DNA of 64,000 nucleotides, taken from an uncultured Micavibrio sp. (lineage in GTDB: Bacteria; Pseudomonadota; Alphaproteobacteria; Micavibrionales; UBA1664). Position 1 is the first letter of the stretch. Each line of letters opens with the position of its first letter. Positions 1 through 64,000 of the stretch are shown piece after piece. A program made the translations under genes and the position numbers. The stretch spans positions 284,573-348,572 of the forward strand of contig CAZHEE010000001.1 of NCBI GenBank assembly GCA_964531715.1. The letters run 5' to 3'. Below the pieces are notes generated by a model that was given only the letters and a program-made list of their open reading frames with translations, made no database searches and was not told the DNA's origin.

Positions 1-19
1 TCAGTAAAAATCTGCCGCC

Positions 20-550
20 TTAAACCTTCTCAACCTGACCGTAATCAAGCTCAACAGGGGTTGCACGACCAAAGATAGATACAGAGACTTTCAGTTTCTG
101 CTTCTCCTCATCAATTTCTTCAACCATACCGTTGAAGGACGCAAAAGGCCCGTCAATAACGCGCAATTCCTCGCCAATATCATAAGTCACAGACGGACGT
201 GGAGAGGCAACGCCCTCCTCCATCTGTTTCATCATGGCTTCCGCTTCTTTTTGTGAAATCGGCACAGGTTTTTTACCACCACCGAGGAAGCCCGTGACCT
301 TGTCCGTGTCTTTAATCAAATGCCATGCCGCATCAGACATTTCCATCTTGATGAGGACATAGCCCGGGAAAACACGGCGTTCGGAATTCACCTTCTGCCC
401 GCGTTTCAGCTCGACAACCTCTTCGGTTGGCACAAGAATTTGCTCAATATCCTCGGCAAAGCCTTTCTTCTCGGCCTGCTCTTGAATAGAGGCAGAAATT
501 TTCTGCTCAAATCCGGAATAAACATGTATTACATACCAGCGTGCGGTCAT
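20..550 (-). CDS. nusG: Transcription termination/antitermination factor NusG
   Basis: 176-aa ORF with an NGN-like N-terminus (WYVIHVYSGFE) and a KOW-like C-terminus. It lies immediately downstream of secE, the conserved secE-nusG pairing. Confidence 0.95.
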   Translation of the reverse strand: MTARWYVIHVYSGFEQKISASIQEQAEKKGFAEDIEQILVPTEEVVELKRGQKVNSERRVFPGYVLIKMEMSDAAWHLIKDTDKVTGFLGGGKKPVPISQKEAEAMMKQMEEGVASPRPSVTYDIGEELRVIDGPFASFNGMVEEIDEEKQKLKVSVSIFGRATPVELDYGQVEKV

Positions 551-571
551 TGGTTTCTAGCTCCTTAAAAT

Positions 572-772
572 CTATCCCAAAATCCATTGAATGATGGTTG
601 CCACAATTTGATCGGTCATAAACAGGAAGATTGCGGCAAAAATCACCATAATGAAAACCATAATCGTTGAAATCACGGTTTCTTTGCGTGTCGGCCAAGT
701 CACTTTTTTTATTTCGGCCTTCACCTGCTTCACAAATTGTACCGGCGATGTTTTTTTCTCTGCGTCTGCCAT
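572..772 (-). CDS. secE: Preprotein translocase subunit SecE
   Basis: 66-aa ORF with a basic N-terminus (KQVKAEIKKVTWP) followed by a single TM helix. Located upstream of nusG. Confidence 0.9.
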   Translation of the reverse strand: MADAEKKTSPVQFVKQVKAEIKKVTWPTRKETVISTIMVFIMVIFAAIFLFMTDQIVATIIQWILG

Positions 773-889
773 AATTGACCCCGTATCCTCTATATCGTTC
801 CCCGTCGGCTGCGAACCGCGTACATATCATATCAAAATTTCAGGGAATAATTAGGGTTATAAAGCCAAAATCAAAAATTACAAGCATTT

Positions 890-2512
890 TTAGCGCGTTT
901 GTTTTTTAAGCGCCCATTTGAGCTGAAGGCTTAAATCCTCCATCGTTACTCTCATAACAATTTGGGAAGTTTTACGAATTTTATGCCCGTCATGGCAAAT
1001 AATACTGTCCTCAAGCGAAAGCGTGCCTTGCCCGTCACTATGGAATTGCCACCCCGTACCACCCTGTAATTTAAGGAGAATAGTCTGCCCATCGCCAAGC
1101 ATGGATGCGTTAACCTTCGGATAAAGGTGAAAGCGAAGTGTGATCGGCAAATATTTAAGAGCCGTGTTACGCGTCAGTAAATCCTCACCGCGGCAATCCT
1201 CACCATTCTTATCCAAGTAAAATCGCCGTGTATGAGTGACACCTGTTTGAGTCTCATAGCCGTGATGAGAACCGCAAAAAAGGGCAGCGCCGTTTAAATT
1301 TTCTAATGTTGCTTTGGCGGGTTTTTGGAGCGGTTTTGATACAGCATTCTCAATTACAAGGGCGGAATGCGCGGCACTGTCGGACAGGCTCTCGCGCCAT
1401 TCGGGTGAGGTCATATGAGACCCGCACGAGGTGATAATCCTGCTACTGCCATGCGCTAATTCAAAAGAAAGCGGTGCATTATGAGCGGAAGATGCACCAT
1501 GGTCGATAATGAGCGAAGTTTTACCGTTTTTAATGACTGTATAGCCGAAATTTTCATAGCATTTATTCCCGCGCCGCGCGCGAAAGCCTGAAAGTTTTAT
1601 AACTTGCGTGATGGCATGTTTATGCACACCCACCAAACCTTGAAAATGCGGAAAATCTTTATCGCTATGGTTCAAATTGGCAAGGATATATACCGCCTTT
1701 TCAAGGGCAGAATGTAACCATTTTGGACTTTCCTGCCCAACCTGTTTCAGGCTGTATTTTAATTGTATCAATCTTTGAGAGAATGTAAGAAGTGCGCTTG
1801 GTGAGCGGTCAAGCGTTCCGCCATCGGCATCCGTTATCTCCTCAATCGCGCCTTTTAAAAGCTGGAGATGGCTTGCAAATGATATCGCATCATAAAAATC
1901 CGAACAATGCGACTGGGCAATTAGAACAGCCCAAAGGATGCTAAAACGCTCATCCTCACTGATATTTTGATAGTCTGTCAGGCAATTTAAAAGATGATAA
2001 TAATGCCTGAAAATTAGCTTTTGAAATTGCTCAATAAAATCATCTTGCGCGGCCTCATAGGCAAACGGATAGGCAATCAGCCAGTTTACCAAGCGAACAG
2101 CCGATATTTCAGGCGACCATGTCGCGGGATGATACCGCTCAAAATCATCCATCCAGTTATCGGTTATAAGCCTGGCGGTATGGCGTGCCTCATACCCGCC
2201 GAGAGATTTCAAATCCCTTAAAAAATCAAATTGGTGGAGGTGATTGAAAAATGGTGTGTCTTGCCAGCCCTCGCCTTGAAACCATATGTTCTCATTATGT
2301 TTCATATGAAACATAATACGCAAGCCATTGATATCAATTTGATTATTAACGACCCATTGACCTCGCCCTGCATCGCCCGCGAATAAGTCGGGAGGAAAAC
2401 CTGTTAATTCCAAAGCCTCAATCGGCTTGCCCAGTGAGGCCGTGTAAACAGGGCTGAGCATGCGGATGGATGATGTCCGATGACCCAAATTTTTGAGCCA
2501 TTGCGATGCCAT
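890..2512 (-). CDS. Heparinase II/III family protein
   Basis: 540-aa ORF. The C-terminal part carries the HNAPLSFEL...G motif pattern recalled from heparinase II/III-like proteins common in Alphaproteobacteria. Confidence 0.6.
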   Translation of the reverse strand: MASQWLKNLGHRTSSIRMLSPVYTASLGKPIEALELTGFPPDLFAGDAGRGQWVVNNQIDINGLRIMFHMKHNENIWFQGEGWQDTPFFNHLHQFDFLRDLKSLGGYEARHTARLITDNWMDDFERYHPATWSPEISAVRLVNWLIAYPFAYEAAQDDFIEQFQKLIFRHYYHLLNCLTDYQNISEDERFSILWAVLIAQSHCSDFYDAISFASHLQLLKGAIEEITDADGGTLDRSPSALLTFSQRLIQLKYSLKQVGQESPKWLHSALEKAVYILANLNHSDKDFPHFQGLVGVHKHAITQVIKLSGFRARRGNKCYENFGYTVIKNGKTSLIIDHGASSAHNAPLSFELAHGSSRIITSCGSHMTSPEWRESLSDSAAHSALVIENAVSKPLQKPAKATLENLNGAALFCGSHHGYETQTGVTHTRRFYLDKNGEDCRGEDLLTRNTALKYLPITLRFHLYPKVNASMLGDGQTILLKLQGGTGWQFHSDGQGTLSLEDSIICHDGHKIRKTSQIVMRVTMEDLSLQLKWALKKQTR

Positions 2513-2515
2513 GCC

Positions 2516-3166
2516 TTACCCTTTCAGCGCGTTGATACGCGTGGCATATTCATCTGCACCACCCTTAAACACATAGGAACCTGAGACAAGCACATCCGCG
2601 CCGGCCTCAATAACTTTCGGTGCAGTAATATCCGTAATACCGCCATCAACCTGTAAATCTATCATACGACCTGTCGCCTTAATTTTCTCACGCACCGCAG
2701 CGATTTTATCCTCTAAAGCGATATAGCTTTGCCCACCAAATCCCGGATTGACGGTCATCACCAAAATCAAATCAACCAAATCCATAATATGGTCAAGCGC
2801 ATGCATTGGCGTTGCAGGGTTGAGCGCAATGCCTGCCTTTTTTCCAGTCTGGCGAATGTGTTGTAGGACGCGATGCGTATGCTTATCGGCCTCGGCATGG
2901 ATTGTAATAATATCCGCCCCGGCTTTAGCAAAGGCCTCGATATAAGGCGCGGTCGGGTCAATCATCAAATGTACATCAAAAATTTTATCGGTATGCGGGC
3001 GCATTGCCTTAATAACAGGCGGACCAAACGTCATATTCGGTACAAAATGACCGTCCATCACATCAAGATGGATATAATCCGCCCCTGCCGCGTCAATTGC
3101 TTTTAACTCACTCTCCAGATTGGAAAAGTCGCAAGACAACATGGATGGTGCAATTTTAACTGTCAT
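2516..3166 (-). CDS. rpe: Ribulose-phosphate 3-epimerase
   Basis: 216-aa ORF with PSMLSCDF, HLDVMDGHFVPN and VDGGI motifs typical of Rpe. Confidence 0.95.
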   Translation of the reverse strand: MTVKIAPSMLSCDFSNLESELKAIDAAGADYIHLDVMDGHFVPNMTFGPPVIKAMRPHTDKIFDVHLMIDPTAPYIEAFAKAGADIITIHAEADKHTHRVLQHIRQTGKKAGIALNPATPMHALDHIMDLVDLILVMTVNPGFGGQSYIALEDKIAAVREKIKATGRMIDLQVDGGITDITAPKVIEAGADVLVSGSYVFKGGADEYATRINALKG

Positions 3167-3633
3167 GATGTTTCACCTTTTTGCTCTGCCTTTTTATGCC
3201 ATTGCCCGCCCTCATCCTGCTGCCAATAGGTTAAATCATAACCGGCCTCTTTATAAGATTTCCAACGGTCGCGTCCTTGCGCGACCATATCCGACACACG
3301 CCCGTCCAGCATTTCACAAACCAGAGCATAATTGCTCAAATTGTCTGCTGCCACACCGCCAGTCAGAATAAGGATATCCGCTTGATTCACATTGTCATCA
3401 CTTTGGCGAATGAGGACATGCTGCTTGTCTGCTTTCGGTTCACTCTCAACCCCATGCGGCAGGAAACTGTTCGGATGATACGCCCACAGCAAATCGTCAA
3501 AGTCACGACAAGCAGTCTCATCCCTTGCCTTAATCGCAACTTTTTTACCCGATTGATAGGCTTTTTGTGCAATCGCGGGGAGCGATTTTTCAAGCGGGCT
3601 GACCTCCATATGATAAAAGCGGATTTCGGTCAT
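3163..3633 (-). CDS. holC: DNA polymerase III chi subunit
   Basis: 156-aa ORF with the FYH...LLW...FLPHG pattern of chi. It sits downstream of pepA as in the E. coli pepA-holC arrangement and has a 4-nt overlap with rpe. Confidence 0.85.
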   Translation of the reverse strand: MTEIRFYHMEVSPLEKSLPAIAQKAYQSGKKVAIKARDETACRDFDDLLWAYHPNSFLPHGVESEPKADKQHVLIRQSDDNVNQADILILTGGVAADNLSNYALVCEMLDGRVSDMVAQGRDRWKSYKEAGYDLTYWQQDEGGQWHKKAEQKGETS

Positions 3634-3636
3634 AAG

Positions 3637-5097
3637 TTATTGCGACGCCACCCAGTGATAGAGCGCACGAACGCCAAATCCCGTCGCCCCTTTCGGGCAA
3701 ATTGCGCTGTCTTCCTTTTGCCACGCCGTTCCTGCAATATCCAAATGCGCCCAAGGCCTGTCTTCAGTTACAAAACGTTGTAGAAAAACTGCCGCCGTTG
3801 ATGCGCCTGCATATGGATTATTTCCAAGGTTCGCCATATCAGCGATTTGTGAGTCAATCTGCTTATCAAAATCATCATTGACCGGCAGGGGCCAAAAGGC
3901 ATCACCAGATACATCGCCAAGCGTCCAAAACTCATTTTGCAAATCATCATTATTGGTGAAAACACCAGCGATTTTCAAGCCCAATGCCGCCATACATGCC
4001 CCTGTCAATGTTGCCATATCGACAATCTTCTTCGGGTCATATTTATCCTGAATATATGTCATCGCATCGGCGAGGCAAAGCCGACCTTCCGCATCCGTAT
4101 TCATCACCTCAATTGTTTGCCCTGATAAGGATGTAATCACATCATCGACGCGGTAACCATTCCCCGCAATCATATTCTCGGCAAGGGCGACCGCACCAAC
4201 CACATGCTGTTTAATACCATTCGCGGCAAGCGCCTTAAATGCACCGACAACTGCGGCTGATCCACCCATATCCATCTTCATTGTGTTCATGGCATTACGT
4301 GGTTTTAATGAATACCCGCCCGTGTCAAATGTGACGCCCTTTCCAATTAAAGCAAGCGGTTTATCATTTTTATCCTTTTTCTGACGCCCATCATATTCAA
4401 GGATGACAAGCCGTGGTTGACGCTCTGACGCTTTACCAACAGCCATAATCGCGCCTGCACCCATTTTTTCTAATTTTTTCTCATCCAAAACAGTCACTTT
4501 AACAGGTAAGCCCTTGAGTTCTTTCGTAATTATCTCGGCATAAGATTGCGGATAGAGTATATTTGGCGGCTCATTCACAAAATCACGCGCGGTCATAACC
4601 GCATCAGACAAGGTTTTCATTGGTGCGAACGCTTTTTCTGCTGCGTCCTTATCATCCGACTCAACGGTCAAAGTTATTGGCGCATCCTTATCACCCTTTG
4701 TTTTATATTTCTCAAAATCATAAGAACGTAAGTAAAAGCCGTTAATAAAGGCCGTCGTGAATTTTTGGTCATCACAAGCATGCACTTTTGCAGCCGCGAT
4801 CTTTTGCTTTTTTAAGTATGAAAATAATCCACCCCCTGCCACCTCAACAGCATTTTTACTTTCCGCTTTTTTAACAGGCACAAGGATAGTACGGCATAGC
4901 TCGCCCTCTCTATCACTTGAACACTCAACAATAGGCCATTGATTATCATCATATTTTTTGAATTGTAATTTAAAATAACTAAAAAGCTTTTCAGGCAAAT
5001 CATTTGCCAGTTTTTCAAAATCACTTTGTGCAAAAGGAATGATAACGACATCGCACGCATTTTCTTGTATTTTGATGAATTGAATTTCTGCAACCAT
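3637..5097 (-). CDS. pepA: Leucyl aminopeptidase (M17)
   Basis: M17 motifs are present (NTDAEGRL, VGKGVTFDTGG). The ORF track starts at 5211, but the ATG at 5097 (MVAEIQF) has a GAGGA-type RBS and avoids overlap with the divergent lptF. Confidence 0.9.
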   Translation of the reverse strand: MVAEIQFIKIQENACDVVIIPFAQSDFEKLANDLPEKLFSYFKLQFKKYDDNQWPIVECSSDREGELCRTILVPVKKAESKNAVEVAGGGLFSYLKKQKIAAAKVHACDDQKFTTAFINGFYLRSYDFEKYKTKGDKDAPITLTVESDDKDAAEKAFAPMKTLSDAVMTARDFVNEPPNILYPQSYAEIITKELKGLPVKVTVLDEKKLEKMGAGAIMAVGKASERQPRLVILEYDGRQKKDKNDKPLALIGKGVTFDTGGYSLKPRNAMNTMKMDMGGSAAVVGAFKALAANGIKQHVVGAVALAENMIAGNGYRVDDVITSLSGQTIEVMNTDAEGRLCLADAMTYIQDKYDPKKIVDMATLTGACMAALGLKIAGVFTNNDDLQNEFWTLGDVSGDAFWPLPVNDDFDKQIDSQIADMANLGNNPYAGASTAAVFLQRFVTEDRPWAHLDIAGTAWQKEDSAICPKGATGFGVRALYHWVASQ

Positions 5098-5171
5098 TCC
5101 TCTATCCTTTATTTCATGAATTTTAATCAGTATAGCGGGTTCAATGCCGCATTCAAGGGCATTCAATAAAC

Positions 5172-6272
5172 ATGCCGACACTCTTTGACCGTTATGTGAT
5201 GGGGTTGACACTTGTGACCACGATAATCATCGCGCTATCGCTGACCCTCATCATTTTGTTGACGCAATCCATTCGATATCTTGAGCTGGTCATCAGCGCG
5301 GATGCATCACCTACCTATTTCCTTATTATGATCGCCTATGCCGTGCCAAAATTTCTGGAGGCTATTCTCCCGCTTGCATTCGCTATCGCAACGATTTATT
5401 GCGCACAAAGGCTCATTGCAGATCGCGAAACCATTATCATGGCGGCGGCGGGCAACCCTGTCACCACTTTCGGAAAAGGGTTTATTCTGTCCGCATTTAT
5501 TCTTATGCTATTTCAGTTTGCGCTCTCAGGCTGGCTCTCCCCCATGGCAGTCTCGGATTTGCAGGACACACGCGCCGATGTCAAAAGCCATTACGCAACA
5601 CTTGCATTCCGTGAAGGTGTCTTTAATAATTTCGGTAATGGCTTAACCGCCTATGTTGAGAAACGTCAAGGCATAAATGAGCTTTTAAACCTTATGATTC
5701 ATGATGATACGGGAAGCCTGAATGAAGGTGTGAAAACAACGATTTTGGCAAAGCGCGGTATTGTGAATTTGACAGATAATAACCAACAGCTTTTGATTTA
5801 TGACGGCACGCAATATCAGGAAAATATGGCGAGCGGGCAGATCTCCCGCCTTGATTTTGAGCAATATAGCCTCGATATACCGACACAGGAAACGGCACTT
5901 ACCCCGCGCTGGCGGGAACCTGATGAGCGAACATTTCCGAAATTGTTTATCACAGATACGTCCAGCGATACCGATATCCGGAACAAAGATTCATTTACGG
6001 CAGAAATTCATAAGCGGATAACAACGCCTATGCTTTACTTGGCCTTTACCTTGTCCATTTTAGTTATTATGTTTTTAGGCAGCTGGAACCGGCGGAGGCA
6101 AACCGCCCCACTCATCCAAGCGGCGATTGTTGTTATCATGATACAGGCCCTTCATATTGGGCTGTTTAGCGCGGCGCAAGATAATCCATACTTGAATATC
6201 CTGCCTTATATCATTGTGTTTATACCAATTATTTTCGGAATCGTGCGACTGCGCTTTCATGCAAGGAATTGA
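5172..6272 (+). CDS. lptF: LPS export ABC transporter permease LptF
   Basis: 366-aa multi-pass membrane ORF of LptF/LptG type, divergent from pepA as in E. coli. Confidence 0.8.
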   Translation: MPTLFDRYVMGLTLVTTIIIALSLTLIILLTQSIRYLELVISADASPTYFLIMIAYAVPKFLEAILPLAFAIATIYCAQRLIADRETIIMAAAGNPVTTFGKGFILSAFILMLFQFALSGWLSPMAVSDLQDTRADVKSHYATLAFREGVFNNFGNGLTAYVEKRQGINELLNLMIHDDTGSLNEGVKTTILAKRGIVNLTDNNQQLLIYDGTQYQENMASGQISRLDFEQYSLDIPTQETALTPRWREPDERTFPKLFITDTSSDTDIRNKDSFTAEIHKRITTPMLYLAFTLSILVIMFLGSWNRRRQTAPLIQAAIVVIMIQALHIGLFSAAQDNPYLNILPYIIVFIPIIFGIVRLRFHARN

Positions 6273-6301
6273 AAACCATTTATCTATCTTTAAAGCTAAG
6301 C

Positions 6302-8410
6302 CTAAATACTCCCCATCGTTCTGATTTGAGCCTTCGCGTGAATTTCGTTTTGCGACATCACCCCCGTTTGCGGACGGAAGCGTTCAATCACTGTACGCAT
6401 ATAAGGGCGAACAGGCGGAGAGGTCACAATCACGGGGTTAAGGCCTTGTGTGCCGAATGTGTCATAGGCCTCGCTCACACGTTTGATAAATTCCTGTAAT
6501 TTGGTTGGTGCCATGGCGAGCTGCCGCTCCTCCGCATCACCAATCAGGCTTTCCAAAAAGGCTTGCTCCCACTCCGCGCTTAAAGTCACGAGCTGTAGGA
6601 CACCATCCGCATTTGCATATTGATTGCAAAGCTGCCGTGCCAGACGCGCACGCACATGTTCAGTCATCAGTGCAATATTCTTTGTATGATTGGCGGCCTC
6701 GGCAATGCCTTCCAAAATGGTTGCAAGGTCACGAATTGAAACACGCTCCGCCAATAAATTTTGTAAAATCCGCTGGAGAGCCGTGACTGAAATTTGGGAC
6801 GGCACGACATCGGCAACAAGCTTCTGATATTGCTCGGGCATTTCATCAAGCAGTTTTTGGGTTTCGGTGTAGGAGAGTAAATCCTGCATATTATCCTTGA
6901 TAATCTCGGTCAAATGCGTGGTCACAACCGTTGCGGCATCAACAACCGTATACCCCTTGAAGTTTGCTTCATCACGGTATTGATCATCAATCCACATGGC
7001 GGGTAACCCAAATGTAGGCTCTGTCGTTTGCTCCCCCGGTAGGGTAATCGGCTCACCATTCGGATCCATGCATAAGAACATGCCGGGGCGCACACTTGAC
7101 CCGCCTGCCGAAATTTCCTTGATCCGCACGGCGTAGTCATTGGCCTGAAGCTGTAGATTATCCTGAATCCGAACGGACGGCAGGATGAATCCCATCTCCT
7201 CCGCCAGTTGCCGCCGTAAACCCTTAATTTGGTCGGTCAGTTTATTCCCCGTCTCTGCATTGACAAGTGGTAAGAGCCCATAACCAAGTTCAAGCCGTAT
7301 TGTATCCATCGCAAGCGTTTGTGATATCGGTTCCTCCGTAGGTTTGGCGAGGGCTTGTTTATCATCATGTTCGAGGGCGAGGGCTTTTTCATCATCCGCC
7401 AGTTGAATATTACGCATGGTCAACCACGCTACACCGCCCGCAATGGCGCCGAGAAGTAGGAAAGGGAAAGGCGGTATACCTGGCAGGAGGGCTAACACAA
7501 CCATCAAAACTGAGGTGAGTGCGAGCGCTCTCGGATACTTCCCGAATTGTGTAAAAAGTGCCTTTTGAGTCGTACCTGCGACCCCGCCTTTGGACACGAG
7601 CAAGCCTGCCGCAATAGAAACGATAAGCGCAGGTATCTGGCTCACCAATCCATCACCCACAGTCAACATAGTATAGCTGCTTGCCGCCTCGCCAAGCGAT
7701 AGCCCCATTTGCGCCGTACCGATGATAATTCCGCCGATAATATTTATGAGTGTGATCAGCAACCCTGCAATCGCGTCACCACGCACGAATTTCGCCGCAC
7801 CATCCATGCTCCCGTAAAAATTGCTTTCCTCTTCCAAGGTTTTGCGGCGTTCGCGGGCTTCATCTTCGGTGATAAGCCCGGAGGACATATCGGAATCAAT
7901 CGCCATTTGCTTGCCCGGCATGGCGTCGAGAGAGAATCGTGCGGCGACCTCGGCAATTCGTCCTGAACCCTTTGTAATCACAACAAAATTGACAAGAATC
8001 AGGATTGAAAAGACGATCAGGCCGATAACGAAATTATCCTGCATGATGAAGCCACCAAACGCGCCGATAACATCCCCCGCCGCCATGGGTCCTTCATGCC
8101 CGTGAGCAAGGATAAGGCGAGTCGAGGCCAGATTGAGCGCGAGCCTGAGCATCGTCGCAATGAGGAGAACAGTCGGAAAAGTCGAAAAATCAAGCGGTTT
8201 TTCTAGAAATAAAACAGTCATCAAAATCATGACGGACAGGGTCATGGAAAGCGCAAGCGACATGTCCAACAGCCATGTCGGCATCGGAAAAATCAGGACA
8301 GTGATAATCGCGATAATACCAAGCGCAAGCATGATATCCCCTCGAAAAATCGAGGAACGAATACCTGAAATTGAAAAATCCATACCTCTTGAGGGTTGTT
8401 GTTCTGCCAT
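6302..8410 (-). CDS. flhA: Flagellar biosynthesis protein FlhA
   Basis: 702-aa ORF with an N-terminal TM domain, the FHIPEP-type segment (GGFIMQDNFVIGLIVF...VVITKGSGRIAEVAARFSLDAMPGKQMAID) and a large cytoplasmic domain. Confidence 0.95.
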   Translation of the reverse strand: MAEQQPSRGMDFSISGIRSSIFRGDIMLALGIIAIITVLIFPMPTWLLDMSLALSMTLSVMILMTVLFLEKPLDFSTFPTVLLIATMLRLALNLASTRLILAHGHEGPMAAGDVIGAFGGFIMQDNFVIGLIVFSILILVNFVVITKGSGRIAEVAARFSLDAMPGKQMAIDSDMSSGLITEDEARERRKTLEEESNFYGSMDGAAKFVRGDAIAGLLITLINIIGGIIIGTAQMGLSLGEAASSYTMLTVGDGLVSQIPALIVSIAAGLLVSKGGVAGTTQKALFTQFGKYPRALALTSVLMVVLALLPGIPPFPFLLLGAIAGGVAWLTMRNIQLADDEKALALEHDDKQALAKPTEEPISQTLAMDTIRLELGYGLLPLVNAETGNKLTDQIKGLRRQLAEEMGFILPSVRIQDNLQLQANDYAVRIKEISAGGSSVRPGMFLCMDPNGEPITLPGEQTTEPTFGLPAMWIDDQYRDEANFKGYTVVDAATVVTTHLTEIIKDNMQDLLSYTETQKLLDEMPEQYQKLVADVVPSQISVTALQRILQNLLAERVSIRDLATILEGIAEAANHTKNIALMTEHVRARLARQLCNQYANADGVLQLVTLSAEWEQAFLESLIGDAEERQLAMAPTKLQEFIKRVSEAYDTFGTQGLNPVIVTSPPVRPYMRTVIERFRPQTGVMSQNEIHAKAQIRTMGSI

Positions 8411-8474
8411 AAAAACAGTTTACGGGAAAAGGCAGGCTTTGAGAATTGTATAAATTTGCAATTTATCTCATTAA

Positions 8475-8831
8475 ATGCTTATATTAATTATGTTATCAAA
8501 TTTGTCGCAAAAATTTTTAGCGGGAACCTGCGCTTTAGGTGCGGCAGTAGCCTATGGTTTATATGCGGGATATGCTGGTGAGCATTTTCATTGGGCTGTT
8601 AATGGCATTATTGGTGCATGCTTAGGTGTAATAGCTGCAACTTCATTTTTGCTTAGTCGATATAACGGTCAACGTAATCCTATTGCTTTTTTAGCTGTGA
8701 CCTATCCAGCATCAGGTTTTGGTGCAATGGCAATGGATGATGCTATCCGATTATTTGATGTCGACAATTTTACGGGTATAATTGAAACCGCAAGTGCTGC
8801 AGCGTCAAAAATTGCACTCGTTTTAAACTGA
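8475..8831 (+). CDS. Hypothetical small membrane protein
   Basis: 118-aa ORF with 2-3 hydrophobic helices. It fills the gap between flhA and dxs on the opposite strand, and its stop overlaps the dxs 3' end by 9 nt. No recognisable family. Confidence 0.4.
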
Positions 8832-10961
8832 CAAAACTTTCTCAACAATCGCTTTTGCATCCAGTTTTGCCTGTTCATATTGTTTTTCGGGTTTGTCCTG
8901 ATCCTGAAATATATCAGGCAGATGCATGGTGCGGATTTTTAAACCTTTATCCAGTAAACCGTCACGCGATAGAAATTCCAAAACGAATGACCCGAACCCG
9001 CCGATTGAGCCTTCCTCAATGGTAATAAGCGTTTTATGATTTTTGGCTAAATCGCGGATAAGCTCCTCATCTAAAGGTTTTGCAAATCGTGCATCGGCAA
9101 TTGTGACCAAAATATCTTTTGTTTCCAAAATCTTTGCTGCATCCAGACATTCTTGAAGCCTTGCGCCGTAAGAGAGTAAACAAATGTCACCCTTTGGTTT
9201 AACCAAAGGGTCTTGTTCTTTATCTTCAGAAGATCCTTTGGTCAAGCCAAAGGATGACGACTCATAAACTACCCGCCCTTTTCCTATGTCTAAAGCTTCT
9301 AGGGTCTCAGGAATATCAACGCCATAGCCATTGCCGCGTGGGAATCTGAATGCAATGGGTCCATCATTATAATTTGCGGCGGTGACTGTCATGCGTGCCA
9401 ATTCAGCCTCGTCGCTTGCTGCCATCAAAACCATGTTCGGCAGGCATCCCATATAGGCCGTGTCGAAACTGCCGGCATGGGTCGAACCATCCGCTCCGAC
9501 CAAACCCGCGCGGTCAATCGCAAACTTGACAGGTAAATTTTGAATACAGACATCATGCACCAGTTGGTCATACCCACGTTGTAAAAATGTTGAGTAAATC
9601 GCGCAAAATGGCTTCATGCCCTCGGTGGCCATCCCTGCGGCGAAAGTCACGGCATGTTGTTCGGCAATGCCGCAATCAAACATGCGGTCTGGGTAAACCC
9701 CGCCAAAAACATCCATGCCCGTACCGCCCGGCATTGCGGCAGTAATGCCGACAATTTTCGGGTCAGTTTCTGCCAGTTTGACAAGTGTATCGGCAAAAAC
9801 ACGCGTAAAGGACGGTGCATTGGCAATCGGCTTATTTTGCTTTCCTGTCACGACATCAAAGGTTGCAACGCCATGCATTTTGTCAGGCGCATGCTCGGCA
9901 GGGGCATAACCCTTGCCTTTTTGTGTGACAACATGAAGCAAAATCGGTTTATCTTGCTTTTTCGCATCACGGATATTGCGCAAGATGGGGAGGAGGTGAT
10001 CCATATTATGCCCGTCCACCGGCCCGATATAGTAAAAGCCCATTTCCTCAAACAAAGTGCCATGATTGCCAAACGCCACCCGGGCAGTTTCCTCGGCGCG
10101 CGCGGCTGCCTTTTGAAGGGCTTCGGGGAGGATACTCGCCGCTTTTTTCGCTAAATCACGGACATTGCGATAATGGTTGCCGCTCACCAATTTTGTTAAA
10201 TGACGGCTCATCGCGCCTGTTGGCGGGGCAATCGACATATCATTATCATTGAGAATAACAAGCATTCGCGCGTTCATGTCACCTGCGTTATTCATCGCCT
10301 CATACGCCATGCCCGCGGAAATTGCGCCATCACCGATAACGGCAATGACTTGATTATCAAAATTAACGTCATCCTGCGACTTGATCGCAGGATCTTTAAC
10401 GTCTTGGTGAAATCCTTTGGTTAAACCAAAGGATGACGCGTTTTGAATTTTTAAATCCCTCGCTACCGCCATGCCGAGCCCCGCAGATATCGAGGTTGAG
10501 CTATGCGCTGCACCGAACGGGTCATACGCACTCTCGGCACGTTTGGTAAATCCTGATAATCCACCACCCTTACGAATAGTTGTCATGCGGTCTTTGCGCG
10601 CTGTCAAAACTTTATGAGGGTAGCATTGGTGCCCGACATCCCAAATCAAGCGGTCATGCGGCGTATTAAAAACCGCATGAAGTGCGGTTGTTAATTCAAC
10701 GACGCCAAGCCCTGCACCCAGATGCCCACCCGTTTGTGCAACGCTTTCAATAACATACGCGCGTACCTCGTCGGCAAGTGTTTTGAGCTCCTTATCCGAT
10801 AAATCTTTCATATCATCAGGTATATTCACACGTGATAAAATCGTGTAAGGACTGTCACCCTTTGGCTTGACCAAAGGGTCTCCATCATTTGAAGCAAAAG
10901 ATCCTTTGGTCAAGCCAAAGGATGACGCATCACTATCAATTTTTTCAGCCATGTTTTTCAT
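8823..10961 (-). CDS. dxs: 1-deoxy-D-xylulose-5-phosphate synthase, carrying three in-frame repeat insertions
   Basis: 712-aa ORF with TPP and transketolase-like motifs ([48 protein letters not shown]). It lies downstream of ispA. It is longer than E. coli Dxs (620 aa), and the three ~25-aa insertions account for most of the excess. Confidence 0.95.
9186..9259. repeat. Palindromic mini-element copy (a) inside dxs
   Basis: Sequence is gtcaccctttggtttaaccaaagggtc...gatcctttggtcaagccaaaggatgacg, forming two hairpins. In the dxs frame it encodes [24 protein letters not shown]. Confidence 0.85.
10367..10438. repeat. Palindromic mini-element copy (b) inside dxs
   Basis: Sequence is cgtcatcctgcgacttgatcgcaggatc...aatcctttggttaaaccaaaggatgacg with inverted termini cgtcatcc/ggatgacg. 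It encodes [23 protein letters not shown] in frame. Confidence 0.85.
10854..10927. repeat. Palindromic mini-element copy (c) inside dxs
   Basis: Sequence is gtcaccctttggcttgaccaaagggtc...gatcctttggtcaagccaaaggatgacg. It encodes [24 protein letters not shown] near the Dxs N-terminus. Confidence 0.85.
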
Positions 10962-11583
10962 GATTATCTGTTGTAATCATTATGGGCAAAAAGTCACGAA
11001 AATTTTTATAGACATAAGGATTATTTTTGTTTATAAGTTTTTTATTATAAGAAATTTATGTATAGTATTTAGTTTGTTTGCTAATTCACCAGCTTTGGCA
11101 GATAATGCGAAAACTGAAACCTTTCTTGACCCCGATCGTCCTGCAAACAGCTCCAAAATAGTCCAACTCAATAGCTATATAGATGCGGAAAATTTACTTA
11201 CTAGAATTTGCAACCAAACGGTATGGCATGATGTCGGTAGCCCACAACATGATGCATGTGTAATGATAGTTGAGGCTTTACAAAAGTTTCCTAAATGTTT
11301 TAATTACAGCGACCTAGTTGGGAAAAATTTGCATAATTCTTATCCTTTCGATCGAGAATATCCAGGTTGGGAAGATCTTTGGCAAACTGTTATAAGCCAA
11401 CATGCATGCGCAGTTGAAAGGGCGGATGCCATTGCCGAAAGTATAATTGATTCTGACATGCCTGTTGATGATTTAGGGGTGGGTTATTTATCGAGTGTTT
11501 TTTCATATACTACAAATGTATATGGACTGAACGTATATGAGGAAATTAGATACATATTTGAGGCTCCTGTCGTCAGACGATAG
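10951..11583 (+). CDS. Hypothetical secreted protein (orphan)
   Basis: The ORF track begins at an upstream TTG (10867) inside dxs. The first in-frame ATG is at 10951. A signal-peptide-like stretch ([19 protein letters not shown]) is present. The gene is AT-rich and lies antisense between ispA and dxs. The start is uncertain. Confidence 0.45.
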
Positions 11584-11590
11584 CCCTAAC

Positions 11591-12499
11591 CTAAGCCCGT
11601 CGTTCCAACACATAATGGGCGAATTTTTTAAGCATATCGCCGCGAGAGCCAAACGGGTGAAGGTGGCGGCAAGCCTGAGCCACCAACATTTCCGCGCGCA
11701 TTCTGGCTTGTTCTTTGCCTAAGGTTGAGACGAATGTGGCTTTCCCTGCCGCTTCATCTTGATTGGCCGGTTTTCCTGTCTCTGCAGGATCGGCCTCAAC
11801 ATCCAAAATATCATCCGTCACCTGAAAGGCGAGTCCCAGATCATGCGCATAACCGCGGAGAGCCTTCCGATGCGCCTCATCCGCCTTGCCTAAAATTCCG
11901 CCGGCCTCACAGGCAAACGCCATCAACATTCCTGTTTTAAGACGTTGCAGGCGTGAGATTGTACCGACATCGAAATCCTCTGTCTCCCCAATTAGATCGA
12001 GCATTTGACCGCCACACATGCCATGCCCCCCTGCGGCCTTTGCAAGGGAAGATATTAAGTGACAGCGAACGCGCGGGTCTTCATGTGTTTGATTATCGGA
12101 TAAAATTTCAAAGGCCAGTGCTTGCAGCGCGTCGCCTGCCAAAATGGCGGTTGCCTCATCATATTGACGGTGCGCCGAAGGCTTTCCCCGGCGTGTATCG
12201 GCATTATCCATCGCCGGTAAATCATCATGGATGAGGGAGTAGCAGTGAATAAATTCAAGGGCAGAGGCCACGCGTTTTGCGCGCGACACATCGACATTAA
12301 ATAATTTTGCCGATTGCATAACCAAAAAAGGGCGTAACCGCTTTCCGCCCGCCATGGAAGAATAGCGCATCGCATCGAATAACCGCCCTTCCGCCAAATC
12401 GGTTCGGGGAAGCAAATGCTCCATCGTTTTTGTAATCGCCGCGGCGGTCTCATCTATTGCATTTTGAAGGTCGGGGGTAGCTTCGCGTGGTGAAGGCAT
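11591..12499 (-). CDS. ispA: Farnesyl diphosphate synthase (polyprenyl synthetase)
   Basis: 302-aa ORF with both aspartate-rich motifs (LIHDDLPAMDNADTRRG and VTDDILD). It sits between xseB and dxs. Confidence 0.9.
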   Translation of the reverse strand: MPSPREATPDLQNAIDETAAAITKTMEHLLPRTDLAEGRLFDAMRYSSMAGGKRLRPFLVMQSAKLFNVDVSRAKRVASALEFIHCYSLIHDDLPAMDNADTRRGKPSAHRQYDEATAILAGDALQALAFEILSDNQTHEDPRVRCHLISSLAKAAGGHGMCGGQMLDLIGETEDFDVGTISRLQRLKTGMLMAFACEAGGILGKADEAHRKALRGYAHDLGLAFQVTDDILDVEADPAETGKPANQDEAAGKATFVSTLGKEQARMRAEMLVAQACRHLHPFGSRGDMLKKFAHYVLERRA

Positions 12500-12541
12500 A
12501 AGGTTAAAATCTGTTTCTATCTAATTGTTAATTATAGTCAA

Positions 12542-12793
12542 TTACTCTTCAAACGGTTCGAGCCCTGACGGGTTTCCGTTTTCATTTAAAGTGATTTTTT
12601 CGATTTTCAAACGCGCATCTTTTAAGCGTTTCTCACAATGAGATTTAAGCGCAATCCCGCGCTCGTAGGCTTGAATAGATTCATCCAGCTTGGTCTGCCC
12701 TGATTCCATATTGCGAATAAGGGTTTCAAGCTCCTGCAATGCATCTTCAAAGCTCATCTCTTCAATTTTTTTTGGCTCGGTCATAATGTACAA
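12542..12793 (-). CDS. xseB: Exodeoxyribonuclease VII small subunit
   Basis: 83-aa ORF with the SFEDALQELE...L..G...L pattern of XseB. It is upstream of ispA. An alternative ATG at 12784 is possible. Confidence 0.85.
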   Translation of the reverse strand: MYIMTEPKKIEEMSFEDALQELETLIRNMESGQTKLDESIQAYERGIALKSHCEKRLKDARLKIEKITLNENGNPSGLEPFEE

Positions 12794-12805
12794 AGTGTAT
12801 ATGAT

Positions 12806-13732
12806 TTAAGGGGATTTCGCCAAGGCTTTTAAATGATGATTGACAGAGACAGGCAGGGCATCAAGGTCATAGCCGCCTTCGAGAAGTGACACTATTTTCG
12901 GGCAGAGTTCTTTGAGAGTCTCAACAATCCAGCCATAATCCTCATGCGAAAGCCGCCAACCTGCGATATCATCTTCTGCATGACCGTCAAACCCTGCGGA
13001 AAACAGGGTAAGTGTTGGTTTAAACCTTTGTGCAAATGGTAAAATTTGAGCCAATACGGCTTCCCTGAACTCTTTTGAACACGTGCCATGTAGCAAAGGC
13101 GCGTTGCAAATATATTCAGTATTCTCATGCCCGGTATGTGGAAAAATTCCGCTTTGATGGATTGAGGCGTAAGCAATATTTGTTTGCCCTTGCGCCGCAT
13201 GTCTTTCCACCAGATCTTGCGTTCCATTCCCGTGATGCACGTCAAAGTCAATAATAATAACGCGTGCAGTCGGCTCAATCTCTAATGCTTTTTTTGCAGT
13301 GATGAATATATTGTTAAACAGGCAAAACCCCATGGCCGTCTCAAATTCCGCATGATGCCCGGGTGGGCGAATGGCGGCGAACGCGGTTTTGGTTTCACCT
13401 TTTAAAACGGCTTTGACGGCCTGAATACTTGCCCCGATGGCAAGCCTCGCCGCCTTATAAGATTGTGGATTTATATATGTATCATCATCAATATAATTAA
13501 AAAAACTGTCGGGTAGTCTGTCTAAGATAGCGTCGATATGGCTTTGCGGATGGGCAAGGAGGAGATCATCCTCATAGGCAGAATATGCTGTTTCTATCGG
13601 TGTATCAGGAAAGTCCCCCGCGATCATTTTCATGATGACTTTAAGGCGTGCAGGGTGTTCGGGATGGCTGCCGTCACTGATATGTTTGCACATATTATCA
13701 TGCGTGAAGATGGTTAAGGGCGGCGTTCCCAT
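12806..13732 (-). CDS. Histone deacetylase family protein (HDAC-like amidohydrolase)
   Basis: 308-aa ORF with RPPGHHA, DFDVHHGNGTQ and GFD..EDD motifs of the class II HDAC/AcuC superfamily. Confidence 0.85.
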   Translation of the reverse strand: MGTPPLTIFTHDNMCKHISDGSHPEHPARLKVIMKMIAGDFPDTPIETAYSAYEDDLLLAHPQSHIDAILDRLPDSFFNYIDDDTYINPQSYKAARLAIGASIQAVKAVLKGETKTAFAAIRPPGHHAEFETAMGFCLFNNIFITAKKALEIEPTARVIIIDFDVHHGNGTQDLVERHAAQGQTNIAYASIHQSGIFPHTGHENTEYICNAPLLHGTCSKEFREAVLAQILPFAQRFKPTLTLFSAGFDGHAEDDIAGWRLSHEDYGWIVETLKELCPKIVSLLEGGYDLDALPVSVNHHLKALAKSP

Positions 13733-14778
13733 GCTTCTGCCCCTATCGGATTAACCGATTTTTGTGATGCCGTCGGCATATCGGGTAAAACGCGTTTCGT
13801 GTTCCCATCACGATTGACACTTTGCGCGCGATTATACTCAAGTTGCTTGCGGCTCAGTTGAAAACCAATCAAAACAGTGTGATTTTCAATATTTTGAATA
13901 TCACTGAGTGTCACTGTCTGGATTAAATCCTGCGCATGGTCAAGGCGATCAACAAGCGGTTTGAAGGTCAATGCGGTTGCATGGATATCCTTCATAACGG
14001 GTCTGCCCTCAGGCGATAAAACCGTGATGAAATAAGGGAAAGTGATGAAGGCCTCAAGGTTACGATTGCCCTCAAAACGCCCTGCATCAAACACCTGTCC
14101 ACTCATAATCATGCGCAAATCAAGTGTCAGTTGATTGCCGCTAATGTCACAATCGCCTTTGACCTCTTGCAAAGATGCGCGTGCCTGTATCTGCCCTCCG
14201 TTACTTTCGTCAAATTTTGTGATGGAACGTGCCTCATCCATGATCCTGAGGCTTGGGCAATTGAGAGAGGCCTCATATTGTTTTTGAGGCAGAATTTCAG
14301 CCAAACTTTTGACTTGTGATGATGGTGGTTGAGGTGTTTCTACAGTTTGTAATGGCACATGTCCTGGCTTATAACGCGGTTTGACAGTGGCCGCATCCAG
14401 ATTAAAGGGCGCTTCCTGTTGCGGTAAAACAGGCGCCTCGAAAATCGGGTCGATAGCCTCCTCTATTGCATCATTGGCATCATCGACCATTGAACTTATA
14501 GGGGCATTATCGAATTTTTGTGCGGTTAAAACAACTCTATCTCCTGTCAACATCTCGATTTCCTGTAACTCGGTCTTAAGCGCATTATCATTTTGCATTG
14601 CGCCTGATTCAGCCTCAAGCATTTTATCTTGAAACTGAACTTCGGTCACCGGCTCTTTATTACTGAATGGATTAAGTTTTGACCATTCAAAATCGGCAAT
14701 ATCAGAACGGCTTGGCATTGAGGCGCAGGCAGACAGATTAAAACAGACTAAAAAGATGAAGAAAAATTTTAATTTCAT
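13714..14778 (-). CDS. Hypothetical lipoprotein
   Basis: 354-aa ORF with a signal peptide and lipobox (FNLSAC). No recognised domain. Confidence 0.6.
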   Translation of the reverse strand: MKLKFFFIFLVCFNLSACASMPSRSDIADFEWSKLNPFSNKEPVTEVQFQDKMLEAESGAMQNDNALKTELQEIEMLTGDRVVLTAQKFDNAPISSMVDDANDAIEEAIDPIFEAPVLPQQEAPFNLDAATVKPRYKPGHVPLQTVETPQPPSSQVKSLAEILPQKQYEASLNCPSLRIMDEARSITKFDESNGGQIQARASLQEVKGDCDISGNQLTLDLRMIMSGQVFDAGRFEGNRNLEAFITFPYFITVLSPEGRPVMKDIHATALTFKPLVDRLDHAQDLIQTVTLSDIQNIENHTVLIGFQLSRKQLEYNRAQSVNRDGNTKRVLPDMPTASQKSVNPIGAEAWERRP

Positions 14779-14830
14779 TCTATTATATAAACCTAGCCTA
14801 TGGATTTCTAATGAGTAATAGCGTAACTAT

Positions 14831-15796
14831 ATGGTTATGGCAACGGATAATCATTTGCAAATCTTGCTGGCTGCACCGCGCGGTTTTTGTGCAGGCGTTG
14901 ATCGCGCCATACAAATTGTTGAAAAATTGCTGGAGAAATACGGCTCGCCCGTTTATGTCCGCCATGAAATTGTGCATAATAAATTTGTCGTTAATGGCCT
15001 TCGAGAGCGAGGCGCAATCTTTATAAAATCGCTGGATGAAATTCCCTCCAATCATACGGACAGACCGGTAGTGTTTTCCGCGCATGGGGTTGCAAAATCT
15101 GTCCCTGAAAAAGCGGAAAGGCTCAATCTTTTTTATATTGACGCAACATGTCCGCTGGTCAGTAAAGTCCACCGTGAGACTGAACGCCATTATAAAAATG
15201 GTAACCATATCATCCTGATCGGGCATTCAGGGCACCCTGAGATTATCGGTACGATGGGGCAACTTCCTGTAGGTTCGGTTACATTGGTCGAAACGGTTGA
15301 GGATGTTGAAAGGCTGACTTTTAAGGCGGATGATGCGCTTGCCTTTGCCACACAAACAACGCTTTCGCTTGACGATACGGCGGATATAATTGCCGCGCTC
15401 AAAGCAAAATATCCTGATATCTCTGCCCCGCATAAGGAGGATATCTGTTACGCCACAACGAACCGTCAGGAGGCGGTCAAGATGATTGCGGAACGCGTGG
15501 ATGCAATGCTTGTGATTGGTGCGCCGAATTCGTCTAACTCTAACCGATTGGTTGAGGTCGCCTTAAATTACGGATGTCCGAAAGCCCGCCTTGTTCAGCG
15601 CGCGGCGGAAATTGACTGGTCATGGCTCGATACTGTCAAAACGCTTGGGCTAACGGCAGGGGCATCCGCCCCTGAAATTCTTGTAAAAGAGGTCATCACG
15701 GCATGCGAGGCGCGTTTCGATAAGGTTTCGGTTGAAGAAGTCACCCTTCGCGATGAAGATGTTGAATTTAAATTACCCAGAATGTTGAGAGCCTAA
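14831..15796 (+). CDS. ispH: 4-hydroxy-3-methylbut-2-enyl diphosphate reductase
   Basis: 321-aa ORF with [23 protein letters not shown] and ATCPLV motifs of IspH/LytB. Confidence 0.95.
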
Positions 15797-15801
15797 GCCC
15801 T

Positions 15802-16230
15802 ATGGGTAAGGTCGTTATCTATACAGACGGTGCATGCAGTGGCAACCCTGGCCCTGGCGGATGGGGTGCAATCCTTCGCTATGGCGATCATGAAAAAGAA
15901 CTCAATGGCGGTGAGGCCGAAACAACCAATAATCGAATGGAGATGCAAGCAGTGATAGAATCGCTTGCGGCCTTGAGCAAGCCTTGTGAAATCGCGCTTT
16001 ATACCGATAGCGTTTATGTCCGTGACGGTGTTACAAAATGGTTGGAGGGCTGGAAACGCAAGGGTTGGAAAACATCATCAAAAAAGCCTGTGAAAAATCA
16101 GGATTTGTGGGAGGAAATTGACCGACAAATGGCTCGCCATACGATTGACTGGCACTGGGTCAAAGGGCATGCCGGGCATCCCGACAATGAACGCGCGGAC
16201 GAATTGGCACGTGCAGGAATACCAAGATAG
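15802..16230 (+). CDS. rnhA: Ribonuclease HI
   Basis: 142-aa ORF with the [25 protein letters not shown] and [17 protein letters not shown] motifs. Confidence 0.95.
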
Positions 16231-16286
16231 CAAATTGATGCCACTTTCCGTTTTCAAAAGCGGATGATTTCGTTACACTTTTAACT

Positions 16287-16775
16287 ATGAAGCAATTAAC
16301 CGTTCTTGTTGTTGAAGATTCTAAGCCAATGCAGGCTATTCTTATCAAAATTTTAGAAGATTTTGGCTTTGGGACAGTTTTAACGGCTGAAGATGGCGAG
16401 CAAGCCTATCAAATTCATCAACACCACCGCCCTGATATTATCATCACCGACTGGCATATGGAACCTGTTGATGGGTTGGAGCTATGTCACTGGATCAGGC
16501 GTAATAAGCATTCTGTGAATCGAACTGTTCCCATTATACTTATGACCGGTGATAGCGGTCATATAAAAATCAATAACGCTCGTGATAAAGGTGTCACAGA
16601 AATTTTGGTAAAACCATTTAATGCACGTGACTTGGCACGACGTTTAATGCATGTGATTGATATGCCACGCGACTTTATTGAGGCTCAGGAATTTTTCGGA
16701 CCTGACAGGCGTCGTCATTCTGATGACAATTTTGAAGGTAAAAACAAACGCTTAAGAGATCCTGAGGATGTATAG
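16287..16775 (+). CDS. Single-domain response regulator (CheY-like receiver) with a C-terminal tail
   Basis: 162-aa ORF with the receiver pattern VLVVEDS...DIIITDWHMEP.DG...KPF. Confidence 0.8.
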   Translation: MKQLTVLVVEDSKPMQAILIKILEDFGFGTVLTAEDGEQAYQIHQHHRPDIIITDWHMEPVDGLELCHWIRRNKHSVNRTVPIILMTGDSGHIKINNARDKGVTEILVKPFNARDLARRLMHVIDMPRDFIEAQEFFGPDRRRHSDDNFEGKNKRLRDPEDV

Positions 16776-16786
16776 AATAAAAAACA

Positions 16787-17338
16787 ATGACTGATAAAGA
16801 CGACCAAATGTATGTTTATAAACTGTTCGGCATTTCAATGCCGCGCAAGGTGAAGGCCGTCAATTATATTCGCCAAAAACTAGGGCCGGTCGCCAAAATT
16901 GGGGATGATGATATAAAAAAAGCCCAACGTGTTTTGGATAACCCGCCTTTTGATTATGAGCCCACGGCATTAGAGCATGTTGAAGAGGTTGAAAACATTA
17001 TCTTATCCCTCAAAGATATGGGTTATGAACGCGAAAGCGAATTTTCACGTTTGACGCAACCAATTGCACAGATAAAAGGCCATGCAGGTATGTTCGGCAA
17101 CAGTTTTGTCTCCGAAGTTACAATCAGGTTACTCAGTTTGATGGAGCAATATAAACGGTTGGATAACGATATGTTGTACATTATCAGCGCATGGTGTCGT
17201 TGCGTTAATTTGTCTTATGAGATGCGGATTTACTCAATGGATAATATGGAGGCCCAGAAAATTCTGACAGAATTTGATGGCGCAACAGAGCGTTATATCC
17301 AAAAGTTCAAGCGAAAGACGAACAAAAAACCGGATTAA
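16787..17338 (+). CDS. Hypothetical protein, possibly Hpt-like
   Basis: 183-aa, predicted helical. The segment IAQIKGHAGMFGN resembles the CheA-P1/Hpt motif H-x-I-K-G-x-x-G-x-F-G (compare HTIKGTCGFLG in the cheA of this window), but the canonical His position is not His. It lies 11 nt downstream of the receiver gene. Confidence 0.35.
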   Translation: MTDKDDQMYVYKLFGISMPRKVKAVNYIRQKLGPVAKIGDDDIKKAQRVLDNPPFDYEPTALEHVEEVENIILSLKDMGYERESEFSRLTQPIAQIKGHAGMFGNSFVSEVTIRLLSLMEQYKRLDNDMLYIISAWCRCVNLSYEMRIYSMDNMEAQKILTEFDGATERYIQKFKRKTNKKPD

Positions 17339-18690
17339 TTACTATCAAGTTCTTTCCAGTGGTCTTGTATATTTTGTATCTGCCACGCATCCGTTAACTC
17401 ATAAAGCGGATAAGCCTTGTCAATGCGTTGACCATGGTCACGCGCGAATGGTTGAATATCAAATATTTGTTTGCTGTTAGCTGGCAGCCCTCGCAATTGA
17501 CCTAACGGCATTGCCAAACGTGCGCCCAAAATAAAGTTCGTATTTCTATTTTGATTCAATGATTTATTGCTTTGTGTTGAGAAAGTGGTGAAAGCTTCTG
17601 CTTGCCAGCCTGATGCAGGCTTGTAGAGGCTGCGTAGCTCAAAACCATAATCACCATCCAGAAAACGGCCTGCGCTTAACCCGTATGTCCAGCGACTGTG
17701 AGGTTTATCATACCAAAGATTAATCAGCGCGCTCGTTTGTTGATTGCTGTCATCAACCGTATAAATGGATTGACCGTAGGGCAGGCGTTTTTGCGTGCGC
17801 CAGACTTCACCACCGATGGCGAAGGCTTTGTCGAAAGGGCGATAAAGGATTTCGCCGCCAAACCCGTGAAACATTTCCTCTAAATAACCGACATGTGCTG
17901 CGACGTAAGTATCAGGGCGCGGTGTTACAAAACCGCTTAGCATGAATCGGTTCAGGTTAAAGCCTTGCCAGGCAAAGCCTAAAACATCTTGCCGTATCGG
18001 ATTTTGACGATCCAATATGCGTAAATCAGGCTCATCTTCAAGATTATCATAGAGATTATAACGGCTTGAAACAGTTAAAACGAAATAACCGCCGAAATGA
18101 TATCGGTTATTCAGGATAATATCACTGCGCACCAAAGGCGTTTCATCACTGTCATATAAGTCGATATGATGATAGAGCTCCAAATCCCATTCGCTTTTGT
18201 AACGGCGATCACATTTGAGCCGCTGCCCATGCCCGATGTTACTATTGTGATAGACTTCATTCACGCTTTTTGTTGGGGAGAGTGCGAGTTGTTCCAAGTC
18301 TGAACGCATAAAGCGTAAAGTCGGGCCTTTCAAGCCACTAAAATGCGGTTGAATGGCAATGATTTTATTGCTGTCATCCGTTTGATTAATTGCGATGCGG
18401 TTCGCCTTTGCAATATGACGCATCATTGGATTGTAGTCATGGGGATGTACAGTCAAACAGCCTTCAAGTGATTGCTGTCTGTCTTTAATACGGTTCAGGG
18501 CGCTATGCTCCTTAATAAAATCAAGGTCTGTCTTCTTCTCAGTTTTATCCAGATAAGAGGGAAGGTCTTGCTCAGTTTTAAATAAAAGCGTTTTAACAAA
18601 CCCAAAAGGTTTACTCGCCTTACTTTCAAACGGAAGAAAACTAAAGCTAACAGTAAGTAAGAAGAGCCAGACAAGGCGAACAAAAGCCAT
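17335..18690 (-). CDS. YjbH-family outer-membrane/exopolysaccharide-associated protein (tentative)
   Basis: 451-aa ORF with a signal peptide. The segment GYLEEMFHGFGGEILYRPFDKAFAIGGEVW matches my recollection of the YjbH family pattern. Confidence 0.5.
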   Translation of the reverse strand: MAFVRLVWLFLLTVSFSFLPFESKASKPFGFVKTLLFKTEQDLPSYLDKTEKKTDLDFIKEHSALNRIKDRQQSLEGCLTVHPHDYNPMMRHIAKANRIAINQTDDSNKIIAIQPHFSGLKGPTLRFMRSDLEQLALSPTKSVNEVYHNSNIGHGQRLKCDRRYKSEWDLELYHHIDLYDSDETPLVRSDIILNNRYHFGGYFVLTVSSRYNLYDNLEDEPDLRILDRQNPIRQDVLGFAWQGFNLNRFMLSGFVTPRPDTYVAAHVGYLEEMFHGFGGEILYRPFDKAFAIGGEVWRTQKRLPYGQSIYTVDDSNQQTSALINLWYDKPHSRWTYGLSAGRFLDGDYGFELRSLYKPASGWQAEAFTTFSTQSNKSLNQNRNTNFILGARLAMPLGQLRGLPANSKQIFDIQPFARDHGQRIDKAYPLYELTDAWQIQNIQDHWKELDSN

Positions 18691-19051
18691 GTAAAACAGT
18701 ATGATAAGCTATGCAAAAGTCGTAAACATGCATATGTATTTTATACAGGGAAATCTTTTAAAATGTTGTACGACTTATACAACTATCCTGAAAGACCAAA
18801 CACTAAATCATTCATACGTTACATAAAGTTTGAAAAATGTTATAATGGCAAAGCTTTAATCTATCTTCATCTTTAATCGCGGATTTATAGGAAAAAAAGA
18901 GTTTATTAATAAAAAGGATTCGTTATACACGTTTTACCGCAAGTGAATACGTGTAATCCATTAAAAAATTATAATATGTGTGTATCTGTGTTCATCTGTG
19001 GTAACAATAATTAGAGACGATTTTATATTCAATCCACTCTATATCTTAGAC

Positions 19052-19732
19052 ATGACCAATATCGTAAATTTTAAAAAGCCGAAAAAGGCAGATAGTGATA
19101 GCAGGCATAAAACGCCTTTTATTAATCTGCCTTTTGTTACGAAGTTATTGCTGATCATCATTATCGGCATCTATGCCTTGACAGGGTTTTTACTCCCCAA
19201 CGATGTTGTAGTCGATATCATTTTAAGCTATGGCTATATCCCTGCGCGGTTAATTGAACCGTCGCTTTTTCCCTTTGATCTCGGCACGATTTTCAGCCCA
19301 CTCACCTACATTTTTCTCCATGGTGGTCTGATGCATGTTATCATGAATAGTGCGATGTTAATGGCCTTCGGGTCGGGGGTTGAGCAATGGCTGGGGCGCA
19401 AAAAATTCCTGTTGTTTTTCTTTGGTTGCGGTGTTGCCGCAGTCGCGGTTGAAACACTCATCCATCCGACCTCTATCAACCCTGTCATAGGCGCATCAGG
19501 CGCGTTGAGCGGATTATTTGCGGCTATCCTCATCCTTATGCAACAACGCGGGCAATTGCCGACAAGGCGGTATGGTATCTGGCCATTCGCGCTTTTCTGG
19601 GTAGGGATATCCTTACTTTTCAGTATAGTGGGCGGCAGTATGGCCGGCGGGCAAATTGCATGGGCCGCGCATCTCGGTGGTTTTCTTGCAGGCTTTGGCC
19701 TTTTAAAATTAAAATATTTTAATATTATTTAA
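19052..19732 (+). CDS. Rhomboid family intramembrane serine protease
   Basis: HGGLMHVIMN and GASGALSGL motifs in a multi-TM ORF. The ATG at 19052 (MTNIVNF) is preferred over the GTG at 18980. Confidence 0.85.
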   Translation: MTNIVNFKKPKKADSDSRHKTPFINLPFVTKLLLIIIIGIYALTGFLLPNDVVVDIILSYGYIPARLIEPSLFPFDLGTIFSPLTYIFLHGGLMHVIMNSAMLMAFGSGVEQWLGRKKFLLFFFGCGVAAVAVETLIHPTSINPVIGASGALSGLFAAILILMQQRGQLPTRRYGIWPFALFWVGISLLFSIVGGSMAGGQIAWAAHLGGFLAGFGLLKLKYFNII

Positions 19733-19767
19733 TAGTAAAAAGTCACATTTTTATATATACATAACAA

Positions 19768-20187
19768 ATGCGAAGTGCTTTTTCTGCAGTTTTTATTGTA
19801 CCACTTGATTCAGGTAAACTTATTTTACCTCCACACCACAGTTCTGTTGTAAAAAAAATTGGCGTTAGTCATTTTACCCTTGTTGCATGCCCCTCCCGAT
19901 TATGGCTTGTTGTCACTCAAGATCCTGATAGGTTGGTTGAATCTGATAAAATCCCATTGAAGAATTGTTTTAAGGTTGCTACCAACACATTAATATTACC
20001 TAGTAGTTACTTGAAAAGCGCGGGGTTACTAAATGAAAAAAAAATTATTGTTAAAGGTAGAGGACGAACTTTAATTTTAACCAGTTTAGAACAACATGAA
20101 ATTGATAGAGTTCGATTACAAAAAAAGCTAGTAGAGCTACAAAATAAAAACCCAGTTATTCCTGTTTCTCGCTTGCTAACGTCATAG
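19768..20187 (+). CDS. Hypothetical protein, divergent MraZ/AbrB-like duplication (tentative)
   Basis: 139-aa ORF. Two internal half-repeats (VPLDSGKLILPPH... and KVATNTLILPSSYLKSAGL..IIVKGRGRTLIL) resemble the two MraZ half-domains, but they lack the DxxxR motifs. No dcw cluster is nearby. Confidence 0.3.
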   Translation: MRSAFSAVFIVPLDSGKLILPPHHSSVVKKIGVSHFTLVACPSRLWLVVTQDPDRLVESDKIPLKNCFKVATNTLILPSSYLKSAGLLNEKKIIVKGRGRTLILTSLEQHEIDRVRLQKKLVELQNKNPVIPVSRLLTS

Positions 20188-21192
20188 TGTTAACCCAAAT
20201 AAATCTTTCGGGTTTTCGGGAAGCGCGAGGAGGTCTAAATCCTCGGTGTAATCCGTTTCATTCGTCATGTCCTGCAACACACGCATGGCGGAGAAATCCT
20301 CAATCGCGAAACCAACAGAGTCAAAAATTGTAATCTGTCTATCATTGACGCGCCCTTGCTTTTCGCCTGTAAAAACCTGCCATAATTCAGTGATTGGATG
20401 GTCGGGCGAGAGTTGTTGAATCTCCCCTTCAATCATTGTCTGCTCGAGATATTCAACAAAAATATCCGCTTTCATGAGGATTGATTTTTCGAGCTCGGTC
20501 TTGCCAGGGCAATCGCCGCCAATCGCATTGATATGCACCCCCTGCCCCACCATATTTTCAGTGAGAATTTTCGCCTGTTTCTTATCCGCAGTACAGGTTG
20601 TGATTATCTCCGCGCCTTTGACAGCCTCATGCGTGTTACGGCATCGCGCGATTGTGAAGCCCTGCCCTTCTATGTTCGCCTCAAACTTATCCATGGCTTT
20701 CGGGTCATTATCAAATATTCGCAAATTTGTAAGGCCAAGCATGGCTTTAAAAGCATGCGCCTGAAATTCCGCCTGACAGCCTGTGCCGATCATCGCCATG
20801 GTCTGCGGATTCTCAGGCGCGAGATATTTAGCGGCAAGGGCGGACATCGCCGCCGTCCTGAGCGCCGTTAGAATTGTCATCTCGCATAGAAATTGAGGAT
20901 AGCCCGTTTCAACATCGGCCAGCATACCAAAACCTGTCACAGTTTGCTTACCTAACTCATGATTCAACGGATGACCGTTCACGTATTTAAAGCCGTATGT
21001 TTTGCCATCACTGGTAGGCATAAGCTCAATCACACCACGGTCGGAATGGCTGGCGATGCGTGGCTGTTTTTCAAACTCGTCCCAGCGTTTGAAGTCCTCT
21101 TCTATAGCGTTGGCAATTTTTATTATAATCGCCTCAATACCTCTTTCACGAATAAGGCGTATGATATTCTCGACCGATACAAATTGAACCAT
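20182..21192 (-). CDS. Ornithine cyclodeaminase/mu-crystallin family protein
   Basis: 336-aa ORF with the ELMPTSDGKTYGFKYVNGHP and EMTILTALRTAAMSALAAK pattern typical of bacterial ornithine cyclodeaminases. Confidence 0.85.
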   Translation of the reverse strand: MVQFVSVENIIRLIRERGIEAIIIKIANAIEEDFKRWDEFEKQPRIASHSDRGVIELMPTSDGKTYGFKYVNGHPLNHELGKQTVTGFGMLADVETGYPQFLCEMTILTALRTAAMSALAAKYLAPENPQTMAMIGTGCQAEFQAHAFKAMLGLTNLRIFDNDPKAMDKFEANIEGQGFTIARCRNTHEAVKGAEIITTCTADKKQAKILTENMVGQGVHINAIGGDCPGKTELEKSILMKADIFVEYLEQTMIEGEIQQLSPDHPITELWQVFTGEKQGRVNDRQITIFDSVGFAIEDFSAMRVLQDMTNETDYTEDLDLLALPENPKDLFGLTL

Positions 21193-21205
21193 GTATATAA
21201 GTGTA

Positions 21206-21240
21206 TATGAATTGAGTTAGAAACAAAAACTCAATTCATA
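21206..21240 (-). terminator. Hairpin downstream of the giant beta-helix gene
   Basis: tatgaattgagtt / aactcaattcata forms a 13-bp inverted repeat right after the stop at 21250. The U-tract is weak. Confidence 0.35.
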
Positions 21241-21249
21241 TGTGGTGAC

Positions 21250-24200
21250 TTATACAACAATAATATTATTCGTTTCAAATTGTATCAGTTCATCCAAAGA
21301 CGCAGTCTCACCTTTTATAAGATTAGAGCTGTTTTTCAATGTTGCAATATCGACAAAATTATTACCGGTTCCATTCTTATTGACCGATATAGTTGCATCA
21401 TTCCCATTACGCGAAATACTTACAAAATCTGAGATTTTATCGGCAAGCGGGTCAAAATCACTCAGTATCGTTTTAAAGTCCAGTCTGTCTTCTGATGCAT
21501 CGAAATCATGTATGGTCTCAACCACGCCAAGATCATCATCCATGAAAAATACATCGCTGTCACCGCTACCATAGATATCCGTCGATAACCCGACTAAAGA
21601 ACTATCATTAAATGCAATTGTTACAGATAGCTGATCCGTTTCATAATTATAAACAGTGTTAACCCCCGATACATTATCATTTCCAGCGATGTCAATTTGC
21701 CCAAAGCGACCGAGTAGATTATCAATATCGTTCACTAGGTCATACTGATAGATGCCATCTTCAAATGTTCCTTCTGAAAGATCAATTTTAAGTGTTGTGT
21801 TTGCTTGGCCCAAATCAACAATCGAGTTAACATTTGGCGCATCACCAAAATGCCCACTCTTGAACTCACGAATAGTCGAAACTTTTTCAGTATCGAGACT
21901 AAATTCGAGTGTCGCACCCTCTTTTAGCTCTAATACTGCATCTCCGCCATTTTGACCATCAAAACCGACTTTGGAACGTTTGAAACCAATTTTTATGTAA
22001 TCCTCACCGTCAACAACGAATTTACTGTCATCGGATGCCAATATAGTTTGAGAATTACCTGAAACGGTTAAACGATAATGACCATCAAATAAACCCGTGT
22101 TTGCAAAACGACCGCCGGTCACTGTTATATCCAGTAAATCATCATCTGAAAATCCATTAACCCAGAATTGGCCAGAATCACGTACGGTTAATTCAGATCC
22201 TCGATCATGGGTTTCAAGATTATTCATGACTTCAAGATAGCCTTGACCAACGTCAAGCTTTCCGCCTTGACCGAAATCCAGGTTGGTCAGGTAATGCGTT
22301 CCGCCATAATTCACCCAGTTTCCATTGAGGTTAACGCTATCGCCGAAAATTGTTCCGGCAACATCACCTGTAGACCAGTTTTCCTTGTTATCCCAACGGA
22401 TTCCACCCGCGCCCTGAAATGGAACAAAGGTAATATCTTGTGCTGAAAGGCGTTTAGAAATATCGAGTCCAACCGCTTCTTGAAAATAGTCTGCAATTTC
22501 TTGCGCACCCGGGATATCATCCCAGTTTTCTTTTCCTCTCGTTCTTAAAAATTCGAATAAATCTGTTAATTCTGCATCAGGATTATCCAAAATCATTTTG
22601 GTATAATTTTGAATGGTGATCTGGTCCAGATCTGCCGCAACCTCAGAATTTTTAATTGTATTATTATATTTAAACTCTGCTCCGTCTGGCCTTTTATCAA
22701 AGTCCCAATTATAAATTATTGTATTATCCAAAGGATGTTCAAACATTTTGTTGTTTGCCCTTACACCCGCCATATCTTTATTTTGAGCAATCTGAATCGG
22801 ATCATTCGGATCAAGACGATGCATGATAATATTATCAAGAACAATTGCTTCACCCAAATTAGATTGAAATCCGAAGGCTCTCGCACCAACATTTCCTTTA
22901 TAAAATGGTTTATGCGCTCCTTGTGTGACAATATTATCTGAAATGAAAGAATTATTCATTTGCAAGCGACCATCAGGATCGCGTGTTTGACTTTCTTTAC
23001 CACCAATTGTAAAAAATCCTGCATTTCCATCAATAAAAACATTATTTTCCATGTAGGCACCCGTCACACTCTTCACACCAAAAGATGATGGGCGGGTTGT
23101 TACATTATCGCGGAATGTCAAATCTAAAGTATCGACTGAAAAATAGTATCCGTGACTGAAAATATCACCAGGATCATACTTTCCCGGATTTTCGAGAGCT
23201 TCCACTTGCCATCCGCTTAAATCATTATAATTATGCTCATATAAAAATCCCTCTGAATCTCTTGTAAATGCCCCGGATTTTCTAAAACCCGATTTCGAAG
23301 TATATTCAGCACTAGGTGGAATCACTTTATGCACATCAAGAATTGAAGACATTCTAAAGGTTTGATTTTCAACTCCATTTTTATTACTTATTGTACCGTA
23401 GGATGTTATATTCTCCATAATAATATTATCAAAATTTCCAGTAAAGCTAACCCCGTTATTTAATGTTAAACCTTCAATAACAACATTAAGGTCATTATCT
23501 TCATATGGTTTTCGACCAGTTCCAGTCATAATTCTTCCGCCCATGATTGGATCTGCTCCGTCACCATAAGAACTGATATAAATTGGATTAATATCAGACT
23601 CACCACGCATAACATGAAAATATAAATTCATATCTTCATATTCATAGCCTTTTTCAAACAAAACCCAGTTTGAATTTTTTTCGTTTACTGAATAAGACCA
23701 CAAAATATTTGCCATTTCTTCACTAAATTCATAGCCTTCTTTGTAATATGTATCTTCAATACGAGCTATATTATCACGATAATAACGATGTCCGAGTGTT
23801 TCAACATCAACCCCTTCCAGCTTTGCAAAATCTTCTAATGTCAAACCATGACTACCGCCCGTAACATGAAGTTTATGATGATTTTCACCAGTTTCGATTA
23901 CATAACGACTATTAGCATCTTCTTGTAATGTATAGTGGTCTCCCCGCCCAAAATTATAAAGAAAATCGGATTTTTCAAATGTAACATTAACTTTTTCAGT
24001 TGATACAGAGCCATCTTTATTCTTTATAACAACATCAATATCATGGCTACCATCATATTGTGAATCGTATGATACTATGCTGATGGTGCCATCGGGATCT
24101 ACAGTTACATTCGCAGTCGTCATGTCGTGATTAACTTGAATGTCATCAACCAAGCTCATATCAAGACCGCCTTCAACCAATTTTATTTTACTAGTGCCTG

Positions 24201-25017
24201 CTGCAGAAATAAAATTACCATCAGGATCGATAATTTCCGGTTCTAAATACTGATTTCCTCTTAGATGTTCAGGCAGGCCAATTTCTTTCTTCTGCGCCTC
24301 TGTCAAGCCTGATAAGAATTCTGCTCGATCGTTTGGATCATACGTATCCTCCGTTGTAGGTGGCGGCGACGGGGTTGGCGTTAACGGCCCTGCTACAGGT
24401 GGTACAGGAACTGTCACTGGCGGTTGTGTGGGTTCTTCAACAGTCGGCGGCGTAGGTTCAGTCACTGGACCTGAAGAAGGTGGCGTTACTGGTTTGGATA
24501 TGGGAAGATTAACAGACTGTGTCGGCTCTGACAAAGTTGGATTTTCTGTTTCGCCTGAATTCATCGAAGGATCTTTTACCCCTTCTTTTGATTGTGGGCT
24601 ATCTTGATTTTCTAAAGCTGCGAATGTGGCTTGGTTTATCAACAAGTTTGTTTGTACTAATACTTCTGTTTTTTCATTATCTTGTGCTTCAATAAAAGAG
24701 AGTTGATCTCCTAAAGTGTTATCAAATTGAGGCTCAACATCCACAAATTGATAATTACTTCTGTTAACATCCTGATTATTTTTGTTATCTAAATTATCAT
24801 CAGATGATTGATTATACGAACCATTTTCACCGGCAGCAGTCTCAATTTTACTATAATAATAAGTAATAAATTCATCTAAAGATAATTCCATCATCGCTTG
24901 AAGCATTTCAGGATCAAGATCCTCAAATGATATACCCAGCTCTTCAAGCATTTTAATCAAGTCTTCATTGATTTCTTTTATATGATTTGGATTTGTAGTT
25001 TTTAATTGATTTGACAT
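21250..25017 (-). CDS. Giant secreted protein with a right-handed beta-helix (pectate-lyase-like) core, a Pro-rich linker and a type I secretion target-like C-terminus
   Basis: 1255-aa ORF. It has a Pro/Thr-rich linker (PISKPVTPPSSGPVTEPTPPTVEEPTQPP...) and repeated N-x-x-I/V-x-x-N beta-helix-like turns (ENNVFIDGNAGF, ISDNIVTQG, LDNIIMH). The acidic C-terminal segment (DRLDFKTILSDFDPLADKISDFVSISRNGNDATISVNKNGTG) resembles T1SS C-terminal target domains. The region is AT-rich. Confidence 0.6.
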   Translation of the reverse strand: MSNQLKTTNPNHIKEINEDLIKMLEELGISFEDLDPEMLQAMMELSLDEFITYYYSKIETAAGENGSYNQSSDDNLDNKNNQDVNRSNYQFVDVEPQFDNTLGDQLSFIEAQDNEKTEVLVQTNLLINQATFAALENQDSPQSKEGVKDPSMNSGETENPTLSEPTQSVNLPISKPVTPPSSGPVTEPTPPTVEEPTQPPVTVPVPPVAGPLTPTPSPPPTTEDTYDPNDRAEFLSGLTEAQKKEIGLPEHLRGNQYLEPEIIDPDGNFISAAGTSKIKLVEGGLDMSLVDDIQVNHDMTTANVTVDPDGTISIVSYDSQYDGSHDIDVVIKNKDGSVSTEKVNVTFEKSDFLYNFGRGDHYTLQEDANSRYVIETGENHHKLHVTGGSHGLTLEDFAKLEGVDVETLGHRYYRDNIARIEDTYYKEGYEFSEEMANILWSYSVNEKNSNWVLFEKGYEYEDMNLYFHVMRGESDINPIYISSYGDGADPIMGGRIMTGTGRKPYEDNDLNVVIEGLTLNNGVSFTGNFDNIIMENITSYGTISNKNGVENQTFRMSSILDVHKVIPPSAEYTSKSGFRKSGAFTRDSEGFLYEHNYNDLSGWQVEALENPGKYDPGDIFSHGYYFSVDTLDLTFRDNVTTRPSSFGVKSVTGAYMENNVFIDGNAGFFTIGGKESQTRDPDGRLQMNNSFISDNIVTQGAHKPFYKGNVGARAFGFQSNLGEAIVLDNIIMHRLDPNDPIQIAQNKDMAGVRANNKMFEHPLDNTIIYNWDFDKRPDGAEFKYNNTIKNSEVAADLDQITIQNYTKMILDNPDAELTDLFEFLRTRGKENWDDIPGAQEIADYFQEAVGLDISKRLSAQDITFVPFQGAGGIRWDNKENWSTGDVAGTIFGDSVNLNGNWVNYGGTHYLTNLDFGQGGKLDVGQGYLEVMNNLETHDRGSELTVRDSGQFWVNGFSDDDLLDITVTGGRFANTGLFDGHYRLTVSGNSQTILASDDSKFVVDGEDYIKIGFKRSKVGFDGQNGGDAVLELKEGATLEFSLDTEKVSTIREFKSGHFGDAPNVNSIVDLGQANTTLKIDLSEGTFEDGIYQYDLVNDIDNLLGRFGQIDIAGNDNVSGVNTVYNYETDQLSVTIAFNDSSLVGLSTDIYGSGDSDVFFMDDDLGVVETIHDFDASEDRLDFKTILSDFDPLADKISDFVSISRNGNDATISVNKNGTGNNFVDIATLKNSSNLIKGETASLDELIQFETNNIIVV

Positions 25018-25381
25018 TTAAACCCTTCATTATTTTATTTTCTAAACAATTAGAAAAAAATTTATATTAAATTGTAATTATTTATTATACATATGAAAAA
25101 TATAATAACAAGTTAATATTTATAAATTCCATTATTAGTTATACTGTTAAAGATATTCTAAAAGCATTATTACGCTATATAAAAATTGGCATAATACTGA
25201 ATCTTACTTAAAATGTATAGCTTAAAAAAAAACGCTAAACCATATACAGATTACAAAATTGATAATAAGCCAAGATTTTAATTAGTTTTAATCTATAAAA
25301 AATTTTCATATAAATTAAACCCGCATTAATCTATTTATGTGAAAATAATAAAGTAAGATTAAAAAAAATAAGGAAAAACTT

Positions 25382-28300
25382 ATGTCATTAAAATTTAGCT
25401 CTAGCTTAAAATCTTTTGTCGAAAAAGAGGTTTTCACTATAGAAAATCCAAACGCAGGGTCGATTAAAAAAAACAAACAGATTAATACCGGTTCGTCTTA
25501 TGATAAAAAGACTATGCTGGTAGACTTTAAAAGCGGCAATAATATAGAAGACTTGCAGGTTTTATACGAGCAAGGCGGCAGCAGACGCGGATTTAATATG
25601 TATATCAAAGATGGTAAATTGACTATGTCAGTTTGGAATTTTGATAAAAATGGTTTTGGTTTGAAAACAATTTCGCAAAAAATTAAACCCGACACTGATT
25701 ATACTTCAACGCTGGTATTTGACGGAAAAAATAATGATAGGGGTACCTTTACCGGCTATTTAAACGGCGAAAGCATTGGAGTTGAAAAGGGTGTCGGTTT
25801 TCTTCCTCGACATTCAGGAGGTATTGGGGTTTCAGAGATAAATGGTATTACTATTATTGATGGGAAAAAAGTTAAACAGGCTGAAGAATTTAGTGGAAAA
25901 ATTAATAAAATTGCTCAACATAATGATGCATTAAATAAAAAAGATTTAGATGCATATGAAGCGTCTCTAAAGACTGATTTACCTTTTAATGAGGGTTCAA
26001 ATCTTATCCAGGAAAATCAAAAACAAGAAGAAATTCAAAATTCGAAAAGCAAGCCTAAAGCAGTAAAAGATAATATTACAGTTGATGAAAATTCGAGCGT
26101 AACATTTAACCCTCTTAATAATGACATTAATGGCGGATCTTTACGCATAATATCTGTTCAAAACCCTCGAAACGGTAAAGTGGAAATTAATCCGGATGGT
26201 ACTTTAACTTTCACACCGGATGCAGGTTTTGTCGGTGTCAGAAGATTTAATTATACAGTTCAAAATGAGGATGGCTCAACAGACACAGCCAGAATTATTG
26301 TAAATGTCTCTGAGTCCAATGATGCACCGACCATGAGTTCCAGAAATTTTGAGATTAATGAAAATGCGGCAATAGGGAGCAAGGTTGGCAAAATTAGGGC
26401 AACGGATGAAGATGGTGACCCAATCACTTTTAAAATACTAAATCCTGACAGCAAATTTACTATTAATAAAAAAGGTGTTATTTCAATCAAAGATAATCTT
26501 GATTATGAAAGTACTTCTGAGCATGTCATTACCATAGAGGCCTCAGACGGCACTGCGGTAAGCACTAAAGATTTTGTCATCAAAGTCAACGATGTTGTCG
26601 AGGAGGCAACTTTTGCTACGAATGACATGATGCTTCCGGGCAGGCAAAAAAGCTTCACCGGGGAGGGTGTGAAAGTCGCTGTCATTGATGACGGTTTTGA
26701 TATGAACCACAAAGATTTAAAGGATGATTATGATAATACTTTAGATTATGACTGGGCAGATAAGGATAATAATCCTGTTTTTCAAAAAAGTAATTATCAT
26801 GGAACTGCGGTTATGGGGATTATTGGCGCAGATGATAACGGTTTTGGCATAACCGGTGTCGCCCATAATGCAACATTAGCCGGGTTACGTAATCAATATG
26901 GGGGCAAAAATAGTGTTAAGATACTTCAAAATGCTTTAATGGACGGAGCACGATTTGACGTAGTCAATGGTTCTTGGGGATATTCACCTTTTTACGATAA
27001 TTTTGATGAACCTGAAAATAAAGGATTTGAAAATGCTTTAAATTATAACGTAAAATTTGGGCGCGATGGTTTAGGAACAAATATTGTTCTTGCTGCTGGA
27101 AATTCACAAGCTACAGGTAACGTAAATTATACTAACTTACAAAATGCTATTGAAACAATTGCTGTAGGTGCAATAGACATTAAAACTTTAAAGGCCGCCA
27201 ATACTACGACACCAGGCGCCGCCGTATTGGTTTCTGCAAAAGGCGTCAATTATGAAACGACAGATATAACAGGTTCCGAAGGTTATTCTAAAACTGATTA
27301 TATTAGCGCAAGCGGAACATCGTTTTCTGCCCCTCATGTTAGTGGTGTTGTAGCGTTAATGCTAGAAGCAAATCCCAATTTAGGATGGAGGGATGTGCAG
27401 GAGATTTTAGCTTTAACAGCTGTCAAAATCGATGATACTTCGCATAGAATAAAGACTTCCTCGTGGCAGGAAAATGGTGCAACCAATGCAAATGGCGGAG
27501 GCATGTGGACAAGTAATGTAGTAGGTTTTGGTCTAGTTGATGACCATGCGGCAGTCCGTTTGGCAGAAACATGGAATTTGCAACAAACAAGCTCGAATAT
27601 GATTGAAAATTTTTATGATGAAAATGTAAATAAAGCCATTCCTGATCCTGGTACCCTCTCCTCAAAAATAATTGTCACAGATGATATGGATATGGAGCAA
27701 GTTGAAGTTCGGGTTGATTTAGATCATACCTCGGTCGGCGATTTAAGAATCTATTTAATAAGTCCGCAAGGTACTGAAAGTATTTTATATACTGGCGGGA
27801 GCGCGCGGCATATCGCGAATAATAATCCTGCAGTCCAGTCAACATATAAAAATGATTATTTAGATTTTAAGTTTACTTCTAATGAATTTTGGGGGGAAAG
27901 CTCGGTAGGGACGTGGACTCTTCGTGTAGAAGACTTAACTAAAAATCCGAAATGGGATGGAAATGTCTTTGAAAATGGAACCGGTGTTTTTAATAATTGG
28001 TCATTAAATCTTATCGGCAATAATGCGTCTGATGATGATGTTTACGTATATACGGATAGCTTTGCTGAACTTGGGTTCTCTAAATCTCGCAGAATACTTA
28101 AAGACACAGAGGGAGATGATACAATTAATGCATCGGGCGTTAGTGATAAAGTTTCAGTACATTTAGATAGCCATATGAAAATTTCTGGTCATCACATTAA
28201 TATCGTTAGTGGAACTGAAATTGAAAACGTAGTGACAGGTGATGGAAATGATCTGATCACAGGAAGTGATGCGGGTAATTCACTTATATCTGGGCGCGGT

Positions 28301-28885
28301 AATGACAAGATTAATGGCGGAGCGGGCAATGATTTCATAGTTGGCGGGGCAGGCAATGACATTATTGACGGCGGGGATGGTATAGATACATCTTTTTATC
28401 AAGGTTTATTTGAAGATTTTACCTTTCAGATCATTGATATAGGTAATAAAGTTGTTAATGTTATTAATGATATCTATAATGAAGTCGATGAGCTGACAAA
28501 TGTTGAATGGTTTAGTTTTTCTGATTTTACCTTATCTTTCAGCGAGCTAGGCGATAGTGACCCAGATTTGATACCAACAAATAAATTTGAGGGTTTTACA
28601 CCACAAATTTCTACTGAAGAATTAAAAGAAGGTTTAGAATCCAAAGTTCTGAAAGGGGAAAGTGCTTCACTGAAGGAATATATCAATATTAATGAGCTAT
28701 TATATAATAATGATGATGATCTAGATGCAACTATTTTGAACGCATTTTTAGATAACTCAGAACAAGGTATTTCATCAAATAAATTTTCAGATAAATCTGG
28801 CGAGTTGTATGCGAGCGGACATGATTTAGTGTCAAATGACCTCTCGAATCTTCTTTTAGATACAGAAATAAGCACGCTTTTGTAA
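25382..28885 (+). CDS. Multidomain secreted S8 (kexin/furin-like) serine protease with LamG-like, cadherin-like, P-domain and RTX modules
   Basis: 1167-aa ORF. The S8 catalytic triad contexts are present (VAVIDDGFD, HGTAVMGIIG, SGTSFSAPHVSG). The segment DLDHTSVGDLRIYLISPQGTE...GTWTLRVEDL matches proprotein-convertase P-domains. Cadherin-type repeats are present (ATDEDGDPITF..LDYES..VNDV). The nonapeptide run GNDKINGGAGNDFIVGGAGNDIIDGGDGID is RTX-type. Confidence 0.75.
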   Translation: MSLKFSSSLKSFVEKEVFTIENPNAGSIKKNKQINTGSSYDKKTMLVDFKSGNNIEDLQVLYEQGGSRRGFNMYIKDGKLTMSVWNFDKNGFGLKTISQKIKPDTDYTSTLVFDGKNNDRGTFTGYLNGESIGVEKGVGFLPRHSGGIGVSEINGITIIDGKKVKQAEEFSGKINKIAQHNDALNKKDLDAYEASLKTDLPFNEGSNLIQENQKQEEIQNSKSKPKAVKDNITVDENSSVTFNPLNNDINGGSLRIISVQNPRNGKVEINPDGTLTFTPDAGFVGVRRFNYTVQNEDGSTDTARIIVNVSESNDAPTMSSRNFEINENAAIGSKVGKIRATDEDGDPITFKILNPDSKFTINKKGVISIKDNLDYESTSEHVITIEASDGTAVSTKDFVIKVNDVVEEATFATNDMMLPGRQKSFTGEGVKVAVIDDGFDMNHKDLKDDYDNTLDYDWADKDNNPVFQKSNYHGTAVMGIIGADDNGFGITGVAHNATLAGLRNQYGGKNSVKILQNALMDGARFDVVNGSWGYSPFYDNFDEPENKGFENALNYNVKFGRDGLGTNIVLAAGNSQATGNVNYTNLQNAIETIAVGAIDIKTLKAANTTTPGAAVLVSAKGVNYETTDITGSEGYSKTDYISASGTSFSAPHVSGVVALMLEANPNLGWRDVQEILALTAVKIDDTSHRIKTSSWQENGATNANGGGMWTSNVVGFGLVDDHAAVRLAETWNLQQTSSNMIENFYDENVNKAIPDPGTLSSKIIVTDDMDMEQVEVRVDLDHTSVGDLRIYLISPQGTESILYTGGSARHIANNNPAVQSTYKNDYLDFKFTSNEFWGESSVGTWTLRVEDLTKNPKWDGNVFENGTGVFNNWSLNLIGNNASDDDVYVYTDSFAELGFSKSRRILKDTEGDDTINASGVSDKVSVHLDSHMKISGHHINIVSGTEIENVVTGDGNDLITGSDAGNSLISGRGNDKINGGAGNDFIVGGAGNDIIDGGDGIDTSFYQGLFEDFTFQIIDIGNKVVNVINDIYNEVDELTNVEWFSFSDFTLSFSELGDSDPDLIPTNKFEGFTPQISTEELKEGLESKVLKGESASLKEYININELLYNNDDDLDATILNAFLDNSEQGISSNKFSDKSGELYASGHDLVSNDLSNLLLDTEISTLL

Positions 28886-28938
28886 ACATATTAAGGATAT
28901 TTATCTTTATATTATGTTATAGATTATACAGTAAACAT

Positions 28939-28958
28939 CCACGGGCTAAGGTCCGTGG
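28939..28958 (+). terminator. Hairpin downstream of the S8 protease gene
   Basis: ccacgg-gctaaggt-ccgtgg lies about 50 nt after the stop. The T-tract is weak. Confidence 0.3.
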
Positions 28959-29083
28959 TGTCTACTTTGTTTCACGCGCTTTTATACTACTTTTTTTCTT
29001 TGGTTTTTTTTATAGTGCTCTATAATACTTTCATTGATGCTAAAATACGCTGACAAGTAACTTATTATAAATAATAACTCACT

Positions 29084-29401
29084 CTACTTCCTCAAACACC
29101 CTTGATATTGCTCAGCTAAACGGCGGTTTTTTTCCTGCTCCATTTGCGCCTGATTATACCAACCTTCGGCCTTGCGTTTGAAGCTCATGGCTTGCTCGCG
29201 CCAATAGTCTTCGCGGCAGCTTGGGGCAGGCATTGATTGATCTTGTGCAAAAATATTTTCATTCATATCATTTATCACGGTCGTGACCTCACCATCACCT
29301 GCGGTGCGCGTTTTATAGGGCGTATCGTCATATGATTTCATGGTTGAGCATGCCTGTAACCCTAATACAGCCAATCCGATTAATGCTAATTTCAATGTCA
29401 T
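29084..29401 (-). CDS. Small lipoprotein (hypothetical)
   Basis: 105-aa ORF with a signal peptide and lipobox (LGLQAC). Its 3' 118 nt are duplicated at 41371-41488. Confidence 0.6.
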   Translation of the reverse strand: MTLKLALIGLAVLGLQACSTMKSYDDTPYKTRTAGDGEVTTVINDMNENIFAQDQSMPAPSCREDYWREQAMSFKRKAEGWYNQAQMEQEKNRRLAEQYQGCLRK

Positions 29402-29546
29402 ATTTTAATCCTTTCATTTTTTCTATGGTCATAAAAACGATAGAGTGCGGGCTGTTGTTCCCTTTGTAAATTATAAAGCTTGAAATATCTTGCGCGTACG
29501 CTACTGTAATAGATGTTAAAAATCAACCGCTTGAGAGGTTTTTTCG

Positions 29547-30077
29547 ATGCCTAAAATTAAAGATACTACTTTTACGATTAAAGATATGCCTGAATTTCGG
29601 GATCGCGATGAGGTTTTGAGAATGCCGAAAGAAGCATTACTTGCCGATGCCGTGAAGGCAATGGTTGAGGCCAATTACGGTTCGATTATCGCAACAGAAG
29701 GGAAAACCGATAAGATTGCAGGCATTGTCACTGAACGTGATCTCATGACAAAAGTGCTTTATAAAAATATGAATTACAAAAAACTGAAGCTTGAAGATAT
29801 TATGACGGCACGGGTTCAAACGGCGAATGTCAATGATTCCGTAACAGATTGTCTGCGCCGCATGTCAAATGGTCGCTTCCGTCACATGCCTGTTATTGAT
29901 GATGAGGGTATTTTGGTCGGCATGATGTCACAAGGGGATTTTGTCGCCTACACATGGCCCGAGCTTTGGAAGCGCGTGAAGGAAGAGGCAAATATCGTCA
30001 TCCATAATAAATATCAGCCCTTACTCATTTTAGGCGGTGTTTTGATATATACTGCAATATTGCTCCTTTTCGTATAA
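29547..30077 (+). CDS. CBS domain-containing protein with a C-terminal TM anchor
   Basis: 176-aa ORF with two CBS-like units (GIVTERDLM..., GMMSQGDFV) and a hydrophobic C-terminus. Confidence 0.7.
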   Translation: MPKIKDTTFTIKDMPEFRDRDEVLRMPKEALLADAVKAMVEANYGSIIATEGKTDKIAGIVTERDLMTKVLYKNMNYKKLKLEDIMTARVQTANVNDSVTDCLRRMSNGRFRHMPVIDDEGILVGMMSQGDFVAYTWPELWKRVKEEANIVIHNKYQPLLILGGVLIYTAILLLFV

Positions 30078-30089
30078 GGAATTTTAATC

Positions 30090-30833
30090 ATGCGTTTCTC
30101 GTTTTTATTTATTGCCACGGCTCTTTTATTTCCACTATTGGCACAGGCTCAAAACACTACAACAGGGCTGCCGCAAGGGCAGACCGCACTGAATATTTCC
30201 GCAACCGAGTCGGTTGAGATTGATCAAGATCTGCTCGTTGCATCTTTACGGATACAGCATGAAGCCGAACAAGCCTCGGACGTGCAAAAGACGATTAATG
30301 AAACGATGGGCAAGGCTGTCGCGCTAGTGAAGCAATCACCTGACATCGATCTCCAAACGGGTCAATATTATGTCAGCCCTGATTACCGTCAAATCCGTAA
30401 TCAGGAAACGGGGGAGCGCACGCGCGAGATTGAGAAATGGCGCGGCTCTCAAACTTTGATTTTAAAGTCAAAAAATGCCGAAGATATTTTAAAAGTGACA
30501 GGGCAGTTGCAAGATATGGATTTTGTGATGAACAGCCTTAGTTATCAATTGTCGCCAGCGCTATACCAATCGACACGTGACTCACTTATGGAGGATACTG
30601 TTCAAGCACTGCAAAAACGCGCCGAACGCGTTGCAAGGGCTTTAGGTAAACAAACGGTCGATATCGTTGAGATTAATGTGGATGCCATGCCTAATATACC
30701 ACGCCCTGTCTATGCACGTGCCGCAATGATGGAGACTATGGCGATGGCAAGCGATGCAATGGCACCGCCAAGTGCAGAGGCTGGCAAAGACACGGTAAGT
30801 ATGACAATCAACGCCCGCGCGATTTTAGAATAA
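30090..30833 (+). CDS. SIMPL/DUF541 periplasmic protein
   Basis: 247-aa ORF with a signal peptide. Overall pattern matches the 26-kDa periplasmic immunogenic protein family (from recall). Confidence 0.55.
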   Translation: MRFSFLFIATALLFPLLAQAQNTTTGLPQGQTALNISATESVEIDQDLLVASLRIQHEAEQASDVQKTINETMGKAVALVKQSPDIDLQTGQYYVSPDYRQIRNQETGERTREIEKWRGSQTLILKSKNAEDILKVTGQLQDMDFVMNSLSYQLSPALYQSTRDSLMEDTVQALQKRAERVARALGKQTVDIVEINVDAMPNIPRPVYARAAMMETMAMASDAMAPPSAEAGKDTVSMTINARAILE

Positions 30834-30911
30834 AATTTTTTAGGAAGCTTGATTGCTTTATATAAATTTGCTTTAGTCGTAATTATATTCTAAATATAAG
30901 GAAAATCACTT

Positions 30912-31451
30912 ATGAATATTGATAAATTGCCTGCCGGTAAAGATGTCCCGAATGACTTGAATGTCATCATTGAAAATTCTAAAGGTGCCGTCCCTGTTAA
31001 ATATGAAATGGATAAGAGCACAGGCATGATGTTTGTTGACCGCTTTATCCATACACCGATGTTTTATCCGGCGAATTACGGCTTTATTCCGCATACGCTT
31101 GGCGGTGATGGTGACCCGTTGGATGTCATGGTTTTGGGTGAGATGCCTGTCGTTCCCGGCGCAGTTCTACGCTCCCGCCCTGTGGCTGTTTTATTGATGG
31201 AGGATGACGGCGGTCAGGATGAGAAAATTATCGCCGTGCCGGTTTCAAAAATGTTTCCCTATCATGATAATATTGCGGATCTAGATGATATCCGCCCGAT
31301 TATCAAGGAACAGATTGAACATTTCTTCACCCATTACAAAGACCTCGAAAAGGGTAAATGGGCTAAAATTCTCGGCTGGAAAGGCGCGGATGAGGCGAAA
31401 AAGCTTATCCTTGATGGCGTTGAGCGGCAGAATAATCAAAAAGCCGCATAA
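30912..31451 (+). CDS. ppa: Inorganic pyrophosphatase
   Basis: 179-aa ORF with VIIE..KG...KYE.D, YP.NYGFIP.T...DGDP.DV and DEK.IAV motifs. Confidence 0.95.
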   Translation: MNIDKLPAGKDVPNDLNVIIENSKGAVPVKYEMDKSTGMMFVDRFIHTPMFYPANYGFIPHTLGGDGDPLDVMVLGEMPVVPGAVLRSRPVAVLLMEDDGGQDEKIIAVPVSKMFPYHDNIADLDDIRPIIKEQIEHFFTHYKDLEKGKWAKILGWKGADEAKKLILDGVERQNNQKAA

Positions 31452-31503
31452 TAATTTGTTGAAAGTTAAACTTTATCGACTAATCTAGTGTCACAATTAA
31501 ATC

Positions 31504-32271
31504 TTGAAAGAACATTCCATGTCTGAAAAAGAAAATCAACAAACGCAACAACTTCCGCTTTTTTATTTAAAACCGATTTTGCTGGATGGAAAACGGCACC
31601 AAAACAAATCTTTGAAAAAAGATTTTGGTCTGGGCTTTACTTCTATGAGCAATGCTGTACCCGTTAACATGCTCGAATTACCGCAAGTTGCACATTTCTA
31701 CCCGATTGCTTTTTCGAATGATGGTATGGCAACGCCGGTTGCTATTTTGGGTGTACGTAATGATGAAAATTTATTCGTTAACGCAAAAGGCGAATGGAAA
31801 AATGATGCTTATATCCCGTCATATATCAGACGATATCCATTTATATTAACAGAAATGAACGATGGTCAATCTTTATCTTTATGTATTGATGACAACGCTA
31901 TTGTTTTGACAGAGGATGATTCAAACCCTTTATTTGATAGTGAGGCTCAACCAACTGAGCTGACGAAAAATGCGATGGAATTTTGCAAATCATATCATGC
32001 TGCTAGCCAGCAAACAGTTGAATTTTCAAAAGCATTGGCGGACAGCGGATTACTGATAGAAAGAACAGCAGAGCTAAGCCTGCAAAATGGTACGAAAGTT
32101 AATTTCTCTGGTTTTTGTATTATTGATGAAGAAAAATTTAATAAGCTTGATGATGATACATTCAATGAATGGCGCACCAAAGGTTGGATTGGTGCAATCT
32201 ATGCCCATTTATTTTCAGGATATCATTGGAATAACATTACTAAACTCCTCAATGAGCGTATGAAAAGCTAA
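31504..32271 (+). CDS. SapC family protein
   Basis: 255-aa ORF. The segment FYPIAF...PVAILG...NLFV...G.W....YIPSYIRRYPF matches the SapC-family pattern as I recall it. An alternative ATG is at 31519. Confidence 0.6.
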   Translation: MKEHSMSEKENQQTQQLPLFYLKPILLDGKRHQNKSLKKDFGLGFTSMSNAVPVNMLELPQVAHFYPIAFSNDGMATPVAILGVRNDENLFVNAKGEWKNDAYIPSYIRRYPFILTEMNDGQSLSLCIDDNAIVLTEDDSNPLFDSEAQPTELTKNAMEFCKSYHAASQQTVEFSKALADSGLLIERTAELSLQNGTKVNFSGFCIIDEEKFNKLDDDTFNEWRTKGWIGAIYAHLFSGYHWNNITKLLNERMKS

Positions 32272-32630
32272 TATTTAGGATAAAATTAATATTTCTAATG
32301 ATAAATACATTGCCCAAAATGAGATTTATTGAAATATTTAAGGTGGATGGAAGTTTCTCTGTTTAACCGAGCACACTTGGAGACTATAATAGATTAAAGT
32401 ATACCTGCGAAAAGATCGAAGCTACCTTTATATACTTATACCGCTAAAATGAAGGCGGATACCGAAAAAAACCTCACCGCGATTTATGATTCAGTTCAGG
32501 ACATTTTACGTACTGAGAACTTAGACCTTACCGTCACAATGCATTAGTCTTTCACATGACAATTCATAATAAGCGTGATACGCTTCAATCTTATAAATAA
32601 TAAGAAACGAAAAAGAGAGCATTAAGTTTT

Positions 32631-33269
32631 ATGCATATTGATAAATCCATCCCGACACGTGCCGTTGAAATCCTGATTTCAAAAATCTGCCATGACCTCG
32701 TCTCCCCTGTCGGGGCGGTTAATAACGGTATTGAGTTTTTATCCGAAATGGGTGCAGACGGGTTGCGGGATGGTTTGGGATTGATTGAGCATTCGGCACG
32801 GCAATCCTCTGTCCGCTTACAACTTTTCCGCATGTGTTACGGCGCGGGCGGAAGCGATGCGAAAGTCTCGGGTAAGATGATTTATGAGACACTCCAAAAT
32901 TTTCTTGAAGGCGGCAAAGTTTCACTGGATTGGGATTTGATGAATAATATGCCGGATGGTGAGCCGATAACAGGGCATATGAAAACGCTCCTCAATCTGG
33001 CGGTGTTTATTATAGAAGCCCTGCCGAAAGGTGGCTCACTCTCCATCACATGCGAAGATGGCTCTGAAACCATGATGGTTAAAGGAACAGGCGATATGGT
33101 TAAGCCGAAAGAAGGCTCGCTTGAGGCACTTCAAGGCAATCTTCCCATTGATGAGCTTACCCCTAAAGCCATTCACGGTTTTATTACGCGTGCCTATGCC
33201 GTTTTATTCGGTTTCACAATAAAAAGTGATATGAGCGAAGACAGCTTAACATTGACCCTGCATACATAG
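32631..33269 (+). CDS. ChpT-like histidine phosphotransferase
   Basis: 212-aa ORF. LISKICHDLVSPVGAVNNGIEFL is the H-box-like motif of the ChpT/HPTransfase family. It lies upstream of cheA. Confidence 0.65.
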   Translation: MHIDKSIPTRAVEILISKICHDLVSPVGAVNNGIEFLSEMGADGLRDGLGLIEHSARQSSVRLQLFRMCYGAGGSDAKVSGKMIYETLQNFLEGGKVSLDWDLMNNMPDGEPITGHMKTLLNLAVFIIEALPKGGSLSITCEDGSETMMVKGTGDMVKPKEGSLEALQGNLPIDELTPKAIHGFITRAYAVLFGFTIKSDMSEDSLTLTLHT

Positions 33270-33283
33270 GCGTGCCTATTGTT

Positions 33284-33365
33284 GTCATCCCGAGCGAAGT
33301 GTAACGAAGTCGAGGGATCTCATTCATAGATTCCTCCGCTCACTATGGTTCGGTCGGAATGACAC
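33284..33365. repeat. MITE-like palindromic element (GTCATCCCGAGCGAAG type)
   Basis: Sequence is gtcatcccgagcgaagtg...cattcataga...ttcggtcggaatgac with imperfect terminal inverted repeats. It is related to the copy at 41278-41349. Confidence 0.75.
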
Positions 33366-33521
33366 TATAAAATATCTAAATATTAAATCCCCTTTCCTTA
33401 CTTTTTGGTAAGACTTTTTCATTAGGATATACGAAGATGAGAATTGAAATTGCCCTTTTTGATGCGAACGGGTTAAGATTTGAACTGGTCTTAAAAGATT
33501 AAGTTGAATGTGGGGACATGA

Positions 33522-36275
33522 ATGGACGATTTGGTTGTTGAATTTATTGCAGAAACGAATGAGAGCCTCGGTCTCATTGATAATGACCTTATCGCGCTTG
33601 AACAAAACCCGAATGATAAAGAGATTATAGGAAACCTCTTTCGCCTTGTTCATACTATCAAAGGAACCTGCGGGTTTTTAGGGCTAAGCCGTCTTGAAAA
33701 ACTTGCACACCATGGCGAGAATGTCATGGGCCGCTTCCGTGACGGCGACTTGGAAGTTAAGGAAGAATATGTCACGCTCATCCTTGAGTCGGTTGACCAG
33801 ATTAAATATTTGATTGGCGAGCTGGAAACCACGGGCGCAGAGCCTGAGGGTGATGATGCCGCCCTGATTGAACGCCTTGATGCCGTCTATGAGGGTAGAG
33901 ATGGCGCGGCGGCAATGGTTGGAATTTCTCAAGAAGAGACACAAACCGATCCGAATGACATTGAAAGCCTGTCACGTGAGCCAAACCCGAATAATGAAGG
34001 CGGCTTAAGCGATTATGACATCGCTGTATTACAAGCGGCTTTTGACTCAGTGCCTTCATCGGATTCAGAAGAAGAAGAACAGCCCCAAGAGGAAGAGGCA
34101 AAACCTCAAGAAATTGTTACTGCAGCGAAGGCTGAACCTACAAAAGCGCAAGCGCCTGCGACAGCCCCCGCCGCGCCCGTGCAATCCCTTCGCGTGAATG
34201 TAGATGTGCTCGAAAATCTGATGACAATGGTGTCGGAACTAGTGCTAACCCGTAATCAACTTATGCAGATTTCAAGGCATCATAAGGAAACTGATTTTTC
34301 CATGCCACTACAGCGGCTCAACCATGTTGTGTCGGATTTGCAGGAAGGCGTGATGAAAACGCGCATGCAACCTGTCGGCAATGCTTGGGCGAAATTGCCG
34401 CGGATTATCCGTGACATCTCAGTCGAGCTGGAAAAGAAAATCAATCTGGACATGCAGGGGCAGGAAACTGAGCTTGACCGTCAAGTGCTTGACCTTATTA
34501 AAGATCCGCTGACCCATATGGTCAGAAATTCTGCAGATCATGGGATTGAATCACCTGCAGACCGTGCGGCAGTGGGCAAGCCGGAAACAGGGACAATCGT
34601 CCTGAATGCCTTTCATGAAGGCGGGCATATCATCATGGAAATTAAGGATGATGGTAAAGGGTTGAATACGGCCCGTATTCGCGAGAAAGCCCTGGAAAAC
34701 GGTGTTGCAACGGAAGAAGAATTGCAATCCATGACGCCAAAGCAGATAAACCAGTTTATCTTTGCGGCAGGATTCTCAACTGCGGCGGCGGTGACCGCTG
34801 TTTCGGGACGCGGTGTCGGTATGGATGTTGTACGAACCAATATTGAGAAAATCGGCGGCACGATTGACCTTGATTCCGTTGAAGGTGAAGGCACAACAGT
34901 CAGTATCAAAATTCCGCTGACGCTTGCCATCGTCTCTGCCTTGATTGTGGAGGCAACGGGCGAGCGTTTCGCCATACCGCAATTGGCGGTGCAGGAGCTT
35001 GTGATGGCCTCCGCCCATGGTGAAAACAAGATTGAGATGATAAAAGGAGCGCCCGTTTATCGTCTGCGTGACCGCTTGCTTCCGCTTGTTTATCTAAATG
35101 ACCTTTTGAAACTCAAACCTTCAAAACAGTCGCATGATGAGACCTTAGAAGAAAACGCCGTCAATGATAACCGCTATATCGTGGTCACAAAGGTGGGTGC
35201 CTATAATTTTGGGATCGTGGTTGACCGTGTCTATGACACCGAAGAAATCGTTGTGAAGCCCGTGGCCTCAATCCTCAAAGATATTGAATTATTTTCAGGG
35301 AACACAATCCTTGGCGACGGAACGGTGATTATGATCCTCGACCCGGGCGGGATTGCCCGTGCGACAGGCGATATCAATGTCTCCGACACGGCGGAGAAAA
35401 AAGTTGAAACTCAAACGTCAAAAGGGCGTAAGAAAACCAGCCTGCTCCTCTTTAAGGCACATGACGGCACGCCGAATGCCGTTCCTCTTCAGCTTGTTTC
35501 TCGTCTAGAAGATGTAAAGGTCAGCAATATCGAACACTCTAATGGGCGGATGATGATTCAATATCGTGATACGCTCATGCCTCTCGTCAAATTTGATGAT
35601 CGCATGGATATTCCGACAGAAGGTGAACAACCAACGCTTGTGTTCTCGGACGGGCGGCGGTCAATGGGCCTGATGGTCGGCGAGATTATAGATATTCTGG
35701 AAGATTATATTAACGTTCAGATTAACTCCGATAATGAGGCCTGCCTCGGTTCGGCGATTATTGACGGGCATGCAACGGATGTTATTAATGTTGGTTACTA
35801 TCTGACTCAAGCCTATGGTGACTGGTTCGCAGACCATGGCGAGGAGGATTTTTCCGATGATGAAGAATTTATGGATGAACAGAAGAAAATCCTGATTGTT
35901 GATGACAGCCCGTTTTTCAGGAATATGCTCGCCCCTATCCTCGGCGTTGCTGGCTACACTGTTGAAACGGCGGAAACAGGCGCAGATGCGCTTGATATGC
36001 TTGAGAATAACGGAAATTTCGATGCAATTATCAGTGATATCGAAATGCCGGGCATGAATGGCTTTGAGCTTGCCCAAAATCTGAAAAACAGTCGCTGGAA
36101 GAATATTCCGCTTGTTGCCCTGACATCCCATGCCACAGCAAAAGATATTGAGCGTGGGAAGTCTGTCGGCTTCCGTGAATATGTCGCAAAATTTGACCGT
36201 GAAACATTGCTTAATGCCCTCTCGGATACTTTGCGTGATGCCAAACATATTGAATCAGAAGCAGGAGTGGCCTAG
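33522..36275 (+). CDS. cheA: Chemotaxis histidine kinase CheA, hybrid with two CheW-like domains and a C-terminal receiver
   Basis: 917-aa ORF. It contains P1 (LVHTIKGTCGFLG), an acidic linker, and the kinase core (DPLTHMVRNSADHGIE, DDGKGL, GRGVGMDVV). Two CheW-like segments follow, then a receiver (ILIVDDSP...ISDIEMPGMNG...). Confidence 0.9.
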   Translation: MDDLVVEFIAETNESLGLIDNDLIALEQNPNDKEIIGNLFRLVHTIKGTCGFLGLSRLEKLAHHGENVMGRFRDGDLEVKEEYVTLILESVDQIKYLIGELETTGAEPEGDDAALIERLDAVYEGRDGAAAMVGISQEETQTDPNDIESLSREPNPNNEGGLSDYDIAVLQAAFDSVPSSDSEEEEQPQEEEAKPQEIVTAAKAEPTKAQAPATAPAAPVQSLRVNVDVLENLMTMVSELVLTRNQLMQISRHHKETDFSMPLQRLNHVVSDLQEGVMKTRMQPVGNAWAKLPRIIRDISVELEKKINLDMQGQETELDRQVLDLIKDPLTHMVRNSADHGIESPADRAAVGKPETGTIVLNAFHEGGHIIMEIKDDGKGLNTARIREKALENGVATEEELQSMTPKQINQFIFAAGFSTAAAVTAVSGRGVGMDVVRTNIEKIGGTIDLDSVEGEGTTVSIKIPLTLAIVSALIVEATGERFAIPQLAVQELVMASAHGENKIEMIKGAPVYRLRDRLLPLVYLNDLLKLKPSKQSHDETLEENAVNDNRYIVVTKVGAYNFGIVVDRVYDTEEIVVKPVASILKDIELFSGNTILGDGTVIMILDPGGIARATGDINVSDTAEKKVETQTSKGRKKTSLLLFKAHDGTPNAVPLQLVSRLEDVKVSNIEHSNGRMMIQYRDTLMPLVKFDDRMDIPTEGEQPTLVFSDGRRSMGLMVGEIIDILEDYINVQINSDNEACLGSAIIDGHATDVINVGYYLTQAYGDWFADHGEEDFSDDEEFMDEQKKILIVDDSPFFRNMLAPILGVAGYTVETAETGADALDMLENNGNFDAIISDIEMPGMNGFELAQNLKNSRWKNIPLVALTSHATAKDIERGKSVGFREYVAKFDRETLLNALSDTLRDAKHIESEAGVA

Positions 36276-36277
36276 AT

Positions 36278-36778
36278 ATGACCTCAGCTCAACTTGGCGG
36301 TGAAGTCACCAACTTCAAACGCAAACGCCTCGGTCTCGATGATGATTTTATCCCGAAAACGGATTATCTGACCGTACATCTTTATGACCAAATTTTCGGT
36401 ATTCCTGTTTTGCAAATTCAGGATGTCTTGCGGAGTATGCAAGTAACGAAAGTACCGCTTGCCCCTGCCGAAGTCTCGGGCGCACTTAATTTACGCGGGC
36501 GCATTGTCACGGCGATTAATGTCCGCCGCTCGCTTGGGCTGCCTGAATATGAGGGTGATAATACGCCGTTAAGTGTTGTGATTGAAATGAATCATGAGCT
36601 TTACAGCCTGACGATTGATAAGGTTGGGGATGTGGTTTCTTTAACTGACAGCGATGTTGAGACAAGCCCACCAACACTTGACCCGATGTGGCGTGATATT
36701 TCAAATGGAATTTATAAAACAGATAAACAATTAATGTTAATACTGGATGTTCATAAACTCTTGGATGCCGTACATTAA
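36278..36778 (+). CDS. cheW: Chemotaxis coupling protein CheW
   Basis: 166-aa ORF with a CheW-like fold pattern (FGIPVLQIQDV...LRGRIVTAINV). It starts 2 nt after the cheA stop. Confidence 0.85.
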   Translation: MTSAQLGGEVTNFKRKRLGLDDDFIPKTDYLTVHLYDQIFGIPVLQIQDVLRSMQVTKVPLAPAEVSGALNLRGRIVTAINVRRSLGLPEYEGDNTPLSVVIEMNHELYSLTIDKVGDVVSLTDSDVETSPPTLDPMWRDISNGIYKTDKQLMLILDVHKLLDAVH

Positions 36779-36808
36779 CTAGAGACTTAATAAAAAGGAT
36801 TAAAGCAC

Positions 36809-37174
36809 ATGAAAACATGTCTGGTTGTGGATGATAGCCGTGTTGTCCGTAAGGTCGCGAGGCGCATAGTCGGGGATTTAGGCTTTGAAGTAATTGAAGC
36901 GGAAGATGGCGTTGTTGCCCTTGAGGCCTGCCGCGAGGCGATGCCGACCAGTGTTCTTCTCGACTGGAACATGCCGAATATGTCGGGAATTGAATTTCTG
37001 CAAGCTTTGCGCAAAGAACCGAATGGAAATTCGCCGATTGTTATTTTCTGCACAACCGAAAATGATATGAGTTTCATCCAAAAGGCATTAGAAGCCGGCG
37101 CGAATGAATATATTATGAAGCCGTTTGATAGCGACATCGTCGAAACAAAGTTTAAACAGGTCGGCTTGCTATAG
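36809..37174 (+). CDS. cheY: Chemotaxis response regulator CheY
   Basis: 121-aa single receiver domain (LVVDDS...LLDWNMPNMSG...KPF) within the che operon. Confidence 0.85.
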   Translation: MKTCLVVDDSRVVRKVARRIVGDLGFEVIEAEDGVVALEACREAMPTSVLLDWNMPNMSGIEFLQALRKEPNGNSPIVIFCTTENDMSFIQKALEAGANEYIMKPFDSDIVETKFKQVGLL

Positions 37175-37176
37175 GG

Positions 37177-38244
37177 ATGAGCCAGAAAATACGCGTCCTT
37201 CATGTTGATGATTCTGCCGTTATTCGCAGTATCTTAAGACGTATTATCCAGTCTGATGATGGTCTGGAGCTGATTACCTCTGCCATCAATGGTGAGGAAG
37301 GCGTTAAGGCGTATCAGGAACATAAACCCGATATCGTCATTCTGGATATTGAAATGCCTGTCATGGACGGGATTGAGGCTCTCCGTCAAATTATCGCGCA
37401 TGATAAAAATGCAAGGGTGATGATGTGTTCAACACTCACCTTGAATAATGCTGAAATTGCACTGAAAGCCATGGCCATCGGGGCGCTTGATTATATCGCA
37501 AAACCGACCAGCGCGACAGAGGTCAACTCATCCGATGATTTTAGAACACAACTCATCCATAAGGTTAAATCCATCCAAACGGGAAACGTAAGGGCGAAAC
37601 AGCCTCAAATCATTGGTGGTATGCCTGTGCCTGACAAAGAGATTGCATTGCGCCCTGCCCCACCGCTTCACTGGAAACCGAAAGTGATTGCCGTCGGGTC
37701 ATCAACAGGCGGGCCTCAGGCTTTACTAGAATTTATGAAGGGTATGGGAGGCATGAAAGTACCGATCGTCATTACGCAACATATGCCGCCGACCTTTACA
37801 ACCTTGCTTGCCAAAAATATTACGAATACTTGCGGCATTCCTTGTCATGAGGCTGAGGATGATATGCCGCTTAAAGCTGGTGAGGCCATCCTTGCCCGTG
37901 GTGGCAAACATATGATTTTTGAGAAAACAGCTTCTGGGGTAAAAGTAAAACTTTCCGATACACCGCCTGAAAATTTCTGCAAACCTGCTGTTGACCCGAT
38001 GATACGGTCTTTAATGGAACAATATAGCAGTAATATAGTAACAGTAATGCTGACAGGGATGGGACATGACGGGCAAAAATCTGTAAAAGAGCTGGTCGAT
38101 AAAGGTGGCTATGCCATCGCGCAGGATCAGGGAACAAGTGTCGTTTGGGGCATGCCTGGGGCGATTGCAATGGATGGCTCATGCTCCGCCGTTCTTCCTT
38201 TGACCGATTTGGCACCATGGATAAAACAGCATGTTAATTTTTAA
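37177..38244 (+). CDS. cheB: Protein-glutamate methylesterase CheB
   Basis: 355-aa ORF with a receiver domain plus the methylesterase domain (IAVGSSTGGPQAL, ITQHMPP.FT, GMG.DG motifs). Confidence 0.9.
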   Translation: MSQKIRVLHVDDSAVIRSILRRIIQSDDGLELITSAINGEEGVKAYQEHKPDIVILDIEMPVMDGIEALRQIIAHDKNARVMMCSTLTLNNAEIALKAMAIGALDYIAKPTSATEVNSSDDFRTQLIHKVKSIQTGNVRAKQPQIIGGMPVPDKEIALRPAPPLHWKPKVIAVGSSTGGPQALLEFMKGMGGMKVPIVITQHMPPTFTTLLAKNITNTCGIPCHEAEDDMPLKAGEAILARGGKHMIFEKTASGVKVKLSDTPPENFCKPAVDPMIRSLMEQYSSNIVTVMLTGMGHDGQKSVKELVDKGGYAIAQDQGTSVVWGMPGAIAMDGSCSAVLPLTDLAPWIKQHVNF

Positions 38245-38263
38245 ATGTGAAAGATAAAAACTA

Positions 38264-39094
38264 ATGGCGATTGATGCGACCGACTTCAAAATTTATCAGG
38301 ATTTTCTTTATAAGGAATCCGGCTATGCCATTGCGCCTGAAAAATCTTACCTTCTTGAGTCGCGATTAAACGTTGTCGTGAAAAAGATGGAGTTAGAGGA
38401 TTTCAAGGCTCTGACTGCCAAAATCAGGGCGAATGATCCTGTTGCCCGTCACAATGTGATTGAGGCAATGACAATTAACGAGACGTTCTTTTTTCGTGAT
38501 ACACATCCGTTTGATCGTTTTCGTGATGTTATATTACCGAAACTGGTTGAGAATAAGCCTGCCGGCTCAACAATTCGCATTTGGTGCGCGGCCTGTTCCA
38601 GCGGGCAAGAGCCCTATTCTCTCGCCATTATTCTGAAAGAAAATATGGCGAAATATGCAAGCTATAAATTTGAGATTATCGCCACCGACCTGTCCGAAGA
38701 TATTTTGCAAGTTGCAAAAACAGGAAAGTACACACAATTCGAGGTTCAGCGCGGCATGCCGATTACGCTTCTTATTAAATATTTCATGCAGGAAGGTTCA
38801 GACTGGTTTATTAAGGATGATATCAAATCCATGGTTCGGTTTGAGAAGTTCAATTTAATGGACAGTATGGCAAAATACGGCACGCTGGACGTTATCTTCT
38901 GCCGCAATGTCTTGATTTATTTTGACCCTGACACCAAACGCAAGGTCTTGGACGAGCTTTACAAACGATGTGCAAAGCATGGTTTCTTAACACTTGGCGG
39001 CGCGGAGACAGTCGTTGCAGTCACAGATAAATTCAAACCAATGCCCAACGAGCGCGGGCTTTACTTACCGCATGACAGCGCCTATCTCACTTAA
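38264..39094 (+). CDS. cheR: Chemotaxis protein methyltransferase CheR
   Basis: 276-aa ORF with TINETFFFRD, IWCAACSSGQEPYSLAI and IFCRNVLIYFD motifs. Confidence 0.9.
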   Translation: MAIDATDFKIYQDFLYKESGYAIAPEKSYLLESRLNVVVKKMELEDFKALTAKIRANDPVARHNVIEAMTINETFFFRDTHPFDRFRDVILPKLVENKPAGSTIRIWCAACSSGQEPYSLAIILKENMAKYASYKFEIIATDLSEDILQVAKTGKYTQFEVQRGMPITLLIKYFMQEGSDWFIKDDIKSMVRFEKFNLMDSMAKYGTLDVIFCRNVLIYFDPDTKRKVLDELYKRCAKHGFLTLGGAETVVAVTDKFKPMPNERGLYLPHDSAYLT

Positions 39095-39095
39095 A

Positions 39096-39647
39096 ATGAG
39101 AGACGTTGCAAAAGAAATTTATCGATTTTGGTTTGAAGAAACAAAGCCGGCTCAATGGTTTCAGAAAAACCAGGATTTTGACACCGAAATTAAAAACCGT
39201 TTTGAGGGTGATTACGCTCTCGGCGCGAAAGGTGTCTATGACGGTTGGATAAATGACCAGAAAGACTGCCTGTCTTACATCATTCTCCTCGATCAAATGC
39301 CGCGCAATATGTATCGCGGAAAACGGGATATGTATGCCACTGACGGTAAGGCCTTAGCCGCCGCCCGCCATGCGGTTGATAAAGGCTATGACATGATGAT
39401 GACAACGGATGAAAAGGCCTTCACCTACCTGCCTTTTGAGCATAGCGAAGATTTGGAAGATCAAAGAACAGCCGTTTCCCTGTTCGAAAAAACGAAAGTT
39501 GATAATCCTATTTATTATGATTTTGCCGTCAAGCATTTGGAAGTTATCAAGCGTTTCGGTCGGTTTCCACATCGCAATGAAGTCCTCGGTCGTGCCTCAA
39601 CAAAGGAAGAAAAAGAGTATTTAAGCCAACCTAACAGCGGATTTTAG
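39096..39647 (+). CDS. DUF924 family protein
   Basis: The ATG at 39096 (MRDVAKEIYRFWF) is used. The pattern LLDQMPRNMYRG...LPFEHSED...RFGRFPHRNEVLGR.ST.EE matches DUF924. The longer ORF-track start at 38994 overlaps cheR and is rejected. Confidence 0.75.
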   Translation: MRDVAKEIYRFWFEETKPAQWFQKNQDFDTEIKNRFEGDYALGAKGVYDGWINDQKDCLSYIILLDQMPRNMYRGKRDMYATDGKALAAARHAVDKGYDMMMTTDEKAFTYLPFEHSEDLEDQRTAVSLFEKTKVDNPIYYDFAVKHLEVIKRFGRFPHRNEVLGRASTKEEKEYLSQPNSGF

Positions 39648-40252
39648 AATGTAAAATGAGTATGTCTTGGGTCGAATATAGGGTAATCTTCTTTCTCATA
39701 CCCTGTCGTATCGACTACCTCCATACCAGAGCCTGTATGTCTAGGCCTAATCACTGCAGTAGGCTCAGAATTTCTCCGATGACTAAACTCGCCTATATAA
39801 GGATAAGTACATTCTTTTTTTCGAGAGCCAGAGGCTCTGGCAGATGCATTATGCGCAAGTGCAGGTAGATAATGTGGGAGATCTGGGGAATTTTTAGGCG
39901 GCGCTTTAATGTGTAGTTCTTCAAACCTGCCGCATTCGTCATGTAAGGCGTTTAGCCATTCAATCATATAATCTGGAAAGTCTTTTTTATTCTTCCATCT
40001 TTGGCGATATAATAATTGACAATCTGTGTATAATTTTTCAAGCACGGAAGGTGTTTCTACAAGACGAAGTCCTACTATCGCGGCGCCAATTTCTGCAGCT
40101 AATGAACCATGAGGTTTAAATTGTGGAGGTAATTGACAAGCCAGAGAATGAATTTTTATGATTTTTCCATGACTGTCGACATGTACAACACCGAAACCCA
40201 TCATAAGACTGTGCCCTAAAAAACTGCCATCGACATATAAGCAATCACCCAT
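39644..40252 (-). CDS. RNase H-like domain protein with an uncharacterised C-terminal extension
   Basis: 202-aa ORF. YVDGS, AEIGAAIVGL and LYTDCQ correspond to the first three acidic-residue contexts of the RNase H fold, while the last motif is degenerate (AHNASARA). It carries a ~60-aa tail of unknown type. Confidence 0.45.
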   Translation of the reverse strand: MGDCLYVDGSFLGHSLMMGFGVVHVDSHGKIIKIHSLACQLPPQFKPHGSLAAEIGAAIVGLRLVETPSVLEKLYTDCQLLYRQRWKNKKDFPDYMIEWLNALHDECGRFEELHIKAPPKNSPDLPHYLPALAHNASARASGSRKKECTYPYIGEFSHRRNSEPTAVIRPRHTGSGMEVVDTTGYEKEDYPIFDPRHTHFTF

Positions 40253-40290
40253 AAATATTTATACATAATTATTTATCTAACTTCAAGAAA

Positions 40291-40312
40291 AAACCGCTCG
40301 TTGAAGCGGTTT
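40291..40312 (-). terminator. Rho-independent terminator of rpsU
   Basis: aaaccgct-cgttga-agcggttt forms a hairpin. On the minus strand it is followed by a run of T. Confidence 0.7.
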
Positions 40313-40351
40313 AATTTATACATTTAGAGTATATAACGAAAAACAGTTTAT

Positions 40352-40567
40352 CTAAAACCCTTGTTTTTCGCGGCGTTTACGCTCGTCCTTGCGGGCGCGT
40401 CGTACGGCTTCCGCCTTTGTCCGTTTGTTTTTCTCAGACGGCTTTTCAAAATGGCGGCGTTCTTTCATTTCACGAAACAATCCTTCACGCTGCATTTTTT
40501 TCTTTAAAACGCGCAGGGCTTGTTCGATGTTATTGTCATGAACATTTACTTGTACGATGGCTCTCAC
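40352..40567 (-). CDS. rpsU: 30S ribosomal protein S21
   Basis: 71-aa [34 protein letters not shown] is the alphaproteobacterial S21 pattern. The start codon is GTG in the ORF track, and the exact start is uncertain. Confidence 0.9.
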
Positions 40568-40705
40568 ACTCCTCTCTCAATTTAATCTAGTGGTTTAAGA
40601 TGCCTAAAAGGCCATAATTCACCGATGATTGCAAGCTTTATTTAAGGAACAAATACTTACCACAGACGTTTTACGAGTATCACTTAAACGAAAGGAAACT
40701 TTAAA

Positions 40706-41197
40706 ATGGATACATTAAAAGACGTGTATATTGATCAGCTTCAAGATATTTACAGCGCAAATAAGCAAGCCCTCGATGCATCACAAAAATTACAGGATGC
40801 GGCAACTGATACAGAATTAACGCAAGCGATTGAGCGCGGCACAAGCGGTATTAAGGATGGTATGGCTATTCTAGAAGATATTATCAAAGGACATGGTGAA
40901 GACCCGACAGGCGAATTTTGTAAAGGCATGGAAGGTCTTGTCAAAGAAGTGCATGCCCATGTTCTGGATGCCGATTTCGGTGATGATTCAGTTCGTGATG
41001 CGATGATTATCACACAATATCAACGTATGACTCATTATGCCCTTGCAGGGTATGGTTGTGTGGTCGCATTTGCCAAACGTTTAGGGTTGGACAGCGAAGC
41101 GCATCAGTTAAATGAATGCCTCGACAATACCTATGATGGTGACCGTGCGATGACCGCGATTGCGGAAAATAACGTAAACGAAAAAGCCGCGGCTTAA
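40706..41197 (+). CDS. Ferritin-like DUF892 (YciE/YciF-type) protein
   Basis: 163-aa helical ORF starting LKDVYIDQLQDIYSANKQAL, typical of DUF892. Confidence 0.65.
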   Translation: MDTLKDVYIDQLQDIYSANKQALDASQKLQDAATDTELTQAIERGTSGIKDGMAILEDIIKGHGEDPTGEFCKGMEGLVKEVHAHVLDADFGDDSVRDAMIITQYQRMTHYALAGYGCVVAFAKRLGLDSEAHQLNECLDNTYDGDRAMTAIAENNVNEKAAA

Positions 41198-41223
41198 GGT
41201 ACCATTTAAATATAAATATTTAA

Positions 41224-41264
41224 CAAAGGGAAAGAGTTAGATAGCTCTTTCCCTTTGTTTATTT
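41224..41264 (+). terminator. Rho-independent terminator
   Basis: A 13-bp stem (caaagggaaagag / ctctttccctttg) is followed by tttatttg, just after the DUF892 stop. Confidence 0.8.
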
Positions 41265-41277
41265 GCTTCAAAGGAAT

Positions 41278-41349
41278 GTCATCCCGAGCGAAGCCGAGGG
41301 ATCTTTTAAGTCTGAGATCTCTCCGCTCATTACATTCGGTCGAGATGAC
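41278..41349. repeat. MITE-like palindromic element (GTCATCCCGAGCGAAG type)
   Basis: Sequence is gtcatcccgagcgaagccgagggatc...ctccgctcattacattcggtcgagatgac. It shares termini and internal blocks with 33284-33365. Confidence 0.75.
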
Positions 41350-41370
41350 AAAATTAAAAGAAATTGCTCC

Positions 41371-41488
41371 CTACTTCCGCAAACACCCTTGATATTGCCC
41401 AGCTAAACGGCGGTTTTTTTCCTGCTCCATTTGCGCCTGATTATACCAACCCTCGGCCTTGCGTTTGAAGCTCATGGCTTGCTCACGC
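41371..41488 (-). pseudogene. Truncated duplicate of the 3' end of the lipoprotein gene at 29084-29401
   Basis: About 118 nt align to 29084-29201 with 4 mismatches by my count, including the stop codon. No 5' part is present. Confidence 0.8.
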
Positions 41489-41600
41489 TATAAATCTTTG
41501 TTGACCATTCGGTATTTAAACACCCATAAAACGATAATAGGTCATTAATATGACATCATAATATCTTGTTTTAGTTAAGTTTATTTATTACATTAAGCAT

Positions 41601-42314
41601 ATGAATACCCCCACCATCATCCTTATCTCTCCCCAGTTAGGTGAAAACATTGGCATGGTGGCGCGGGCGATGCTCAATTGCGGCCTGACGGATTTAAGGA
41701 TTGTTAACCCGCGTGATGGCTGGCCTTCGGAAAGTGCGGCGCGTGCAGCATCAGGAGCGCTTGAGAAAGGCGTGACCGTCTCGGTTCATGATACAACTCA
41801 AGACGCAATCGCCGATTTGCATTTCAAGTTGGCCACGACCGCCCGCCCTCGCGATATGGTGAAGGCTGTCTACACCGCAACGGAAGCGATGGAGAAATCT
41901 CATACGCTTATCGCACAAAATCAAAAAGTGGGCGTCTTGTTCGGTGGTGAGCGATCAGGTTTGAATAATGATGATATCGCGCTTGCCAATGCGATTATCA
42001 CTATACCGCTTAATCCCGAATTTACGTCATTGAACCTTGCGCAGGCTGTATTGCTGATTGCTTATGAGTTTATGATTAAAGGTAAAATATTACCAAACGA
42101 AGCTAAACAAGCCGAGGCCGCAACCGCGGAAGAAATCGATTTTTTTACATCACGACTGAATGCAGAGATTGAGAAAGCCGGCTTTTTCCGTTCCGCAGAT
42201 ATGATGCCAACGGCCAAGCGTGCCGTTACAAATCTCTTCACGCGGCAAAGCTGGACAACGCAAGACATTGCAATGTTTCAAGGCATTCTCTCCGCCTTTA
42301 CAAAAGACAAATGA
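41601..42314 (+). CDS. SpoU/TrmH-class RNA 2'-O-methyltransferase (TrmJ-like)
   Basis: 237-aa ORF with the patterns ENIGMVARAMLNCG, FGGERSGL and IPLNPEFTSLNLAQAV. Confidence 0.7.
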   Translation: MNTPTIILISPQLGENIGMVARAMLNCGLTDLRIVNPRDGWPSESAARAASGALEKGVTVSVHDTTQDAIADLHFKLATTARPRDMVKAVYTATEAMEKSHTLIAQNQKVGVLFGGERSGLNNDDIALANAIITIPLNPEFTSLNLAQAVLLIAYEFMIKGKILPNEAKQAEAATAEEIDFFTSRLNAEIEKAGFFRSADMMPTAKRAVTNLFTRQSWTTQDIAMFQGILSAFTKDK

Positions 42315-42369
42315 ACTTTAAGCCTTTCTTTCTATTAGCATAATAGAACAATAAAGGAGCTTAACAGTC

Positions 42370-43272
42370 ATGAGCGAAACAAAACAATCTTGGTTTAAAA
42401 ATACATTAAGTGGTTTATTTAATAAAAGGACTGTGATTACAACAACTGTTGGCGTAGGTGCTGTATTATTGGTTGGCGCTACTGACTATGCCTTGGCGGA
42501 CACTTCTATTGACTTAATGTCTGACGTAACGCACATATTTAACAATGCAAGTGGTCATTTAAATGAAGCTTTAGATTTTGCGAAAGATTTGTTCTCATCA
42601 ATTATTGAAGACTCTTCCGAATTTGTTCCTCAAACCAATGGTAATGATGCTGAGATTATAACGGCCGCAGAGGAAACCACTATCACAGCTGCCGAAGGTG
42701 ATGGCTTTACCGAAACAGTTTTTGTTGATGAGCCAAAAACTTATGTTTTTGGAGGCGAAGAAACAACAACGCATGTTTTTACAGGTGAATCTAAAACTTC
42801 TATCGCTGGTGGTGAAACAACAACATACACTTACACTGCTCCCTTTGAACCTCCTGTAGATGTTATAACAACCGAAACTGTTGACGTTGAAGTAGCGGTT
42901 GAACCTGAACCTCTTGCTATTGAAACTCTGCCTATTGTGGTTGAATCTGGCGATACGGCTCTTGGTATTGCGTTCGACCTTTATGGTGTTCCCTTATGTG
43001 ATACTGAATTTTATGCAGTTGCTTTGGAGGGGATGCAGGCAAACTCTGATGTTGCTAATGTTCATAAAATCTATCCAGGGGATGTATTGAATTATACGCC
43101 TAAGGAAGTCGTGCTTGCCTCTATGGACTTGCCTCATGACGCCGTCAATAATATCTATGGTGAACAAGCTAAAGTATTTACTCCTGAAGAGCTTACCAGT
43201 TTTGAACCCCCTTCCGAACCTTGTAATGATAATAGAGCACCTTTAACACCTGCTCTGGCATTGGCGTCTTAA
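42370..43272 (+). CDS. Membrane-anchored Thr-rich protein with a LysM-like C-terminal segment (hypothetical)
   Basis: 300-aa ORF with an N-terminal TM helix and short GGEETTT/GGETTT repeats. The segment VESGDTALGIAFDLYGV...IYPGDVLNY is LysM-like. Confidence 0.4.
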   Translation: MSETKQSWFKNTLSGLFNKRTVITTTVGVGAVLLVGATDYALADTSIDLMSDVTHIFNNASGHLNEALDFAKDLFSSIIEDSSEFVPQTNGNDAEIITAAEETTITAAEGDGFTETVFVDEPKTYVFGGEETTTHVFTGESKTSIAGGETTTYTYTAPFEPPVDVITTETVDVEVAVEPEPLAIETLPIVVESGDTALGIAFDLYGVPLCDTEFYAVALEGMQANSDVANVHKIYPGDVLNYTPKEVVLASMDLPHDAVNNIYGEQAKVFTPEELTSFEPPSEPCNDNRAPLTPALALAS

Positions 43273-43296
43273 AATTATTTTCTAAACTGAATTTTT

Positions 43297-43311
43297 GTTC
43301 TTTACTTGTTC
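43297..43311 (+). promoter_or_regulatory. Alphaproteobacterial SOS (LexA) box, GTTC-N7-GTTC
   Basis: Sequence gttc tttactt gttc lies 25 nt upstream of the Y-family polymerase ATG. Confidence 0.6.
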
Positions 43312-43329
43312 TATTTTAGCTGTTAAAAA

Positions 43330-43344
43330 GAACACATGAAGAAC
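43330..43344 (-). promoter_or_regulatory. Second SOS-box-like site in inverted orientation (GAAC-N7-GAAC)
   Basis: Sequence gaac acatgaa gaac overlaps the start codon at 43336. Confidence 0.45.
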
Positions 43345-44604
43345 AATAGCACCGTTCAATATATGTTCGTGGATATGAACAGTTTTTTTGCAAGCGTTGA
43401 GCAGCAAGAAAACCCGCATTTGCGCGGTAAGCCTGTTGCCGTTTTGCCCGGCATGACCGAGCATACCTGTGCGATTGCCGCCTCTTATGAGGCAAAAGCC
43501 TATGGCGTAAAGACCGGCACAATTATCCGTGATGCGCTTGAGCTTTGTCCGCATCTCAATTGCGTCCGCGCGCGCCATGATGTCTATGTTGATTATCATC
43601 ACCGTATTGTGAACGAAGCGGACAAACATACGCGTGTGGGCAAGGTTTGGTCGGTTGACGAGTTTTCCTCCCCTCTCTGGCCCTCTGATCAGCCGATTGA
43701 AAAGGCTATCGCCCTGTCAAAACAATTGAAACAAGGCATTGCCGAAAATGTCGGTGAGGCAATCACATGCTCAATCGGGCTTGCGCCTAACGCCTACCTT
43801 GCGAAAGTTGCCTCTGATATGATGAAGCCTGACGGGTTGGTTGTCCTCACCCATGACAATTTGAAAGAAAAGCTTTTCCCGTTACGCTTGAGGGACTTTC
43901 CGGGCATTGGCGTGAATATGGAGAAACGCTTAAATAAAGGCGGGATCTGGACGGTTGAGCATATCTGGAATGCCTCACCAAAACATATGCGCCGTGTTTG
44001 GGGGTCGGTTGAGGGTGAAAAATTCTGGTACCGCCTGCATGGCGAAGATGTGCCTGACAGGCCTGATAGTGATAAAGTCATGTTAGGGCATAGCCGTGTC
44101 CTTGACCCTGCCCATCGCGATCCGCACATGGCAAAACATATCGGACGGCGGTTATTAATAAAGGCCGCGCAACGCCTTCGCCGCGCCGAAATGCTTACAA
44201 CCGTTATGTCCCTTAGTGTCCGCACATCTGATGATGAGAGGTGGTCAATTGAGGAATCCTGCCCGGCAATTGATGATAATTTAAGCTTTGTCCGGATCTA
44301 TACACGGCTATGGGGCAAAATGATGCGGGAGCTTCAACCCTATCGCCTCAAAAAAATAAGCGTGACTTTTCAGGGGCTTCGCCATGCCAAACATGTGACG
44401 GACAATCTGATTGATTTTTCGGATCATGCCGCGCGGCAGTGGCGGGAAAAATCCCAATCCCTTTCGGCCTCAATGGATGAAATTAACCGCAATTTTGGCA
44501 ATGATAAAATTGCTTTTGGTTCATCACCAAAGACTATGGCGGAATTTGTCGGTACAAAAATTGCATTTTCCCGTATTCCCGACATGGCTGAATTCAGGGA
44601 TTAA
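43336..44604 (+). CDS. Y-family DNA polymerase (DinB/ImpB type)
   Basis: 422-aa ORF with the catalytic contexts FVDMNSFFASVE and SVDEF, and the LAKVASDMMKPDG motif. Confidence 0.85.
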   Translation: MKNNSTVQYMFVDMNSFFASVEQQENPHLRGKPVAVLPGMTEHTCAIAASYEAKAYGVKTGTIIRDALELCPHLNCVRARHDVYVDYHHRIVNEADKHTRVGKVWSVDEFSSPLWPSDQPIEKAIALSKQLKQGIAENVGEAITCSIGLAPNAYLAKVASDMMKPDGLVVLTHDNLKEKLFPLRLRDFPGIGVNMEKRLNKGGIWTVEHIWNASPKHMRRVWGSVEGEKFWYRLHGEDVPDRPDSDKVMLGHSRVLDPAHRDPHMAKHIGRRLLIKAAQRLRRAEMLTTVMSLSVRTSDDERWSIEESCPAIDDNLSFVRIYTRLWGKMMRELQPYRLKKISVTFQGLRHAKHVTDNLIDFSDHAARQWREKSQSLSASMDEINRNFGNDKIAFGSSPKTMAEFVGTKIAFSRIPDMAEFRD

Positions 44605-44619
44605 TCAATGACATTTTTA

Positions 44620-45090
44620 TTATCCCGTACCGGTTTGTTTTATCTTTTGCAAATCACCGACAAAATCATTGAAATCCTCAACCTCACGAAAATCCTTATA
44701 AACAGATGCGTATCGGATATAGGCAACATGGTCCGTCTCAACAAAAGCCTGCATGACCAGCTCGCCAATCTTGGGGGTTGGAATTTCATTATCGCCCATT
44801 GCTTCCAGCTGACGCACAATACCGCTCACCATACGGTCAAGTTTGGCATTATCAATCGGACGCTTTCGAAGGGGCATCTTCATCGATTGAAACAATTTTT
44901 CACGGTCAAAAATCTCTTTCGACCCGTTATTTTTGATGACGATCAAATCACGCAATTGTATGCGTTCAAAAGTCGTGAATCGCCCGCCACATTCGGCACA
45001 GTTACGACGACGACGGATGGCGCTCCCCTCCTCGGCCTGACGGGAATCCTTGACTTGTGTATCTTCTGCACTACAAAAAGGGCATTTCAT
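44620..45090 (-). CDS. nrdR: Transcriptional repressor NrdR
   Basis: MKCPFC...C..CG.RFTTFE zinc ribbon plus an ATP-cone. The ATG at 45090 is preferred over the TTG at 45105. Confidence 0.95.
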   Translation of the reverse strand: MKCPFCSAEDTQVKDSRQAEEGSAIRRRRNCAECGGRFTTFERIQLRDLIVIKNNGSKEIFDREKLFQSMKMPLRKRPIDNAKLDRMVSGIVRQLEAMGDNEIPTPKIGELVMQAFVETDHVAYIRYASVYKDFREVEDFNDFVGDLQKIKQTGTG

Positions 45091-45136
45091 ACCTTTATTT
45101 AGCAAAAAACGGATGAAAGGTAAATTTATTAATTGA

Positions 45137-46057
45137 TTATCTGTCCGGACATATTGTTAAGAGAGAGCAATCAATCTGTCTTAAAATATTTTCTGCCGTA
45201 TTTCCAATCAGGAAGCCCGACAGTCCGCTCCGCCCGGTTGTTCCCATAATCAACAAGGCATCATCTTCGGCATTAAGAATAGAAGGAATGACTTTATCGG
45301 CCTTTCCTTTTTCAATGATGACATCGTAGGGCGATAAAATTTTAATTTCTTTCAAGAAATTATCTAAGCTTTTACGATGTGCCGCCTCGGCATTACGTAT
45401 TATGTTTTCAATTTCATCTTCACTAATATTTGAAAAAACGGAATCGCGTAGGAAATTTTCATGTTCAACAGACCAGCATGAAATAATTTTTAATCGCGAA
45501 CCGTTCGCCATGGCGCAATTATCGGCTTGTGAAAGAAGCTTTTCATTTAACTGTTTGAGCTCATCTGAATCTGCTTCCGGATCGATTGCAACAAAGATAT
45601 TTTGGTCGGCATCGGAGTCACAGTAATCATTATCCTGATTTAGAAATAATATCGGATAATGTATTTTTCTGATAAAGGATACATCAATCGGGGCATAACC
45701 TTTTGCACCGTTATGGAGCGTTTCTGCCTGTTTGACAATCAGGCTATAGTCAGGGTTATCGTTCAAAAACTGAATAACATGCTTGATGTAAGGCTTTCCA
45801 GTTATGGCTGTGATCCCGCCCATTAAAGTACAATTATTTTCGGCCTCAAATGCATGAATCGCTTTTTGTAAAATGTCTTTTTGTGCCTGAATATAACTAT
45901 CATGCAAATGCTGATATTTTGACGGAACAGGCTCGGATACTAATAAAATATCCAAATTTGCCTTCTGCAAATGCGCCATATGCAATAACGGAGATAAAGA
46001 TGATGCGGCAAGAGTATCTCGCCCTGTAATGACTAACAGAAATTTATTATCTTTCAT
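45137..46057 (-). CDS. Tandem universal stress protein (UspE-like)
   Basis: 306-aa ORF with two Usp halves. The C-terminal half ends with MGTTGRSGLSGFLIGNTAENILR. Confidence 0.75.
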   Translation of the reverse strand: MKDNKFLLVITGRDTLAASSLSPLLHMAHLQKANLDILLVSEPVPSKYQHLHDSYIQAQKDILQKAIHAFEAENNCTLMGGITAITGKPYIKHVIQFLNDNPDYSLIVKQAETLHNGAKGYAPIDVSFIRKIHYPILFLNQDNDYCDSDADQNIFVAIDPEADSDELKQLNEKLLSQADNCAMANGSRLKIISCWSVEHENFLRDSVFSNISEDEIENIIRNAEAAHRKSLDNFLKEIKILSPYDVIIEKGKADKVIPSILNAEDDALLIMGTTGRSGLSGFLIGNTAENILRQIDCSLLTICPDR

Positions 46058-46117
46058 CAGCGTGCCTCCTCATAAATTCCCACAGTTAACTATATCCGAA
46101 TTTTTGGATTTTTCAAA

Positions 46118-46705
46118 CTATGCCGCCTCGATTGCGTCATCTTCGGCGGTTTTAAGTCTTGGCAATGTCACGCCGCGCTGCCCCATATATTTGCCTGCAC
46201 GGTCGGCATAGGTAACCTCACAAGGGCTTTCGCCCCTGTAAAACAAAAATTGGCAAATCCCTTCATTGGCATAAACCTTTGCCGGCAAAGGTGTGGTATT
46301 TGAAATCTCTAATGTCACCTGCCCTTCCCAACCAGGTTCGAGCGGTGTGACATTGACGATCAAACCGCATCGCGCATAGGTGCTTTTGCCCAGGCAGATC
46401 ACAAGAACATCATCAGGAATCTTAAAATACTCGACCGTGCGTGCGAGCGCAAAGCTGTTCGGCGGAATGACGCAAATATCGGCCTTGCGCTCGACAAAGC
46501 TGCTTTCATCAAAGTTTTTCGGGTCAACAATCGCGTTATCAACATTGGTGAAAATCATAAACTCATCGGCCAGTCGCGCGTCATAGCCATAGGATGACAG
46601 ACCGTAAGATATCATCCCCTGTCCGCGTTGTTTCTCAACAAACGGGTCAATTAAGGCATCAGATTTTGATGTTTCACGTATCCAGTGATCGGGAAGTATG
46701 CTCAT
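46118..46705 (-). CDS. dcd: dCTP deaminase
   Basis: 195-aa ORF with the patterns [18 protein letters not shown] and EPGWEG..TLEI. Confidence 0.9.
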
Positions 46706-46818
46706 TGATCTTGTTTTTTCTCTGCTTTTGCCTTGGCAACAACTTTGCGGCGTTTCAAATTGGCTTTTAAAGCCGCGGCTCTCTTGTCTAATTTATCCTG
46801 CTGTTTTTCTTTCGTCAT
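46702..46818 (-). CDS. Possible 38-aa lysine-rich small protein, translationally coupled to dcd
   Basis: Hand-translated [41 protein letters not shown]. Its TGA overlaps the dcd ATG (ATGA). It is too short for the ORF track. Confidence 0.3.
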
Positions 46819-46919
46819 GATACGCATAAATCCTTGATAGGCTCAAATATTTAGGCTAAAACATCCACAATAATCAAGCATTTTCGCTTTGGTTTAGATG
46901 AATAGGTAATTTTTCGTTT

Positions 46920-47025
46920 TGTTGATAACGAAAATGCGTGGCTTTTGAGCCTCGCACCGCAGTGAATATTTCATTCATGAGGAGCGAAGTGAAAAAACGC
47001 GCATTTGCAGGACAATAAAACGAAA
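46920..47025. repeat. Degenerate MITE-related sequence adjacent to tRNA-Thr
   Basis: It contains the atttcattcatga core and the ggagcgaagtg block shared with other elements, plus the cgaaaatgcg/cgcgcatttgc inverted pieces. Boundaries are approximate. Confidence 0.4.
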
Positions 47026-47033
47026 AAGAAGAA

Positions 47034-47108
47034 GCTGCCGTAGCTCAGTGGTAGAGCGCACCCTTGGTAAGGGTGAGGCCGGGAGTTCAATTCTCCTCGG
47101 CAGCACCA
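47034..47108 (+). tRNA. tRNA-Thr (anticodon GGT), CCA encoded
   Basis: Hand-folded cloverleaf. The acceptor stem is GCTGCCG/CGGCAGC and the D stem is GCTC/GAGC. The anticodon stem is CACCC/GGGTG with loop TTGGTAA. The T stem is GGGAG/CTCCT with loop TTCAATT, followed by ACCA. Confidence 0.9.
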
Positions 47109-47203
47109 TTAAAAATCGTATATTTTTAAGTATAATTTATAACTCATTCATTGAAAAGAGTTCTTAGTATATCCATATAATTATATGCATAATATCAAAA
47201 TTA

Positions 47204-48790
47204 CTAAACAGCTTTTAAGATAACAGTAAAGCGTGCGCCTTTAGCATTCTCACGATTTTCGGCATAGATTTGACCATCATGGGCATCAATAATTTGCTTG
47301 CAAATCGCCAAGCCAAGCCCTGAATGATTGCCAAAGCTCTCACCTTCGGGACGTTCGGTATAAAAGCGGTCAAAAATTGCATTCAGTTTATTTTCAGGAA
47401 TGCCGGGGCCTTCATCCTCCACCATGAGGTGCCAATTTACCCCTTGCTTCTCAACCGTAATTTCAATTTTATCGGAAAAAGATTTCGCGTTTGAGAGCAA
47501 ATTTTCAAACACTTGCCCGAGGCGGATCTCAACCCCGCGAACCTTGATCGCCTCATGATTCGGCAAATTTAATTGACAGTTATAATACGCACATAAATCC
47601 TGCAATAGTGATTTGAGGTCAATTACATCCATATCCTCACGTGATAACTCGGCATCAAGGCGCGAGGATTTTGAAATATCGGTAATTAAGCGATCCAGCC
47701 GCTCAACATCATGGATAATGACCGCGAGTAATCGGTTTCTGTCTTCCTCATTTTTGACAATTGAGACTGTCTCAACGGCAGAGCGAAGCGATGTGAGTGG
47801 GTTTTTAAGCTCATGCGCGACATCCGCTGCAAAATGCTCAATAGAATCCAGCCTATTGGCCAACGCATCCGTCATGGATTTGAACGCCAGCGACAAATCG
47901 CCAATCTCATCCTTCCGCTTTGACAAATCAGGAATATCCGCGCCGCGCCCCAGATTGCGCTGCACCTGATTGGCGGCATTGGATAAGCGTTTAAGCGGCC
48001 TTGCAATCACGCCTGTCAAATAGAGCGAGAGCAAAAATGTCACACCAAGCGCAATAAAAAATGCAAAAACAATATCGCGCTGAGTCTGGCGAATGGCTTG
48101 ATTAAGCGGCGTGCCGTCTCGAGTGAGATACACCATACCCATTACGCGATCCATATTGCGCACAGGCACGGCGGCACTGAGCAACAGGCTGTTATTATTC
48201 AACCATGAAGAGGTTGAAATCTCACCTTCAATCGCGATTGCAACATCGGGATAAAGATAACCGCTGCGCATGGTTTGTTGCCCCGTCGGATACTCCTGAA
48301 GCTGGAGCGATGATGGCAATAAATCGAGGATAAAATCAAGCGAAGCCTCAACCGGCATATTGAGAAAACCCCCACGGCGCGAGGCCGGGCCGGTTTCAAT
48401 CACGCCGACAGGCCCGGAAAGCCAATCACTATCACCCATAATCCGCCCTGTAAAATCATAAAGGCGGATGCGGCTTGTCGTGGTTTGACCCAGCCGTTTA
48501 ATCATTTTTCGCGCGGGATATTGCGCCAGTTTCTCATGCCGGAAAATGCGCACGCCTTGACGCTGAGGGATGAGAATTGGGCCTTCAACCTGCGCGGCCT
48601 CGGCGATTGCACCTGCATAAATGCGTGCCTGCCGTTCCAGCGTTTGCAGCTCCCCCGCAATCAAATTCGTTTCATAACGCCCGAGGTAAATCAGCCCGAA
48701 AGCAAGCACCACCAGGGCGATACTATTCACCGCCAAAATTTTTAATGTCAGACGGGAGACAATTCTATCCTTATAGGAATGTTCATTCAT
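47204..48790 (-). CDS. chvG: Sensor histidine kinase ChvG/ExoS-like
   Basis: 528-aa ORF. The N-terminal [11 protein letters not shown]...periplasmic sensing region, the HAMP domain, the H-box ([16 protein letters not shown]) and the HATPase domain are present. It is coupled to the upstream regulator by an ATGA overlap. Confidence 0.75.
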
Positions 48791-49494
48791 TCCTTATATT
48801 TATAGCCGACACCATAGACCGTGTCGATATGGTCGAAATCATCGTCAACCGCCTTGAATTTCTTACGGATGCGTTTGATATGGCTGTCAATCGTGCGGTC
48901 ATCAACATAAATCGCATCGCCATAGGCAATATCCATGAGCGAATCGCGGCTTTTGACATGCCCGGGGCGCACTGCCAAGGCCTTGACTAAGAGGAATTCT
49001 GTAATTGTGAGGGAAACCTCATCCCCCTTCCAAGTACATAAATGGCGGTCTTCATCCAATGTCAAATGCCCCTGTTGAATAACACTCTGGCTGTCAGGAT
49101 TGTCATTGGCAACCGCGCGCATTTCATTGCGTCTCAAAATAGCACGGATACGCTCTATCAAAAGACGTTGCGAAAATGGTTTTGTAATATAATCATCGGC
49201 ACCCATGCGAAGCCCGAGAACCTGATCAATCTCATCATCTTTTGAAGTCAGGAAAATGAGCGGCACAGCGGATGTCTCACGAATTTTGGTCAGAACCTCC
49301 ATCCCGTCCATGCGCGGCATTTTAATGTCGGAAACAATCAAGTCAACAGGGTTGAGTGCGATACCTTTAACGGCGGTTTCGCCCTCCATATAGGTTTTGA
49401 CATCAAACCCTTCGGCCTCCAACGCCATGGACACGGAGGTAAGGATATTACGGTCATCATCAATTAAAGCGATTTTTGTTTGTGGCTCTGTCAT
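48787..49494 (-). CDS. chvI: OmpR-family response regulator ChvI-like
   Basis: 235-aa [26 protein letters not shown] is characteristic of ChvI, and a winged-helix C-terminus is present. Confidence 0.75.
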
Positions 49495-49559
49495 TGGTTT
49501 TCATCCTTTATATATGATGATGTAGGATAAACAAAGCTTTACGGCAAGATTATGGTGAG

Positions 49560-49585
49560 CAATAAAAAACCGCCCGAAGGCGATT
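49560..49585 (-). terminator. Rho-independent terminator with a UUCG-type loop
   Basis: The minus strand reads atcgcc-ttcg-ggcggt followed by tttttatt. Confidence 0.6.
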
Positions 49586-49654
49586 TCTTAACGCGAAGTA
49601 CGCAAAGTTTTAAAGAAGTTGTCGCGAAGACAGGATATTATCATTTCAAACTAA

Positions 49655-49692
49655 TAAAAAAACGGAGGGAACTTATTTTTCCAGTCTCTCCG
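49655..49692 (-). terminator. Rho-independent terminator of the 75-aa gene
   Basis: An 8-bp stem (cggaggga/tctctccg, one G-U pair) is followed on the minus strand by a T run. It lies about 20 nt after the stop at 49710. Confidence 0.5.
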
Positions 49693-49709
49693 CTTTATTT
49701 TAATCTATA

Positions 49710-49937
49710 TTATGGTCTTGCGCCAGGGCGTTGTTGGTGACTACGAACCACTGCTTCAATCTGAACAGGATGCCCAGTCATTTCAGTTAACACTGCATCA
49801 ATAGAACGGCCTGTTTCACGCGCTTCACTAACCACCATTTTAGCGGATTTACCGAAAGCTTTACATACTGCTTCTACAATAGGGTTTTCACTCAAAAATC
49901 TCCGCGTTGATTTATTTATATCTACCATTTGTTGCAT
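49710..49937 (-). CDS. Hypothetical 75-aa protein
   Basis: ATG-initiated ORF with a long AT-rich upstream region and its own terminator. No family recognised. Confidence 0.45.
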   Translation of the reverse strand: MQQMVDINKSTRRFLSENPIVEAVCKAFGKSAKMVVSEARETGRSIDAVLTEMTGHPVQIEAVVRSHQQRPGARP

Positions 49938-50315
49938 TTTATTTCTCCCTTGTTTAACAATTTATTAACGTTATGTAATTATTAAAACATGACAAGCAAT
50001 ATAATTTCAATAACTTTATTTAAATTATACGAAAATTGTTTTCTTGCAATTTTATGAGCTTTTAGCTATAATTTGCGCAAGAATTAAGAAGATTAATAGC
50101 TTTGTTGTTATTTTCCAAATTAATAATAAAATTTAGCTAACAAATTATAAACTATTCTATTTATATATATTTTACTGTGAGTTAACTTGCTTAAATTATA
50201 CTTAAATATTATCAACATGTAATTGTAACTATAGAATTATAGAAGAAAAAAATTATGACAGGCGGGTTTGATTTTTCAAACTTCCTCGGCACAGGAACGA
50301 AGAATTAATTTTAAG

Positions 50316-50523
50316 CGCAGAGTTTGAGAGTGCAAGGAGTTGTTTGTATAAATATTACGTCATTGCCTGAATCTCGATAGAGATTCTAAGGCAATCCATT
50401 TCATAGATTTTTAACATTTCTGGATTCCCTTAGAATTTGATAAATCAAATTTAGGAATGACGTATCTTTTTTTATTTAGAAACGACTATAGTAATTTAAC
50501 TCTTATAACTCCCTAACTCTGCG
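50316..50523. repeat. Composite repeat: 26-bp imperfect inverted repeats (CGCAGAGTT..GAGTT..GAGTT module) flanking an inner MITE
   Basis: 50316-50341 (cgcagagtttgagagtgcaaggagtt) compares with the reverse complement of 50498-50523 (cgcagagttagggagttataagagtt). The same module recurs at 51233-51258. Confidence 0.55.
50358..50462. repeat. MITE-like palindromic element (CGTCATTGCC...AGGAATGACG)
   Basis: Terminal inverted repeats cgtcattgcc / aggaatgacg, internal hairpins, and a ccatttcatagat core. Confidence 0.7.
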
Positions 50524-50550
50524 ATAAATCTGATTAAAAATCTCTGCCGC

Positions 50551-50587
50551 AAAATAAAAACCCGCATAAAGCGGGCTTTTTTTTATT
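50551..50587 (-). terminator. Rho-independent (bidirectional-looking) terminator of rplS
   Basis: cccgc-ataaa-gcggg is flanked by A-run and T-run sequence, about 20 nt after the rplS stop. Confidence 0.8.
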
Positions 50588-50604
50588 CTATGAATTTTTA
50601 GGAA

Positions 50605-51000
50605 TTACTTCTTTTTCTCTTCGCGTTTTTCGATACCGTGACCTGTTTTACGCTCTGCAATACGGGCGGATTTACCGCGACGGTCGCGCATATAGTAAAG
50701 CTTCGCACGGCGAACAGCACCGCGGCGAACCAGCTCAATCGACTCTAAACGCGGTGAGTATAGGGGAAATACACGCTCAACACCTTCACCATAGGAGATT
50801 TTACGAACCGTGAATGTTTCATTCATGCCGCCGCCATTACGGGCGATGCAAACACCTTCATAGGCCTGAACACGTTCGCGTGTTCCTTCCTTCACTTTCA
50901 CATTGACGCGCAGTGTGTCACCGGCGGAAAAGTCAGGGATATTTTTATCGGCAGAAAGCTGTTCAAGTTGCTTCGCCTCGAATTTCTGGAGAATATTCAT
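50605..51000 (-). CDS. rplS: 50S ribosomal protein L19
   Basis: 131-aa ORF with the pattern [30 protein letters not shown]...[16 protein letters not shown]. Confidence 0.95.
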
Positions 51001-51177
51001 CGTTTTAATCTTTCTTTTGTATAAGGCCCGAATTCCACGATGCAGGGATGAAACATAACATCACAGGCGGCCTGTTTTATCTTTAAAATTAACGGTTATG
51101 GCTTTATGCCTTATAATCATTACATTTTGCAAGGTATTTTTTACAGGAAGGCGCGAAGTCGCTAAGGTTTTACTCTT

Positions 51178-51332
51178 CGTCATTGCACATTTCATTCATG
51201 AATACGTGCAATCCAGATTATAACTTTTTAATCGCAGAGTTTTAGAGTTTTAAGAGTTTTGCCATCACTCCGTATGACCGCCCCTCCGTAAAATCATTTT
51301 TGCGGATTGCATGGTCAAGCCATGCAATGACG
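51178..51332. repeat. MITE-like palindromic element (CGTCATTGCA...TGCAATGACG)
   Basis: 10-bp terminal inverted repeats, hairpins at both ends, the acatttcattcatga core and an internal CGCAGAGTT module. It lies between rplS and trmD. Confidence 0.75.
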
Positions 51333-51393
51333 AATTTAAATAAAACCCTAACCTTTCTGTGAATGATTACTATAGTTATTTATAAACAGAAAG

Positions 51394-51508
51394 CGTCATT
51401 GCGAGGGAGCCCCCTGCCTTCGCAGAGGGCAGGCTTTGCGACCGCGGCAATCCATAGGATGTTAAAGATCGTATGGATTGCTTCGTCACTCCGTTCCTCG
51501 CAATGACG
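51394..51508. repeat. MITE-like palindromic element (CGTCATTGCGAGG...CCTCGCAATGACG)
   Basis: Perfect 13-bp terminal inverted repeats and internal hairpins (gccctctgcgaaggcaggg-type, ggcaatccata...tatggattgc). Confidence 0.85.
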
Positions 51509-51527
51509 GAATATTTTGTATGCATTT

Positions 51528-52253
51528 TTATTTAGAAATAACTATATCAAGCAAATCAGGGCGGCGGGATTGTGTCAGCTCCAATGACTGCGCCGCCCGC
51601 CATTGATTAATTTTACCATGATTGCCTGAGCGGAGAACCTCTGGAACGTCATGCGTTTGGCCATGCGCATCCTTCCACTCGGCTGGCTTTGTATAATGCG
51701 GATATTCGAGGAGGCCGTTTGAAAAGCTCTCATCACCCGCCGTATTTTCATTCCCCATCACACCAGGGAGCAGGCGGATAACGGCATCCAGCATAATAAT
51801 CGCGGCAGGCTCCCCCCCGCTTAAAACATAATCACCAATCGAGATTTCCTCAATATCATAAGCATCCAAAAAGCGTTGATCGACACCTTCATATCGCCCG
51901 CAGAGGATAGTCAGATTTTCCTCGCTGGATAAATCTTGGACTAGATTTTGGTCGAGCACGCGTCCGCGCGGTGACATGTAAATCAGCCTACCGCGTTTCT
52001 CCTCAGGGATTGAGAGCAAGCTGTTTTCCAAGACATCAGGGCGTAAGACCATCCCCGCACCGCCGCCATAGGGCGTGTCATCTACGGTTGCGTGCTTATC
52101 ATGCGCATGGTCGCGCGGGTTGATGGTTTTATAAGACCAAATGCCGTTTTCCAACGCCCGCCCGCTTAAAGATTGCCCTAGGCTCCCCGGAAACATATCG
52201 GGAAAAAGGGTGATGAGGTTAAGTTGTAAAGAAAAAATGTTATCTATAGACAT
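51528..52253 (-). CDS. trmD: tRNA (guanine37-N1)-methyltransferase
   Basis: TrmD motifs are present (ITLFPDMFPG, YGGGAGMV, CGRYEGVDQR, GDYVLSGGE). The ATG at 52253 (MSIDNIF) is preferred, since the ORF-track start at 52382 adds 43 aa that do not resemble TrmD. Confidence 0.9.
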   Translation of the reverse strand: MSIDNIFSLQLNLITLFPDMFPGSLGQSLSGRALENGIWSYKTINPRDHAHDKHATVDDTPYGGGAGMVLRPDVLENSLLSIPEEKRGRLIYMSPRGRVLDQNLVQDLSSEENLTILCGRYEGVDQRFLDAYDIEEISIGDYVLSGGEPAAIIMLDAVIRLLPGVMGNENTAGDESFSNGLLEYPHYTKPAEWKDAHGQTHDVPEVLRSGNHGKINQWRAAQSLELTQSRRPDLLDIVISK

Positions 52254-52281
52254 AATACTTAAAGTTTGGTAATTTATTACT

Positions 52282-52965
52282 ATGAGTGTAGTCCATAACC
52301 TTGAAGCTAATCTAGTCACAAATACACGAGACCAAGCAATAGATGTTTTCCAAAAAATTATAAGTGCGATACCAATAAACAAAAGAATTGTTCTTGCTGT
52401 ACAGGGGTCGGAGGCATGCGGGAAATCTTTGGCATCAGATAGTATGCTTCATTATTTGGATGATGATCGCAATCCAAAAGAAATTCCTAATGACGGAAAG
52501 TCAGTTTTAGAAAAGGAAAGTGGCGATGTTATGGGTAGGGCGCAAAGTGTTATTATATATCATAATGATGTTCTTGTCCGTTTTACTATAGCGAAAAATA
52601 TCAAAGATGTTGAAAATTTAGAAGAATTTGATGGGCCAGATATCATTGTATTTCTTCAATCATGGAAAACTGTTTTACCAGATAATTTGAAGCCAGATGT
52701 CGTTATAGAAATGAAAAACATTTCAAGTTTCCTTGAGGTTATTGCTACAAGTAATGGTAAACCAAGGCATGATGTTAAAAGAGGAATAAAAATTAACGTT
52801 CGAAATATTGATTTAGAAAGACACCTTTCACCAGTTTTGAAGCAATTACGCAGAGAATCCATAAGAAGAGAAAAAGGACTCCTTGCAGAAGTTTTTCATA
52901 TGCTTGGAGTATACGATCCAGACTTGTCACCTCCGCCTAGACAATTTCGGGTATTCGGACGGTGA
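52282..52965 (+). CDS. Orphan P-loop (Walker A) protein inserted antisense between trmD and rimM
   Basis: 227-aa ATG-initiated ORF in visibly AT-rich DNA with Walker A-like GSEACGKS. It is divergent from trmD (28-nt gap) and its 3' end overlaps the rimM 3' end by 29 nt. Confidence 0.5.
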   Translation: MSVVHNLEANLVTNTRDQAIDVFQKIISAIPINKRIVLAVQGSEACGKSLASDSMLHYLDDDRNPKEIPNDGKSVLEKESGDVMGRAQSVIIYHNDVLVRFTIAKNIKDVENLEEFDGPDIIVFLQSWKTVLPDNLKPDVVIEMKNISSFLEVIATSNGKPRHDVKRGIKINVRNIDLERHLSPVLKQLRRESIRREKGLLAEVFHMLGVYDPDLSPPPRQFRVFGR

Positions 52966-53446
52966 TTTTATGCTCAACATCCAAAACCGTATTCTCATCA
53001 TAAGACAGATAAAAGTTTTGACCTTGGGTTGGCTTAATATCGAGAAGGTCTCCCGCGCCGAAATTCTCCACTGCGGTGACAATGCCAACTTCATCGCCAT
53101 TCTCACTAACGCATAATTTGCCGATAAGATCGGTGAGGTAAATTTCATCGGCATCAGGTTCGGGCATTTGGTCGCGCTCAATATAAAGCTTCGTTCCTTT
53201 GAGTGCATCGGCGTCTTCTTTATTACTGACACCGACAATATGACCAAGCCATGTATCGCCTTTATGCCTATTTTTCATATGTATAATATAACTTTTTAAG
53301 TTTTTAAATAAGCTTGTGTCCTCAACAAAAACACGAATACGCACAAGGCCTTTAACCCCATGCGCACCCTTTATTTCCCCGATGAGAATGGCATCTCCCT
53401 CGCAAGAGTGATTATTATGGATATTGTCAGAAATACTGTGCATCAC
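52937..53446 (-). CDS. rimM: 16S rRNA processing protein RimM
   Basis: 169-aa ORF with the pattern IGEIKGAHGVKGLVRIRVF and a PRC-barrel C-terminus. It lies upstream of trmD as in the rpsP-rimM-trmD-rplS cluster. Confidence 0.85.
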   Translation of the reverse strand: MMHSISDNIHNNHSCEGDAILIGEIKGAHGVKGLVRIRVFVEDTSLFKNLKSYIIHMKNRHKGDTWLGHIVGVSNKEDADALKGTKLYIERDQMPEPDADEIYLTDLIGKLCVSENGDEVGIVTAVENFGAGDLLDIKPTQGQNFYLSYDENTVLDVEHKITVRIPEIV

Positions 53447-53643
53447 ATCTCTATATTATTAAAAACTTTTATTATTAAAATATAAAAAGCTTTAGCGTAT
53501 TTATATTCTGTATTCTTATAACATTGTATCTAAATTTAGGGACGACTGCTAACTTATTTAAAGTCAGGTATCAGTCCCATATATAATTCTGCTTATGTTT
53601 GAGGTTTTTTTCATAAGCCTAATTAAAATAAAAATGGCAGGTC

Positions 53644-53991
53644 ATGATTGACGCCGTGCGAACGGGTGCGTGCAAGCTTTCCCTCAAACCTGATCATGCT
53701 ATTGTGAATGAATATGAACCGGGGCAAGGCATTTCCGCGCGTGTCGATTGCGTACCCTGTTATGACGATACAATTGCCATCCTGAGCCTCGGCTCCAGTG
53801 CGGTCATGCAATTCATCAATTGTAACGAAATGCAGGAGAGCTATCTGGAGCCGCGCCGCCTGATCGTGCTCTCCGGCGAGGCGCGTTTTCGCTGGATGCA
53901 TGCGATCCCGGCCCGAAAACCCGATATGGTCGGCGGCTTTAAAATTGAGCGCAAACGGCGCGTTTCTCTCACCTTCCGAAAGATTATTTAA
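53644..53991 (+). pseudogene. AlkB-like 2OG-Fe(II) dioxygenase, C-terminal fragment
   Basis: 115 aa covers only the C-terminal half (VNEYEPGQGIS.RVD...RFRWMHAI...RVSLTFRKI). The first iron-ligand His of the HxD motif reads Arg (ARVD). E. coli AlkB is 216 aa. Confidence 0.55.
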
Positions 53992-54154
53992 GGTGCAGTA
54001 TATTGCCGCTTATAACCTATAATAAGCACGTTCGTGCATTTTAAAGCAGCACCCACCTATAAGACTGCATTCTTTATGGGAAACGGCTATCATAGAGCCA
54101 GCCATTTCTGGCTCTTCTTATATAATCCTTGCAAAATATACCAAGTTTGATATA

Positions 54155-54484
54155 ATGAATAAGTGGACTGTAGAAGTTTTAAATGAAACTGTGAGGGCAG
54201 AACTTAAAAGTTTGCCTGCTGATGTTAATGCGAAACTAAAGCATATCATTGAATTGATTGCGATATTTGGCCTTGAAAACGTCCACGAGCCTTACATCAA
54301 GCATATCGAGGGTAAAATCTGGGAAATGCGGATGAAAGGCAAAGATAATATAGGCCGCGCACTATATGTGACGGCAAAAGGCAAACGGGTTGTTATCCTG
54401 CATGCCTTTATTAAGAAGACACAAAAAACGCCAAATAAAGCCAAGAAACTGGCCCAACAGCGTCTTAAGGAGTTAAAAGAATGA
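54155..54484 (+). CDS. HigB/RelE-superfamily toxin (Gp49-like, DUF891 type)
   Basis: 109-aa ORF with the pattern K...L...G......P....I.GKIWEMR......R.LY......VILHAFIKKTQKTP. It has an ATGA overlap with the downstream HTH gene. Confidence 0.75.
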   Translation: MNKWTVEVLNETVRAELKSLPADVNAKLKHIIELIAIFGLENVHEPYIKHIEGKIWEMRMKGKDNIGRALYVTAKGKRVVILHAFIKKTQKTPNKAKKLAQQRLKELKE

Positions 54485-54774
54485 CCATACCTTTTGATAA
54501 AATTGCCAAAGAATGGGAAAAAGATCCAGAGTTTAGAAAAGCTTATAAAGAGCTTGAACCTGAATTCGCGCTCGCACGTTCTCTGATTGAAGCCCGCGTG
54601 CGTGCCGGGCTGACTCAAGGGGAGCTTGCAGATAAAATGGGAACCTCCCAGCCTTCTATCGCGCGCCTTGAAAGCGGCCATAAGCCAAGTCTCAAAACAT
54701 TGGAGCGCGTCGCGGAAATGACCGGGTCCAAATTGATGATTCAGCTGGTGCCACAAGACACGCAGCGCGCATAA
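54481..54774 (+). CDS. XRE-family HTH antitoxin (HigA-like)
   Basis: 97-aa ORF with the HTH GLTQGELADKMGTSQPSIARLESG. It is coupled to the toxin gene. Confidence 0.75.
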   Translation: MTIPFDKIAKEWEKDPEFRKAYKELEPEFALARSLIEARVRAGLTQGELADKMGTSQPSIARLESGHKPSLKTLERVAEMTGSKLMIQLVPQDTQRA

Positions 54775-54813
54775 ACAAAAGCCTCCTTAGTCTTAAATTT
54801 AAACTTACGGCGA

Positions 54814-55329
54814 CTAGAGGGCTTTATTTTGCCAGGGTCTGGGCGGGATGAGAGTGCCGGTGATGGGCGCGGCGTTATGATCCAGCATGACTGATTGCCA
54901 TGCTCCATCCCATTCGGCGGGAAGGTCATAGGACGGCTTGATGTCCCTCTCAGTTTCGAACCCATACCGGCCATAAAAATCCGGATCACCCAGGACACAG
55001 ACCTTTGCAATGCCACGCAGTTTCATTGCCTCAAACCCGCCCTGAATAAGCGCGCGGCCAATACCCTGACCTTGCCGGTCTGGCAAAACGCCCAGCGGCC
55101 CGAGCAGCCCGACTTGACCCGCGCTCCCCTCAACCGCGCAGAGTGTGAAAACCACATGACCGATAATCTCATCTCCCACTACCGCAACCAGCGATAAAAT
55201 ATCCTTGCCCTCATGCAGCAAATCCCGTACCAGCGGTTGTAAATTCTCCTCCGGGAATATCGCCGGATAGATACCAACAATCGCAGCGGCTTCTTCTGGC
55301 GTGCTTGGGCGGATGGAATATACGGTCAT
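54814..55329 (-). CDS. GNAT family N-acetyltransferase
   Basis: 171-aa ORF with the acetyl-CoA binding pattern LGVLPDRQGQGIGRALI. Confidence 0.8.
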   Translation of the reverse strand: MTVYSIRPSTPEEAAAIVGIYPAIFPEENLQPLVRDLLHEGKDILSLVAVVGDEIIGHVVFTLCAVEGSAGQVGLLGPLGVLPDRQGQGIGRALIQGGFEAMKLRGIAKVCVLGDPDFYGRYGFETERDIKPSYDLPAEWDGAWQSVMLDHNAAPITGTLIPPRPWQNKAL

Positions 55330-55338
55330 TTTTTCCTC

Positions 55339-56150
55339 TTAACAGCTTTCGTTGTCGGCAACACGGAATGCGTTTCGCATCATTCCTATTTCGCGGGAAG
55401 AGAATTTAAGCTCCTTTGCCAGCGCCTGCCACTCACGAACAGATGAAATGACTTCTTTTAGTATTGCATCTCTGCGCTCTTCAGAAATTCTGAAAATCTC
55501 CGCTATGCTTTTAAGCAGCACAATATCCTGGCTGTTATCTTCCCGTGAGATATATAGTGACAATCCGTTTCCAGTCGGAACAGGGTTCATATCATAGGCC
55601 GTTGAGAGCACCCAGCCCTGCGGCGTGAGTAGTCGACCTCGTCCTCGGCATGTTCTTGCTCCAGCTTTAAGCTTGCATGTTCAAGCACGCGCAGTTTTGT
55701 CCATGGCGGCGCAGCCATATCCGTATGATCGTCCAAAAAAGGGCCGTCATTCGTCAATCTAAAGCGCAGAGCGCCCATGCGGTGGCCGTCATAAACGCCG
55801 AGCAGGTAATCAGACTCCATAAGCGGGCGCATAGCGCGCTCTTCTGCCTTTGCCTTTTGGGCTTCGCGTCGCTGCATCAATACACGCCCCCAACGGTCCG
55901 GCGAAGAGTCCAGAAAAACACCGAAATTATCGCGGCTTTCTCTTGTGTATTGCGGCCCCTCAAACAAACCCAGCTCAGGGTCAAGAACTTGCGCATGTTT
56001 GGATTTTAACCAGGCCGGATCATACTCAAAAGAAAACACCTCTTTCCCTCTAACCGGTGCGGCATAAAGCGTTCCCATAAGCACAGGCTCATCCATGCCC
56101 ACCCAATGCGCGCAAACCTGAATCGCTTTTTGTATTTGTTTCTTGCTCAT
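55339..56150 (-). pseudogene. hipA: hipA-family toxin gene with internal deletion and frameshift
   Basis: The 187-aa ORF is the HipA N-terminal region (FLDSSPDRWGRVLMQRRE..DYLLGVYDGHRMGALRF). The 90-aa ORF in another frame is the extreme C-terminus (GWVLSTAYDMNP...). The P-loop and catalytic-loop segment between them is missing. E. coli HipA is 440 aa. Confidence 0.75.
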
Positions 56151-56170
56151 ACCATCACCTGCATGCTCGC

Positions 56171-56491
56171 TTATGTTTCTTTTTTGGGCGCGCGTTCTTT
56201 CGTATGTGTCAGCTCTGCATCTTGTAAGCGCCGTCCCAATGGGTCATCTTTTCCAAGAAATTGCAGGTCTTTTTCCAAACCCAGGCAGAACAAAACACTG
56301 GCATAGGCTCCCATCGTCACGCTGCTTTCGCCGTTTTCAATTTTGCGCAATGTTGCCCTGTTCATGCCCGCTCTTTCCGCAAGCATGGTTGTCGTGATTT
56401 TTCGGCGCAATCGCGCCAGCTTTATGTTCTCGCCCACCTCTTTGAGAATATCTTCAACAAAAGGCGGCAGGGCGGCTGTTTTTCTTGGCAT
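56171..56491 (-). CDS. HipB-like XRE-family HTH protein
   Basis: HTH TTTMLAERAGMNRATLRKIENGE. The ATG at 56491 (MPRKTA) is preferred. It ends 20 nt upstream of the hipA remnant. Confidence 0.7.
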   Translation of the reverse strand: MPRKTAALPPFVEDILKEVGENIKLARLRRKITTTMLAERAGMNRATLRKIENGESSVTMGAYASVLFCLGLEKDLQFLGKDDPLGRRLQDAELTHTKERAPKKET

Positions 56492-56632
56492 AGCAAACCT
56501 CTCAATGGTTATTATTATAACCACATAAATATTAAAATGTCTATAATAACTATCATTGATAAAATTTGAATTATAGCCTTATGATCTTTACAAAAGCTCC
56601 GGCGCATCCTCGTACAGAAAGGAAAGCGTCCC

Positions 56633-56683
56633 ATGAGAATAATTGCTTACAGCGATTTTCATCTGGAATTTATTGGGAACTAA
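56633..56683 (+). pseudogene. Metallophosphoesterase 5' fragment (16 codons)
   Basis: MRIIAYSDFHLEFIGN-stop. The MRI..SD.HLE start is typical of calcineurin-like phosphoesterases. Confidence 0.35.
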
Positions 56684-56686
56684 GAA

Positions 56687-56758
56687 TTACCCGAAGATAT
56701 TGACGGCGATCTCCGCCACATCTTCTGATGTGCTTGGGCGGATGGAATATGTGGTCAT
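56687..56758 (-). pseudogene. 5' fragment of a second GNAT gene (paralog of 54814-55329)
   Basis: MTTYSIRPSTSEDVAEIAVNIFG-stop compares with MTVYSIRPSTPEEAAAIVGIYP in the intact gene. The nucleotide block gtgcttgggcggatggaatat..ggtcat is shared. Confidence 0.6.
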
Positions 56759-56848
56759 GTTTTTTGCAACTTTCTTTATCCCTCCAACTGCCTTTTGATG
56801 TTAGCCTTCTTTAGTTGGCTTGGGAAACGGCGGCTTTGTCTGGAGATA

Positions 56849-57190
56849 TTAAAACTGCTTCAAAATCCATTGATGCAGGAAGTAGCCCGCGCCAAGGAGG
56901 GCAAGACCTAAAATCCAGCTTGGCCAGAAACCAAGGCTGAACTTATCGGTAAAGAAAAACGGTACGAAGAACAGCCACGTAATCGGCACAGCAAATATAA
57001 TGCTGCGCGCATATTGTGCGGTGTTTCCTGCATCACCATGCTGGGTGTAGGCAAAAGCAATCGCCATGATGGAAACAAGCGGCAGGGCTGTGATAAACCC
57101 TACCAACTCCGGCTTTTTACCCGCCAGCCATGACGCAAAAGCAATAACGAATGCGGCGATGCCAACTTTTAGAACGGTAATGAATTTGTT
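56849..57190 (-). CDS. Small multi-pass membrane protein, apparently lacking its original start
   Basis: The ORF track gives 85 aa from a TTG. The frame stays open upstream through another hydrophobic helix (KFITVLKVGIAAFVIAFASWLAG) with no ATG/GTG/TTG before it, and it runs into the recombinase remnant. Confidence 0.35.
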   Translation of the reverse strand, partial: NKFITVLKVGIAAFVIAFASWLAGKKPELVGFITALPLVSIMAIAFAYTQHGDAGNTAQYARSIIFAVPITWLFFVPFFFTDKFSLGFWPSWILGLALLGAGYFLHQWILKQF

Positions 57191-57194
57191 TTCC

Positions 57195-57847
57195 GCGGCC
57201 TGATTACCTGCGCCGCGACGGGCAAAGTCGTGACGGCGTCTGAGCAGAAAAAGACCTATAAAAACGGCGGTACGGCTTCATGGACGTATTTAAGATGCTG
57301 GAAGCCGGATAACCCCGAAAAGCAAATGTGGGTGCGCGAAGAGAAAGTGTTGGAGCAGGTTGAAGAAGTTTTGAAAAAGCTGGCCTGTGACGAAGAAACG
57401 CTGGCTTATCTCAACGGCTATTTACGGGAGATTGAGGAAAATGAGCGCGGCTTTTTACGCCGCCAGATTAGCGAGTGGCAAAAGCAGCATGCCAAGCTGC
57501 AAAATCGCCTTGATACGCTGATGGATTTATTGCTCGACGGCATGATTGAGCGCGAGGAATTCGAGGCCAAGAAATCAAAAATCCGTGAAGATCAGAGTTA
57601 TCTGGAGCAGCAAATTGCCAATGCCCGCTCCGGCGATGATGCGTTTAAGGATGCGATGCTCACGATCCTGTCCATCGCCTCGGAAGCGTATGATTTGTTC
57701 AAAGGTTCTAGCGTAGAGCTGAAAAGAGAGATGGTGAATCGGGTATTTGCGAACTTGAAGCTCGACGGCGGAAAGCTGCGCTATACTTTGCGTGAACCCT
57801 TCGACAAGATGCTGAATTTAACCAATCGTCTTGAATGGCAGGTGTAA
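57195..57847 (+). pseudogene. Large serine recombinase, C-terminal remnant only
   Basis: A zinc-ribbon-like segment with one Cys lost (GLITCAATGK...YLRC) is followed by the coiled-coil (LDTLMDLLLDGMIEREEFEAKKSKI). No N-terminal resolvase catalytic domain is present. Confidence 0.6.
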
Positions 57848-58005
57848 TTTAACAAAAAAAGAATAATTTTCTTTTTTATAGTCGTCAAACCGAACAATTA
57901 TAATTTTTGCATTTAACTTAAGGTTGTTGCATAGTAATGGCCTTGTTGCCCTATGGCCGGAAGCGGTAGCTATGTTCAGAACCTTTGGTTTAAAAACTAC
58001 TGACC

Positions 58006-58023
58006 ATTTACTGACGTTGTGGT
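58006..58023 (+). promoter_or_regulatory. Conserved motif ATTTACTGACGTTGTGGT, copy 1
   Basis: It is identical over 18 nt to 59050-59067. The flanking sequence (tatgttcagaacctttggt) weakly resembles the 5' end of the 58536-59036 gene. Confidence 0.45.
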
Positions 58024-58119
58024 ACGAAGTCTTCCGGTCACCAGCGCAAAAAAATAGCCCGTATTACTACGAACTATCAGGGTCATCAGTGACAATAATA
58101 TGGTCAGTAGAATTTTATA

Positions 58120-58512
58120 TTATGCCGCCATCGAGTTGTTTCTACGTTCAACTTCTGAGCAAATCTCGGCCATACGATTGAGGTTCCGCATCATTTTAAG
58201 AATGATGTCCATGCCCTCATCGGGTAATTGATCAATCTCAGCAGCGAGCCTCAAAATATTTGATGTTTTTTGTACGCTCTCGTCATCACCGTCACCATAA
58301 AAATACCCGACGGGTTTGCCCAAGGCCTTGGCACATAGGATCATCTTGTGCGCAGCCATGCTGCTGATGCCATTTTCGTATCGTTGCATTTGTTGCCCTG
58401 AAACACCGATCATTTGACCAAGGTCTTTTTGGGACAGTTTCAGGCGCTGACGTTCAATCATGATCTTTGATCCGATATCCCGCCTGTATTGTTTTTCTGT
58501 GTTTTCCATCAT
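58120..58512 (-). CDS. XRE-family HTH regulator
   Basis: HTH LSQKDLGQMIGVSGQQMQRYENG. The ATG at 58512 is preceded by AAGGAGG, whereas the ORF-track GTG start at 58527 lies inside that RBS. Confidence 0.75.
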   Translation of the reverse strand: MMENTEKQYRRDIGSKIMIERQRLKLSQKDLGQMIGVSGQQMQRYENGISSMAAHKMILCAKALGKPVGYFYGDGDDESVQKTSNILRLAAEIDQLPDEGMDIILKMMRNLNRMAEICSEVERRNNSMAA

Positions 58513-58535
58513 AACATCCTCCTTCACAATATCTG

Positions 58536-59036
58536 TTATGACGCTTTAGACTTGAACGTCGCGTTACTACATTCGATCCAGAAACGCTTATATAATGTGT
58601 AATAAGCTTTCTGCACCGCCCAATAAACATTCACCATGTCTTCACAATGTTGTTCAGCACGCGCCTGATCCAAATCAATCGCTGCCCCGTCTGTTTTATC
58701 GGAGCGGTTGGTGCGGACATCCTTAATGGATTCAAAAGCGATATTACGGACATAGGCCATCACATCACCCACCGCCATAATCGGCATCGCATCGACAAAG
58801 GTGTTTCCACGCAATCCCAACTTAACGATATCAACAATCTGTTGTGCCTGACCGGCATTCGATGCCTTTAATACAATATCGTAAAGGTGGGACAGCGTTT
58901 CATCACGCTTGGCTTGCATCTCTGCAAAGCTGTTGTCACCCATTTCATTATTGTTACATGATTGACGCATTGCCTTGGCGACAATAGCCCGGAATTTTTG
59001 AGACTTTCCTGTCTTGTTATATATTGCCATGTTCAT
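58536..59036 (-). CDS. Hypothetical protein (166 aa)
   Basis: ATG-initiated ORF immediately upstream of the XRE gene in an apparent two-gene operon. No family recognised. Confidence 0.5.
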   Translation of the reverse strand: MNMAIYNKTGKSQKFRAIVAKAMRQSCNNNEMGDNSFAEMQAKRDETLSHLYDIVLKASNAGQAQQIVDIVKLGLRGNTFVDAMPIMAVGDVMAYVRNIAFESIKDVRTNRSDKTDGAAIDLDQARAEQHCEDMVNVYWAVQKAYYTLYKRFWIECSNATFKSKAS

Positions 59037-59049
59037 TCCCCTTCTTGGT

Positions 59050-59067
59050 ATTTACTGACGTTGTGGT
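59050..59067 (+). promoter_or_regulatory. Conserved motif ATTTACTGACGTTGTGGT, copy 2
   Basis: It lies 14 nt upstream of the start of the 58536-59036 gene (minus strand). Confidence 0.45.
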
Positions 59068-59232
59068 TTCAAAAAAATCAGAGCACCTTGCCCTGATATC
59101 GATAAATATAAACATAATGTCTTAATGAAAAGTTAATAGTTGCTAATTAATATCAAAAATGATAGAATAAATTATATTTTGATAACTAATGTAAATGAAT
59201 GTTTACTTTTTGTAAAAATTGAGAAGATAAAA

Positions 59233-59874
59233 ATGAAAAATGGTAAACAATTAGTCGCAGCAAGAGGGCTCTTGGGATGGACACAAGATGACTTATCGAG
59301 ACAAAGCGATGTTGCAAAACCGACAATTATCCGGCTTGAAAATAATGAAGTCAGCCCCAATACGAATACAGTTAACAAGATTACTGCGGCTATTAATAAG
59401 GCTGGTGTGATTTTTACTGATAAAGGCGTCGAGTACACCGATAACAGAATAACTATCATTGAAAGTGACACTTGGTACTTAGAGCTTTTGGATGATGTTT
59501 TGTATACACTAGAAGGCCAAAAAAGAAATAAAGTATTGAGAACTTCATTTGCTGATGATCGGAAATCAACACAAGAAGGAATAGAGGCTTTAAGGAGACT
59601 TAAGAAGGCTGGCATTGAAAATCGCATTACATGCGAAAAAGGCAATACATTTCTCCTAGACCAGGTTTCCTCATATAGATGGGTTGAGCCTAAGAATTAT
59701 ACAAATTGGCTTACTCTTATATACGGCAACAAAGTAGCGGTTAGCATTAATAATGAAAAAGGATGCACAATAATTGACGATGCCGATTTTGCAAACGCAT
59801 GTCGATTACAATTTGACCTAACTTGGAATTTTTTAGAAACACCTACAAGGAGCACCGCAGATGTCCGACTATAA
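59233..59874 (+). CDS. HTH (XRE-type) protein with an uncharacterised C-terminal domain
   Basis: The ATG at 59233 is preceded by gagaag. The N-terminal HTH is LLGWTQDDLSRQSDVAKPTIIRLENNE, followed by a ~150-aa unknown domain. The gene overlaps the next gene by 14 nt. Confidence 0.6.
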   Translation: MKNGKQLVAARGLLGWTQDDLSRQSDVAKPTIIRLENNEVSPNTNTVNKITAAINKAGVIFTDKGVEYTDNRITIIESDTWYLELLDDVLYTLEGQKRNKVLRTSFADDRKSTQEGIEALRRLKKAGIENRITCEKGNTFLLDQVSSYRWVEPKNYTNWLTLIYGNKVAVSINNEKGCTIIDDADFANACRLQFDLTWNFLETPTRSTADVRL

Positions 59875-60502
59875 AGTTAAAGTATTATCTAACGCAAGTT
59901 GGAGAAATTATAAAAAGGCTCGCTTGGATATATCGCTTCAAAACACGAAACAAGTTGGAGAAAAATTTGAGGCAACTCTTTTATGGGCTTTAGAAAATTT
60001 TGATGAGATAGAAGTTTCTTTGGCAGATACACTACAAAGACATACTTTTTCTGCCGATTATGATATTCCATTGGATAAAGCCAATAATCTTACTTTGCGT
60101 GAAGGAGACATATGGATACAATGCCATAGTGACCTATTAACCCGTCACAACGTGGTAGTAAAAAGATGGGACGAGCGCATCCAAGATACGGCGTTTGAAT
60201 TTTTTCATAATCAAGTTAGAGAGCTCTATTCACAGGACAAAACATTCAAAGACCTCGTTAATAGCGATTGTCAATCTTTTATGAGTAGACGTAACTATTG
60301 TGAAACAAAAAAATTGTTTGTTTTAAATTATATTTTGGAAGAGCAGGCCGTATTCTCAATGCTATCAGAAAGAGACCAAGCTATAGGGATTTATCCTGGG
60401 TCAATTTTGGGATGCTATCGAGGACATGATCGACCAGATCTGTTCGCAAAGACAGAATTTTGCAAAATTGACTTTCTTAGAAAAAAGACAGCGGAGCTAT
60501 AA
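59861..60502 (+). CDS. Cyclodipeptide synthase (CDPS)-like protein, tentative
   Basis: 213-aa ORF with an AAGGAG RBS. By-eye alignment to recalled AlbC/YvmC sequences gives three matches. DISLQN...LLWALENF aligns with GIS.GN...LL.WA..F. RW.E....T.F......V...Y..D..F aligns with the mid-region pattern. LNYILEE aligns with the catalytic Y-x3-E, followed by IYPG / CYRG. Not verified by a search. Confidence 0.5.
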   Translation: MSDYKVKVLSNASWRNYKKARLDISLQNTKQVGEKFEATLLWALENFDEIEVSLADTLQRHTFSADYDIPLDKANNLTLREGDIWIQCHSDLLTRHNVVVKRWDERIQDTAFEFFHNQVRELYSQDKTFKDLVNSDCQSFMSRRNYCETKKLFVLNYILEEQAVFSMLSERDQAIGIYPGSILGCYRGHDRPDLFAKTEFCKIDFLRKKTAEL

Positions 60503-60651
60503 AAATTTCATCTCATGGGATTAATTCTAAATTCATGAACATGAGATTAGAATAATACAACTTAAGCGCAGTTTTTACTTGCAATTCAACCTTGAGAGAA
60601 GCGATGCTGACATTATAGCAGGGCAACAAGCATGCTTTAACTTCGGCAGAT

Positions 60652-60666
60652 ACAACGTCAGTAAAT
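60652..60666 (-). promoter_or_regulatory. Conserved motif, copy 3 (15 nt, inverted)
   Basis: acaacgtcagtaaat is the reverse complement of ATTTACTGACGTTGT. It sits about 95 nt upstream of the XRE gene at 60761, in the same orientation relative to its gene as copy 2. Confidence 0.4.
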
Positions 60667-60760
60667 AGCCGACCTGATCGATGAACCTGTGGAGAGGACT
60701 TGTCTCTTCCCCACTGACATACAGCACCCTCTTTCACGGGTTCATCTTTCTTTTATAAAC

Positions 60761-61201
60761 ATGAGAGATATAATGATCATGAATAAAAAAGTCGGTGCCA
60801 GTTCGCGCAATCGCAATATCACAATGGAACAGCATATTGGCAAACGCCTCGTTCTCGTTCGCACCGCCAATGAATTAAGCCGTGAAGCTCTGGCAGATGC
60901 ACTAGGAATTACACACCAACAAATCGGGAAATATGAACGCGGTGAAAATCGTATTTCAGCCTCAACACTTTATCAAATGATCAAATACTTTAAAGTTGAA
61001 CCGGATTTTTTCTATCAAGGCTACTCGGAAGAAGAAGTTGCAGCCACCATCACAACAATCGGACATATTACTCATTCCGGTGTGCGCGTCATGAATGAAA
61101 TAGGCAAAGGGAAAGATGCACAAATTCGTCAAAAAATTGCCAAGACCGTCATGCCAATCATAAAGGCTCTGAATTATTATTATGATGAGAAGGCAATTTG
61201 A
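60761..61201 (+). CDS. XRE-family HTH regulator
   Basis: HTH LSREALADALGITHQQIGKYERGEN. Candidate ATG starts are at 60761, 60773 and 60779, and the ORF-track start at 60689 is unlikely. Confidence 0.7.
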   Translation: MRDIMIMNKKVGASSRNRNITMEQHIGKRLVLVRTANELSREALADALGITHQQIGKYERGENRISASTLYQMIKYFKVEPDFFYQGYSEEEVAATITTIGHITHSGVRVMNEIGKGKDAQIRQKIAKTVMPIIKALNYYYDEKAI

Positions 61202-61387
61202 GCCCTTCATAAAACGTGATCATCCTAATAAGCCCCTTAAATATCAACTGACAAGTGGAAAATAAAATAAAAATCTCATCTGAGTTGAATAATGATCCAT
61301 AGTCACACTTTTATATTGATTTTCATAACTATGATTTGATAAAAATTATGTAATACTAAACTATATTTTGGAATTTGGATTACTGCT

Positions 61388-61927
61388 ATGAGCCATTTTG
61401 AGAAATCAATCGCGCAACTAAATAGAAAAATCAATGCCGGGATGGCTAAAGGCGCTAAGACTAGACGTCGTCTCGTATATGCAGGGTTATTAACTGCGGC
61501 TTTCGCAGCCGTAGCGGAGCCAGGATATAATTTTATTCAGGATGAAATTGCACGTCAGCAACAACTTCAGGAAGATCGACGTGCCGAAGCTGAAAGACAA
61601 AGACAGTTAGAAGCAGAGAGACGTCGTCAAGCAGAAGAACAGCGCAGATTAAGAGATAGACCAATTCGTCATTATATTGTCACGGGTGTTTCTACAAGAT
61701 TAAATATGAGATCAGGCCCAGGCACTGGCTATTCGAATGATTACGATATTTATAATGGCGCATGCTTAACGCCCACATCTTCTCAACCATATGCCAATAG
61801 AGGATGGATCAGAGTAAGCGTCAGTTTGAATAATGGTCCGCAAAGGCAATTTTATGTAAGTAGTCGGTATTTAAGACCTGTGAGGGACTCCATACCTGGC
61901 TGCTCAAGATTTAATATTACGAGGTAA
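61388..61927 (+). CDS. Membrane-anchored protein with an Arg/Glu/Gln coiled-coil and a bacterial SH3-like domain
   Basis: 179-aa ORF with a TM helix (LVYAGLLTAAFAAVA), a charged repeat (QQLQEDRRAEAERQRQLEAERRRQAEEQRRLR) and the SH3b-like segment LNMRSGPGTGYS. Confidence 0.55.
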   Translation: MSHFEKSIAQLNRKINAGMAKGAKTRRRLVYAGLLTAAFAAVAEPGYNFIQDEIARQQQLQEDRRAEAERQRQLEAERRRQAEEQRRLRDRPIRHYIVTGVSTRLNMRSGPGTGYSNDYDIYNGACLTPTSSQPYANRGWIRVSVSLNNGPQRQFYVSSRYLRPVRDSIPGCSRFNITR

Positions 61928-61942
61928 TCGAAAGATAAAACA

Positions 61943-64000
61943 ATGTCAGATAAGAAAACAAAAATTGAGATTCTGGATAAAGAAGAAGATAAGCAGGATA
62001 AAATGCGTCATGCTTTTGATGTCGCTCAAGAACAGAAAAAATATAATGTTCCAACCACTCTTCCTGAAAGTGGTGTCGATTTACTAGATAGCGAGTCAGG
62101 TTTTATAGTTGGTGCGCGTGGTTTCGCAACCATGCAAATAGAAACCGACAAACATATGATTACCATTGCCAATACCGGTGGCGGTAAAGGTCGAGCCGTT
62201 GCTATTCCGAATATGCTTAATCATAACGGATCATTGTTCTCCATAGAAATCGGTGGGACAGGCTATAAGCAAACACATAATTATCGTCGCTCTGTACTTG
62301 GACAGGATGTTCATTTGATTGACCCATTAGGGGCCATAAAAGGTGAAAAATCTGCCTGTTTCAATGTGCTGGATACTGTTGATCCTCATGACCCGAGATT
62401 TATTACAGAAATGAAGCAAATTGCAGATAGCCTGTTAAAACATCCGAAAGGCAAAGAGCCCAACGATCCTTATTTTGAAAACACGCCGCGTGAGCTATTA
62501 TTATCTTTGCTTATTCATGTTAAAACTTCTGACAGTATCTCTGATGAAGATCGCCATCTGCCAAAGGTCGCTGAATTGATAGCATCTTATGGTAGCGAAG
62601 AGTGGGATGAACTGATGCACGCTTTTGCATCAGACACAGGAAGATATAGAGCAAGCTTTAACAAAGCCGGTAACTATTTTCACGGTGTCAATGATGAAAA
62701 CACACGGAGTATCATCAGCAGCATCAGCAACAGCGCCTTATCTTTTGTCGAAGATCCCGCCTTTGCAGAAATTCTGAAGACGTCTTCATTTGACCTGAAT
62801 AATTTCCGAGAGAAGAAAACAAGTCTCTATATTGTTTTACCAGAAATCGAAGACTTTAAAACAAACTCGGCATTTTTTCGGATGCTGACAGAAAGAGCTT
62901 TTGTTGCCTGTCCGAATTTAGGAGATGGTGGCCGCAGCTTTACCCACGATGACCGTGCGCTGTTTATGCTGGATGAGTTTACCCAGTTAGGGAAACTTGA
63001 TGTCATTGACACAGGCATGCAAACCGCTCGCCAAAAAGGAATTACCATCTGGGCTTTATTTCAGGATATCGGTCGACTTGAAGCGCTATACGGCAAGGAA
63101 ATAGCTGGATCATTTTTAGGAGCTGCCGGTGTTGTGCAGGTTTTTGATGTTGGCGATGAAAGAACCAAAGAATATGTTTCAAACCGTGTCGGAAACAATC
63201 TGGTGATGATTCCAACCGTGCAACATAGTATTACGGATACGGATGGCAAAAATACCACGTGGAGTGAGGCCATCAGCCTTGGCACGAACAGATCACAAAG
63301 CAAAGCCCATACAACAGGCACAAGTGAAACATGGAGTACAGCCATTGGTGAATCGACAGCCTTTACAAAAACAAGCGGATATCAGGGCGGACAAAATGGT
63401 GGCCACAATTGGTCAAACAGCCGGACAGATACATATTCTCGCACGGATACAAAAGGTGGTGGACGTAGCAATTCTGATACTGACACAAACACAGAAGGAA
63501 CGTCCGAGCAAAATACAAACACGCAAGGGGGAGGCGCATCTTCGCAGAGAGGTGAAACATACAGTGTATCCTTCACACCACAAAAAATGCCTAAAATGGA
63601 GCCTGCCGAAGTTGAAAACTATCTGGGCACGGACAACCAACAAATAATTTTTGTTCGATCCCAAGGTCAGGTGCGTTATTTACTGGATTTCAGATCCAAT
63701 TATGACCAGATACCCTATTTAAACGCTCGTGCTTATGGACCAGGAGACGACGTTTTTCCAGCGCCATTATTTTTACCGCCACAGCATACAAAATTATTGC
63801 CATCACCACGAAAAGCTCTGCAAATGGCTGCTAACGTTTTTGTTGTAGAGCGGCCTGAAAAAGTCACGGTTAAGCCGTTCTCAAAAATTGCAAACGGAGC
63901 GCAAATTACAGTCCCTGACTCTAATGAGGTTGTGACATATAAAGAAAATAGACGAACAGGTGTCGGAACGAATTTACGTCAAAGGATTAAAATCCGTGCA
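61943..64000 (+). CDS. Type IV secretion coupling protein (TraG/VirD4 family), 3' end beyond the window
   Basis: Hand-translated open frame of 686 codons from the ATG at 61943 to the window edge. It is absent from the ORF track because it has no stop in the window. Walker A is ANTGGGKGRA and Walker B is ALFMLDEF, followed by ARQKGITIWALFQDIGRLEALYG. Confidence 0.8.
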   Translation, partial: MSDKKTKIEILDKEEDKQDKMRHAFDVAQEQKKYNVPTTLPESGVDLLDSESGFIVGARGFATMQIETDKHMITIANTGGGKGRAVAIPNMLNHNGSLFSIEIGGTGYKQTHNYRRSVLGQDVHLIDPLGAIKGEKSACFNVLDTVDPHDPRFITEMKQIADSLLKHPKGKEPNDPYFENTPRELLLSLLIHVKTSDSISDEDRHLPKVAELIASYGSEEWDELMHAFASDTGRYRASFNKAGNYFHGVNDENTRSIISSISNSALSFVEDPAFAEILKTSSFDLNNFREKKTSLYIVLPEIEDFKTNSAFFRMLTERAFVACPNLGDGGRSFTHDDRALFMLDEFTQLGKLDVIDTGMQTARQKGITIWALFQDIGRLEALYGKEIAGSFLGAAGVVQVFDVGDERTKEYVSNRVGNNLVMIPTVQHSITDTDGKNTTWSEAISLGTNRSQSKAHTTGTSETWSTAIGESTAFTKTSGYQGGQNGGHNWSNSRTDTYSRTDTKGGGRSNSDTDTNTEGTSEQNTNTQGGGASSQRGETYSVSFTPQKMPKMEPAEVENYLGTDNQQIIFVRSQGQVRYLLDFRSNYDQIPYLNARAYGPGDDVFPAPLFLPPQHTKLLPSPRKALQMAANVFVVERPEKVTVKPFSKIANGAQITVPDSNEVVTYKENRRTGVGTNLRQRIKIRA

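Follow-up and report, generated by a model that had tools for sequence, protein, structure and literature searches.

Three head-to-head pairs of CGTC/TGTC-tagged REP hairpins within the dxs reading frame of an uncultured Micavibrio

The dxs reading frame of an uncultured Micavibrio contains three short palindromic elements, each of which is a head-to-head pair of CGTC/TGTC-tagged REP hairpins and not a new type of element. The reading that best accounts for the observations as a whole, and which is considered quite probable, is that CGTC/TGTC REP pairs landed in dxs, were filtered by reading frame and were tolerated there, with the hairpins being kept at the nucleic-acid level and recognised by a nuclease. 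Coordinates given below refer to the window, i.e. the whole 64-kb stretch of DNA that was analysed, and no strand is assigned to any of the REP pairs.

The dxs gene and its three elements

Dxs is an essential enzyme, the flux-controlling one of the MEP pathway, and a much-studied drug target. The dxs ORF (8823-10961, minus strand) is intact and encodes 712 aa with no stops, or 709 aa from the start called by NCBI at codon 4. A protein search returned a 100% identical protein (P0001) along with thousands of Dxs homologues, PDB Dxs chains match the product at E values of ~1e-209 to 1e-171, and all columns that are invariant across 93 Dxs sequences are retained, the GDG motif included. The closest insert-free orthologue (P0003) is 637 aa in length, and the resulting difference of 75 aa equals 3 x 25 residues, which bears out the attribution, in the first-pass annotation of this DNA, of most of the excess ORF length to the inserts. 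An identical 712-aa protein is present in two independent public sources, a 355-kb NCBI contig and a 296-kb JGI contig, excluding a one-off assembly error.

The first-pass annotation had reported three palindromic elements of 72-75 nt inserted in frame in dxs. All three are present at the positions given, with two perfect hairpins each, and all lie inside the 712-aa ORF with no stops; the positions were right, but each interval fell short by one or two terminal tag bases. Element e3 (10853-10927; 75 nt) occupies codons 12-37 in the N-terminal tail (site 1), with arms reading TGTC-ACCCTTTGG-CTTGA-CCAAAGGGT and, on the other strand, CGTC-ATCCTTTGG-CTTGA-CCAAAGGAT. Element e2 (10367-10438; 72 nt; codons 175-199; site 2) is a heterodimer with arms CGTC-ATCCTGCGA-CTTGA-TCGCAGGAT and CGTC-ATCCTTTGG-TTTAA-CCAAAGGAT, and e1 (9185-9259; 75 nt; codons 568-593; site 3) has arms TGTC-ACCCTTTGG-TTTAA-CCAAAGGGT and CGTC-ATCCTTTGG-CTTGA-CCAAAGGAT. 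At their outer ends the elements read TGTCACCC or CGTCATCC at one side and GGATGACG at the opposite side. All six arms form a perfect 9-bp stem with a 5-nt loop, two of them being extendable to 10 bp with a 3-nt loop. A search of the window for the hairpin motif CCTTTGGYYWARCCAAAGG gave 10 strand-hits representing five hairpins, all within dxs, and 0 matches in shuffles of the window; the remaining hairpin, which forms the left arm of e2, has a variant stem with compensating changes (CCTGCGA...TCGCAGG). Hairpin stabilities range from -19 to -29 kcal/mol (z -5.6 to -7.9), with the DNA fold of e3 at -28.8 kcal/mol (z = -7.9), and covariance model scores are 84.7 bits for e3, 81.7 bits for e2 and 83.5 bits for e1. 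The nearest relative of e1 is e3 (84%), and e2 shares 91% identity, in its spacer too, with a copy located between genes in an uncultured Micavibrio MAG (L015). On each strand the element has a single stop-free frame, and both strands yield the same peptide, which explains the peptide common to the three inserts; this peptide is accordingly no evidence of a feature at the protein level.

On the protein, the inserts are located in the N-terminal tail, in the loop before the GDG strand and in the beta-hairpin turn that opens domain III. In an AlphaFold2 model the flanking core is confident and pLDDT is ~50 or lower at all three inserts: <50 at residues 15-36 in the region of e3, ~49-51 at residues 181-200 of e2 (<50 at 183-185 and 194-198), and ~50 in e1, between strands E563-567 and E592-598. 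The second insert (e2) aligns to approximately residues 142-144 of E. coli Dxs, in the loop immediately before the GDG strand. In M. tuberculosis DXPS the non-conserved disordered loop comprises aa 190-234, after the GDG motif (PMC9068908), and its counterpart here is taken to be the low-confidence stretch at ~244-300 of the model. The earlier belief that the second insert corresponds to the disordered linker of Dxs structures was therefore mistaken, as e2 precedes the GDG strand and the disordered loop follows it; none of the three inserts is in the known disordered Dxs loop.

Family membership and distribution of the elements

The superfamily of CGTC-tagged REPs was described by Di Nocera, De Gregorio and Rocco (2013, BMC Genomics 14:522; PMC3733652) and predominates in the Alphaproteobacteria, Micavibrio included. 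Its members carry an unpaired terminal CGTC at one end of a stem-loop (TGTC and CCTC variants being allowed), an 8-9-bp stem in which the first two bases are nearly always A and T in that order, a 4-5-nt loop, and a short unpaired 3-nt tail mostly fitting CCA (PMC3733652). They often form head-to-head dimers, with tags outside and spacers of 20-100 bp, and make up dispersed multi-copy families within a genome that are mostly intergenic; occasional in-gene copies are in frame, with dimers encoding 20-30 aa and some ORFs hit twice, and RPE-4 and RPE-6 of R. conorii belong to the same superfamily (PMC3733652).

In the dxs elements the tags face outward, with CGTC on four arms and TGTC on two, and the stems start with AT in four of the six arms and with AC, matched by a compensating G opposite, in the other two. 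Their tails read CTT, CTC, TTC or CTG and so depart from CCA, which is regarded as a variant rather than an exclusion since the published fit covers "most" tails. Outward tags and spacers of ~17-25 nt are found in the three dxs elements and in 15 copies from other genomes, and the resulting alignment of 18 copies, from several alphaproteobacterial MAGs, has arms in common and variable spacers. The two-hairpin structure is paired in 100% of the 324 cells of this alignment, with six pairs changed on both sides, a level of pairing and covariation reached by 0 of 500 shuffles. A single long stem joining the two arms was rejected, having no covariation beyond that of shuffles, and two separate hairpins are preferred for this reason. 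An Rfam scan of the window returned tRNA only.

Eight REP pairs were counted in the window. Besides the three in dxs there are five in intergenic DNA, of which one is a degenerate member of the dxs-element family and four represent other CGTC/TGTC families. The degenerate pair lies in the rplS-trmD spacer (51261-51331; 25.2 bits, E = 3e-5); the stem of its right arm (51306-51331) covaries fully and gives the perfect hairpin CGTC-ATTGCATGG-CTTGA-CCATGCAAT. Two TGTC-tagged pairs at 33284-33363 (GTCATCCCGAGCGAAG...GGAATGAC) and 41278-41349 belong to another family, a third family is represented at 50359-50461 (GTCATTGCC...GGAATGAC), and a CGTC-tagged pair of a fourth family at 51395-51507 (CGTCATTGCGAGG...CTCGCAATGAC). 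The pair at 41278-41349 adjoins a 128-nt duplicated gene fragment (41371-41498). Three of the eight pairs are thus found in dxs, which makes up 3.3% of the sequence (binomial estimate ~2e-3).

The search for further copies that the first-pass annotation had proposed recovered the same two-hairpin element in intergenic DNA of other alphaproteobacterial genomes, and copies of the dxs-element family in those genomes are mostly intergenic. Other in-frame copies of the family are present in genes for an M17 aminopeptidase (L045), a UDG-family protein (L042), a DUF1674 protein (P0121) and a further Dxs (L036). With one tag base added per end, the intergenic copies that were measured span 71-76 nt, and most of these lengths are not divisible by three; the four measured copies from dxs genes are each 72 or 75 nt long. 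A tandem-duplicated peptide profile for host proteins recovered P0121 alone and is of low sensitivity, as P0001 itself was missed, and the e3 peptide, run by HMMER against 1.84 billion representatives, matched two proteins, both of them unrelated.

A candidate partner protein for the hairpin is a GIY-YIG nuclease of the Ssn type. SsnA, a GIY-YIG single-strand nuclease, binds and cleaves CGTC-tagged hairpins in single-stranded DNA (Nat Commun 2025; PMC11893778); in Neisseria, transforming DNA carrying such hairpins undergoes SsnA-dependent restriction, and NTS are rarely located in genes (2% in N. meningitidis; PMC11893778). At the locus L044, in another genome, the exact arm ATCCTTTGG-TCAAG-CCAAAGGAT-GACG is present on both sides of a 100-aa GIY-YIG gene (PF01541, E = 2.8e-15), tags outward. 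At three further loci (L016, L021 and L028) the exact arm is within 100 bp of Ssn-like genes, and the dxs neighbourhoods of relatives contain 95-97-aa GIY-YIG genes with flanking CGTC hairpins. The L044 GIY-YIG protein has Tyr, Tyr and Glu at positions 10, 21 and 68, a spacing of 11 and 47 that equals that of Y6, Y17 and E64 in SsnA. Given that the hairpin flanks nuclease genes elsewhere, the pairs have the appearance of hairpin-nuclease-hairpin units that have lost the gene. The published search string for Ssn-related motifs (SRM), HGTCWYN(0-2)YYVSBRHN(0-5)WNVSBRGN(0-2)RNCYNB, fits one of the six dxs arms, the left arm of e2 (10367-10397), and the CCTTTGG arms miss it at one position, having T where V is required. 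A tblastn search with three GIY-YIG proteins as queries, together with Pfam searches of ~50 ORFs, revealed no Ssn-like or transposase gene in the 64-kb window, and no IS200/IS605-type Y1 tyrosine transposase domain among the window ORFs scanned.

Recurrence among Dxs orthologues and alternative explanations

Inserts are present in 50 of 118 Dxs orthologues, all at these same three sites and never in the classical disordered loop, with at least 48 gains or losses of inserts among them. The orthologue inserts checked at the DNA level are all REP pairs, of several families. The first-pass annotation had raised the prospect of ancestral, non-palindromic segments at the same positions in orthologues; what was found is that P0003, which is 79-84% identical and has the same ispA-dxs-flhA order, is without any of the three inserts, and that P0002 carries different palindromic inserts, of other REP families, at sites 1 and 3. 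These comparisons favour insertion of the dxs elements over an ancestral origin. No target-site duplications, conserved flanking DNA or clean empty-site junction could be defined at the insertions. Native GTCAT/ATGAC near sites 2 and 3 was considered as a targeting cue and set aside, such 5-mers being too frequent by chance on a rough estimate.

Two alternatives concern individual sites. At site 3 at least, there may have been one old insertion, visible as a longer turn (...VY-x-S/T...KGD...), the REP content of which was overwritten repeatedly by the REP family active at the time, with short alleles returning by homologous recombination. The residue before the insert is Tyr or His in 51 of the 57 site-3 alleles with extra residues, versus 1 of 63 short alleles, alleles of intermediate length occur, and remnant REP arms are present upstream of complete pairs in P0031 (NHPEIS) and P0079 (NHPT). 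However, alleles with and without the insert are interleaved on the tree, the minimum number of changes being 21 for the insert and 19 for Tyr/His, and identity by region gives no recombination signal, on which ground recombination was rejected as the source of the association between Tyr and insert. Convergence is also possible, as Arg -> His -> Tyr takes two transitions only (CGY -> CAY -> TAY). A single old insertion is accordingly regarded as possible but somewhat doubtful, and it bears on history only, the nature of the elements being unchanged. At site 1, e3 may be a REP pair of the 5' mRNA leader and lie outside the protein, translation starting downstream, e.g. at the TTG of codon 30. 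The sequence, read directly, has GGAG 5 nt upstream of this TTG and no obvious Shine-Dalgarno at ATG1 or ATG4, orthologues show no conservation in the tail preceding ILSRVN, the median length of which is 19 residues, and a published caution argues that REPs annotated as N-terminal parts of ORFs are in many cases 5' leader (PMC3733652). Weighing against a leader position, which is here held only tentatively, no stop interrupts the frame between ATG1 and the end of e3, even though a single one of the three element frames is open, the candidate TTG sits in a stable hairpin, and e3 is within the gene in two annotation pipelines, both of which, however, favour long ORFs.

Two further alternatives concern the elements as a whole. 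The inserts could be lineage-specific low-complexity loops that arose where they stand, or the gene could be a pseudogene in decay or an artefact of assembly, given that the inserts are hydrophilic and predicted to be disordered and that the sequence is derived from a metagenome-assembled genome. This is highly improbable and already contradicted by the evidence gathered: the insert DNA is perfectly palindromic with tagged termini, near-identical elements occur in the intergenic DNA of other genomes (e2 versus L015, 91%), the ORF is intact with every invariant residue kept, and the same protein was recovered from two independent assemblies. Alternatively, the dxs hairpins may have been recruited for a function, with their recurrence being the result of positive selection; they might act as RNA structures tuning the stability or translation of dxs mRNA, or as ssDNA cleavage sites limiting recombination of incoming DNA at dxs. 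The repeated occupation of the same three sites (50 of 118 orthologues; at least 48 gains or losses), the presence of three of the eight window pairs in dxs, the retention of perfect stems where spacers have diverged, the stability of the hairpins (-19 to -29 kcal/mol) and the SsnA-dependent restriction of hairpin-bearing DNA in Neisseria (PMC11893778) are all in keeping with such recruitment. It is nevertheless considered unlikely, as many close orthologues are without any insert, and the REP families differ by lineage and shift by several codons within each loop, a pattern more readily expected of a filter for permissive sites than of a conserved regulatory device.

Interpretation and comparison with known systems

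The probable course of events under the preferred reading, i.e. landing, frame filtering and tolerance, is that CGTC/TGTC REPs spread within and between alphaproteobacterial genomes, and that dxs received three REP pairs, one in the N-terminal tail and one in each of two surface loops. The inserts would persist because their lengths are multiples of three and the one stop-free frame of the element is used, the outcome being a hydrophilic stretch of ~25 residues that is predicted to be disordered and would be tolerated by the enzyme. The hairpins would be kept intact at the nucleic-acid level and not for the protein, most likely because a small Ssn-type GIY-YIG single-strand nuclease recognises them, and the head-to-head pairs may represent gene-less miniature derivatives of a hairpin-nuclease-hairpin unit, the geometry of which suggests a MITE-like origin of REP pairs. 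We infer that the dxs inserts are translated and near-neutral, and that the nuclease mobilises or maintains REP pairs in this Micavibrio genome.

Several results count against the preferred reading: an Ssn-like or transposase gene is absent from the 64-kb window, the SRM string fits a single arm of the six, and neither target-site duplications nor a clean empty-site junction could be defined. Two observations sit uneasily with a tolerance filter alone: the location of three of the eight REP pairs of 64 kb in one 2.1-kb gene is not obviously explained by it, and the tracking of insert presence by Tyr/His before site 3 is left unexplained. A bolder reading, which is rather unlikely, is that the REP pairs are gene-less hairpin-ssn-hairpin derivatives mobilised by Ssn, with the Dxs sites preferred for landing or retention through ssDNA-structure targeting or a selectable property. 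If true, the mechanism by which CGTC REPs are mobilised, so far missing, would be at hand, together with a natural series of at least 48 independent events with which to test it.

The basic finding is not new, as CGTC REPs inside genes were catalogued in 2013 and in-frame palindromic repeats in proteins have been familiar since the Rickettsia work. What is added is the recurrent uptake of REPs at exactly three Dxs positions across a large group of uncultured alphaproteobacteria, and a candidate partner protein, the Ssn-type GIY-YIG nuclease, for the hairpin found in dxs; to our knowledge, no dedicated partner protein was known for CGTC REPs before 2025. The three Dxs sites provide a natural map of permissive insertion positions, and the replicated events can be used to ask whether REP insertion is targeted or merely filtered. 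For annotation, the 25-residue segments should not be taken as Dxs-specific domains.

Compared with known systems, the dxs elements resemble CGTC REPs in the terminal CGTC/TGTC tag, 9-bp stem, 5-nt loop, head-to-head dimers, ~20-nt spacers and heterodimers, and are placed among them by these described features and not by the consensus of the four published families. They differ in the stem, which is ATCCTTTGG or ACCCTTTGG, and in having a CT- tail in place of CCA; further, dxs is not among the published target genes, and its three pairs exceed the published "inserted twice" (PMC3733652).

Rickettsia palindromic elements (RPEs) are likewise in-frame palindromic repeats in alphaproteobacterial genes that add surface peptides to conserved proteins. 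They were reportedly described by Ogata et al. in Science in 2000, and RPE-1 is ~100-150 bp in length; the dxs elements are shorter than RPE-1 and their host is not Rickettsia. The first-pass comparison with RPEs was sound as to behaviour, these being dispersed palindromic mini-elements inserted in frame, whereas its view of the unit as distinct from RPEs does not stand, since the elements carry the defining features of CGTC REPs, a superfamily that includes RPE-4 and RPE-6 (PMC3733652). The tie to RPEs consists of in-frame insertion and the CGTC tag of RPE-4/RPE-6, and not of consensus similarity.

REPINs, in which two inverted GTAG-tagged REPs and a short spacer form the multiplying unit, are non-autonomous and RAYT-dependent. 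The likeness to the REPIN/RAYT system is that of an inverted REP doublet reliant on a domesticated nuclease-like gene that is present in one copy and has the same repeats on its flanks; the dxs elements differ in being tagged with CGTC/TGTC and not GTAG, and covariation in elements of the dxs type favours two separate hairpins and not one long hairpin. In NTS/Ssn systems, the role shown for SsnA is the restriction of transforming DNA and not the mobilisation of repeats. The hairpin of these systems has a conserved CGTC-containing 5' flank that is also present in the dxs elements, and L044 resembles them in having the same hairpin on either side of a single-domain GIY-YIG gene of ~100 aa.

Tagged hairpin pairs in dxs and their copies elsewhere

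The window's dxs gene is the single long ORF of its region (positions 8823-10961, minus strand, 712 aa), and its product is 100% identical to a protein on record. Thousands of Dxs homologues were found for it, and a structure search paired it with solved Dxs structures. The three palindromic elements were recovered where the first-pass annotation had placed them and, with their terminal tag bases included, span 9185-9259 (e1, 75 nt), 10367-10438 (e2, 72 nt) and 10853-10927 (e3, 75 nt). The accompanying claims that they lie in frame and are the source of the excess length of the protein were likewise borne out, with an uninterrupted dxs frame whose product has exactly 75 residues more than P0003 (637 aa), the nearest orthologue without inserts. 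Each element consists of two perfect hairpins with stems of 9-10 bp; the hairpin motif occurs five times across the 64-kb window, always within dxs, and not at all in shuffled sequences, and the sixth hairpin departs from it by compensated changes (CCTGCGA...TCGCAGG). Inward from its tag, which is CGTC in four arms and TGTC in two, every arm runs through a 9-bp stem, a 5-nt loop, the second half of the stem and a short tail; within an element the two arms point towards one another across 17-21 nt, with both tags outermost.

This organisation is that of the CGTC-tagged repetitive palindromes (REPs) and their head-to-head dimers described by Di Nocera et al. 2013 (PMC3733652). This superfamily is found mostly in Alphaproteobacteria, Micavibrio among them, permits TGTC as a tag variant, makes both homodimers and heterodimers, and includes RPE-4 and RPE-6 of R. 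conorii; its members occur occasionally within genes, with dimers contributing 20-30 residues and some ORFs carrying two insertions (PMC3733652). The element type, its arrangement as dimers and its sporadic in-frame occurrence in genes were thus known before, and dxs is absent from the supplementary lists of that study.

A covariance model of the family, run over the window without filters, recovered the three dxs copies at 82-85 bits and a degenerate copy of the same family in the rplS-trmD spacer (51261-51331, 25 bits), while its weak hits were REP pairs of other families. Together with a search for tag pairs, the model gave at least five intergenic CGTC/TGTC pairs, including those at 33284-33363, 41278-41349, 50359-50461 and 51395-51507. 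Three of eight REP pairs are therefore found within dxs, which makes up 3.3% of the window (binomial estimate about 2e-3), and no other gene of the window was hit by a REP pair. The rplS-trmD spacer (50359-51507) is packed with REP pairs from three different CGTC/TGTC families; the small ORFs that these create, with peptides such as VIARN...KQSI and WIASSLRSSQ, are spurious. Two copies of a 128-nt repeat were also observed, at 94% identity. The copy at 29084-29211 reads as the 3' terminus of a small minus-strand ORF of lipoprotein type, and that at 41371-41498 as an isolated 3' fragment, separated by some 20 nt from the REP pair at 41278-41349. The stretch 52282-62000, downstream of a tRNA gene (47034-47105), holds short ORFs mostly without a Pfam match and two HTH_3 proteins, and may be a mobile or prophage-like island.

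Further copies, which the first-pass annotation had proposed seeking in related genomes, were found by hairpin-pattern scans of one representative genome per species and of metagenome contigs. These returned the two-arm element, mostly between genes, from several uncultured members of the class, carrying the label Micavibrio, Rickettsiales or Alphaproteobacteria. One intergenic copy, from the MAG of an uncultured Micavibrio, is 91% identical to e2, spacer included. Alignment of 18 copies showed conserved arms and unconserved spacers, and the two-hairpin structure was paired in 324 of 324 cells. Six pairs had changed on both sides, a number reached by none of 500 shuffles, with only the left-arm covariation counting as independent evidence because the right arm served as the search pattern. 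A single long stem joining both arms, considered as an alternative fold, showed no covariation in this alignment. In-frame copies of the same family were present in the N-terminal domain of an M17 aminopeptidase (L045:8971-10404, minus strand), the N-terminal extension of a UDG-family protein (L042:414-1214, plus strand), a 63-aa DUF1674 protein (P0121) and another Dxs (L036), at the position occupied by e1. When the e3 peptide was run against the full set of 1.84 billion representative proteins, no additional hosts emerged, so invasion of proteins by this REP family is rare.

Six-frame translation gave one stop-free frame per strand of each element, encoding S-S/P-F-G-L-T-K-G ... on both strands because the element has two-fold symmetry. 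The intergenic copies measured are 71-76 nt long (one tag base per end added) and mostly not multiples of three, and each of the four measured in dxs genes has 72 or 75 nt. The common peptide is thus the survivor of a frame-and-length filter and is not a protein motif. A 238-aa ORF without a Pfam match (10867-11583, plus strand), opposite the dxs start, begins within e3, since that strand of the element is open as well; the start encoded by e3, at least, seems to be an artefact of this open frame.

Insertion sites in Dxs and their repeated use

The three inserts occupy distinct places in the protein: e3 lies in the unconserved N-terminal tail ahead of the conserved ILSRVN segment (site 1), e2 in the loop before the GDG strand, between ARDLK and VIAVIGDG and at about E. 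coli Dxs residues 142-144 (site 2), and e1 in a beta-hairpin turn (GKGRVV...ICLLSYG) at the start of the C-terminal domain, at about E. coli residues 499-503 (site 3). In an AlphaFold2 model built with 93 sequences, pLDDT was about 50 or lower at all three inserts within a confident surrounding core. The first-pass annotation had assigned e2 to the disordered linker of known Dxs structures, which proved wrong: that non-conserved loop, invisible in Dxs crystals, follows the GDG/NDN region (aa 190-234 in M. tuberculosis; PMC9068908), and we take its counterpart to be a separate low-confidence stretch at about 244-300 of the model.

Among the best 120 Dxs homologues, which were aligned and of which 118 were scored, segments of at least 8 extra residues were confined to the termini and sites 2 and 3, with the exception of one 743-aa homologue (P0036). 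The latter carries an apparent 105-residue internal duplication of an N-terminal domain segment, possibly an assembly artefact as its contig is only 2.5 kb long. With a threshold of at least 15 extra residues, inserts were present at site 1 in 14, at site 2 in 15 and at site 3 in 44 of the 118 orthologues, 50 of which had an insert at one or more of the three. Insert-bearing and insert-free states were interleaved on a neighbour-joining tree of the core alignment, on which the minimum numbers of state changes were 12, 15 and 21, respectively.

The inserted peptides vary between lineages (e.g. CHPERSEGS..., LPRESGD...DSRLRG and ...DCHVADAPRND) and look like translated REPs of several families. 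An N/D-D ending, as encoded by the ATGAC tag in one frame, was seen in 47% of internal inserts versus 9% of control segments; in all four insert-bearing orthologues checked at the DNA level the inserts were (C/T)GTCAT...ATGAC(A/G) pairs, most of which fold much better than shuffles. One of these genes (P0031, L038:3001-5175) carries nearly the same pair, spacer included, at sites 2 and 3 (CHPEQREGS..KHKDSSAAPQND). The position of the insert inside each loop shifts by several codons between lineages, which argues for permissive loops over one exact target sequence. That different REP families return to the same three positions in Dxs was not found described in the literature consulted.

At site 3, the residue directly after GKGR(I/V)(I/V) is Tyr or His in 51 of 57 alleles with extra residues (Tyr566 beside e1 in the window's Dxs) and Arg, Lys or Gln in 60 of 63 short alleles, with nothing common except TAY in the DNA from this residue to the REP tag. 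A possible explanation is convergent change following insertion, as Arg to His to Tyr (CGY to CAY to TAY) takes two transitions. Another possibility is that an old allele with an insert has been retained and the REP content of that insert replaced, consistent with remnant arms upstream of complete pairs in P0031 (NHPEIS, just upstream of its site-3 copy) and a second orthologue, P0079.

Origin of the inserts and association with Ssn-like genes

Pairs of a small REP family most likely arrived in dxs, probably more than once, with local copying also possible because e1 and e3, which have in common an ACCC...GGGT stem variant, are each other's closest relatives. Selection would then have spared those copies that were divisible by three, in the open frame, and in the tail or one of two surface loops, where translation most likely turns the inserts into disordered loops some 25 residues long. 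For e3, a location in the mRNA leader rather than the protein may apply, as codon 30 is a TTG with a GGAG 5 nt ahead of it and PMC3733652 cautions about precisely this situation. Recruitment of the dxs hairpins for a regulatory or recombination-limiting role would account for the enrichment of REPs in this gene, but is not needed as an explanation and appears unlikely. In-place evolution of the segments, a pseudogene and an assembly artefact are contradicted by the palindromic DNA of the inserts, the near-identical intergenic copies elsewhere, the intact invariant Dxs residues and the identical protein found in two independent public assemblies.

The perfection of the hairpins is most plausibly due to a constraint on the nucleic acid, through recognition by an Ssn-type nuclease. 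A 2025 study showed that SsnA, a GIY-YIG protein of 94 aa with a single domain, binds the Neisseria repeat CGTCATTCCCGCG...CGCGGGAATC in single-stranded form and cleaves it; genes for proteins of this family usually lie between hairpins of their own (PMC11893778). Genes for 95-97-aa GIY-YIG proteins were found near dxs in two relatives (L034:14537-14824 and 17339-17632; L037:12799-13089), bracketed by CGTC hairpins of other stems, e.g. ATCCCCGA-CTTGA-TCGGGGAT. On metagenome contig Ga0115567_10035633 (L044:1511-1906), the exact arm of the window's dxs elements stands on both sides of a 100-aa Ssn-like GIY-YIG gene with tags outward, in the order ispH, CCGTCATCCTTTGGCTTGACCAAAGGATC, GIY-YIG gene, GATCCTTTGGTCAAGCCAAAGGATGACGG, rnhA. 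Tyr10, Tyr21 and Glu68 of its product, as counted from the sequence, have the spacing of Y6, Y17 and E64 in SsnA. Three further loci chosen by the hairpin pattern alone (L016, L021 and L028) have an Ssn-like gene less than 100 bp from the hairpin.

No Ssn-like GIY-YIG gene was found in the 64-kb window and no transposase among about 50 of its ORFs scanned, and the degenerate search string of PMC11893778 fits one of the six dxs arms, so that the link is established for the hairpin sequence and not for the source genome. We infer that the inserts are neutral and that such a nuclease has a part in the spread of the repeats. The flanking of Ssn-like genes by the dxs hairpin was not found described in the literature consulted, and both this association and the recurrent use of three sites merit a short follow-up. 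Because the dxs arm flanks Ssn-like genes elsewhere, the head-to-head pairs have the geometry of a hairpin-gene-hairpin unit minus the gene, and would stand to that unit as a MITE stands to its insertion sequence.

Follow-up and report, generated by a model that had tools for sequence, protein, structure and literature searches.

A widespread and apparently undescribed gene cassette pairing an HTH protein that carries a PLD-like domain with a divergent cyclodipeptide synthase

Two overlapping genes were analyzed in a 64,000-nucleotide stretch of an uncultured Micavibrio genome, referred to here as the window. The first (59233-59874, forward strand) codes for a 213-residue protein with an XRE-type HTH (Pfam HTH_3, E = 8.5e-8) and a C-terminal domain of PLD-like fold, modeled by AF2 with a pLDDT of 94.6; we refer to it as the partner. 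The second (59861-60502, forward strand) codes for an XYP-type cyclodipeptide synthase (CDPS), also of 213 residues, as recognized from sequence, profiles, and predicted fold. The open reading frame coordinates agree with the first-pass annotation, which had described a 14-nt overlap of the CDPS gene with an XRE-HTH gene bearing an extra domain of ~150 residues. The overlap occupies 59861-59874, and the translational-coupling junction, as read from the sequence (59847-59874, forward strand), consists of a Shine-Dalgarno sequence AAGGAG (59847-59852) 8 nt upstream of the CDPS ATG (59861), with the partner stop codon at 59872-59874. The partner starts at a conserved ATG (59233), the aligned Met being used as the start by 94% of homologues; an alternative longer start at TTG 59140 falls inside a promoter-like region. 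Both reading frames are intact, and both are identical in independent metagenome contigs.

The flanking XRE regulators and T4SS coupling protein gene noted earlier are both located in the window. The XRE genes lie at 58120-58527 (reverse strand) and 60773-61201 (forward strand), and the coupling protein gene (61943-64000, forward strand) runs off the window end; it matches T4SS-DNA_transf (E = 1.4e-52) as well as TraG-D_C and TrwB_AAD_bind, and in L001 the product has 1036 residues. A mobile-element remnant, the C-terminal part of what was a large serine integrase, lies at 57230-57847 (forward strand; PHROG 95 integrase, E = 3e-14, profile positions 394 to 560 of 651), and other neighbors are degraded too, including a truncated AlkB-like gene and a split hipA. 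The surroundings are rich in toxin-antitoxin (TA) modules, with HigB/HigA-like, GNAT, and HipA/HipB-like examples. The proposal that the pair is cargo of a conjugative element is right insofar as the coupling protein gene, the integrase fragment, and the TA modules are nearby, but the element is incidental: elsewhere the cassette is flanked mostly by housekeeping genes, or lies beside or at the edges of other integrative elements. Searches of E. coli genomes and plasmids returned no match to the window DNA.

Upstream of the partner gene (59140-59184, forward strand) is a promoter-like site, TTGCTA-17-TAGAAT (59140-59168), overlapped by an inverted repeat, TATCAAAA-N18-TTTTGATA (59151-59184), which is a candidate operator only. 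TTGCA..TATAAT-like elements precede the partner gene in most loci. When the 120 nt upstream of each of 21 partner genes were compared with dinucleotide shuffles, perfect inverted repeats showed no enrichment (mean arm 6.5 versus 6.3), and the 8+8 repeat in the window has a chance expectation of about 20%. On the other side of this region is a divergent gene (58536-59036, reverse strand) whose 166-residue product has no match in Pfam, PHROG, NCBIfam, or the PDB. By jackhmmer, homologues occupy this position, with the orientation kept, in at least nine loci (L004, L005, L017, L028, L030, L034, L129, and, twice, L131) and none elsewhere in the loci outside that position; judging by this placement, it is likely a third component of the module.

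The 213-residue protein is a divergent tRNA-dependent CDPS by homology, fold, and catalytic residues, as had been surmised by eye, and the JGI annotation already names it 'tRNA-dependent cyclodipeptide synthase'. The single sequence falls below the cutoffs of both PF16715 (18.4 versus 27 bits) and TIGR04539 (39 versus 45 bits, E = 6e-10), but phmmer against the PDB retrieves Nbra-CDPS (3.5e-10) and Fdum-CDPS (1e-8), and a profile of the family matches 5ocd (3.9e-30), another solved XYP-CDPS (2e-25), and AlbC (7.8e-5). Three relatives (P0006-P0008) have precomputed PF16715 hits. The AF2 model (pLDDT 89, pTM 0.84) has the Rossmann-like CDPS fold related to the class-I aaRS catalytic domain, and with it the 50 best Foldseek hits in the PDB are all CDPSs (TM 0.82 to 0.85). 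The motifs singled out in the first-pass annotation, DISLQN, LNYILEE, and IYPG, are all present and coincide with the catalytic Ser, Tyr/Glu, and Tyr-Pro positions. The catalytic set is thus Ser25, Tyr157, Glu161, and Tyr178-Pro179, with S25, Y157, E161, and Y178 at the positions of AlbC S37, Y178, E182, and Y202. These four are invariant in alignment A1; among 40 relatives, S25, E161, and Y178 are present in all 40, and the Tyr157 column is Tyr in 32 and Phe in 8. The suggested XYP-type signature also holds, with Y178-P179 (IYPG) at Y202-P203 and Asn28 at the X40 position, and the closest matches in both structure and sequence are XYP enzymes.

Among these, Fdum-CDPS (5OCD), Nbra-CDPS (5MLQ/9I5M), and the BcmA-type enzyme (9J61) share the fold of the window CDPS (TM 0.81 to 0.85), although identity to the solved XYP-CDPSs is only 17 to 23%. 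Nbra-CDPS, which makes cyclo(Ala-Glu), aligns through S34 with S25, through Y172/E176 with the Y-x-x-E-E motif, and through Y202-P203 with the Y-P motif, confirming the assignments of Ser, Tyr, Glu, and Tyr-Pro, and the DTLQRH motif is common to both types. By our mapping, the pocket residues are R-D-S-A-W-V-F-G (P1) and D-S-F-R-G-I-L (P2), and this combination fits none of the characterized specificity groups; where Nbra has L32, the window CDPS has Asp and most relatives have Gln, which hints at a polar or charged first substrate. The two types also differ in context, in that neither of the Nbra-like genes, L040 and L041, is paired, whereas the window-type CDPS is always paired with an HTH-PLD protein.

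A closer relative is CDPS 35 of Micavibrio aeruginosavorus strain ARL-13 (locus tag MICA_581, WP_014102141), with 33% identity from end to end (E = 6e-34) and a P1 pocket of RDSAWVFD compared with RDSAWVFG in the window CDPS. Its own nearest relatives among our loci (L131 and L135, 57% and 54% identity) each have the partner gene and overlap it by 14 nt. CDPS 35 is the sole tested member of the clade; according to its entry in the PMC5816076 supplement, where results of Jacques et al. (2015) are tabulated, E. coli expressing it alone made no detectable cyclodipeptide, and that entry reads simply 'inactive', with no remark on toxicity.

The partner divides into two domains. Residues 1 to 56 (59233-59400, forward strand) form the HTH DNA-binding domain, with helices at 4-14, 18-25, 29-36, and 44-56 in the AF2 model, and the HTH profile matches the controller protein C.Kpn2I (E = 2.3e-12) together with HipB, HigA, and the 434 and P22 repressors. 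Residues 60 to 213 (59410-59871, forward strand) form an alpha/beta domain for which the description 'unknown' needs revision: the extra domain is real, but its predicted structure is recognizable by Foldseek as a PLD/TrmB-effector-like fold without HKD. The best matches are Nuc (1byr, E = 2.4e-5) and TrmBL2 (5bpi, E = 2.7e-5), followed by NucT, Zucchini, and the TrmB sugar-binding domain (2f5t, 1.4e-2). At the sequence level, this domain matches nothing in Pfam or the PDB, none of 68 family members matches a TrmB or PLD Pfam model, and the family profile finds only HTH proteins in the PDB. The domain lacks the HxK(x)4D motif, as in the same 68 members no column reaches 50% His or exceeds 71% Lys; the likeness to PLD superfamily enzymes is one of fold only, and the domain is probably a catalytically dead PLD fold. 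TrmB and TrmBL2 likewise place an HTH ahead of a noncatalytic PLD-like alpha/beta domain, although their HTH is of the winged-helix rather than the XRE type, the C-terminal barrel subdomain is missing from the partner, and the resemblance is one of architecture and fold, sequence homology being undetectable and the Pfam TrmB models giving no match.

The partner family comprises at least 149 clusters, all of ~213 residues, and the C-terminal domain, represented by 274 clusters, always occupies residues ~61 to 213 of ~213-residue proteins, a single fixed architecture. It is conserved at least as well as the HTH, and the whole partner is more conserved than the CDPS in 83% of 253 comparisons, which is unlike typical fast-evolving antitoxins. 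Distant family members are found in synteny at an fpg-groESL locus that has no CDPS gene, so that the family is ancestrally one of regulators. A metagenome scan with the partner alignment was dominated by generic HTH proteins and gave four full-length distant relatives only.

About 30 independent loci have the pair, mostly in Alphaproteobacteria such as Micavibrio, and it is conserved across phyla. The overlap is exactly 14 nt in 15 of 26 distinct junctions, and most of the others overlap too; with this recurrence, the pairing is not accidental. A CDPS gene follows every close partner homologue checked, and the two proteins diverge together, their pairwise identities being closely correlated (r = 0.90, from pairwise alignments; an initial mirror-tree value of 0.41 was set aside as distorted by gap columns). 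The unit varies in that one locus (L020) has one partner gene and two tandem CDPS genes, another (L011) has an intact CDPS adjoining a 5'-truncated partner, and one MAG carries three copies. As the neighborhood survey proposed earlier now shows, the flanks are unrelated: each Pfam family is limited to at most 4 of the 23 loci examined (119 flanking ORFs, 125 Pfam families), and blastp clustering of the flanks gave no recurrent neighbor except in near-identical loci. The reported absence of the usual tailoring genes extends to the family, as no tailoring or export genes are conserved beside the cassette in the same 23 loci. The partner and CDPS thus constitute a self-contained, autonomous cassette, given a CDPS beside each close partner, the co-divergence, promoter-like elements of its own, the lack of recurrent neighbors, and the one-to-two arrangement in L020. 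IMG/VR viral contigs contain no relative of the cassette, none of 72,556 PLSDB plasmids has the partner domain, and in that set just two weak matches to the CDPS occur, both on megaplasmids. In the literature searched, no CDPS is linked to a partner of XRE/HTH type, to an antitoxin, or to a regulator with a PLD-like domain, and no paper on this arrangement was found, in accord with the earlier view that it is undescribed; the HTH-PLD/CDPS cassette is widespread and apparently new. In the wider CDPS clade, the partner types are HTH-PLD proteins, a 385-residue HTH protein, and FRG-domain proteins, a YbaK fusion being a further type among XYP CDPSs. We considered whether the 385-residue HTH protein of Planctomycetota loci is the same partner and rejected this, as hhalign shows that the HTH alone is common to the two, the PLD-like domain not being shared. 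The CDPSs with FRG partners group apart from the cluster of those with HTH-PLD partners.

For what the partner binds on DNA and as a ligand, what the CDPS makes, and what the cassette does, we infer a horizontally moving operon in which a one-component regulator, possibly a sensor of the product, controls the CDPS, and we hold this reading with about even confidence. The regulator assignment derives from the HTH, the high-confidence PLD/TrmB-like domain lacking HKD, the fixed architecture, and the conservation. A sigma-70-type promoter would drive the two translationally coupled genes, the first giving a transcription factor in which the XRE HTH is joined to a dead PLD-fold domain, a fold that TrmB-family regulators use for their effector/oligomerization domain, and the second an XYP-CDPS that, by homology, would use two aminoacyl-tRNAs to form, through a Ser25 acyl-enzyme, an untailored cyclodipeptide. 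The regulator would bind the divergent intergenic region and control both the operon and its small divergent neighbor, and its PLD-like domain may either serve in oligomerization or sense a ligand, for which the cyclodipeptide is the most plausible candidate. Synthase and cognate regulator together would then make a diffusible signal or allelochemical. Several observations count against this model: the candidate operators do not exceed shuffled frequencies, CDPS 35 is tabulated as inactive alone, the cassette has TA- or defense-like traits, and some relatives are FRG-paired.

A narrower form of this reading, which we put forward tentatively, is a portable, dedicated cyclodipeptide signaling unit in which the CDPS would make a specific diketopiperazine, the co-evolving HTH-PLD protein would be its cognate receptor and transcription factor, and the divergent small gene the first regulated target. 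The analogy is with LuxI/LuxR and RRNPP cassettes, in which a small-molecule synthase similarly sits beside a dedicated HTH protein with a putative sensor domain, and which are likewise mobile as whole units, of which one genome can hold several divergent copies; the likeness is one of gene arrangement, between unrelated protein families.

The cassette could alternatively act in a TA- or abortive-infection-like manner, the CDPS inhibiting growth by draining particular aminoacyl-tRNAs or making a toxic product and the HTH-PLD antitoxin binding the enzyme and autorepressing the operon. We consider this unlikely. As in HipBA and HigBA, the HTH gene is first and overlaps the second gene, with an internal Shine-Dalgarno sequence, in the bicistronic layout of type II systems, and the two-gene unit is mobile, can occur several times in one genome (three copies in the MAG above), and is scattered in unrelated contexts, including the edges of integrative elements and, in the window, a cluster of TA modules. 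The partner HTH resembles those of HipB, HigA, and C-proteins, and a tight complex would suit the co-divergence. Toxins directed at aminoacyl-tRNAs have precedents in TacT and AtaT, and TacT shares this substrate class with the CDPS. Nonetheless, the partner differs from type II antitoxins in being large and globular, with a well-folded 150-residue domain, and in evolving more slowly than its enzyme. NCBIfam TA models and PADLOC match nothing beyond the HTH, a GajB match (16 bits) being spurious, and many CDPSs have been overexpressed in E. coli, with CDPS 35 listed as inactive in an entry without a toxicity note. One partner serving two CDPS genes in L020, and the intact CDPS beside a truncated partner in L011, also fit poorly, although in the latter the promoter may be lost as well.

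The recorded inactivity of CDPS 35 raises a further explanation, that the enzyme cannot do without the partner as a subunit or activator, whose nuclease-like fold might, for instance, present tRNA, and that the CDPS is inactive alone. Coupled translation and strong co-divergence are in keeping with this, as is the use of the PLD fold as a nucleic-acid-binding scaffold in Nuc and Zucchini. We nevertheless think it rather improbable, since characterized CDPSs work alone (PMC13062777, PMC5816076), distant partner-family members exist without a CDPS, a pure enzyme subunit would leave the HTH unexplained, and an enzyme can be inactive in E. coli for many trivial reasons.

Partner swapping in the wider clade brings in a role in anti-phage defense or conflict, because FRG-domain proteins belong to the ART superfamily and are predicted NADases and immunity effectors (PMC9503650). 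With a logic like that of CBASS, the CDPS would make a cyclodipeptide second messenger on infection, and the partner, or FRG-type proteins in related loci, would sense it or carry out the response; the mobile or TA-rich settings and a SLATT_4 effector domain in one cassette flank are compatible with this. It seems quite improbable for the HTH-PLD cassette, which itself has no effector domain and no PADLOC match, whose flanks are mostly housekeeping genes rather than defense islands, and whose CDPSs cluster apart from the FRG-paired ones. That the cassette is decaying, nonfunctional cargo of a degraded mobile element, as the truncated AlkB-like gene, split hipA, and integrase fragment might suggest, is very improbable given two intact reading frames identical in independent contigs, retention of catalytic and family-invariant residues, and conservation across phyla.

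CDPSs are usually seen as enzymes that open a secondary-metabolite pathway and are followed by tailoring steps. The clade described here has hundreds of sequence clusters, mostly from uncultured, predatory, or host-associated Alphaproteobacteria, and in place of tailoring genes it is tied to a dedicated DNA-binding partner with an uncharacterized domain. Resolving how the cassette works would define a new HTH-associated domain family and would account for a negative recorded in the CDPS literature, the tabulated entry for CDPS 35. If the partner is a subunit, then some CDPSs need a partner protein; if the cassette is a TA or defense system, it would contain a new aminoacyl-tRNA-consuming toxin or defense effector. 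If the partner is a regulator and receptor, a tRNA-derived cyclodipeptide would have its first cognate receptor, and if the cassette signals, bacteria and mobile elements would have private chemical channels made from aminoacyl-tRNAs.

The first-pass annotation had aligned by eye the product of an ORF at 59861-60502 (+; 213 codons) with tRNA-dependent cyclodipeptide synthases (CDPSs), and profile and structural comparisons bear this out. As a single sequence it scores 18.4 bits against the CDPS family PF16715, under the cut-off of 27, and 39 bits (E = 6e-10; cut-off 45) against TIGR04539. A phmmer search of PDB sequences returned CDPSs only (Nbra-CDPS, 3.5e-10; Fdum-CDPS, 1e-8), and a profile of eight clade members matches Fdum-CDPS at 3.9e-30, Nbra-CDPS at 1.7e-25, and AlbC at 7.8e-5. 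The AlphaFold model (pLDDT 89; pTM 0.84) adopts a CDPS fold; its best 50 PDB structure matches are all CDPSs, with the XYP-subfamily enzymes 5OCD, 9J61, and 5MLQ at TM 0.82-0.85. The proposed active-site residues also fall in line: Ser25 aligns with catalytic Ser34 of Nbra-CDPS (Ala occupies the same column in the S34A crystal variant), Y157-x-x-E160-E161 aligns with Nbra Y172/E176 (E161 with E176), and the IYPG motif holds the XYP signature, Y178-P179. Ser25, Glu160/161, Tyr178, and Asp56 (window numbering) are invariant in 40 related CDPSs from the fetched loci. An identical protein is present in NCBI and JGI, where the JGI name is tRNA-dependent cyclodipeptide synthase. The identification is correct, and the protein is a new member of a known enzyme family.

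The product is not predictable, since the pocket residues obtained by alignment (P1, R-D-S-A-W-V-F-G; P2, D-S-F-R-G-I-L) fit no characterised specificity group. P1 size in Nbra-CDPS is set by L32 (PMC13062777); the equivalent residue is Asp in the window enzyme and Gln in most relatives, which hints at a polar first substrate. CDPS 35 (MICA_581 of Micavibrio aeruginosavorus ARL-13) is 33% identical to the window enzyme over its full length (E = 6e-34) and 54-57% identical to the CDPSs of loci L131 and L135, both coupled to the partner gene described below. The supplement of Gondry et al. (PMC5816076) gives its pockets as RDSAWVFD (P1) and AQYRGIL (P2) and, with reference to Jacques et al. 2015, marks it 'inactive' when overexpressed in E. 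coli. In one subclade of partner-coupled CDPSs (L004, L024, L026, L028, L029, L030, L032, and L034), the Tyr equivalent to AlbC Y178 is Phe and the XYP Pro is Ala (F...Y-A), with Ser, Glu, and Tyr202 retained. At L043 (5983-7860), a partner-coupled CDPS is 626 aa long, extended at its C-terminus by ~400 aa that match no Pfam family.

The overlapping pair was described correctly at first pass: the partner ORF (59233-59874, +; 213 codons, ATG start) overlaps the CDPS ORF by 14 nt, and AAGGAG is read 8 nt 5' of the CDPS ATG. The pair has a G+C content of ~35-37%, versus 45-50% in its surroundings. The partner is, as proposed, an XRE-type HTH protein with an additional domain. AlphaFold models the whole protein at pLDDT 94.6 with a 68-sequence alignment. 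Residues 1-56 form the HTH, and the partner profile has the controller protein C.Kpn2I as its top PDB match (2.3e-12), ahead of HipB, HigA, and the 434/P22 repressors. Residues 60-213 form an alpha/beta domain, whose closest structures are PLD-superfamily folds: Nuc (2.4e-5), the TrmBL2 effector domain (2.7e-5), and then NucT, Zucchini, and the TrmB sugar-binding domain. With no His column reaching 50% and no Lys column above 71%, the HKD catalytic motif is absent; Pfam did not recognise the domain in any of 68 members scanned, and it had no PDB sequence match. HMMER found 274 relatives among 1.84 billion representatives; fragments aside, these are 200-260 aa (mostly 205-230 aa) with the domain C-terminal, usually at residues ~61-213, a uniformity that indicates a fixed architecture.

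A distant subfamily of HTH-PLD-like proteins, scoring ~100 bits against the CDPS-linked profile, has no CDPS alongside (L051:4001-4651 and 6689-7351; L132/L133:4001-4651; L134:4001-4666; L050:3986-4675). It occupies a syntenic locus between fpg and groESL in several genomes, with unrelated 3' neighbours (a 496-aa or 391-aa protein, or a methyltransferase) or none, and the partner family thus looks ancestrally regulatory.

The two genes make up a cassette that is both conserved and autonomous. About 40 CDPS loci were collected from exact-protein matches and by scanning GTDB species genomes. HMM searches of the locus ORFs place a full-length partner directly 5' of the CDPS in about 27 of the 39 genome loci, and the same holds for all of the clade's metagenome loci. 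The exact 14-nt overlap recurs in 15 of 26 distinct junctions, most others overlapping by 4-29 nt, and the CDPS ATG lies within codons for the partner's conserved C-terminal S-T-A-D/N-E-R-F. Reciprocally, every close partner homologue found independently of CDPS (proteins P0011, P0012, P0013, P0016, P0058, P0099, and that of the P0006 locus) is followed by a gene that overlaps it in this way and is a CDPS wherever testable; for the 210-aa product at P0016 no Pfam hit is recorded. The HTH-PLD-paired CDPSs group together in a neighbour-joining tree, with unpaired Nbra-like enzymes and other arrangements outside, and across 23 pairs the pairwise identities of partner and CDPS are correlated (r = 0.90). 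Most hosts are Alphaproteobacteria MAGs (Micavibrio, Rickettsiales-like), and a few are Gamma- and Betaproteobacteria; no cassette was found in IMG/VR viral contigs or PLSDB plasmids. One Micavibrio MAG (GCA_964539025.1) has three cassettes (L129, L011, and L028), and at L020 a single partner precedes two CDPS genes. L129 (3193-6008) also has an orphan partner-like gene (5364-6008) and two divergent small ORFs; at L011 the CDPS is intact and the partner lacks its N-terminal half.

What flanks the pair is unrelated from locus to locus: among 119 ORFs at 23 loci (125 Pfam families), no family occurs in more than four loci, and neither an oxidase nor a P450, transporter, or integrase recurs, in keeping with the reported lack of the usual tailoring genes. 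Some cassettes sit among housekeeping genes (L129 between cmk and rpsA; L006 beside pyruvate kinase), and others at the edges of integrative elements (L131 with a tyrosine integrase, AlpA, and D5 primase; the P0016 locus with an integrase and Toprim). The description of the pair as cargo of a conjugative-element remnant is reasonable for the window but does not hold for the cassette in general. The window island (53.6-61.9 kb, downstream of rplS-trmD-rimM) is marked by fragments of an AlkB-like 2OG-Fe(II) oxygenase (C-terminal half only; 53644-53991, +) and of a large serine integrase (its C-terminal part, covering positions 394-560 of a 651-position profile; 57230-57847, +), and contains two additional XRE genes, after which comes an intact gene for a T4SS coupling protein, the neighbours originally noted. 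Just 5' of the coupling protein gene, a 179-aa protein (61388-61927, +) combines a charged, coiled-coil-like QQ/EE/RR stretch with weak similarity to SH3_3 and to a phage-amidase C-terminus. Three toxin-antitoxin-like modules adjoin one another at 54155-56524: Gp49/HigB-like plus HTH (54155-54771, +), a GNAT acetyltransferase with an 83-aa upstream ORF in a TacAT-like layout (54814-55590, -), and a split HipA (187-aa N-terminal fragment) with a HipB-like HTH (55587-56524, -).

A divergent 166-aa ORF (58536-59036, -), outside the region first annotated and 196 bp from the partner gene, is likely a third cassette component. Homologues hold the same position and orientation at L004, L005, L017, L028, L030, L034, L129, and L131 (two copies), with none elsewhere in those eight loci; searches of Pfam, PHROGs, NCBIfam, and PDB gave no match. 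A promoter-like TTGCTA-17-TAGAAT (59140-59168) lies 5' of the partner, with comparable elements at most loci; an inverted repeat over it is without statistical support. Beyond the divergent gene, four loci have a second conserved small ORF (~66-87 aa; MDS-x-x-F-x-D-x-E-x-A) on the minus strand (L028:4747-5010; L030:4606-4812; L034:4800-5000; L129:3193-3429). In the window, where no counterpart was seen, a 135-aa XRE gene (58120-58527) takes its place.

Related CDPSs also occur in other arrangements. At L038 (1767-2936) and L045 (5455-6603), a YbaK/ProX-like aminoacyl-tRNA editing domain is N-terminal to the CDPS in one ~385-aa protein (PF04073 + PF16715), and similar ~390-aa ORFs of the same tree cluster are at L039 (5458-6642) and L044 (5464-6639); hosts are Methylococcaceae/Methylomonas, an unclassified proteobacterium, and Anabaena MAGs. 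At L023 (4800-6678) and L037 (4708-6657), the CDPS is directly 3' of an FRG-domain protein (PF08867; 1e-17 to 1e-18), FRG being regarded by the Aravind group as an ART-superfamily domain and predicted NADase effector of immunity systems (PMC9503650). In Planctomycetota (L025, L027, L031, and L033) and Roseobacteraceae (L042), a ~385-aa XRE-HTH protein precedes the CDPS; hhalign aligns only its HTH with the partner, its ~310-aa C-terminal region being different and unrecognised.

We favour a regulator-plus-synthase cassette. The partner is built as a one-component regulator, with an HTH and a compact, highly conserved fold that in TrmB-family proteins serves as an effector or oligomerisation domain, and it evolves more slowly than the CDPS (more conserved in 83% of comparisons across 23 pairs); the regulator's ligand may be the cyclodipeptide. 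The cassette may instead be a toxin-antitoxin or defence module, as suggested by the HTH-first order of overlapping genes, its scattered, multi-copy distribution, the toxin-antitoxin-rich window island, and the other partners in the wider clade (the 385-aa HTH protein and FRG-domain predicted immunity effectors). The inactivity of CDPS 35 expressed alone leaves room for the partner being required for CDPS activity. The literature searched contained no CDPS tied to an XRE/HTH partner, antitoxin, or PLD-like regulator; the HTH-CDPS arrangement is real and conserved, and apparently undescribed. With its HTH-PLD partner, coupled CDPS, and frequent divergent small gene, the cassette is a new variation on how CDPS genes are organised.
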